This document shows positions 1 through 31,824 of a stretch of DNA of 31,824 nucleotides, piece after piece. Location: positions 1-31,824 of the forward strand of contig CAYOXR010000421.1 in NCBI GenBank assembly GCA_964407955.1, in the 5' to 3' direction. The translations under genes and the position numbers were made by a program. Source of the stretch: an uncultured bacterium (GTDB lineage: Bacteria > Deinococcota > Deinococci > Deinococcales > Trueperaceae). Numbering within the stretch: position 1 is the stretch's first letter; the number at the start of each line of letters is the position of its first letter. The notes under the pieces were generated by a model, which saw nothing but the letters and a program-made list of their open reading frames with translations, was not told where the DNA came from and ran no database searches.

Positions 1-303
1 TTCGAGGTCGACGGCATCGCCATGAGCGACTTCGTGTATCCGTCGTACTTCGAGGTCTTCCGCAAGCCCGGCTCGACCCGCTTCGACCACATGGGCCGCG
101 TCGACCGGCCGTTCCAGATCCTGGCGGGCGGCTACCAGATCATCTTCAAGGACGGCAAGTGGAGCCAGGTCTTCGGCTCCGCCGCCAAGAAGCGGCGCTT
201 CGCCCGCGAAGATCGCCGCGGCCACCGGAGCGAGGCACGTGGGCGCACGCTGCGCGTGACCACGCCCGGGCAGCTCGCTCGGCGAGGGGGCCGACGCCGT
301 TAG
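1..303 (+). CDS. Conserved hypothetical protein, C-terminal part (5' end outside window)
   Basis: Frame 1 is open from base 1 (FEVDGIAMSDFVYPSYFEVFRKPGSTRFDHMG...GGYQIIF) to TAG at 301-303. It is aromatic-rich and protein-like, with GC3-biased codons. Confidence 0.65.
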   Translation, partial: FEVDGIAMSDFVYPSYFEVFRKPGSTRFDHMGRVDRPFQILAGGYQIIFKDGKWSQVFGSAAKKRRFAREDRRGHRSEARGRTLRVTTPGQLARRGGRRR

Positions 304-338
304 GGAGGGGCACGCCCGGGCGCTGGAGGTGACGAAGG

Positions 339-366
339 GGGGCGGGCTCCTTCTGGAGCCCGCCCC
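339..366. terminator. GC-rich hairpin between convergent genes, probable terminator
   Basis: Perfect 12-bp stem GGGGCGGGCTCC-ttct-GGAGCCCGCCCC between the stops at 303 (+) and 415 (-). No strong U-tract. Confidence 0.55.
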
Positions 367-414
367 TGACTGTCGTCGATGTGGCGGCCGCAAGGCCGCC
401 CGTGCTCGGGTGCC

Positions 415-1668
415 TCAATCGCCGCAGTGCGGGACGCCGAGGAAGCCCGAGTTGAAGTCGTCCAGGATGCCTGCAAAGGTCCTGGCCTGGTCCCTGGACT
501 CGGCGCTGTCGATGTCGTGGTCCGAGAAGTAGTCCTCGGCCCACAGCAGCGCCGTGCTCACGGCGGAGGGAGCGCTCGCGACGACGCCTCCGACGTTCAA
601 CATGGCGGCCACGTACTGGTGCGCCAGCTGCACGTAGGCGCGCCCCTTCACCGGCTCGTTCAGGATGGCAAGCCACGACAGCGTCGAGCTGTAGAAGTCC
701 GCCTCAGGATCGAACGGGCTCGGCCACGGCAGGTGGTTCTTCCAGTAGCCGAGGGTGTAGGTGCACGTGACGACGGGCGGCGTGCACGTCAGGTCGACGG
801 TCGCCGTCGCCGGCGAGCCTATGATCGCGCCTGCGGCATCGAGCAGCGACGCCGTGTTCGCGACCTGCGCGGGAGCGCAGACCAGGCCCGCGTCGCGGGT
901 GAGCTGCTTCACCAACACGTAGTCGCCCTGGGCCGGATCCTCGACGGTGAGCGTGTTGTTCTCCGGCATGAACTGGAACGGCACGTCGGCGCCATCGAGC
1001 GTCAACGACACGATCGAAACGCTGTACCCAGCGGGGATTTCCTCCTCGTCGACGAGCGTGGCCGCGGTCGCGCCGCCGCTCGAGGCACTCGAGAAGGCGA
1101 AGCTCTGCTCGAACGGCCCGGCATATCCGGCCTCATCCGTCACCGTCACCACGTCGACGACGTCGCCGCCACAGTCGGTCACGTCGATGGCGTCGAAGGG
1201 CCCGTCCTGCGTTACGAGGTCGATGCTGCCATTCGCGGCCACGGCTACATTCTTGAGCGAGAACACCTTGTGCTGCAACAGTCCGCCGAGATCGGGCTGG
1301 CCCGAGCCGGCATCGCAGTTCAGCATGTCGACGACGGTGAAGCTCCCCTCACCGCCAGCGGTCTCGGTCAACGTCAGGGAGTCGAGGGTGGCGGTGTAAC
1401 CCTCATCCGCACCGCCGCTGCTGCCCACTGTCAGCGTGTAGTGCAGCTCCGCCGTGCCGGACGTAACGTCGACACTCGTGGGTGACGCAGTCTTGGCAAT
1501 CGTCGGCGTTCCGGGACCACCAGGAGTCACCGTCATCTGCTTGCTGATGGTGATGTTCGGGAACACCGCCTCCTGCGGCGACAATGTGCCGGGCCCCGCT
1601 TGCTGGCTGCACGCCCCGAGCCAGACCAGCACCCCGACCCCCAACACGCCTAGCAACCATCTACGCAT
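415..1668 (-). CDS. Exported lipoprotein (417 aa) with beta-rich Ig/DUF11-like repeats and a C-terminal GYWKNH domain
   Basis: Start moved to ATG 1668 behind SD GGAGGAGG. Signal MRRWLLGVLGVGVLVWLGA-C has a lipobox. Thr/Val-rich strands (TIAKTASP, VANTASL), six further Cys, and C-terminal CTYTLGYWKNH...AYVQLAHQYVAAMLN. Confidence 0.75.
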   Translation of the reverse strand: MRRWLLGVLGVGVLVWLGACSQQAGPGTLSPQEAVFPNITISKQMTVTPGGPGTPTIAKTASPTSVDVTSGTAELHYTLTVGSSGGADEGYTATLDSLTLTETAGGEGSFTVVDMLNCDAGSGQPDLGGLLQHKVFSLKNVAVAANGSIDLVTQDGPFDAIDVTDCGGDVVDVVTVTDEAGYAGPFEQSFAFSSASSGGATAATLVDEEEIPAGYSVSIVSLTLDGADVPFQFMPENNTLTVEDPAQGDYVLVKQLTRDAGLVCAPAQVANTASLLDAAGAIIGSPATATVDLTCTPPVVTCTYTLGYWKNHLPWPSPFDPEADFYSSTLSWLAILNEPVKGRAYVQLAHQYVAAMLNVGGVVASAPSAVSTALLWAEDYFSDHDIDSAESRDQARTFAGILDDFNSGFLGVPHCGD

Positions 1669-1838
1669 GCTCGCAACCTCCTCCAAACGCGGTCCGCCGG
1701 CCGTCATCGCGTGCCGCGGCCGCCCTGCTTCCAAGACGGGGCTGCATGGTGTCCTGCAGCCTCGTGCCCTCCTAGTCGGTGCGGTACCGCCCTTCCCTCC
1801 TTGTCAAGCCTGGTCCAACAACGCCCCCCTTCTGCCCT

Positions 1839-2312
1839 TCACTCCGCCTCGACGGTGCCGCCGCCGTCCTCGCCCGACGTCGGGACCTGGCACGTCAGCG
1901 TGGCGATGGTCGCAGGCTGGATGGAACCGCCGGGCAACGGAACGATCAGGATCGGGACGTCATAGGTGCCGTAGCTGCCGGCAGTGATCACGAGCGTGCC
2001 CGTCTCCGCACCGGCCGGCACGAGGAGCATCAGCCCTCCGTCGTCCCTTACGAAGCGGAAGTCCGCGGCCAGGCCGGTCGGGAAGGTCGCGCCGAACGCG
2101 CTGCCGCCTCCCAACCAGTCGGCATTTGTGCCGAAGTCGCCGCCCTCGAACACCACCAGGGCGCCCGGCCACAGCTGGCAGTCGTTCCTGACGGGGGTCG
2201 GTGGCTTGGGCTGCCCTTCCTGCGCGCAGGCGGCCAGCGCCAACGCGACTCCCACGGCCAGCGCCAGGATGAGCGCCAGCGGCCTGCCTGTGTCGTTGCG
2301 TCTGGCTGGCAT
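1839..2312 (-). CDS. Small lipoprotein (157 aa), IPT/TIG-like beta-sandwich
   Basis: ATG 2312 with SD GAGGAG, 14 nt after the stop of the large gene. Hydrophobic stretch plus LAA-C lipobox. VPAGAETGTLVIT resembles IPT/TIG domains, and two Cys flank the domain. Confidence 0.7.
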   Translation of the reverse strand: MPARRNDTGRPLALILALAVGVALALAACAQEGQPKPPTPVRNDCQLWPGALVVFEGGDFGTNADWLGGGSAFGATFPTGLAADFRFVRDDGGLMLLVPAGAETGTLVITAGSYGTYDVPILIVPLPGGSIQPATIATLTCQVPTSGEDGGGTVEAE

Positions 2313-2326
2313 CTTGTCACGCTCCT

Positions 2327-5300
2327 CTACGGGCCCTCGCCGGGCGCCGCCTGGCCACCCGTCGGCTCGCTTTCGGCCACGGCGATCAGCGTCATGCCCC
2401 CCACGTCCTCGCCGTCCACCAGCAAGCGAGCGGCCTGCGGCCCCGGCGTGGTCGGTACCTGCCAATGACCCTTCCAGTGGTAGCCGTCCTCGCTCGTGAG
2501 CGACACCTCCTTCCCGTCCGGGAGCACGATCCGCGCAGAAGCTGCCTTGAACATGGTGCCCAGGGACAGCTGCGCGTCCGTTCCCACCGCGCCGCGGAGA
2601 GCGGACGGGCTGAAAGGTGGGTCGTCGGTGACGGTCACCGTCGCGTCACGCTCCACCCCCGCACCGTCGCCCTCGGCGCGGATCGTCAGCTTCAGCTCGC
2701 CGAGTGGCGTGTCGGGATCGATGCGTACGGTCGCGGCCCAGGCGCCGCCCTCCCGCCTCGTCAGCGGAATGTCGGCCCCTCCGGGCAGCGTCACCACGAC
2801 GCGCGTTGGCTCCCCTACCGTGAACGCCTGCACCTGCAGCTCGGCGCCCCGCGGCACCCGCGCCGGACTCACCCGCGGGAGCACGGCCAGGCGCGAGCCG
2901 GCGAAGGTCTGGACGACCTCCCGGCGCGGACGTGCCGCGCCGACCGCGACCGGGTCGTGGCGCTCGCCGGGCTGCAGCGTCACCGCAACGGGCTCCCCGG
3001 TGGCACGCATGCCCGGCGGCAACAGGGCAGCGTCCGCCCGAACGGTGTAGCTTCCCGGCAGCAGTCCGGTCGCCAGAGCGTTGCCGTCCCCGTCCGTCTG
3101 GATCGAGCGACTGCTGGCACCTTCGATCAGCACGCCCCCATACGGGATGCCTTGCTCGCCCTCGTCTCGCACGCCGTTGTCGTTGTCGTCGTAGAAGACG
3201 GATACCGGCAGCGACGCCACCGGGGCGAAGGCGAGGTCGCGCTTGACGTCCTGGTTCTCCACGAGAGTCACCTGCGCAGTGCCCTCGAGGTCGACCGTGG
3301 CAGGCAGCCCCTTGGGGAAACTGAGTTGGTAGGTGCCTTCGGGCACGCGCAAGCTGAACGCCCCCTTGCCGTCCGTCACCGTCTGCAGGCCTGCCACCGC
3401 CACGGTGAGTCCGGTCAGGGGCGCCTCCTCGGGCTGGCGCACGCCGTCGAGGTTGGCGTCGAGGAAGGCCGTGCCGGCCAACTCGGCGCCGCGGCGCCCG
3501 CCGAACGACTGGACCACCACATCGGGGGTGTCGAAGGCGAACTCGAAGGTGTGCGAGATCCCGAGGCTGAAGCGGTGCGTCCCCGGGGTGGCGAAGTCGA
3601 GCACGCTGGTCGGTGACGTGAGGCTGTAGAGCCCCGTCAGAACCACGCCCGGGGCCAGGAAGTCGTCGACCGTGACGCCCAACGTCACCGTCTCGCTCGA
3701 GGATGGCTCGATGGGTTTGAGGACGCGGTCGTAGGCGACCAGCGTGTGCACGCCGTTCGCGAAGTTCTGCACCCAGCTGGCATTGATGTCGTCTTCGACG
3801 CTGAGGGTATCGGTGCGCGATTGGATGTACGCGTAGCCAAGCGCCAGGTCCGTGCCCAGGCCGAAACTGTACGTTGCCGTGAACGCGCCCTTGAAGTCGA
3901 AGGCCTGCGGCCTGTCGGCGTACGCCGTCGACTCCTGATACACGCCCAGGAGCTGGAGCTGCACGCCGAACACCCCAAGGTTGAGCCCCAGCGAGTAGCG
4001 ATCCCAGATCGGACCATCGCCTAGCAGCACGTCCCCGTGCGTGTAGCCCAGGCCCAGACTCCCGCCGAAGTCGACGCTCGGCGAGTAGGCGAGGACCACG
4101 TGCGGCGACACCGTCCAGGACATCGACGGGGAGATGCCGTCGTCGGTGCGGAGGAGGCTCCCCCGCACATCGGTGGTGACCCCGCGCAACGGCTGCGCGT
4201 ACAGCGTGAGATAGTTGGTCCAGGAGCTATCCGTCGGCGAGAAGCTGTAGCTCGTGCTGGCCCGTACGCCATAGGGGTACGGCAGCCGGCTGCCGCCGCT
4301 CAAGCCGATGCTGTGCGTGCCCGATTGCGGCACTCCCGAGTAGGACTCGGAGACCTCGAAATCTCGGTTGCGCCAGCCGAACGACTGGTTGACTGCCGCG
4401 ACCACGCTGTAGGGCTGCCCGGGCTGGTCGTACCCGGCCAGCTGGGCACCGAGCCCCAGATCGAGGCTGGGGAGCAGCGGCACGGAGTAGTCGGCCCTGA
4501 GGCTGTCCGTTCGCGTTCCGCCCACCTGGCTCGAGCCGGCACTCAGCCGCAGGTCGAGCCACGGCAGCTGACTGATGCCGCGCACCGTCACGCCGTAGAC
4601 GGTGTCGGCGGGCGAGGGAATCAGGCGGCCGTCGACCTCCACGCCCCACGCCCCCACGTCGAAGTGGGTCGCGACACTGTAGTGACCCGGGTAGGCGTCC
4701 ATCGCGGCATTCCAGCTCGGCGCGTTGAGAGCCAGGCTGAGCCCCGAAGGCGTGTTCGCGAACGGGTGGCTCACATCTCCGGCGAGCCGGTTGGTGTGCG
4801 CCTCGCCCGACACGAAGTCCGACAGGTCGCCTTCGATGGCGGGCGCAACACTGTAGGCGAGAGAACCCTCGAAGTCTCCCTGATAGACCTTCGCGTTCGC
4901 CTGCACGCCCGTCTCCAGGCTCACCACCAGTTGCGGCGCGGTGGCGGGCCGGCCCTCCACCGCCGAGCTGTACCAGCGGCTCGCGACCACCACGCGCGTC
5001 GTCACCTCCGGATCGTTTGTGGACGCCGCCTCCAGATAGAACACGCTTCGGTAGCCGTTCGAGGTGAGCGTCGTCTGCGTCACCGTGACATCGATCGACG
5101 CCCGTTCGCCGGGGTCGAGCTCGACGGCACTCGGCGCGATGTGCACGCGCCACTTGGAGTACACCGCCCGCAGCTCGATGCGGTCGCGGGCGTTTCCACG
5201 GTTGGTGATCGTCGTGTGAAGATACAGGGGTGAGCCGATCCTAGCCGTTAGCTCAGGGACGGGCTGCAAGGACACGCCAGCATCCAGTGCGACTCGCAGG

Positions 5301-5677
5301 CGTGCCCGGGCCGAAGCGGTCTCGACGCCGCCGTCCAAGAGCCGCAGCGCCACGGTGAAGGCGGCACCCGCCTCGGTCCCCTCGCGAACCACTGCCGTGA
5401 CGAACACCACGGCGTGGCCCGAAACCTGCACGTTGCCCTTGCTCGTGAGCACCTGGACGGCCGGCGGCACGTCCACCTCAAAAGCGAACTGCCCCTCCCC
5501 GTCAACGCCGAAGACCAGGGTGGCGTACGTTCCGGGCTTGACCAGGCTCTCCGCCGGCGGCGTCAGCGTGACGGCTCTGGCGATCGGTGCGAGGAGGAGC
5601 ACCGCCAGCGCGGCCGCTCCGCCGACGAGACCCGGCACGCGCGTGCGTCCTCGTGGCGCCCGGCGCCCTCGCCGCAT
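2327..5677 (-). CDS. Large exported protein (1116 aa), predicted outer-membrane beta-barrel with Ig-like and SdrD-B-like domains; usher-like
   Basis: Signal peptide ending PIARA. N-terminal NEW3/COG1470-like Ig domains (TITNRGNARDRIEL, VELDPGERASIDVTV). About 460 aa of alternating amphipathic strands follow (approx. nt 4930-3540), then two SdrD-B-like repeats (GTAFLDANLDGVRQPEE, VFYDDNDNGVRDEGE). ATG lies 1 nt after the upstream stop. Confidence 0.7.
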   Translation of the reverse strand: MRRGRRAPRGRTRVPGLVGGAAALAVLLLAPIARAVTLTPPAESLVKPGTYATLVFGVDGEGQFAFEVDVPPAVQVLTSKGNVQVSGHAVVFVTAVVREGTEAGAAFTVALRLLDGGVETASARARLRVALDAGVSLQPVPELTARIGSPLYLHTTITNRGNARDRIELRAVYSKWRVHIAPSAVELDPGERASIDVTVTQTTLTSNGYRSVFYLEAASTNDPEVTTRVVVASRWYSSAVEGRPATAPQLVVSLETGVQANAKVYQGDFEGSLAYSVAPAIEGDLSDFVSGEAHTNRLAGDVSHPFANTPSGLSLALNAPSWNAAMDAYPGHYSVATHFDVGAWGVEVDGRLIPSPADTVYGVTVRGISQLPWLDLRLSAGSSQVGGTRTDSLRADYSVPLLPSLDLGLGAQLAGYDQPGQPYSVVAAVNQSFGWRNRDFEVSESYSGVPQSGTHSIGLSGGSRLPYPYGVRASTSYSFSPTDSSWTNYLTLYAQPLRGVTTDVRGSLLRTDDGISPSMSWTVSPHVVLAYSPSVDFGGSLGLGYTHGDVLLGDGPIWDRYSLGLNLGVFGVQLQLLGVYQESTAYADRPQAFDFKGAFTATYSFGLGTDLALGYAYIQSRTDTLSVEDDINASWVQNFANGVHTLVAYDRVLKPIEPSSSETVTLGVTVDDFLAPGVVLTGLYSLTSPTSVLDFATPGTHRFSLGISHTFEFAFDTPDVVVQSFGGRRGAELAGTAFLDANLDGVRQPEEAPLTGLTVAVAGLQTVTDGKGAFSLRVPEGTYQLSFPKGLPATVDLEGTAQVTLVENQDVKRDLAFAPVASLPVSVFYDDNDNGVRDEGEQGIPYGGVLIEGASSRSIQTDGDGNALATGLLPGSYTVRADAALLPPGMRATGEPVAVTLQPGERHDPVAVGAARPRREVVQTFAGSRLAVLPRVSPARVPRGAELQVQAFTVGEPTRVVVTLPGGADIPLTRREGGAWAATVRIDPDTPLGELKLTIRAEGDGAGVERDATVTVTDDPPFSPSALRGAVGTDAQLSLGTMFKAASARIVLPDGKEVSLTSEDGYHWKGHWQVPTTPGPQAARLLVDGEDVGGMTLIAVAESEPTGGQAAPGEGP

Positions 5678-5678
5678 G

Positions 5679-6224
5679 TCAAGGGGCTCCCGGACTTCCG
5701 CTCCCAGTCAGGTAGGCGTCGACCGCGAAGCGGCCGGCCGTCTCGGTGCCCGTCAGCTCGATCGCGAACTCGACATCGACCTGGCGCCAATCCGCGGTCG
5801 GGCCGGACCCTACGAAGATCACCTGCGGAACGGCCGAGGCGCGCTGCCACAGACCTCCATCCACGCGGTACAGCACGTGATCCGGCGAGATGCCTCCCTG
5901 TCCCTGCTCGCCCGCCAGATCGGGCACTTGCAGGAGCAGGCTCCAGGGCCCCTGGGCGTTGCTGAACACCTGGACCGGCAACACGCCGCCTTCCGGCGTC
6001 GTCGCCGCGTAGCGGGCCGGGAACGCCGCCGGCGGGTAATCGTCGATCGAGATGGCAAAGGCGATGTGCGTAGTGGGCACACGCACCGACACCACGTCGG
6101 GGACCAGCACGTCGACGTGCCAGCTCGACTGGGCCCAGACCGCCGACGCCGCCAGCAGCGCGAGCGTCACCACCGCCGCTCGCCACATCCGCGCGGACAC
6201 CGCGCCAACACGCATCGCCGTCAT
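5679..6224 (-). CDS. Exported beta-sandwich protein (181 aa), putative minor filament subunit
   Basis: ATG 6224 with SD GAGGTG (alternative ATG 6290). Signal peptide ending AVWA-Q. Shares three motifs with the 7331-8218 protein. Confidence 0.65.
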   Translation of the reverse strand: MTAMRVGAVSARMWRAAVVTLALLAASAVWAQSSWHVDVLVPDVVSVRVPTTHIAFAISIDDYPPAAFPARYAATTPEGGVLPVQVFSNAQGPWSLLLQVPDLAGEQGQGGISPDHVLYRVDGGLWQRASAVPQVIFVGSGPTADWRQVDVEFAIELTGTETAGRFAVDAYLTGSGSPGAP

Positions 6225-6301
6225 CGAAGTCACCTCACTGGAGCGAGCCCGGTGCTGGCTGCTCGCCACGCTGTGCACGTCGTATGTCATCCCGTCCCCC
6301 C

Positions 6302-7210
6302 TCACTGGCCCGCCGTCGGCGCCTCACCCGGCGCGACCGGGTGACGCCCGACTTCGGGAGCGGGCTCGGTCAGGGCCGTGTCGAGCACGAAGCTGTACTC
6401 GCCGGCCACGTCCTTGGTGGGGTCGCCGTAGTTGTAGACGACCAGAGCCGAGTAGGCACCCGCCGGCAGCGGTCCAAGCACGTGGTACAGCCGCACGTTG
6501 GTCTCCCCGGGCAGCGTCACACGCAGCGGGAACTCTTCATGCCAGAGGGTTTTCCCGGCGGCGTTGCGCAGCTCCAGGTAGCCGTTGAGGCGCTGCGCGA
6601 CGTTGCCGGTGTTGGCGTACTGGATAGCGAGCGTGTAGTCCCCATCGGGAGACTTTGGAGGCACGCCGAAGATGCCCGTGATCTCACCCTCCGGATTCTC
6701 GGGCGGAACGTTCACGTAGATCACGTGCCCGACGCGAACATTGAAGGTCGCCAGGGGCACGCCGGGGACGGGCGTCGGGTCCACCCCGACGGCGAAGAGC
6801 ACCCCCCAGTGCGAGCCCGCGGCCGCGTCCTTCGGTACGGCGATCGTGTAGCGAATCGTCGCCTTGCCATTGGCGTCGAGCGTGACCTCCGCGGGGTTGA
6901 AGGTGATCCAGGGCGTCACGCTGCGCTCGAGCGTCCCTGCGGCCGGGTATTCGGGCGAACCGTCCTCGAGATAGCGCCAGTCTGACAGTGCCATGCGGAC
7001 ACGCGCCCGGGTATCGCCGGAGTTCGCCACCGTGACGACCCCGTCGATGGTGTCGCCAGCCTGTGCCCGGTACAGGGAGACGGGGGGATCGACCGACAGC
7101 ATGCGCTGAGCGGAAGCCAGGCCTCCGCCCATGCAGGCGAGCAGCAGTGCCCCTGCCAGCAGGCGTGAGAGGCGCGCGAGCGGGAGCGTAATGGAAGGCG
7201 AGTAGGCCAT
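6302..7210 (-). CDS. Periplasmic two-domain DUF916/PapD-like chaperone (302 aa)
   Basis: ATG 7210 with SD GGAG and a signal peptide. VTVANSGD, PWITFNPAEVTLDANGKATIRYTIAVPKDAAAGSHWGVLF and YANTGNVAQRLNGYLEL match DUF916/DUF3324-like and PapD-like patterns as I recall them. Confidence 0.7.
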   Translation of the reverse strand: MAYSPSITLPLARLSRLLAGALLLACMGGGLASAQRMLSVDPPVSLYRAQAGDTIDGVVTVANSGDTRARVRMALSDWRYLEDGSPEYPAAGTLERSVTPWITFNPAEVTLDANGKATIRYTIAVPKDAAAGSHWGVLFAVGVDPTPVPGVPLATFNVRVGHVIYVNVPPENPEGEITGIFGVPPKSPDGDYTLAIQYANTGNVAQRLNGYLELRNAAGKTLWHEEFPLRVTLPGETNVRLYHVLGPLPAGAYSALVVYNYGDPTKDVAGEYSFVLDTALTEPAPEVGRHPVAPGEAPTAGQ

Positions 7211-7283
7211 GCTGGACTCCGTAGTCACGGCGCACCGCCGCGCGGCCGGCGCGTGCTCGGCAGCCACGGCGTGCAGGCTGGGT

Positions 7284-7320
7284 CCCGTGCGCCCCGACGC
7301 ATTCCATCGGGGCGCACGGG
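7284..7320 (-). terminator. Strong intergenic hairpin just downstream of the major subunit gene (attenuator or mRNA stabiliser)
   Basis: Perfect 14-bp inverted repeat CCCGTGCGCCCCGA/TCGGGGCGCACGGG, extended by a G-U and a G-C pair in the minus-strand RNA. It lies 10 nt after the stop at 7331 and has no U-tract. Confidence 0.6.
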
Positions 7321-7330
7321 TTGGGTGCTG

Positions 7331-8218
7331 CTAGTCCCCCACCGTCCAAGCGGTGGTGGTCATGGTGTAGTCGAGCGTCGCGGTCGTCGTACCCGCGGTC
7401 TCGCCGTCGATCTTGACTGCGATGATGACCAGGTCATCGAGCCAGCTCTTGTAGCCGCACAGCGCCGGGTTCTGGGCTGCCTGCGCACCCGTGGGACCGT
7501 GCCCCAGCGACTCGGGGACGAGGTGCAGCGAATCGCCCTGATCCAGGCGGTAGAAGCCGGTGGGCGCGCCGAAGGTATCGCACGGGTTGTCCTGGATGTA
7601 CAGGTTCTCGATGGCCGCCGTGCCTTCATCGGTCCGCGTCACCGTCAGATCCCACTGCGTGCCGTTGCTGAACTTCTGCAGCAGGAAGGAGCGGTAGCAA
7701 ACGAAGTGGCCCTTGCTACCCACGATCAGTTCGCCGTTCGCGTCGATCTGCATCGGCGGGTAGGCGGTCACAATGCCGCCCGCGTTGACGATCTGCACGT
7801 TCGGCCAGCCTGCAGACGCGTAAGACGTCCCGAGCGGCAAGTACTGGACTTGGTTGTAGAAGTCCGCGCCCAGCTGCGAGGTGACGTCCTGGGCAGAGCT
7901 GCCGTAGACGCACACCATGTTCCCGCCGTCGATGACCGCGGCTTCAGACTTGAAGTCGGAGACCGCCAGGTGCGGCCAGCCTTCGCCGTCCAGTGCAGTC
8001 AGGTCGAAGCCGATCGTGGTGACGTCGAGGTGCAGCGCCGTCGCGTAAGGCAGAATCAGCTGCACTTCCTGCGTCACCGAGGCGCTGTTGTTCTCCTGGC
8101 CGCTGCCCTTGGCGTAGGCATCCGGGCCGTCACCCGTCGTAGGGCTCAGCACCGGCCCCTGCGCCATGGCGAGCGCCGTGAGCACCGCCACGAGCACAAA
8201 CAACATCTTCCGTAACAC
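7331..8218 (-). CDS. Exported protein (295 aa), putative major filament (pilin-like) subunit
   Basis: GTG 8218 with a strong SD AGGAGG. Sec signal ending ALAMA-Q. N-terminal strand SASVTQEVQLILP, four Cys, FSNGTQWDL motif and C-terminal strand AGTTTATLDYTMTT. First gene of the cluster. Confidence 0.7.
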   Translation of the reverse strand: MLRKMLFVLVAVLTALAMAQGPVLSPTTGDGPDAYAKGSGQENNSASVTQEVQLILPYATALHLDVTTIGFDLTALDGEGWPHLAVSDFKSEAAVIDGGNMVCVYGSSAQDVTSQLGADFYNQVQYLPLGTSYASAGWPNVQIVNAGGIVTAYPPMQIDANGELIVGSKGHFVCYRSFLLQKFSNGTQWDLTVTRTDEGTAAIENLYIQDNPCDTFGAPTGFYRLDQGDSLHLVPESLGHGPTGAQAAQNPALCGYKSWLDDLVIIAVKIDGETAGTTTATLDYTMTTTAWTVGD

Positions 8219-8425
8219 GTGATCCCTCCTAAGGATTGCCCCGTTCAGGGCGTGGAAACGGACGTTGTCTCGTTGTCTCGGTCGAGTTGCCTGGGCCCTC
8301 CCAGGTCGCTTCTCACCCCCTTCCACGGACCGCGCGGCACCCGAGTACAAGCCCGTTGGTGTCCGAGCCAGATCCATCGCGCCGCACCCCATCGGCCCTT
8401 TTGTGCCAAGATGAGAGTACGGTGA

Positions 8426-8545
8426 GGGGCGTGACGCCCCCGTTAACGAGGAAGGCGCGCTCCAGACCGTGATTCCGCGCCCCATTACACCCAGAGGGGT
8501 GCGCACGGAGCAGGTCATGCAGAGGGTAATGGCGTCCGTAATGGG
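8426..8545. promoter_or_regulatory. Candidate operator motifs in the divergent control region
   Basis: 7-1-7 palindrome GGGGCGT-G-ACGCCCC (8426-8440), CGTTAACG (8441-8448), and GTAATGG at 8526-8532, 8538-8544 and inverted at 8482-8488. Confidence 0.3.
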
Positions 8546-8740
8546 CGGGGCGCGATCGCTCTGGACGACCGGCAGGCGGCTACAGGCGAGCGGTACGGGG
8601 GTGCCCGATGTCAGTCAGGACCGCGTGCGTCGTCGGCAGTGCGCGCCCAAGAACCTTCCGCCGAGAGGGAACCGCCGCGCACCACCCGGGCAACCTGCCG
8701 GAACGTCCGCAGCGGTGCCGGGAGAGGAGCACGCATCGCC

Positions 8741-10552
8741 TTGACCGACCCCGCCGTACTTCATCTCTGTGGGCACGCCCACCTCATGTTCAACGGTGCG
8801 AGCATCACCCTACAGCGCAAAGGCCTCGCGTTGCTCGGCTATCTGGCCCTCGAGGGCGCCACTGCAAGGGAGCGGGTGGCGGACTTGCTGTGGGGCCACG
8901 AAGGCTCGGCCAACAACCTGCGAGTGGAGCTGTTCCGGCTGCGCAGCGCGCTGCGCAGGGCGGCTCCCCAGGCCTTCCCGGCCGGCACCGACCCGTTGTC
9001 GATGCCACCGAGCATCGAGACGGCCCCGATCGATGTACCCGAGGAGCTGATGCTCGGCCTCGAGGATGTGTCGCCCGAGTTCGGCGAATGGCTGGTGTCG
9101 CAACGAGCCAGCCGAAGCCGCGTCAACAGCGACGACTTCCTGCGTACGGACCAGGTCGAGGCGCTCGCCCGCGAGGTCAGGCCACCCCACGTGGTGCTGC
9201 TGCGCGGCGAGCCCGAGTCCGGGCGCGAGACGTTCGCGCGCTCGCTCGCGCGCCTGCTCGGGCTGCCCATCGTCTACGGCGGCATCGGGAACACGGCGGC
9301 GGTCCACTACCTGAGCGAGGACGAGGACTACGATTCCGAGCTCGTGCGGCGCATGATCGCCGACAAGCACTCGGTGTGGGTGATGGCCTGCTCGCCATAC
9401 GCCGGCGACACGCGCTCGATGCTGGAGGTTCGCGCCGGCTACCCGGCTGCGCGGCTGAAGCACGTGACGCTCGACCCGCTGTCGTGGCCCGAGGCGCGCG
9501 CGGGCCTGCTATCCGACCTGCCTTTCGACGAGGCCGCCCGTTACTACGTCTTCAGCGGCGGCCATCTGGGCTTCCTGAGCGAGCTGCTCGCCACCCGGCC
9601 GAAGCGCGAGCCCTCCCAGGTGGTGCCGCTGCCGCAGCGCATCCGGGCGACCTTCCTGCTGAAGGCAAGGGCGCTGGGCGAGGTCGCACTGGACGTCGCC
9701 CGCTACCTTTCCGTCCATCCCGGGCCCATCCCCGAGCCACTGATCCAGGCTTTCGAGGCCGAGCCGCACCTGGATGCACTCGAGTCAGGCGGCTGGCTGC
9801 GCTACGACGGTGCCTACCGCTTCACCACCGAGGCGGGTCGGCGCGTGATGTACGACTCGATGGGACCGGGACAACGCGTGCGCGCCCATCGCCGGGCAGC
9901 AGCGGCTCTCGAGAGCACGCCCCATCGCATCGCGGCCGCGTATCACCTCGAGCTGAGCGGCGTCGAGGCCAACTGGCGGCGTCTGGCCCGAAACTGCCCG
10001 AGCTGGACGCAGGCGGTCCTGGCACCGTACGCGGAGTGGAATCGAGCGCACCTGCCACTGCCCTTCCGGGACGCGGAGCTCGGCCCCGAGCTGGCCCTGC
10101 TCGCCAACCACACGGTCCACGTCGGGAAGCCCGTGACGAACGGAGACGTCACGTGGTGGCTGCTGCCGACGGAAGCGGAAACGCGGTCCACGGAGTTCGA
10201 GCTTCCCGGCTCCGCGGCCGTTCTCCGCGTCCATGCCCGCGCCTACGTCCACAACCCGGCGGGGATCGGCCTGAGCTGCGACGCCGTCCCTCTGCGCCTG
10301 TCCGTGTTCGGGTCCCACAACCGGAGCGTCGTGTGGGCCGACGTCGAGGGTCCCGGGCGGCTGGCAGACGGGACCCATGTGCTGCCGCTGCGCAGCGAGT
10401 TCGAAGCAGCCTTCATCGTCGACCAGCACGCGCTGCGCCTGGAGAGTCGCGCCTTCGCTGGCGTGCTCGAGATCCATCTCACGCTCAATCGACTCAGGGA
10501 CGGCGACGAGCCGGTCGGCCAACACGGCGTCTCCGCTCTCGATCTGACATAG
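8741..10552 (+). CDS. SARP/AfsR-like (wHTH-BTAD-related) transcriptional regulator, 603 aa, with degenerate P-loop
   Basis: TTG 8741 after SD GAGAGGAG. The N-terminus KGLALLGYLALEGATARERVADLLWG...NNLRVELFRLR is typical of SARP DNA-binding domains. VVLLRGEPESGRET sits at the Walker A position, and the C-terminus is beta-rich. Confidence 0.75.
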   Translation: MTDPAVLHLCGHAHLMFNGASITLQRKGLALLGYLALEGATARERVADLLWGHEGSANNLRVELFRLRSALRRAAPQAFPAGTDPLSMPPSIETAPIDVPEELMLGLEDVSPEFGEWLVSQRASRSRVNSDDFLRTDQVEALAREVRPPHVVLLRGEPESGRETFARSLARLLGLPIVYGGIGNTAAVHYLSEDEDYDSELVRRMIADKHSVWVMACSPYAGDTRSMLEVRAGYPAARLKHVTLDPLSWPEARAGLLSDLPFDEAARYYVFSGGHLGFLSELLATRPKREPSQVVPLPQRIRATFLLKARALGEVALDVARYLSVHPGPIPEPLIQAFEAEPHLDALESGGWLRYDGAYRFTTEAGRRVMYDSMGPGQRVRAHRRAAAALESTPHRIAAAYHLELSGVEANWRRLARNCPSWTQAVLAPYAEWNRAHLPLPFRDAELGPELALLANHTVHVGKPVTNGDVTWWLLPTEAETRSTEFELPGSAAVLRVHARAYVHNPAGIGLSCDAVPLRLSVFGSHNRSVVWADVEGPGRLADGTHVLPLRSEFEAAFIVDQHALRLESRAFAGVLEIHLTLNRLRDGDEPVGQHGVSALDLT

Positions 10553-10711
10553 GCGCCGCTTCGGCCGGCGGCGGCGCGCGGGCTCGGCCCGCCCCTCCGC
10601 CACCCTGCCGCGGCCGCGGCGCATGGCCGGTGCCTCGGCCCGGTGAGGCTGGGCCGGTCCTGCGCGCCATCCCGGTGGAAAGCGCGAGGACGGCGGCGGC
10701 GTCCGAGCGTG

Positions 10712-10717
10712 TAGACT
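10712..10717 (+). promoter_or_regulatory. -10 element for leaderless CDF mRNA
   Basis: TAGACT 7 nt before GTG 10725, with no SD. Confidence 0.55.
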
Positions 10718-10724
10718 GTGCCCC

Positions 10725-11750
10725 GTGCGGGCTGGAGACCACGACCGCCGGCCGGACGACGCCATCGGGCGTGGCCGCGAGCGCGGGCACGAGCATGCTC
10801 ACGCACACGACCATGCCGTCCCCGTCGCCGGTCGCGCTTTCGGGCTCGGGATCGTCCTCAACACCGTCTACGTGGTACTGGAAGCTGTCGTGGGCATCGT
10901 CATCGGCTCGGTCGGTCTGATCTCCGATGCAGGCCACAACGCCAGCGACGTGCTCAGTTTGGTCGCGGCGTGGGGCGGACAGCGTTTGTCCAGGCGGCCG
11001 CCGTCGCGCGACTTCAGCTACGGGCTGCCGCGCGCGCCCATCCTCGGCTCGCTCTTCAACGCGCTTCTGCTCTTCGGCGCCATGGGCGCGGTCAGCTTCG
11101 AGGCCGCGAGGCGTCTCGCGCATCCCCAGCCGCTTCCCGCTCTGCCCATCGTCTACGTCACGGCGGTGGGCCTGTTCGTGAACTTCGGGACGGCTCTGCT
11201 GTTCGCGCGTGGCCGTGACGACCTCAACGTGCGCGCGGCATTCGTGCACATGCTTGCGGACGGTGCGTCCACGTCCGGGGTGTTGATCGCGGGCCTCGTC
11301 ATCCACTTCACCGGCGCCTTCTGGGTTGACCCGGCCGTGAGCCTGGCGATCGTGGTGCTGGTGCTGTGGAGCACCTGGGGGCTGTTCACGCAGTCTGTGC
11401 GAATGCTCGTGGACGCCGTGCCTCAAGGCATCGACCTCAACGCCGTGCGGGCGACTTTGACCGACCTGCCCGGCGTGGCCTCCGTGCACGACGTGCACGT
11501 GTGGCCCCTGTCGACCCGACAGGTGGCGGCCAGCGCCCACCTGGTGCTCGAGCGACCCGTGCAGGAGCCGAACGCGCTGCTGCGTGACGCCTGCCGCCGC
11601 CTCCGTGAGCGCTTCCGCATCGGCCATGCCACGTTGCAGGTCGAGTTCGGCGAGCCGGCCGATCCGTGCGGGCTGCTCGAGCGTCATGAGCTCAGCGAGC
11701 CCGTCGCCGTCCGTCACGAGTCGCGCACGTCTCGCGATTCCGGCGCCTGA
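10725..11750 (+). CDS. Cation diffusion facilitator (CzcD/ZitB-like Zn/Co/Cd exporter)
   Basis: His-rich N-terminus HEHAHAHDH, TM2 SDAGHNASD, TM5 AFVHMLAD, six TM helices and C-terminal VHDVHVW and HATLQVE. Confidence 0.9.
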   Translation: MRAGDHDRRPDDAIGRGRERGHEHAHAHDHAVPVAGRAFGLGIVLNTVYVVLEAVVGIVIGSVGLISDAGHNASDVLSLVAAWGGQRLSRRPPSRDFSYGLPRAPILGSLFNALLLFGAMGAVSFEAARRLAHPQPLPALPIVYVTAVGLFVNFGTALLFARGRDDLNVRAAFVHMLADGASTSGVLIAGLVIHFTGAFWVDPAVSLAIVVLVLWSTWGLFTQSVRMLVDAVPQGIDLNAVRATLTDLPGVASVHDVHVWPLSTRQVAASAHLVLERPVQEPNALLRDACRRLRERFRIGHATLQVEFGEPADPCGLLERHELSEPVAVRHESRTSRDSGA

Positions 11751-11777
11751 GTGCCTCGCCGAGCGCCGGATGCGAAG

Positions 11778-11795
11778 GGCGGCCCCACCGCCGCC
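11778..11795 (+). repeat. Direct repeat copy 1 flanking the Nramp-like gene
   Basis: GGCGGCCCCACCGCcGCC, 17 of 18 identical to 13270-13287. Confidence 0.4.
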
Positions 11796-11869
11796 TCCCC
11801 GCGCCCTGAAGCGGGCGACCCGCCGCCGGCCGGCGGGAATGGCCGCCCGACGCGGTCGCGCCCGCCATC

Positions 11870-11883
11870 GGGACATTTGTCCC
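11870..11883. promoter_or_regulatory. Palindrome upstream of the Nramp-like gene, candidate operator
   Basis: GGGACA-TT-TGTCCC. It overlaps a possible -35 TTGTCC (11877-11882) lying 19 nt from TATGGT (11902-11907). Confidence 0.3.
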
Positions 11884-11918
11884 AGCTGGCCGGGTTGAGG
11901 CTATGGTCTGCTCGCAAC

Positions 11919-13235
11919 GTGGAATTCCGAGGGGCCGACTCAGGATTCGCCGACCGAGGATCCGCGCTCGACGGCGGGGCGCCGTCGACGGGCGCTCCGC
12001 ATGCGCAGGCTCGGCGCCGCGCAAGGGTGGTCGGCGGCCTGCTGGCGGTCATGGGACCCGGCCTTGTGGTCATGCTGGCCGACACCGACGCCGGCAGCGT
12101 GGTCACCGCCGCGCAGAGCGGCGCCAGCTGGGGCCTGGGGCTGCTTTGGCTCCAGGTCGCGCTGATTCCGGTGCTGTTCGTGGTCCAGGAGCTGACGGTG
12201 CGCCTGGGAAGCGTCACCGGCAAGGGGCATGGCGAGCTCATCCGCGAGCACTTCGGCACCGGCTGGGCCTGGATTTCCGTCGTGACGCTCGCGATCGCGG
12301 GCGTCGGCGCGCTGTGCACGGAGTTCGCGGGCGTGGCCGGCGCCGGCGAGGTGTTCGGCTTGCCGCCGTGGCTGACGGTGGGCACGGCGGTGATGGCGCT
12401 CGGCCTCGTCGCCGCTCGCGGCAGCTACCGGCGGGTGGAGCTTGTGGCAGCGGCCCTGGGCAGCCTCGAGCTGCTCTACGTGCTGGTGGCGTGGCATGCG
12501 CATCCGCTGCTGGACGGCGCCCTGACCGGCCTTCGGCAGATCCCCTGGCATGACGGTGGGTACCTGTTCCTGATCGCCGCCAACATCGGCGCGGTGATCA
12601 TGCCCTGGATGGTCTTCTACCAGCAGTCGGCCATCGTCGAGAAGGGCCTGGGCCCGCACGACCTCCGCGCCGCCCGCATCGACACCGCCGTCGGCGCCGT
12701 GCTCACACAGCTGATCATGGCCGCGGTGCTGATCAGCACCGCGGTTACGCTGCACGGCGCGGCCGCGGGCAACGGAGCGTTGTCGACGGTGCCGGGGATC
12801 GCCCGCGCGCTGATGCCACTGCTCGGCCCCACCTACGGCGCCGCCCTGTTCGCCCTGGGGATGCTGGGCGCCTCCCTGGTCGCTGCTCTGGTCGTCTCGC
12901 TGGCTGTCTCCTGGGGTCTGGGCGAGGTCGCGGGCTACCGCCACTCGCTGGCGGACGGCGCCGGCGAGGCACCCTGGTTCTATGGCGTGTACCTACTGGC
13001 TCTGGGCGCCAGCGCCGCGCTGGTGTTGTCCGGCATCAACCTGATCGGCCTGAGCGTAGCGGTCCAGGTCATGAACGCCCTGTTGCTGCCGGTCGTGCTG
13101 GGCTTCCTGTTCGTGCTGGCCCGGCGCGCCCTGCCTTGGCCGCATCGCCTTCGCGGCCCGGCCGCCTTGGCGGTCGGCCTGGTGCTGGGCGTCACGACGG
13201 TGCTCGGCGTCCTTGCCGCGGTTCTCGCGCTGTGA
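11919..13235 (+). CDS. Nramp-family (NRMT-related) divalent cation transporter; start uncertain
   Basis: MGPGLVVMLADTDAGSVVTAAQSGA, VQELTVRLG, GKGHGELIRE, NIGAVIMPWMVFYQQS and about 11 TM segments. The ORF is open from 11751; GTG 11919 is a tentative start. Confidence 0.85.
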   Translation: MEFRGADSGFADRGSALDGGAPSTGAPHAQARRRARVVGGLLAVMGPGLVVMLADTDAGSVVTAAQSGASWGLGLLWLQVALIPVLFVVQELTVRLGSVTGKGHGELIREHFGTGWAWISVVTLAIAGVGALCTEFAGVAGAGEVFGLPPWLTVGTAVMALGLVAARGSYRRVELVAAALGSLELLYVLVAWHAHPLLDGALTGLRQIPWHDGGYLFLIAANIGAVIMPWMVFYQQSAIVEKGLGPHDLRAARIDTAVGAVLTQLIMAAVLISTAVTLHGAAAGNGALSTVPGIARALMPLLGPTYGAALFALGMLGASLVAALVVSLAVSWGLGEVAGYRHSLADGAGEAPWFYGVYLLALGASAALVLSGINLIGLSVAVQVMNALLLPVVLGFLFVLARRALPWPHRLRGPAALAVGLVLGVTTVLGVLAAVLAL

Positions 13236-13269
13236 GGGTCTCGACGCTCCCGGCCAACGAGTCCTCGAC

Positions 13270-13287
13270 GGCGGCCCCACCGCGGCC
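13270..13287 (+). repeat. Direct repeat copy 2 flanking the Nramp-like gene
   Basis: GGCGGCCCCACCGCgGCC, matches 11778-11795. Confidence 0.4.
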
Positions 13288-13331
13288 CGCCCCCGGCCGA
13301 CCCTGATCACGGCTGCCGTACGCCCGGCGAC

Positions 13332-13360
13332 TTGACCCGACCCTCGCTCGAGCCTATCCT
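13332..13360 (+). promoter_or_regulatory. Sigma70-type promoter of copA
   Basis: TTGACC (13332-13337), 17-nt spacer, TATCCT (13355-13360). Confidence 0.75.
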
Positions 13361-13370
13361 GAGGCAGATC

Positions 13371-13389
13371 CCCACCCCCGGGGGGTGGG
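13371..13389. promoter_or_regulatory. CsoR/RcnR-type operator
   Basis: Perfect 9-1-9 palindrome CCCACCCCC-G-GGGGGTGGG just downstream of the -10. C-tract/G-tract operators are the established CsoR-family signature upstream of copA genes. Confidence 0.7.
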
Positions 13390-13414
13390 CATTCGCTCGA
13401 CCGAGGTGATGATG

Positions 13415-15919
13415 ATGGCTACCGTCCAGATCGGCGTCGAAGGCATGACCTGCGCGAGCTGCTCCGGTCGTGTCGAACGCGCTTTGAACAAGGTGCACGG
13501 CGTCAGCGAAGCGAACGTGAATCTCGCCACCGAACGCGCCAGCGTCACCTTCGACCCGTCGCTGGTGAACCCCGAGGCCTTCCTCGCCGCCATCACCGGC
13601 AGCGGCTACGCGGCCACCACGGCCCACGCCGACCTCGGCATCACCGGCATGACCTGTGCCAGCTGCTCCGGCCGCGTCGAACGCGCCCTCAACAGGCTCG
13701 ACGGCGTGCTCGAAGCCGCCGTCAACCTGGCCACCGAGCGAGCGTCCATCACCTACCTCCCCGACACCGTCACCCCCGCCCGGCTCAAGGCGGTCGTGCG
13801 TGAGACCGGTTACGACGTCCTCGAAGAAGGCGTGGGCCAGGACGCCAGCGACGTCGAACGAGAAGCGCACGATCGGCACGTCGCCGGCCTGCGCCGCGAC
13901 CTCATCGTCGCCGCCGCGTTCGCCGCCCCGCTGGTGCTCTTCGTCATGCTGCCCATGCTCATCCCCGGCCTGCAGCACGGCATCGACGCGGCCCTCGGCG
14001 CGTTCGCCGTCAACGTCATCGCCTTCGCGCTCGCCAGCGTGGTGCAGTTCGGGCCCGCAAGGCGCTTCTACCGCCCCGGCTGGACCAGCCTCCGTCACGG
14101 CAGCCCCGACATGAACGCCCTCGTCATGATCGGTTCCAGCGCCGCCTACGCCTACTCCGTCATCGCCACGTTCTTCCCGGAGCTGCTGCCGGCAGGGACG
14201 GCGCACACCTACTTCGAGGCCTCCGCCGCCATCATCGCGCTGATCCTGGTGGGCAAGTACCTCGAAGCCATCACCAAGGGCCGCACCAGCGAGGCCATCA
14301 AGAAGCTCCTCAGCCTCCAGTCCAAGACGGCACGTGTGGAACGTGACGGCGTGGAGCGCGAGCTCCCCATCGACCAGGTCGTCCCCGGTGACGTGATCGC
14401 CGTTCGTCCCGGCGAACGCCTGCCCGTCGACGGCACCGTCCTCACAGGCAGCAGCTACGTCGACGAGTCCATGATCACCGGCGAGCCCGTCCCCGCTCTC
14501 AAGCAAGCGGGCACCGAGGTGGTCGGAGGGACCGTCAACCGCAACGGCAGCCTGCGCTTCGAAGCCACCAAGGTCGGCGCCGACACCCTGCTCGCTCAGA
14601 TCATCAAGATGGTCCAGGACGCCCAGGCCGCCAAGATGCCCATCCAAGCGCTCGCCGACAGGGTCGTCCGCTACTTCGTCCCCGTGGTCATGAGCCTGGC
14701 TGCCATCACCTTCGGGGTGTGGCTCGTCTTCGGCCCGGCGCCCGCCCTCACCTACGCGCTCGTGAACATGGTCGCCGTGCTGATCATCGCCTGCCCCTGC
14801 GCCATGGGCCTCGCCACCCCCACCAGCATCATGGTGGGCACCGGCAAAGGCGCCGAGCTCGGCATCCTCTTCCGCCGCGGCGCCGCCCTCCAGACCCTCC
14901 AACAAGCCGACACCGTCGCCCTCGACAAGACCGGCACCCTCACCAAGGGCAAGCCCGAGCTCACCGACCTGACCACGGCCGGCGCGCTGGACGACGACGC
15001 CACCCTCCGCCTCATCGCCGCGGTCGAGCGCGACTCCGAGCACCCCATCGGCCAGGCCATCGTTCACGCCGCCGCCCAGCGCGGCCTGGACCTGCCCGAC
15101 GCCAGCGACTTCGCAGCCGATCCGGGCTACGGCGTCAGCGCCACCGTCGACGGAAAGCGCGTGCAGGTCGGCGCCGACCGGCTCATGCGCAAGCTCGGCC
15201 ACGACACCGGCGCCCTCCAAGCCAGCGCCGAGCGCCTCGCCGACGAAGGCAAGAGCCCGCTGTACGCCGCCGTCGACGGCGAACTCGCGGCCATTCTCGC
15301 CGTCTCCGACCCCCTCAAGGACACCACCCCTGCCGCCATCGAAGCCCTGCACAAGGCCGGCCTGAACGTCGCCATGATCACCGGCGACAACCGCCGCACC
15401 GCCCACGCCATCGCCCGGCAGCTCGGCATCGACCACGTGCTGGCCGACGTCCTCCCCGACGGCAAGGTCGACGCCGTCAAGAGCCTCCAGCAAGGCGGCG
15501 CCAAGGTCGCCTTCGTCGGCGACGGCATCAACGACGCCCCCGCCCTGGCGCAAGCCGACATCGGCATCGCCATCGGCACCGGCACCGACATCGCCATCGA
15601 AGCCGCCGACGTCATCCTCATGAGCGGGCAGCTGGACGGAATCCCCAACGCCATCGCGCTGTCCAGGGCCACCATCACCAACATCAAGCAGAACCTCTTC
15701 TGGGCCTTCATCTACAACGTCATCCTCATCCCCGTCGCCGCCGGCGTTCTCTACCCCGGCCTCCACGTCCTCCTCAACCCCATCATCGCCGCCGCCGCCA
15801 TGGGCACAAGCAGCATCTTCGTGCTCACCAACGCGCTGCGACTCAAGACCTTCCGCCCACGCGGCCCGCAACCTGCCGCAGCGGCCCCGGCGCTCGAGCC
15901 CAGGCCGGCAGCGGCATGA
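13415..15919 (+). CDS. copA: Cu(I)-translocating P1B-1 ATPase with two N-terminal HMA domains
   Basis: GMTCASC x2, TGEP, CPC, DKTGT, SEHP, GDGIND, TM7 YN and TM8 MGTSS. SD GAGGTG precedes ATG at 13409, 13412 or 13415. Confidence 0.95.
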
Positions 15920-16188
15920 CCGTCGACGCGACGCACGCCGGCGCCGTCACCCTCTACACCAACCCGGGCTGCCCCGATTGCGCGGCTGTGAGAGCCTGGC
16001 TCGAGGTGCACGACGTGCCGTTCACGGAGCGCGACGTCAGCCAACCCGGCGTGGCCGACGAGGCCAAGCGCCTCTACGGCGTACGCGTCGCACCCATCAC
16101 GGTCATCGACCGGGACACCTTCTTCTACGGCACCTTCGATCAGCAGCGCCCGCGCCTCGCCGCGGCCCTGCTCGCGCCCACCGCCTGA
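15916..16188 (+). CDS. Glutaredoxin/NrdH-like redoxin (90 aa)
   Basis: [12 protein letters not shown]...FTERDV...VAPITVI (cis-Pro motif). The ATGA overlaps the copA stop. Present in the ORF track only as the tail of 14719-16188. Confidence 0.85.
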
Positions 16189-16204
16189 CGCCGACGCGTG
16201 CGCG

Positions 16205-17035
16205 ATGCCCGAGACGTCCGACACGCTGACGGAGGCCCTCGCCGCGTGGGGCACCCTGCACATCGTGCGCCCGCTGGACGGTGGCAACCGGGGTGGCGCA
16301 GTCCTCGTCCACGGCACGACCTCTCAGGCCGGCGGCGGCGCCGCCCTATTCGTTGCCAAGCCGACCACGCGTGCTGCCGAAGCGGTGGCCTGGGCGGCCC
16401 GCATCCAGCAGCACGCGCGCGATGCCGGGTTCGAGGTTCCCGCCTACCGACGCAGCCGGCACGGACGCTTCGTGGAAGGCGGCTTCACGCTCGAAGCCTA
16501 CGTGGAGGGTCGGCCGTCGACCATGGCCGAGCGCGGCGCCGCCCTGCCGGACTTGCGCGCCTTCCACGAGGCCACTCGCGGGATGCGGCAGCGGCCCGGC
16601 TTCGCCGGCAGCGCCGCGCTGCTGCGGCGCTCTTGTGGCGGGGATGTCGATTTGCGGGCGATGCCGGCCGACCTCGTGCAGCTGGCTCGGGAGGCCTGGC
16701 GTCCGTTCGCCGGCCGCCCCTCGGTCGCCGTGCACGGCGACCTGAACGCGGACAACGTGCTGACCACGCCCAGGGGCAGGCTCGCGCTGATCGACTGGGA
16801 CGAGTGCCGCCAGGATGCGTCGGTGTTCGACGAGGCGGTCTGGCTGGGGGCCGACCGCGACGCGCGCGCGTGGCCCGGCGCGGCGTCGGCGAGCGGGGCT
16901 GAGCCTGACGCCACCGCCGTCCAGCGTGCGGTGCTTGCCTGGGAGGTCGCCGCCTGCTGGACGGCCGAGCCGGCGCACGCCTTCAGGCTCGCCGCGCGGT
17001 TGCGCGAGAGCGACGCGGCGGGCGGGAGCCGCTGA
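16205..17035 (+). CDS. Aminoglycoside phosphotransferase/choline kinase-like protein
   Basis: Brenner-like VHGDLNADN and LIDWD motifs, FVAK lysine, Gly-rich start LDGGNRGG. Confidence 0.8.
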   Translation: MPETSDTLTEALAAWGTLHIVRPLDGGNRGGAVLVHGTTSQAGGGAALFVAKPTTRAAEAVAWAARIQQHARDAGFEVPAYRRSRHGRFVEGGFTLEAYVEGRPSTMAERGAALPDLRAFHEATRGMRQRPGFAGSAALLRRSCGGDVDLRAMPADLVQLAREAWRPFAGRPSVAVHGDLNADNVLTTPRGRLALIDWDECRQDASVFDEAVWLGADRDARAWPGAASASGAEPDATAVQRAVLAWEVAACWTAEPAHAFRLAARLRESDAAGGSR

Positions 17036-17120
17036 CGTCCCGGCGTCCGTGGTCGCAGGCCGGGGCCCGACGCCGCTGCGGCGCACCGGGTCCGGCCACG
17101 CCGGGCCTCGCCTGAAACGG

Positions 17121-17126
17121 TAGACT
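17121..17126 (+). promoter_or_regulatory. -10 element for leaderless mRNA
   Basis: TAGACT 6 nt before GTG 17133. Confidence 0.55.
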
Positions 17127-17132
17127 CCCGGC

Positions 17133-17399
17133 GTGATCCGCATCCTCGACGCGCAGCCCAGCCTGTTCGATGCGTCGCGCGATGCGTCGCGGCTGGTCGA
17201 ACGGCGGCTGTCTTCGGGCGTCACCGTGCAGCTGCGGCTCGAACCGCTGCCGGGCGAGCGCGTGCGGGTGACCGAGTATCGTCGGCGAGCGAACGACGCC
17301 GCCCGCTGGAAGCGCCGTCGTGAGGAGGAAGGCCGGACCTGCGCGTTCGAGGCGCTCGCGCTGGAGCTGCCGTTCGGCGCGCTCTTCGACCGTCTCTGA
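17133..17399 (+). CDS. Small basic hypothetical protein (88 aa)
   Basis: Fills the gap between two + strand genes, has leaderless -10 spacing and shows a beta-hairpin-like pattern (VTVQLRLEP, RVRVTEYRRR). Confidence 0.6.
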   Translation: MIRILDAQPSLFDASRDASRLVERRLSSGVTVQLRLEPLPGERVRVTEYRRRANDAARWKRRREEEGRTCAFEALALELPFGALFDRL

Positions 17400-17483
17400 A
17401 GGCCGGAGCCCCGGCGGCTAGCGACCGAAGCAGCGGCGCCGAGGCGCGTCCCTTGCACCGTCACGAGAGAGGAGTCCTGCGAA

Positions 17484-18407
17484 ATGGCACGTGCTGTGAG
17501 ATTCACCGAGTACGGTGGCATCGACGTGCTGCGGGTGGTCGACGTCGAGCCCCCCGAGACGAGCGACGACCAGGTGCTGGTGCGCGTGAAGGCGGCCGGC
17601 ATCAACCCCGGCGAGGCCTCCATCCGGGAAGGGCGAATGCACGCACGCTTCCCCGCCACCTTTCCGTCCGGCGAGGGCAGCGACCTGGCGGGCGTGGTCG
17701 AGGCCGTGGGCCGCAACGTCACCGGCATCGTGGTCGGCGACGAGGTGGTGGGCTTCACCCACAGCCGTGCCAGCCATGCCGAGCTCGTCGCCGTCGACGC
17801 CGACAAGGTGGTGCACAAGCCCGCGAGCGTGTCCTGGGAGGCAGCCGGCGCGCTGTTCGTGGCCGGCACCACCGCCTACGCGACGGTGCGCGCCGTCGGC
17901 CTCGAAGCAGGCGACACCGTGGCGATCTCGGCGGCCGCCGGCGGCGTCGGCACGCTGGCCGTGCAGCTCGCGCGAAACCTGGGCGCACGCGTCATCGGCC
18001 TGGCGAGCCCGCCGCACCACGCCTGGCTCCGCGATCACGACATCCTGCCCGTCGCCTACGGAGACGGGGTGGCGGCGCGCATCCGCGAGGCCGCCGCCGG
18101 CCCGGTCGACGCCTTCATAGACTGCTTCGGGGCGGACTACGTACGCCTCGCCGTCGAGGGCCTCGGCGTCGCCCCGGAGCGCGTCGACACCATCGCCAAC
18201 TTCGCGGCCCGGGAGCGCTACGGCGTGAAGACCGAGGGCAGCGCCACCGCCGCCAGCGGGGAGGTCCTCGAGGAGCTGGTCGCGCTGGTCGCTGCGGGCA
18301 GGCTGGAGGTGCCGATCGCCGGGGTCTATTCGTTACACGACGTGCGTGAAGCCTATCGCGAGCTCGAGCAGCGCCACACGCTGGGCAAGATCGTGCTGCG
18401 TCCCTGA
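17484..18407 (+). CDS. NADP-dependent oxidoreductase, MDR/quinone oxidoreductase family
   Basis: VLVRVKAAGINPGE, GSDLAGVVEAVG, AAAGGVG nucleotide-binding loop and C-terminal GKIVL. SD GAGAGGAG. Confidence 0.9.
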   Translation: MARAVRFTEYGGIDVLRVVDVEPPETSDDQVLVRVKAAGINPGEASIREGRMHARFPATFPSGEGSDLAGVVEAVGRNVTGIVVGDEVVGFTHSRASHAELVAVDADKVVHKPASVSWEAAGALFVAGTTAYATVRAVGLEAGDTVAISAAAGGVGTLAVQLARNLGARVIGLASPPHHAWLRDHDILPVAYGDGVAARIREAAAGPVDAFIDCFGADYVRLAVEGLGVAPERVDTIANFAARERYGVKTEGSATAASGEVLEELVALVAAGRLEVPIAGVYSLHDVREAYRELEQRHTLGKIVLRP

Positions 18408-18532
18408 GCGGGCAGCGCCGCTCGCCTCAGGTGTCCTGACCTCGGCGGGCCGGCGGCCGACGCGGCACGCCGGCGCCGCGCGCGGTCTCGGTCGCGCATG
18501 CCGGTCGAGACGAGTGCCATGGCGCGGTTGCC

Positions 18533-18979
18533 TCAGTCTCCCCCGGCGTCCCCTCGCGCGGCGAGCAGGTCGCGGATCTCGGTCAGCAGGCGCTCCTCGG
18601 CCGGCACGGCCGGGGCGGCGGCTTCGACGGGTTTCGGCCGTTCCAGGCGCCGCTTCATGGCATTGAAGGCGCGCACCACCATGAACAGGGCCCAGGCGAT
18701 GATCAGGAAGTTCACGAGCGTGTTCAGGAAGGCTCCATACTGGATGACCGGCGCACCGGCTGCCACCGCGGCCTTGACCGACGGGTAGCTCCCCGCCCCC
18801 TTGAGCACGACCCCCAGGTTGCTGAAGTCCACCCCGCCCACCAGCACACCGATCACCGGCATGATGGCCTGGTTGACGAGCGAGGACGTGATGGCCCCGA
18901 ACGCAGCGCCGATGACGACGGCCACGGCCAGGTCGAGCACGTTTCCACGCGCGATGAATTCCCTGAACTCCTTGAGCAT
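18533..18979 (-). CDS. mscL: Large-conductance mechanosensitive channel
   Basis: MLKEFREFIARGNVLDLAVAVVIGAAFGAITSSLV...YGAFLNTLVNFLII...LLTEIRDLL. SD GGAGG. Confidence 0.97.
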   Translation of the reverse strand: MLKEFREFIARGNVLDLAVAVVIGAAFGAITSSLVNQAIMPVIGVLVGGVDFSNLGVVLKGAGSYPSVKAAVAAGAPVIQYGAFLNTLVNFLIIAWALFMVVRAFNAMKRRLERPKPVEAAAPAVPAEERLLTEIRDLLAARGDAGGD

Positions 18980-19185
18980 GGCGACCCTCCCTTGAACGGC
19001 CGCGCCTCGGCGCGACGCTGCACCACTCACCAACGAGCGTAGACCGTGACGCTCGCCAACGGAAGAACCCGTGGCACGGAAGCGGGCAACGGCGACCCGG
19101 GAGGGCAGCAGGGCGGCCGCCCCGCGACCGTCCAAGACGAGGCGGGCCCAGCCGGCGGATCCGGCGGCAGGGGGCAAACGCCACC

Positions 19186-19214
19186 TCGCCAGCGGCCCGG
19201 CCGCTGGCTACAAT
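19186..19214 (+). promoter_or_regulatory. Probable promoter of the three-gene module
   Basis: TCGCCA, 17-nt spacer, TACAAT (19209-19214). Confidence 0.45.
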
Positions 19215-19247
19215 GCCCCTGGAGCGGCCCGTAAGGGAGTGTCGACC

Positions 19248-20429
19248 ATGGCCGACGTCAACGGGTCCCCTCTGCAGTACCTGGACCGTGCACTGGGCAC
19301 GATCCGCGGCCTCGGGCTGATGCCCGAGCGCGGCGAGCGCCAGGAAGCCCCCATCACCGCCCTCGTCAAACGCATCAGCAACCTCGATGAGGACAAGGTG
19401 GTGTCCATCGCGCGCACCCTGAACCAGGCCACGCTGTTCAACGACGTGGTGCGCCAGCAGGTCGCCAGCATGGACGTCGCCACCCGCTACGAGCGCATCA
19501 CCAGCGCCTTCGACAGCATCCGCGACGATGCTCGCCGCATGGTCGAGCAGATCGAGGACGGCAAGCTCAACACCTTCGAGCGACTGGCCAACGTGTGGAT
19601 GAAGGTAACGCGCGGGGACGTCGCGTCGCGCTTCGATGCCATCAAGCACACCTTCCTCGAGGTAACCGACGCGACGCTGGGCCAGGTCGACAGGGAGCGG
19701 CGGATCCTGGACGCCTACCAGGACTTCCGGGGGGCCATGAAGGGCTCGGAGGTGCTTGCGCTGGAGGTGCTGAAGCTGGCCGACGACGAGCTGGCCGGCG
19801 CCCGGGATGCGGTCACCGCCGCAGTGCAGGCGGTCGACGGCGCCGGCGCGGACGACCTCACCGAGCGCGCCCGGCTGGAGCTGGCGCGCGACGAAGCCGT
19901 CCGCGCCTTGCAGGCCTCCGAGGATCGCTACCAGATCGCCAAGGACCTCTCCGACAACCTCACCGTCGGCTACCACACGTCCGAGGTGATCATGGCGCGA
20001 CTGCTGCAGACGACGAACGCCAAGGAGCGGCTGCACGCCCAGGCGGTGAGCTTCTTCGCCACGAACGAGACGGTGCTCACGGCATTGAGCGCGTCGTTCA
20101 CGGGGATCTTCGGGCTGCATGAGAGCACCCGCACGGTGGAGGCGATGAAGGAGGGGATGAGCCGTTCGCTCGAGACGCTCGCCGACATCGGCGGGCAGGT
20201 CCAGGAAGCGGCCATCCGCGCCGGCTACGGGCCGACCATCCGAGCCGACGCGGTCAAGAAGCTGGTGGACTCCGTCGTCGCGTTCCAGACTCGCTCGCGC
20301 GAGCTCATCGCCGAGATGCGCGAGCGCAGCACCGCCAACGCCAAGGAGATCCGTGACGTGGTGGAGGACGGCAAGCGCCGCCTTGCCCGGCTCGCCGAGC
20401 AGGGTGAGGCGCCGGCCCTGACGGCATGA
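19248..20429 (+). CDS. All-helical cytoplasmic protein (393 aa) of unknown function (family often labelled cell surface protein)
   Basis: ATG 19248 with SD AAGGGAG. Continuous amphipathic helices, no signal peptide, WMKVTRGD motif. The family label is from memory. Confidence 0.75.
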   Translation: MADVNGSPLQYLDRALGTIRGLGLMPERGERQEAPITALVKRISNLDEDKVVSIARTLNQATLFNDVVRQQVASMDVATRYERITSAFDSIRDDARRMVEQIEDGKLNTFERLANVWMKVTRGDVASRFDAIKHTFLEVTDATLGQVDRERRILDAYQDFRGAMKGSEVLALEVLKLADDELAGARDAVTAAVQAVDGAGADDLTERARLELARDEAVRALQASEDRYQIAKDLSDNLTVGYHTSEVIMARLLQTTNAKERLHAQAVSFFATNETVLTALSASFTGIFGLHESTRTVEAMKEGMSRSLETLADIGGQVQEAAIRAGYGPTIRADAVKKLVDSVVAFQTRSRELIAEMRERSTANAKEIRDVVEDGKRRLARLAEQGEAPALTA

Positions 20430-21331
20430 CCACGACGGCCGCGCCACGGCAGGGCGCACCGCTCGACGACGTCATGCTCGCCATGGACGTGGTCGACACC
20501 CTGCGGCAGCGCCGCCAGATCGTCGAGCACGAGCTCGACGAGCCGTCGCGCGCGCAGGACCTCATCGGGCGGCTGAGAAGGATCTACGCCGCCCAGGGCA
20601 TCGAGGTGCCCGACCGCATCCTCGCGCAGGGTGTGGCCGCGCTCGCAGACGAGCGCTTCGTCCACCGGCCCGCGCCCCCTTCAACGGCCACCACGCTCGC
20701 CCGCATCTACGTCGCGCGCGGGCGTTGGGGCCCGCTGGTCGCGGCGGCGCTGGCCATCGTCGTTCTGGCGCTGGGCGCATACCGCGTGCAGGTCGCCGGC
20801 CCGCGGCAGTCGCTGCCGGGCGAGCTGGACGCGGCACGCGCAGCCGCCATGCAGGTCGCCGCGGATCCTCGGGCGGTGCAGCAAGCCGGCGCCCTGTACG
20901 CCGGTGGCGCAGCCGCGTTGTCGCAACGCGACTATGCCGGGGCGCGGGCCGCTGTGAACGGCCTGGAGGACCTGCGGGCTACCCTGCAGCAGAGCTACAC
21001 GGTCCGCATCGTCAACCGTCCGGGCCAGGCCTCGGGCGTGTGGCGAGTCCCCGACGTGAACCCGTCGGCCAGGAACTACTACCTCATCGTCGAGGCGGTG
21101 GGCGCAGACGGGAGCGCGGCCACGGCAACCATCCGAAACGAGGAGACGGGGACCAGCGAGGCGGTGCGAACGTGGGGCCTGCGCGTGGATGAGGCGACCT
21201 TCCAAGCCGTCGCGCGCGACAAGCAGGACGACGGCATCATCCAGAACGATGTGGTGGGCGAGAAGCGTGCGGGCACGCTGGCGCCCGCCTACCGCATTGC
21301 CACCACCGGCGCCACCATCACCCGCTGGTGA
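20426..21331 (+). CDS. Single-pass membrane protein, DUF6384-like (301 aa)
   Basis: ATGA overlap with the previous gene. LDDVMLAMDVVDTLR, GIEVPDRIL, a TM helix WGPLVAAALAIVVLALGAY, RNYYLIVEAV, DKQDDGII and GAITRW-like C-terminus. Confidence 0.75.
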   Translation: MTTTAAPRQGAPLDDVMLAMDVVDTLRQRRQIVEHELDEPSRAQDLIGRLRRIYAAQGIEVPDRILAQGVAALADERFVHRPAPPSTATTLARIYVARGRWGPLVAAALAIVVLALGAYRVQVAGPRQSLPGELDAARAAAMQVAADPRAVQQAGALYAGGAAALSQRDYAGARAAVNGLEDLRATLQQSYTVRIVNRPGQASGVWRVPDVNPSARNYYLIVEAVGADGSAATATIRNEETGTSEAVRTWGLRVDEATFQAVARDKQDDGIIQNDVVGEKRAGTLAPAYRIATTGATITRW

Positions 21332-21351
21332 GGCGAGGAACGGAAGGCAGC

Positions 21352-22770
21352 ATGATCACCGGTCAACAACCGCTGACATCGATCGAGGCGGAGCTCGAGC
21401 GCGAGCGCCAGGCGACCGATGCGCTGGCCGGGCGCCTGGACGACGCCAGCTCGCGTCTGCTCGTCATCGGCAAGGCACAGGTCGCGGCCTACCGCGACCT
21501 GGCGCGGCTGCGCGTTGCCTCCCTGGCGGGCGGCGCGGCCCTGGCCAGTGCGCTCCCAGCCAGCCTGGAGGCGGCCGAGAAGCGCGTGACGGCACTGCTG
21601 CGCCGCCGCGCCGAGGACGCCAGGGCGCTGGCCGAGGCGATCGACGCGGCGGGAAGCGCGAAGAGCGCTCTGGAGTCGGAGCGGGTCGAGCGGGCGAAGG
21701 CGGTCGAGAAGGCCGCCGCCTCGGTCGATGCGGCCGAGGCCCGTGCCCAGGCAGAGCTCCTGGCCGATTCGGCGTACCGGCAGCAGCTCGACGCGGCCCA
21801 CGAAGCGGACCGTACCGCCAAGCATGCCGAGGAGAAGGCGGACTCGAGCGACCGCGAACTCGGCGACAAGGGGGAAGCCTACCACCAGGATCCGCTGTTC
21901 ATGTACCTGTGGCGCCGCCGCTTCGGCACGCCCGGGTATCGCGCCGCGCCGCTGTTCCGTTGGCTCGATGCCAAGGTCGCCAGGCACGCGCACTTCCTCG
22001 ACGCGCGCGCCGACTACGCGCGGCTGTTGGAGATCCCCAAGCGACTGCGCGAGCACGCGCGTGGCCGGCGGCAGGTTGCCGACGAGGCCTTCGCGGTGGT
22101 CCACGACCGCGACCAGCAGGCGCGCGTCGCTGCCGGCGTGCCCGCGCTGGATACGGCGCAGGCAGAGGCCGTCAGCGCGCTGCAGGACATCGAGGCTCGG
22201 ATCAAGGAGAACGCGTCCAACGCCCAGGCGCTGGCCGAACGCCAGCAACGGCTGGCAGCCGGCGAGGACGACGCCTACCAGCAGGCCATCGACATCGTGG
22301 CGACCGAGCTGCGGAGCGAGGCGTTGAAGAGTCTTCACCAGGCAGCCCAGGCGACGCCGTTCCCGGAAGACGACGTGCTCATCGCCCGGCTCACCGATCT
22401 GCAGCGTGAGCACGAACGGCTCGACACTGCGGCCCAGGAGCTCAAGGCCGCCATCGCGCGGCATCGCAGTCGTCTGGACGAGCTCGAGAGCCTACGCAGC
22501 GAGTTCAAGCAGCGCCAGTACGACCGGCCAGGCCACGGTTTCGAGGACGGCGTGCTCGTGGCCACCGTGCTCGCCAACGTTCTAGGAGGAATGCTCAACC
22601 GCAACGCGCTCTGGCGCGTACTGGACCAACAGCGCCGCGTCAACCCGCCTCGCACGGACGTGCACTTCGGCTCCGGCGGGTTCGGTCGGGGCTCGCCCTG
22701 GGGCGGCGGGTTCCGGAGCGGAGGCTTCGGCCCTCGCGGCGGCGGATTTCGCACCGGCGGCAAGTTCTGA
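21352..22770 (+). CDS. Long coiled-coil protein (472 aa) with Gly-rich C-terminal tail
   Basis: ATG 21352 after GGAAGG. Ala/Glu/Arg heptads, YHQDPLFMYLWRR insert and terminal GGFGRGSPWGGGFRSGGFGPRGGGFRTGGKF. Confidence 0.75.
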   Translation: MITGQQPLTSIEAELERERQATDALAGRLDDASSRLLVIGKAQVAAYRDLARLRVASLAGGAALASALPASLEAAEKRVTALLRRRAEDARALAEAIDAAGSAKSALESERVERAKAVEKAAASVDAAEARAQAELLADSAYRQQLDAAHEADRTAKHAEEKADSSDRELGDKGEAYHQDPLFMYLWRRRFGTPGYRAAPLFRWLDAKVARHAHFLDARADYARLLEIPKRLREHARGRRQVADEAFAVVHDRDQQARVAAGVPALDTAQAEAVSALQDIEARIKENASNAQALAERQQRLAAGEDDAYQQAIDIVATELRSEALKSLHQAAQATPFPEDDVLIARLTDLQREHERLDTAAQELKAAIARHRSRLDELESLRSEFKQRQYDRPGHGFEDGVLVATVLANVLGGMLNRNALWRVLDQQRRVNPPRTDVHFGSGGFGRGSPWGGGFRSGGFGPRGGGFRTGGKF

Positions 22771-22820
22771 CGGGTCCGACCGTGGCGGCCCGGACACCGA
22801 CATGGCCGGCGTCGTGGATA

Positions 22821-23267
22821 TCAGGCGCGGCGCAGCGGCGAGGCGCCCCGCAGGCTCGCGCGACGCGATGCCGCCGTCGACGCGAGGTACACCAGCGCCA
22901 CGAGCAGGGCGACCTGAGCGACCTTGAGTGAGACTCCCCAGGCCTCGTAGGGCGGCGTGCGCTGCGGCGCCACGACGAAGTACATCGCGATGGCGAAGAC
23001 CTGGAACAGCGCCCCCAGCAGCCACAGAAGGCGCCGCTCGAAGAAGAACAACAGCCCCGCGCCCAGCACGAAGGCCGTGCCGGCGACGAGGCCGAACGCC
23101 AGCAGCGACACGTCGGCTCCCCCGGCGGCCTCCGCCACGCGCGCAACGCCCACGCCGATGAGAAGGTACACCACGGCGTTCCCCAGGGCGAGCGCTCCTG
23201 CCGCGATGCGCACCCGAAACCGCGGCGCCGTCCATTGCGGCCACCCTACGTGCAGGTTCGTCCTCAT
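22821..23267 (-). CDS. Small membrane protein (148 aa, about 4 TM)
   Basis: ATG 23267 with SD GAGAGAGG and four hydrophobic segments. Divergent from marR. Confidence 0.7.
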   Translation of the reverse strand: MRTNLHVGWPQWTAPRFRVRIAAGALALGNAVVYLLIGVGVARVAEAAGGADVSLLAFGLVAGTAFVLGAGLLFFFERRLLWLLGALFQVFAIAMYFVVAPQRTPPYEAWGVSLKVAQVALLVALVYLASTAASRRASLRGASPLRRA

Positions 23268-23468
23268 GACACGGTCGCCTCTCTCGCGCGGGTCGTCGCC
23301 GACCCGTTGGGAGTCGACGGCGGCCGGTTGTCGCGTCGCCGTACTATGCACGGCCGCCCGGCCGCTGCCAAGGGACACGCGCCCTTGCCGACCAGAGCCC
23401 GCGCGCCATCCTCGGCGCCTCCCTCGCCGCCGAAGGAATCACGCCGGAGCCCGCAGCGGCAGCGGGCG

Positions 23469-23497
23469 TTGACGGGGCCCTCGACCGGGCATATACT
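23469..23497 (+). promoter_or_regulatory. Sigma70 promoter for leaderless marR-ABC transcript
   Basis: TTGACG (23469-23474), 17 nt, TATACT (23492-23497), 7 nt, in-frame GTG 23505. Confidence 0.8.
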
Positions 23498-23516
23498 TAA
23501 CGCCGTGTCAACTATA
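23492..23516. promoter_or_regulatory. Candidate MarR operator
   Basis: TATACTTAAC-GCCGT-GTCAACTATA, an inverted repeat matching 8 of 10, AT-rich in a GC-rich background. It covers the -10 and the start codon. Confidence 0.55.
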
Positions 23517-24101
23517 AACACGACACAAACTAAAGGCGGGCAGGCGCCGGAGCGGGCCAAGCTGATCGATGACGTCATCGAGTCGCTCGGCGCGGTGCGG
23601 GCACGGGGCATGCAGGGCGTCCGACACCTGCGGCGCTCCGCGGTGAGCGTCGGTCACTTGCAGGTGCTGGTACGCCTGCAGATGACGGGACCGCTACCGA
23701 TCAGCCGGCTGGCGAGCCTCATGGTCGTCTCGGCTGCCGGCGCCACCGGGCTGGTCAATCGCATGGAGGAGCGCGGCCTCGTCGAGCGCGTGCGTGACGC
23801 CGGCGATCGGAGGGTCGTGCTGGTGCGCCTGGCGCCCAAGGGCAGCCAGCTCCTAGACGAGGTCGCCAGCCGCGCCAGGGAGTCGCTCGTGCGGGTGCTC
23901 ACGCGCATGTCCGACGACGACCTGACCCAGCTTCGCAACGGGCTCAAGGCACTGCAGCGGGCCGGCGAGGCGGTCGCCGAAGAGGACGAGCGAGACCGCG
24001 ACGACGCGGACGGCCCGGACGGCTGCCGGCCGCCGGGAGAAGGCCGCGCGCGCGACGGCCGTGAATCGAGGGGGCCGCATGCTGCTGAAGATCCTGAATA
24101 G
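23505..24101 (+). CDS. MarR-family transcriptional regulator (198 aa)
   Basis: GHLQVLVRL, ISRLA, SAAGATGLVNRMEERGLVERVRDAGDRRVVLVRLAPKG. An acidic/low-complexity tail overlaps the next gene by 23 nt. Confidence 0.9.
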   Translation: MSTINTTQTKGGQAPERAKLIDDVIESLGAVRARGMQGVRHLRRSAVSVGHLQVLVRLQMTGPLPISRLASLMVVSAAGATGLVNRMEERGLVERVRDAGDRRVVLVRLAPKGSQLLDEVASRARESLVRVLTRMSDDDLTQLRNGLKALQRAGEAVAEEDERDRDDADGPDGCRPPGEGRARDGRESRGPHAAEDPE

Positions 24102-25806
24102 GTACACGCGGCCGTACCGGCCGACGATTCTGCTGATCGTGATCCTGCAGTTGCTGGGCGGGGTGGCCGCGCTCACGCTGCCCAGCATCAACGCCGACAT
24201 CATCGACAACGGCGTCATCCGCGGCGACACCGCCTACATCTTGCACGAGGGCGCATGGATGCTGGCAGTCTCCGTGCTGCAGATCGTCTGCACGATCGCC
24301 GCCGTGTATTTCGGCTCGCGCACGGCCATGGCGTTCGGCCGCGACGTGCGCTCGGCTGTCTTCCGCCATGTGGGCGCATTCTCCAGCCGAGAGGTGGCCC
24401 GTTTCGGTTCGCCGTCACTGATCACCCGCTCCACCAACGACGTACAGCAGGTACAGATGATGCTGATGCTCGCCTTCACTCTGTTCCTGATGGCGCCGAC
24501 CATGATGGTGGGCGGCGTGATCATGGCAATGCGCCAGGACGTGGGGCTGTCGTGGCTGATCGCTGCCGCGGTCCCCGTGATGGCGGCGTTCATCGGGCTG
24601 ATCGTCACGCGCATGGTGCCCGGCTTCAGGCTGATGCAGAGGCGCCTGGACCGCATCAACGAAGTGCTGCGCGAGCAGATCGGCGGCATCCGCGTGATCC
24701 GCGCTTTCGTGCGCGAGCCCGTGGAGCGCGCCCGCTTCGACACGGCCAACGTCGAGCTCACCGACGTCTCGCTCTACGTGGGGCGCTGGATGGCGCTCAT
24801 GTTCCCGATGGTCATGCTGGTGACCAACGTGGCGAGCGTGGGCGTGCTCTGGTTCGGTGGCCTCCGCGTGGCCGCCGGCACCATGGAAATCGGCTCACTG
24901 ACGGCGTTCCTAAGCTACATTATGCAGATCCTGATCTCCATCATGATGGCGACCTTCATGTTCGTGATCCTCCCCCGGGCAGCGGTGTCGGCCGATCGCA
25001 TCGGCGAGGCGCTCGCCACCGAGCCGACGGTGACACCCCCGTCGCACGGCGTGGTCCGAGCGCTCGAACGCGGCCATCTGCAGCTGCGGCAGGTGGGATT
25101 CCGGTATCCGGGAGCCAGCCACCCCGTGCTCACCGGCGTCGATCTCGACGCCGCTCCCGGCCAGACCGTGGCGATCGTGGGATCGACCGGAACCGGCAAG
25201 ACCACCCTTCTCAACCTCATCCCGCGCCTGTTCGACGCAACCGAGGGTGCCGTGCTCATCGACGGCGTCGACGTGCGCGCCTTCGACCCCGAGGCACTGT
25301 GGTCCCGCATCGGGCTGGTGCCGCAGCGGGCTTACCTGTTCTCCGGAACCGTGGCCAGCAATCTGCGCTTCGGCAAGCCCGACGCCACCGACGACGAGAT
25401 GTGGCGGGCACTGGAGATCGCGCAGGCCAAGGACTTCGTCGCCAGTATGGAAGGCGGCCTCGAGGCGGCCATCGCGCAAGGCGGCACCAACGTCTCGGGC
25501 GGGCAGCGGCAGCGCCTGGCCATCGCCCGGGCGGTCATCCGCCGGCCCGAGGTTTACCTGTTCGACGACGCCTTCTCGGCTCTCGACGTCGCGACCGACG
25601 CTCGACTGCGCCGTGCGCTGGCGCCCGTCACGCGCGGCGCCACCGTGATCATCGTGGCGCAGCGCATCGCCACCGTCATCGACGCTGACCAGATCGTGGT
25701 GCTCGATGCCGGCCGGGTCGTGGGCCGCGGCACCCACGACGAGCTCGTGGCGAGCTCCAGCACCTACCGCGAGATCGTCGAGTCGCAACGGCAGGTGGCG
25801 GCATGA
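24079..25806 (+). CDS. Heterodimeric type IV ABC exporter, subunit 1 (TM287-like)
   Basis: TMD plus NBD. Walker A GSTGTGKT, signature VSGGQ, degenerate Walker B YLFDD and Q at the switch position (VAQR). Confidence 0.92.
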   Translation: MLLKILNRYTRPYRPTILLIVILQLLGGVAALTLPSINADIIDNGVIRGDTAYILHEGAWMLAVSVLQIVCTIAAVYFGSRTAMAFGRDVRSAVFRHVGAFSSREVARFGSPSLITRSTNDVQQVQMMLMLAFTLFLMAPTMMVGGVIMAMRQDVGLSWLIAAAVPVMAAFIGLIVTRMVPGFRLMQRRLDRINEVLREQIGGIRVIRAFVREPVERARFDTANVELTDVSLYVGRWMALMFPMVMLVTNVASVGVLWFGGLRVAAGTMEIGSLTAFLSYIMQILISIMMATFMFVILPRAAVSADRIGEALATEPTVTPPSHGVVRALERGHLQLRQVGFRYPGASHPVLTGVDLDAAPGQTVAIVGSTGTGKTTLLNLIPRLFDATEGAVLIDGVDVRAFDPEALWSRIGLVPQRAYLFSGTVASNLRFGKPDATDDEMWRALEIAQAKDFVASMEGGLEAAIAQGGTNVSGGQRQRLAIARAVIRRPEVYLFDDAFSALDVATDARLRRALAPVTRGATVIIVAQRIATVIDADQIVVLDAGRVVGRGTHDELVASSSTYREIVESQRQVAA

Positions 25807-27815
25807 GGGAGCGCCGCGGCAGCGGCGGCGCGCCTTCGGGCGGGACACCTCCCGGTGGCGCGCCCCAGACGATGCAGCGGACCGAGCGGATCCGCACCGG
25901 CGGCTTCGGTCACGGCCCACCCCGCATGGTCGGTCAGAAGGCGCAGAACTTCGGGCCGTCCTTGCGGCGCCTCGTGGGGAGCCTGCGTCCCGAGGTACGC
26001 AAGCTTGGCGTGGTGATCCTCACCGCGGTCGGCTCGGTGGCGCTCACCGCCATCGGACCCCGCGTGCTGGGCCACGCGACGGACCTGCTCTTCGCCGGCG
26101 TGATCGGCGCGCGCCTTCCCGCCGGCATCACCAAGGCGCAGGCGATCGCGGCGGCACGCACAGCGGGCCAGGGCCAGATCGCGGACATGTTGTCCGGCAT
26201 CAACCTCGTGCCCGGCAAAGGCGTCGACTTCACGGCGCTCGGCCACGTCCTGCTGCTCGCCCTCGGCGTCTACCTGGGCTCCGTGATCCTGCAGTACGTC
26301 CAGGGCTACCTGCTGAACGACGTCGTGCAGAACACCGTTTACCGCATGCGTGCCGAGGTGGAGGAGAAGCTCAACCGGTTGCCGCTGCGCTACTTCGATC
26401 GCCAGCCCCGGGGCGAGCTTCTGAGCCGCGTGACCAACGACATCAGCAACGTGCAGCAGAGCCTCCAGCAGACGATGAGCCAGGCCTTGACGTCGGTCCT
26501 CACCGTCGTGTTCGTGCTGGCGATGATGTTCTCCATCTCCCCCGTCCTGGCGCTGGTGGCCCTCGTCACGGTTCCACTGACCGCGGCCATCGCCGCGCTG
26601 GTGATGCGGCGATCTGGACGGCAGTTCATCGAGCAGTGGCGGCGCACGGGATCGGTCACGGCGCAGGTCGAGGAGGCCTTCACAGGGCACGCTCTCGTCA
26701 AGGTGTTCGGACGCCAGAAGGACGTTCAGGAAGCCTTCGAGGCCGACAACGAGGCGCTCTTCCAGGCAAGCTTCCGCGCACAGTTCCTGTCCGGCCTGAT
26801 CATGCCCATGAGCCGCTTCATCGGCAACCTCAACTACGCCGCCATCGCCGTGATCGGCGGGCTCAAGGTGGCCAACGGCACCATCAGCCTCGGCGACGTG
26901 CAGGCCTTCATCCAGTACACGCGCCGCTTCACGCAGCCGGTCACGCAGCTCGCTTCTATGGTCAACCTGCTCCAGTCGGGTGTCGCCTCGGCCGAGCGCG
27001 TCTTCGAGCTGCTCGACGCCGAGGAACAGATCCCCGAGATCGCAACCGCGACGCTGCCCGCCGTGCCCAGTGGCCGCGTGGCCTTCGAGCACGTGAGCTT
27101 CCGCTACGAGCCGGACCGTCCCCTCATCGGGGACCTCTCGCTCACGGCCGAGCCCGGTCAGACCGTGGCCATCGTCGGCCACACCGGTGCCGGAAAGACC
27201 ACGCTGGTCAACCTCCTCATGCGCTTCTACGAGCTGAACGCCGGGCGCATCACCATCGACGGCACCGACATCACCACGGTGAGTCGTGACGCCCTACGCT
27301 CCCGCATCGGCATGGTCCTCCAGGACACGTGGCTCTTCCGCGGCACCATCCGCGAGAACATCGCTTACGGGCGGCCGGATGCCGGCGAGGAGGCCATCCG
27401 GGCAGCGGCGGAGGCCGCCTACGTCGATCGCTTCGTGCACAGCCTGCCCGACGGCTACGACACCGTTATCGACGACGAGGGTGGCACCGTGAGCACCGGC
27501 GAGATGCAGCTGATCACCATCGCCCGCGCCTTCCTCGCCGACCCACCGCTGCTGGTGCTCGACGAAGCAACCAGCTCGGTCGACACCCGCACGGAGCTCC
27601 TCGTTCAGCAAGCCATGAGCGCCCTTCGCGGCAACCGCACGAGCTTCGTGATCGCTCACCGACTCTCCACGATCCGGAATGCCGACGTCATCCTGGTGAT
27701 GGAGCACGGCAAGATCGTGGAGCAGGGAACGCACGAGGCCTTGATCGAAGCCAACGGGGCCTACGCGGCGCTCTACCAGGCACAGTTCGAAGGCGGCGTC
27801 GAGCTGGCAGCCTGA
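25803..27815 (+). CDS. Heterodimeric type IV ABC exporter, subunit 2 (TM288-like)
   Basis: ATGA overlap. Walker A GHTGAGKT, degenerate signature VSTGE, Walker B LVLDE, IAHRL. Confidence 0.92.
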   Translation: MRERRGSGGAPSGGTPPGGAPQTMQRTERIRTGGFGHGPPRMVGQKAQNFGPSLRRLVGSLRPEVRKLGVVILTAVGSVALTAIGPRVLGHATDLLFAGVIGARLPAGITKAQAIAAARTAGQGQIADMLSGINLVPGKGVDFTALGHVLLLALGVYLGSVILQYVQGYLLNDVVQNTVYRMRAEVEEKLNRLPLRYFDRQPRGELLSRVTNDISNVQQSLQQTMSQALTSVLTVVFVLAMMFSISPVLALVALVTVPLTAAIAALVMRRSGRQFIEQWRRTGSVTAQVEEAFTGHALVKVFGRQKDVQEAFEADNEALFQASFRAQFLSGLIMPMSRFIGNLNYAAIAVIGGLKVANGTISLGDVQAFIQYTRRFTQPVTQLASMVNLLQSGVASAERVFELLDAEEQIPEIATATLPAVPSGRVAFEHVSFRYEPDRPLIGDLSLTAEPGQTVAIVGHTGAGKTTLVNLLMRFYELNAGRITIDGTDITTVSRDALRSRIGMVLQDTWLFRGTIRENIAYGRPDAGEEAIRAAAEAAYVDRFVHSLPDGYDTVIDDEGGTVSTGEMQLITIARAFLADPPLLVLDEATSSVDTRTELLVQQAMSALRGNRTSFVIAHRLSTIRNADVILVMEHGKIVEQGTHEALIEANGAYAALYQAQFEGGVELAA

Positions 27816-27845
27816 GCCGCCTCGGCGCGCCGCGCAACAACGGGT

Positions 27846-27886
27846 GCAGGCGGGTCCCGCCGACGCTTCCAGCAGGACCCGCCTGC
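27846..27886 (-). terminator. Hairpin between convergent ABC and DUF4242 genes
   Basis: 12-bp perfect stem GCAGGCGGGTCC/GGACCCGCCTGC, extendable by 6 pairs including G-U in the minus-strand RNA. It lies 3 nt from the stop at 27890. Confidence 0.55.
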
Positions 27887-27889
27887 CGG

Positions 27890-28141
27890 TCAGCTGCCCT
27901 CCTGCACCTCGATGATCTGATCCGCGGCCAGGCCGTGGGCCTCGCGGTGGACGTGCGCGCCGGCCTCGGCGCTGGGACCCTCGAAGAGGCAGAACACCTT
28001 TCCCGTGTCCTCGTCGAACCAGTACTTGAGGAACTTGACGCCGTACTTCGCCTGCACCTCGAGGTCTCGTTTGTGAGCCTCTGCAACGGCCTTGGCCGTC
28101 AGCCCCTCGACCCTGTCGTGGATGTCCATGAACAGCGGCAT
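27890..28141 (-). CDS. DUF4242 / SCO4226-like small metal (nickel)-binding protein
   Basis: MPLFMDIH...AEAHKRD...YWFDEDTGKVFCLFEGPSAEA...VHREAHGL...IIEV. SD GAGAGAGG. Confidence 0.85.
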   Translation of the reverse strand: MPLFMDIHDRVEGLTAKAVAEAHKRDLEVQAKYGVKFLKYWFDEDTGKVFCLFEGPSAEAGAHVHREAHGLAADQIIEVQEGS

Positions 28142-28279
28142 GCCCTCTCTCCTTTCGCGGGTGCCTCACGAGCACCCAACCTTCGCCACGAGTCACTGGC
28201 GGTGAAGGTCCCAGCGTTGCCCTGCAAGACAAAAGAGAACTGCAAGTACGGTTCTCAAGATGATAGCGGGGCAGGCGCT

Positions 28280-28299
28280 GCTTGTCTACAGTCACAAGC
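28280..28299. promoter_or_regulatory. Palindrome enclosing a possible -10, candidate operator of the MFS gene
   Basis: GCTTGT-N8-ACAAGC with TACAGT (28287-28292) inside. Confidence 0.3.
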
Positions 28300-28401
28300 G
28301 CGCGGCGACGAGGCGGCAGCGATTGATGACGATTGTCCCTGTGAGGCCCCACGGCACCGGTCGAGGATGAGGGGCGCGCCGCGCAGGCGCGGAAGGGAAC
28401 G

Positions 28402-30111
28402 ATGCCGCGGTCCCCGCTCGGTCGTCACCCGGACGACGCAGGCGCAATCGCAGTGCGCCACCCAACGCAGGCGACCAACCGCATCACCGGTCAGGCCCGC
28501 TGGTGGGCGTTGGGCGCCGTCATGCTGGCGATGTTCTTCGCCGCGCTCGACCAGACGGTCGTGTCCACGGCGCTACCCGTGATCGTCTCGGACCTCAACG
28601 GGCTGACCATCTACACCTGGGTGTTCACCGCCTACATGATGGCCTCGGCCATCACCGTTCCCATCTACGGCAAGCTCTCGGACATCTACGGCCGCAAGCC
28701 CTTCTACCTGATCGGCCTCGGTCTGTTCATCGTGGGCTCGGCCGCCAGCGGGCAGGCCCACACGATGATGGAGCTCATCCTGGCGCGGGCGCTGCAGGGC
28801 GTCGGTGGCGGCGCCCTGTTGAGCATGCCGCGCGCCACCATCGGCGACATCTTCAACCCCCGCGAGCGCGGCCGTTGGATGGGCGTGATGTCGGGCGTCT
28901 TCGGGCTGTCGAGCATCATCGGCCCGACACTCGGCGGCTGGATCACCGACCACCTGGGCTGGCGTTGGGTGTTCTACGTCAACCTGCCGGTCGCGGCGCT
29001 CGTCTTGCTGGCGGTGACGCTAACGCTGCCGCAGGTGCGCGTGGCTGGACGCGTCCAGCTCGACTGGCGCGGCAGCGTGCTCATGACGGCGGGGCTGGTG
29101 CCGCTGCTGCTCGGCTTCACCTGGGCCGGCAGTCGCTACGCCTGGGCGAGCCCGGTCACGCTGGGGTTGTTCGCCGCCGCCGCGCTCTTCCTGGCCATCT
29201 TCGTGGCCAACGAGCGGCGCGCGGCCGAGCCCATCCTCGATCCCCGGCTGTTCGCTGCGCCCGTGTTCACCATCGCCAGCCTCGTGGCGCTCTTCGTCAC
29301 CATGGCAATGTTCGGCGGGCTCATGTTCCTGCCGCTCTACGTGCAGGGCGTCCTCGGCTTCTCCGCGCAGGGATCCGGCGTGATTCTCACGCCCATGATG
29401 GTCGGCTTCGCCTTCGGAAGCGTGGTCGGAGGCCTCATCATGAGCCGCACGGGGCGATACAAGCTGATCGCCGTCGCCGGGGCGCTGCTCATGGTCGCTG
29501 GCATGGTGCTCTTCAACACCATGGGCGTCGCCACGCCGTGGCCCGTCGTGGTGCGCAACATGGTCGTGGCCGGTGTCGGCATCGGCGCGCTGTTGCCGCT
29601 GCTCAACGTGGTGGTTCAGAGCGCCTTCCCGTACCGCATCATGGGCGTGGTCAACGCCACCCAGCAGTTCGTGCGCTCGCTCGGCGGCGTCATCATCGCG
29701 CCCATCCTGGGCAGCGTGCTCGCCACCCGCTTCGCGGAGCGCTTCCACGAGGCCCTGCCGCTGACGCTGCGGCTGGTGCTCCGCTTCCTGCCGCCCCAGC
29801 AGCGCGCCGTGCTCGAGAATCCTCAAGGGCTCATGAGCGCGCAGGCACAGCAGGCCATCCGCGGCGCCTTCGAACGCTTCGGCGACCAGGGACAGACACT
29901 CTACGAGCAGTTCCTCCACGCCGTGCGCGTCGGGCTCGCCGCGGGCATGGGGCGCGTGTTCCTGGTCGGCCTGGTGATCGCCGCACTGGCGCTGTCGACC
30001 GCTTTGTGGCTGCCCGAGATCGGCCTCAAGCGCGACGAGTTCTTCGCCCCGGAGGCGCCGCCTCCGGTGTCCGAGCCCGGTCTTCCGGCCGAAGGGCACG
30101 ACCGTCGCTGA
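28402..30111 (+). CDS. MFS drug:H+ antiporter, DHA2 (14-TMS) family
   Basis: ALDQTVVSTALP, GKLSDIYGRK (motif A), ARALQGVGGG, GPTLGGWITD, WRWVFYVNLP. Confidence 0.92.
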   Translation: MPRSPLGRHPDDAGAIAVRHPTQATNRITGQARWWALGAVMLAMFFAALDQTVVSTALPVIVSDLNGLTIYTWVFTAYMMASAITVPIYGKLSDIYGRKPFYLIGLGLFIVGSAASGQAHTMMELILARALQGVGGGALLSMPRATIGDIFNPRERGRWMGVMSGVFGLSSIIGPTLGGWITDHLGWRWVFYVNLPVAALVLLAVTLTLPQVRVAGRVQLDWRGSVLMTAGLVPLLLGFTWAGSRYAWASPVTLGLFAAAALFLAIFVANERRAAEPILDPRLFAAPVFTIASLVALFVTMAMFGGLMFLPLYVQGVLGFSAQGSGVILTPMMVGFAFGSVVGGLIMSRTGRYKLIAVAGALLMVAGMVLFNTMGVATPWPVVVRNMVVAGVGIGALLPLLNVVVQSAFPYRIMGVVNATQQFVRSLGGVIIAPILGSVLATRFAERFHEALPLTLRLVLRFLPPQQRAVLENPQGLMSAQAQQAIRGAFERFGDQGQTLYEQFLHAVRVGLAAGMGRVFLVGLVIAALALSTALWLPEIGLKRDEFFAPEAPPPVSEPGLPAEGHDRR

Positions 30112-30368
30112 TGCGCCCGCCGGCAGCACCCGCCGCCGAGCCCTCCGGTCCGCGTCCACGACGACCCAAAGCGGTGAGGCTGACAGCGGCCGGCCAAGGA
30201 GCGAGATCGAAGAGCGGCCCGCCTTCGATATGCTGCGTGACGATCGGGACCCCCGGCACAACTGGTCGAGGGCTCGCCAGTGCCGCGACGGGCGTAGCCG
30301 GGCTCGCGGGCATGACACCGGGCCCGGTGGGTCGCGGCATCCAGAAGCTGCGGAAGGGCGGTATCGAG

Positions 30369-31259
30369 ATGCGACTTGGATCCCTTCGCAACGGCGGCGG
30401 CACGCGTGTCGTCGCGCAGGCCGCCGACGGCTGGGTCGACGTCGGTCGCGCCGCGAGCCTGGCGGAGCCCCTTGCGACCAGCCTGCGAGCACTGCTGGCC
30501 GCCGGACCGGACGTCATCGAGCGTGTGCGTGAGGCCGTGGGCGCTTCCGACGTCGCCGGCCGCCTCGAGCTCGACGCAACCCGTCTCGGACCGCCCATCG
30601 CCGATCCGGGCAAGGTTCTGTGCATCGGGTTCAACTACGGCGAGCACGCCGCCGAGTTCGGCATGGAGCGGCCCACGTTTCCCGAGATCTTCCTTCGCTT
30701 TCCCTCCACCCTGGCGGGGCCCTACGACGACGTGCCGCTTCCCGCGGCCTCCGACCATCTGGACCTGGAATCGGAGCTGGCGGTCGTCATCGGCCGGCGC
30801 GGCCGCAACGTGCCCCGTTCCGAGGCGCTGGAACACGTGGCCGGCTACATGGTCTTCAACGATTTCAGCGTCCGCGACTTCCAGTTTCGCGGCAGCCAGT
30901 GGACGGCCGGCAAGAACTTCGACGGCACGGCCCCGTGCGGCCCACTCCTCGTCACCGCGGACGAGGTCGCGGACCCCGGCAGCCTGGCCATCGGCTCGGA
31001 CATCGACGGCGTCAGCATGCAGTCCTCCAACACGCGCCACATGATCTTCGACGTCGCCACGCTGATCGCCGAGGCCTCCACTTTCGCGACGCTGCTGCCG
31101 GGCGACATCATCGCCACAGGCACGCCTCCCGGCGTCGGTTACAAGCGCAACCCGCCGCGCTTCGTGGCCACCGGCGAGGTCGTCCGCTGTTGGATCGACG
31201 GCATCGGCGAGCTCCGCAACAGGGTCGTGCCAGAGGCGGAGTGGATCGCGCGCCGCTAG
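30369..31259 (+). CDS. Fumarylacetoacetate hydrolase family protein (296 aa)
   Basis: PGKVLCIGFNY, DLESELAVVIG, FNDFSVRD, GKNFDG, GDIIATGTP. This is the C-terminal third of the 28503-31259 track ORF. Confidence 0.92.
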   Translation: MRLGSLRNGGGTRVVAQAADGWVDVGRAASLAEPLATSLRALLAAGPDVIERVREAVGASDVAGRLELDATRLGPPIADPGKVLCIGFNYGEHAAEFGMERPTFPEIFLRFPSTLAGPYDDVPLPAASDHLDLESELAVVIGRRGRNVPRSEALEHVAGYMVFNDFSVRDFQFRGSQWTAGKNFDGTAPCGPLLVTADEVADPGSLAIGSDIDGVSMQSSNTRHMIFDVATLIAEASTFATLLPGDIIATGTPPGVGYKRNPPRFVATGEVVRCWIDGIGELRNRVVPEAEWIARR

Positions 31260-31541
31260 CCGCCCCGACGGGCGCGCCACTCCGCGCTCCGTGCGGGCAA
31301 CACTGGACCATGCCGTCGATACCCGTTCGCAGGGCAGTAGACTGCTTAGCGAATCGTGTCCGCGCTTCGCCGTTCCGGTGCGCCGGCTCGCGCGCCCCGG
31401 GGCTGCGGCCCTGGGCCGGCAACCCTCGGCCGCCTCGCGAAGGCAGGCCGGGCGAAGGACCTTCGCAGGCGACGCCACACCGGTGTCGTTGCCGATGCGA
31501 GCGCGGCCCGATGACGTGACGGCACCGGAAGGGACATCGAC

Positions 31542-31824
31542 ATGCTGGTGGTGACAACCGAGAACATCCAGGGGCACATCGTCGAGCGGGTGATCGGTCA
31601 CGTCTTCGGGGTGGTGGTACGCAGCCGCGGGCTGGGAGGGAACCTCACGGCGGCGCTGCGCAGTCTCGGGGGTGGTGAGATCAAGGAGTACACGGAGATG
31701 CTCGAGGATGCTCGCAAGTCCGCCATCGACCGCCTGGTCCAGAACGCGCACGCCATGGGTGCGAACGCGGTCGTGATGATGCGCTTCGACTCCAGCGAGG
31801 TCGGCCAGACCATGTCCGAGGTGG
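31542..31824 (+). CDS. YbjQ/UPF0145 family protein, truncated by window end
   Basis: MLVVTTENIQG...GVVVRSR...GGEIKEYTEMLEDARKSAIDRL...GANAVVMMRFD. SD AAGGG. Absent from the ORF track because it has no stop in the window. Confidence 0.9.
   Translation, partial: MLVVTTENIQGHIVERVIGHVFGVVVRSRGLGGNLTAALRSLGGGEIKEYTEMLEDARKSAIDRLVQNAHAMGANAVVMMRFDSSEVGQTMSEV

Follow-up and report, generated by a model that had tools for sequence, protein, structure and literature searches.

A candidate chaperone-usher-type assembly operon in Deinococcota that pairs a WxLIP-related protein with a predicted outer-membrane barrel

Introduction

What might a diderm bacterium build with an operon of secreted proteins in which a relative of Gram-positive pilus chaperones lies beside a large protein modelled as an outer-membrane barrel? 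The question is raised by a locus in a salt-marsh Deinococcota genome, which a first-pass annotation had read as a chaperone-usher-like surface system with its own regulator. Proteins of the WxLIP class have been found experimentally to be donor-strand chaperones of the WxL pili of Gram-positive bacteria, a system described as Bacillota-only (October 2026 preprint, 10.64898/2026.10.17.759780); before that preprint they were understood as binders or stabilisers of surface proteins and not as polymerisation chaperones (PMC10599100). We found no published description in the literature of the system analysed here. On balance, and with some reserve, we favour the reading that the cluster specifies a machine of the chaperone-usher type, made of non-canonical parts, with which a diderm Deinococcota bacterium would assemble a surface fibre or surface polymer.

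Results

An operon of six genes for exported proteins and a divergent putative regulator

Within the window, that is, the whole stretch of DNA analysed (31,824 nt), the cluster consists of seven open reading frames that we call real on the basis of a codon-position GC signature (GC3 of 0.82-0.88 across all seven). The features are as follows.

8639-10552, plus strand: R, divergent putative regulator, 637-aa ORF, start uncertain (8639 or about 8741)
8219-8638, no strand: R-A divergent intergenic control region, holding the AGGAGG Shine-Dalgarno (SD) sequence of A at 8225-8230
7331-8218, minus strand: A, 295-aa secreted protein, candidate major structural subunit
7284-7320, minus strand: hairpin after A with a perfect, G+C-rich stem of 16 bp, candidate element for attenuation or mRNA stabilisation inside the operon
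6302-7210, minus strand: B, 302-aa soluble two-domain WxLIP-like (DUF916/DUF3324-like) protein, candidate periplasmic donor-strand chaperone
5679-6224, minus strand: C, 181-aa secreted protein encoded immediately upstream of D, candidate minor subunit (initiator, adaptor or terminator)
2327-5677, minus strand: D, 1116-aa secreted protein, candidate outer-membrane usher-like pore
1839-2312, minus strand: E, 157-aa lipoprotein, accessory, kept in part of the loci
415-1668, minus strand: F, 417-aa lipoprotein whose conserved C-terminal domain contains Cys, accessory, kept in part of the loci

Read by eye, the products of A, B, C and D carry hydrophobic N-terminal signal sequences ending in A-x-A, and those of E and F carry lipoboxes (LALAAC and WLGAC, respectively). 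The earlier description of six co-oriented genes, all with Sec or lipoprotein signals, and a divergent regulator gene thus holds, as do the strong SD sequence and the hairpin that had been assigned to the first subunit gene. Specifically, AGGAGG lies 6 nt before the GTG start codon of A, the stem of the hairpin lies directly 3' of its stop codon within a 131-nt spacer that folds with z = -4.0, and a perfect stem of roughly 10-16 bp, different in sequence, occupies the same place after A in all 11 loci inspected, ten of which are related loci. The R-A intergenic region showed no sigma-70 consensus promoter. Of the 10.4-kb cluster, one salt-marsh metatranscriptome contains only two 151-nt contigs, both from the 5' part of A; this signal (depth 2) could reflect DNA carry-over.

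A homologue of R is detected in eight of ten loci with wide flanks and in all eight adjoins A on the opposite strand. Its N-terminus is weakly winged-helix-like, and its family signals are weak (Trans_reg_C in one of nine orthologues at E = 0.0096; an SaeR DNA-binding domain at E = 0.43). The label "SARP-like" that had been given to R is weakly supported, as that single Trans_reg_C match was accompanied by no BTAD match in any of the nine orthologues. Beyond R, on the side away from the operon, lie genes for metal transporters (CDF, Nramp and P-type ATPase).

The genes form one conserved module

The order R-A-B-C-D is found in all ten loci with wide flanks, which span five families of the order, and the same genome contains an additional, paralogous R-A-B-C-D cluster. 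Among 25 further Deinococcota loci, 24 have the order B-(A-like)-C-D, the exception (L045) being a short fragment, and C keeps its place in 32 of all 35 related loci. Of 301 Deinococcota genomes, 66 have a close relative of D and 124 have B-like genes; comparison by eye showed that almost all D-like genes have a B-like neighbour no more than about 4 kb away on their contig, and the D-like genes without such a neighbour lie at contig ends. Culturable carriers include Thermus oshimai and Deinococcus pimensis. Some loci encode a second A-like protein, and two or three different putative small subunits occur per locus. Outside the phylum, one or more genes for small secreted proteins again precede a B-like and then a D-like gene in the diderm Limnochorda pilosa, in a metagenome-assembled genome labelled only "bacterium" and on a metagenome contig. 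Co-occurrence of the genes in other genomes, which had been set beforehand as a check, is therefore strong; the gene order is conserved far beyond chance and the genes are one conserved module. The lipoprotein genes are more loosely attached: weak orthologues of E lie downstream of D in six of the 35 related loci (L015, L017, L020, L025, L027 and L047), and the C-terminal 150 residues of F, which has no Pfam or PDB match, are kept downstream of D in f4 loci L020 and L034-L044 and in L016.

B is related to the WxLIP chaperones

The first-pass annotation had recognised B as a DUF916-type protein, and this assignment is correct and has become much stronger. A profile built from B and 67 distant relatives matches the solved structure of EfmWxLIP1 (PDB 9i25, 9i1y) with E = 4e-10, profile positions 37-268 aligning to positions 23-262 of the chain and so covering both domains. 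PF06030 is the commonest Pfam match among members of the B family (10 of 26 and 20 of 68 members, all under the gathering cut-off). The B-family profile matches the alternate-pathway chaperone EcpB weakly (E = 0.003), and PapD_N matches one member of 26 with E = 0.087. By profile comparison, then, B is a homologue of the DUF916/DUF3324 WxLIP proteins over both domains. Its C-terminus is hydrophilic and has no transmembrane helix. The family is large (18,528 representative clusters at E <= 1e-3), and some members are already annotated in databases as "PapD chaperone" or "fimbrial biogenesis chaperone". By analogy with the WxLIP class, B probably acts as a chaperone on A and C.

A and C as candidate subunits

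The mature A protein has 275 residues and four conserved cysteines, and AlphaFold2 predicts a confident, compact fold for the monomer (pLDDT 87, pTM 0.80). A complete, self-contained enzyme in this position would have spoken against an assembly system; A has no enzyme-like match and belongs to no Pfam or PDB sequence family, and its weak structural matches form just one coherent group, the chaperone-usher pilins (PapE, probability 0.93; FimG, 0.95; CfaB, 0.75), at E of about 0.01, with TM-scores of 0.40-0.42 by target length over about 130 of the 295 residues. The best-conserved part of A is an N-terminal segment (residues 42-72) with a strict one-face alternation, A46-V48-Q50-V52-L54-L56-P57, which forms an amphipathic strand outside any sheet in the monomer model. 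The C-terminus is also conserved (G276...L282-x-Y284-T285), and in five lineages the small proteins encoded beside B homologues have a comparable C-terminal strand, G-x-[YF]-x-x-x-L-x-[YF]-T-[LI]. C, for which no known family was found, has a conserved N-terminus (Q-A-T-W-x-V-x-x-L-I-P) and a C-terminal strand, G-x-E-x-A-G-x-Y-x-V. C had been called a paralogue of A, a claim that comparison of the two profiles does not bear out (probability 3.8%, the alignment being limited to a 24-residue N-terminal motif). The profiles for WxL (PF13731), Fimbrial and SCPU gave no match at E <= 1 to 61 members of the A and C families; a language-model atlas, usable as a lead only, ranks the SCPU and WxL pilin clusters as the closest named families (score 0.89). 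The evidence that A and C are pilins is suggestive only.

These observations bear on an alternative that we consider unlikely: with B as their periplasmic chaperone, A and C would be translocated or anchored by D and displayed as monomers or as a surface coat, not as a donor-strand-linked filament, in the manner of a two-partner-like or surface-layer accessory system. The conserved module and the export signals fit non-polymeric display as they fit the favoured reading, and the compact monomer model of A, the weakness of its pilin matches, the missing profile matches of A and C and the former interpretation of WxLIP proteins as binders or stabilisers (PMC10599100) speak for it. This alternative accounts less readily for the fact that the class of characterised homologues closest to B nucleates donor-strand polymerisation, that the most conserved part of A is a strand left outside the sheets of the monomer, and that loci hold two to three different small subunits, one with a high-expression signature, which is typical of fibres.

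D is predicted to be an usher-like barrel

The AlphaFold2 model of D (pLDDT 86.4) has two Ig-like domains at residues 37-236, then about 26 long antiparallel strands at 249-716, and then four further Ig-like domains at 731-1100. We read the strands, from the secondary-structure list, as a barrel. The top Foldseek matches overall are Ig-array ciliary proteins; among the matches that contain a barrel, FimD and PapC rank best (E = 6e-14 to 4e-10, alignments of about 770-840 columns), with low TM-scores (0.2-0.3), and the Ig-like domains alone may supply part of this usher score. The barrel that had been proposed for the large protein is thus recovered in our reading of the model, with Ig-like flanks, and among barrel proteins the modelled D most resembles ushers. 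No sequence match to the usher family PF00577 was found by Pfam or profile search. Pfam detects only two kinds of domain in D, SdrD_B and CarboxypepD_reg, both in its C-terminal part, and a plug domain was not recognised. The location of D in the outer membrane, and its orientation there, are predictions.

Might D instead be a large outer-membrane pore or envelope tether for uptake or structure, with A, B and C as accessory binding proteins and no polymer secreted? Foldseek also matches D to TonB-dependent receptors (about 1e-8 to 1e-7; best ChuA, 3.5e-8), to Occ porins and to the 26-strand MtrB (3.1e-7), whose target-normalised TM-score of 0.42 is the highest among the matches listed. CarboxypepD_reg domains are common at the N-terminus of TonB-dependent receptors of Bacteroidota, and the metal transporters beyond R could be taken to point the same way. 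The usher E-values, however, are better than that of the best TonB-dependent receptor by about 4 to 6 orders of magnitude and than that of MtrB by 3 to 7; no TonB-box, plug or receptor Pfam domain was found in D; its obligate neighbour B comes from a chaperone family and not a substrate-binding family; in other genomes the metal-transporter genes show no synteny with the module; and no cytochrome motifs were seen, as an Mtr-like conduit would need. We therefore think a role in uptake or tethering improbable.

Relation to known systems

The operon shares features with the WxL pilus system of Bacillota (Enterococcus faecalis elrABCDE, with chaperone ElrE; 10.64898/2026.10.17.759780, PMC10599100). 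Besides the homology of B to WxLIP over both Ig-like domains, one chaperone gene lies beside two or three genes for small secreted beta-rich proteins, comparable to the common "1 WxLIP + 2 WxL" layout, and the putative subunits have a conserved amphipathic N-terminal strand. It differs in that B lacks the C-terminal membrane helix present in 96.7% of WxL chaperones; in that A and C have no detectable WxL domain and there is no LPxTG anchor or sortase; in that the host is a diderm and the obligate partner is a protein of about 1000 aa modelled as an outer-membrane barrel; and in that it occurs in Deinococcota, whereas the WxL system is reported to be confined to Bacillota (10.64898/2026.10.17.759780).

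With the classical, alternate and archaic chaperone-usher systems (FimC/FimD, PapD/PapC, CfaA/CfaC, CsuC/CsuD) the operon shares its logic: a major subunit with signs of high expression, a candidate periplasmic chaperone of two Ig domains, one or more minor subunits and a large predicted outer-membrane protein. The modelled barrel and Ig-like flanks of D, the pilin matches of A and the weak EcpB match of B add to this likeness. In contrast to those systems, no protein belongs to PF00577 or PF00345 by sequence; the barrel of D has about 26 strands rather than 24; D has six Ig-like flanking domains (CARDB/NPCBM_assoc-like, CarboxypepD_reg, SdrD_B) in place of NTD, CTD1 and CTD2, and its plug is not recognised; and the subunits are larger (A in particular, with its four cysteines) and belong to no pilin family. 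That the operon is just a divergent representative of the known archaic (sigma/Csu-type) family we regard as highly improbable: such systems are reported in Deinococcus-Thermus (PMC4654587), the label "PapD" is attached to B homologues in some databases and the gene order is identical, but PF00577 ushers turn up in only 11 of the phylum's 301 genomes, 5 of these above the cut-off. The 11 genomes all belong to one family (f2), their ushers are encoded away from the D genes, and none was found in the source genome. D has no usher match even with a profile, the B profile favours WxLIP over EcpB and PapD_N, and A and C have no SCPU match.

A third comparison is with "COG1470 family" or CarboxypepD_reg-SdrD_B proteins (about 900-1000 aa) and the "PapD-like" hypothetical proteins encoded beside them in Gemmatimonadota, Bacteroidota, Acidobacteriota and Limnochordia, known from automatic annotations only. 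The language-model atlas sets D and B beside these clusters, and the three-gene module is confirmed in L. pilosa and two metagenomic contigs; the clusters are, however, uncharacterised database entries, and beyond the confirmed loci their kinship is one of language-model similarity, not alignment.

Discussion

The chaperone-usher-like reading of the operon is supported, in that the conservation of the module, the model of D and the matches of A all agree with it, and the operon is a probable new variant of chaperone-usher-type assembly. In such a machine, Sec would export A, B, C and D, and E and F would be lipidated, presumably in accessory roles. B, soluble in the periplasm as a WxLIP homologue free of a membrane anchor, would bind A and C just after their export, its first domain donating a strand to the subunit fold; the conserved A154-x-F-x-V-R159-V-x-H162-x-x-Y165-V-N-V is the candidate donor strand. 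Complexes of B with subunits would dock onto periplasmic Ig-like domains of D, the predicted outer-membrane pore of about 26 strands, where subunits would be joined and threaded outward. Polymerisation into a filament would proceed by donor-strand exchange, the conserved amphipathic N-terminal strand of one subunit displacing the chaperone strand in the previous subunit. A, with its strong SD sequence, would be the major subunit, and the conserved hairpin after its gene would raise the level of the A transcript relative to those of the assembly genes; C, together with the second A-like protein in some loci, would provide minor subunits, and R may control the divergent promoter. By pairing a WxLIP-related chaperone with a large outer-membrane barrel protein, the operon may link Gram-negative and Gram-positive pathways.

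A conserved cluster of six co-oriented genes and a divergent gene

The contig belongs to a metagenome-assembled genome (MAG) from a salt marsh; relatives of this genome are Deinococcota (Trueperaceae-like MAGs, Thermus, Deinococcus and Deinobacterium). The window has a G+C content of about 70%. The six co-oriented genes and the divergent regulator gene described in the first-pass annotation are present as six minus-strand genes (here A to F) and one plus-strand gene (R) within 415-10552, and all seven ORFs have a GC3 of 0.82-0.88, the signature of true coding sequence.

Genes and hairpin of the cluster (candidate roles in brackets)
8639-10552, plus strand: R, 637-aa ORF, start uncertain (putative regulator)
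7331-8218, minus strand: A, 295 aa, secreted; GTG start 6 nt after AGGAGG (major subunit)
7284-7320: perfect 16-bp, G+C-rich hairpin 3' of A; spacer fold z = -4.0
6302-7210, minus strand: B, 302 aa, secreted (periplasmic chaperone)
5679-6224, minus strand: C, 181 aa, secreted (minor subunit)
2327-5677, minus strand: D, 1116 aa, secreted (usher-like pore)
1839-2312, minus strand: E, 157 aa, lipoprotein
415-1668, minus strand: F, 417 aa, lipoprotein

Read by eye, the products of A to D start with a hydrophobic signal sequence that ends in A-x-A, and those of E and F carry lipoboxes. We note that the mature proteins A, B and C are predicted to start with the Gln that follows the A-x-A site, both in this genome and in most orthologues, and that this residue could be open to pyroglutamate cyclisation. 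Past R, on the side away from the operon, lies a metal-transport block (10725-15919; a CDF cation efflux protein, an Nramp protein and a P-type ATPase with two HMA domains) that shows no synteny to the pilus-like module in other genomes.

Within the cluster only A has a consensus Shine-Dalgarno sequence, as judged by eye. The hairpin that had been noticed after this first subunit gene was borne out: a strong hairpin lies 3' of A in 11/11 loci, its presence kept and its sequence not. In pap and fim operons such an arrangement is known to give an excess of the major-pilin transcript. The one salt-marsh metatranscriptome that shared words with the locus placed two 151-nt contigs on the 10.4-kb cluster, both at 7928-8221 in the 5' part of A (one mismatch each, depth 2), and none elsewhere on the cluster, a weak signal for which DNA carry-over is possible.

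The A-B-C-D order is kept across Deinococcota

Comparison of the seven products by tblastn with ten homologous loci fetched with wide flanks (one of them a second cluster of the same genome, the rest from five families of the order) recovered the order A-B-C-D in all ten; in two paralogous clusters C was absent or gave a weak match. Eight of the ten have R, adjoining A on the opposite strand. In a sample of 301 genomes of the phylum, 24 of 25 further loci had the order B-(extra A-like)-C-D, frequently with E or F behind it; the single exception is a short fragment (L045). Close D homologues (E <= 1e-30) occurred in 66/301 genomes and B-like genes (E <= 1e-10) in 124/301, and when the hit tables were compared by eye a B-like gene lay no more than about 4 kb from nearly every D-like place, on the same contig, those without one lying at contig ends. 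The same proximity holds for two more distant subtypes of the pair. The genes thus co-occur at other loci, A-B-C-D in 10/10 and B-C-D in 24/25 loci, and we regard it as nearly certain that they form one functional module. D terminates before E in two loci, with a stop codon separating the two genes.

Several variants of the cluster were seen. Deinococcota genomes hold at least two more distant pair subtypes, one with a B' (E ~1e-33) and a D' of about 953 aa and one with a B'' (E ~1e-20) and a D'' of about 1200 aa (examples at G061:C7:13565-17619 and G004:C12:75569-80023), and some sampled genomes of one family (f4) hold two pair types. The second cluster of the same genome (L013, C137:1-7205) has the order A-B-(gap)-D and is 31-40% identical; about 620 nt separate its B and D, and a diverged C-like gene may occupy this gap. 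An extra A-like protein of about 200-260 aa, resembling the C-terminal half of A, lies between B and C in loci L023, L026, L029, L030, L033 and L014, which gives three subunit types there. One locus (L024, G220:C3) has several in-frame stops (TAG, TAA and TGA) in its D and B homologues and is probably a decaying copy.

B is related to the chaperones of Gram-positive WxL systems

WxLIP proteins consist of a DUF916 domain, a DUF3324 domain and a transmembrane helix, and as a rule cluster with a pair of WxL proteins (Hassan et al. 2023, PMC10599100). A preprint posted on bioRxiv on 17 October 2026 (10.64898/2026.10.17.759780) describes the Enterococcus faecalis WxLIP ElrE, on the basis of genetics, pull-downs and a 3.5 Å cryo-EM map, as a membrane-anchored donor-strand chaperone that primes the WxL pilin ElrD, which then polymerises via donor-strand exchange. 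The ElrE model resembles CsuC, CfaA, Caf1M and EcpB, and WxL chaperones, 96.7% of which have a transmembrane helix, are called 'disjoint' from those of the PapD type; the WxL pilus is presented as a Bacillota-confined analogue, with no mention of diderm relatives (10.64898/2026.10.17.759780).

The B sequence alone gave only sub-threshold Pfam matches, to fn3_5 and to WxLIP_PGBD (DUF916; E = 0.03). A profile of 26 close homologues matched EfmWxLIP1, the solved Enterococcus faecium WxLIP (PDB 9i25, 9i1y), with E = 0.004, and in an exhaustive HMMER search reached 18,528 clusters at E <= 1e-3 and 9,209 at E <= 1e-10, counted as representatives at 50% identity; the matched clusters mostly cover both domains, and some are tandem duplications. 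When the profile was broadened to B plus 67 more distant full-length matches, each with E < 1e-39 to the first profile, the match to EfmWxLIP1 rose to E = 4.1e-10 (profile 37-268 on chain 23-262), which takes in the DUF916 as well as the DUF3324 domain. Of the Pfam families matched in the broadened set PF06030 comes up most often (20/68, best E = 3.9e-8), and its matches in the B family stay under the gathering cut-off. The link to DUF916-type proteins that had been proposed is thereby strengthened (E = 4e-10 over both domains), and we consider it highly likely that B is homologous to WxLIP chaperones.

B differs from the WxL and the PapD-type chaperones. Unlike the WxL chaperones it has no C-terminal membrane anchor: its C-terminus is hydrophilic (…EPAPEVGRHPVAPGEAPTAGQ), no transmembrane helix was found there, and its homologues, of 260-320 aa, end after the second domain. 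Canonical systems have a PapD-like chaperone, whereas the B family lies outside PF00345/PF02753, with PapD_N matched in 1/26 family members (E = 0.087); together with a match of the broadened profile to the alternate-pathway fimbrial chaperone EcpB (E = 0.0033), this points to a distant relation to the PapD type rather than membership. The best-conserved stretch of B is 152-168 (A154, R159, H162, Y165, V166, N167); aligned with EfmWxLIP1, it falls at the end of that protein's first domain. Since the preprint numbers the donor strand of ElrE 141-152, we infer that B 152-168 is a candidate donor-strand segment equivalent to it. As far as the literature searched shows, B and its very large family are previously unreported soluble relatives of the WxLIP chaperone class.

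The order [small secreted protein(s)]-[B-like]-[D-like] was found three times outside the phylum, in Limnochorda pilosa (complete genome; a diderm of the Bacillota, whose B homologue NCBI labels 'fimbrial biogenesis chaperone'), in a MAG labelled only 'bacterium' and on a metagenome contig; the D-like proteins there have 829-995 aa with SdrD_B/CarboxypepD_reg. On two further metagenome contigs B-like genes are grouped with small secreted proteins and the fetched stretch has no D-like gene; in both cases the contig itself ends on one side of that stretch. On a JGI metagenome contig (L048) with no D-like gene on the fetched stretch, a [~236 aa][~218 aa][B-like] unit is tandemly duplicated; beside it lie two secreted TPR-like proteins and a regulator of the Trans_reg_C+TPR type.

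Model of D: a predicted barrel between Ig-like domains

An AlphaFold2 model of D built on 27 orthologues (mean pLDDT 86.4) has the following parts.

Parts of D in residues (domains and strands from the AlphaFold2 model)
1-35: signal sequence
37-236: two Ig-like domains
249-716: about 26 long strands, antiparallel, strand 2 being followed by a short insert of 35 residues
731-1100: four Ig-like domains

From the secondary-structure list of the model, we read the strands as a closed barrel, and their even number would place both flanks of D on the same side of the membrane. Canonical ushers combine a large barrel with N- and C-terminal Ig-like domains in the periplasm and a plug; no plug was recognised in the secondary-structure list of D. 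When the model was compared to the PDB by Foldseek, Ig-array ciliary proteins came first, and the best barrel-containing matches were FimD and PapC in full-length usher complexes (E 5.7e-14 to 3.9e-10, alignments of 770-840 columns); among TonB-dependent receptors the best was ChuA (E 3.5e-8; other such receptors ~1e-7 to 1e-6). MtrB (E 3.1e-7) had a target-normalised TM-score of 0.42, the highest among the matches listed. TM-scores to ushers were low (0.2-0.3), in line with what a multi-domain model should give, so the likeness to ushers is one of architecture and not proof of homology. The barrel that had been expected of this large protein agrees with our reading of the model, with about 26 strands of barrel length and ushers as the best barrel-containing matches, and we think it likely, with good confidence, that D is an outer-membrane barrel.

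Three other identities were set aside: an Mtr-like electron conduit, raised by the MtrB TM-score (no cytochrome genes or CXXCH motifs were seen in the translations); a TonB-dependent receptor (D has no plug or receptor domain); and an SlpA-like S-layer protein (no SLH or coiled-coil domain).

In canonical systems the usher is a PF00577 protein, and no PF00577 match was found at E <= 1 in D, nor any in the whole genome (89.5% complete). A D profile searched against PDB sequences found no usher and matched only SdrD-type Ig domains. In the phylum, canonical PF00577 ushers occur in only 11/301 genomes (in 5 above the cut-off). The 11 belong to a single family (f2) and their ushers lie at other loci, in agreement with the archaic chaperone-usher systems reported in Deinococcus-Thermus (PMC4654587).

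Residues 142-223 of D, its second N-terminal Ig-like domain, show a relationship to domain 1 of B (hhalign probability 94.5%, E = 7.5e-8) and are without the ~22-residue insert present in B at 77-101. This relation raises the possibility that the pore carries a chaperone-like docking domain.

A and C as candidate fibre subunits

A and C belong to no Pfam, NCBIfam or PDB sequence family. The pilins of WxL systems carry a WxL domain (PF13731), whereas none of 40 A-family and 21 C-family members (61 in all) matched PF13731, Fimbrial or SCPU at E <= 1. A word-indexed search returned 119 homologues of A; all with an organism name are from Deinococcota, and all that are named are 'hypothetical'. In its AlphaFold2 model (pLDDT 87, pTM 0.80), residues 21-59 have no regular secondary structure, yet a pLDDT of ~85. 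Pilins of canonical systems have an incomplete Ig fold with a donor strand at the N-terminus. Foldseek gave nothing below E = 1e-3 for A; among the weak matches (E ~0.01), donor-strand-complemented chaperone-usher pilins are the only group of high probability and low rmsd (PapE 1n12, probability 0.93, TM 0.40; FimG 3bfq, 0.95 and 0.42; CfaB, 0.75). In a language-model atlas the nearest named families to A are SCPU and WxL pilin clusters (score 0.89, below the reliability line), which is only a lead.

The most conserved part of A is 42-72 (0.68 vs 0.60 for the body), and conservation near its N-terminus falls strictly on one face (A46, V48, Q50 and P57 at 1.0, L54 at 0.93, V52 and L56 at 0.82), the residues between being variable. 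C has an analogous N-terminus, Q-A-T-W-x-V-x-x-L-I-P. At the other end A has G276...A280-x-L282-x-Y284-T285-L and C has G-x-E-x-A-G-x-Y-x-V. These sequence features would fit donor-strand subunits. Small secreted proteins adjoining B homologues in five unrelated lineages end in a comparable strand, G-x-[YF]-x-x-x-L-x-[YF]-T-[LI]. Chaperone-usher pilins have a conserved glycine and a penultimate tyrosine, which this strand may recall, and we treat the likeness as a lead. Taken together, that A and C polymerise by donor-strand exchange is in our view at best an even call.

The paralogy of A and C that had been suggested was not demonstrated: pairwise BLAST gave nothing, and the sole hhalign match was a 24-residue N-terminal motif that is not significant (probability 3.8%). 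We also note that A has four cysteines, three of them invariant (C103, C254 and one between) and C174 kept in at least 90% of homologues, a pattern that points to two disulfides in a protein outside the cytoplasm, thermophilic Thermus orthologues included.

The divergent gene R and the lipoproteins E and F

R is conserved and divergent. Its earlier description as SARP-like was not confirmed. Regulators of that type have an OmpR-type winged-helix domain (Trans_reg_C) with a BTAD domain behind it; for R, Trans_reg_C was matched in 1/9 orthologues (E = 0.0096; SaeR E = 0.43) and BTAD in none of the nine, and the remaining Pfam and PDB profile signals are marginal (winged-helix, and a faint P-loop-like match), so we do not adopt the label. 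A bona fide Trans_reg_C+TPR regulator adjoins the module on one of the metagenome contigs that contain B. Locus L019 has three R paralogues in 13 kb (3043-4911, 11757-13685 and 13877-15844), two of them back to back and away from the operon.

E and F are present in some lineages only. Neither matched a Pfam or NCBIfam family, and F gave nothing usable in a PDB sequence search; possible roles are those of a tip, an anchor or a pore accessory.

A probable chaperone-usher-type assembly line with a WxLIP-like chaperone

Chaperone-usher pili are usually regarded as a Proteobacteria-centred invention. The most economical reading of the cluster is a chaperone-usher-type assembly line in which the chaperone would be of the WxLIP lineage, the pore would be a new family of usher-like barrels and the subunits would be new families. 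Rival readings are a merely diverged archaic chaperone-usher system, a machine for non-polymeric surface display, and an uptake or structural pore. An assembly line of this chaperone-usher type would share the DUF916+DUF3324 chaperone with the WxL pilus. WxL pili are anchored through an LPxTG base subunit and a sortase; the translations of the six products here have no C-terminal LPxTG signal, and the host phylum is diderm.

More tentatively, and with the odds somewhat against it, the B-D module may stand for a 'WxLIP-usher' pathway: a third branch of donor-strand pilus assembly, both ancient and widespread, that would supply the missing link in evolution between the chaperone-usher pili of Gram-negative and the WxL pili of Gram-positive bacteria. 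Its range would then take in Deinococcota and the Limnochordia among diderm Bacillota, and probably also Gemmatimonadota, Acidobacteriota and Bacteroidota, among others. The assembly principle is already known; in the literature searched we found no description of this combination of parts, in keeping with the first-pass annotation, nor of its occurrence in diderm Terrabacteria and other phyla.

The operon is at odds with the current view of the WxL-type chaperone system as confined to Bacillota, and suggests that in diderms soluble homologues of the WxL chaperones are hard-wired to a big predicted outer-membrane barrel protein that is usher-like in its modelled structure. If confirmed, this would give extremophile and environmental phyla (Thermus, Deinococcus, Trueperaceae-like MAGs and Limnochorda) a new class of surface fibre; it would also provide a testable account relating donor-strand assembly systems across the monoderm/diderm divide, and a new family of thermostable self-assembling protein fibres together with their secretion pore.
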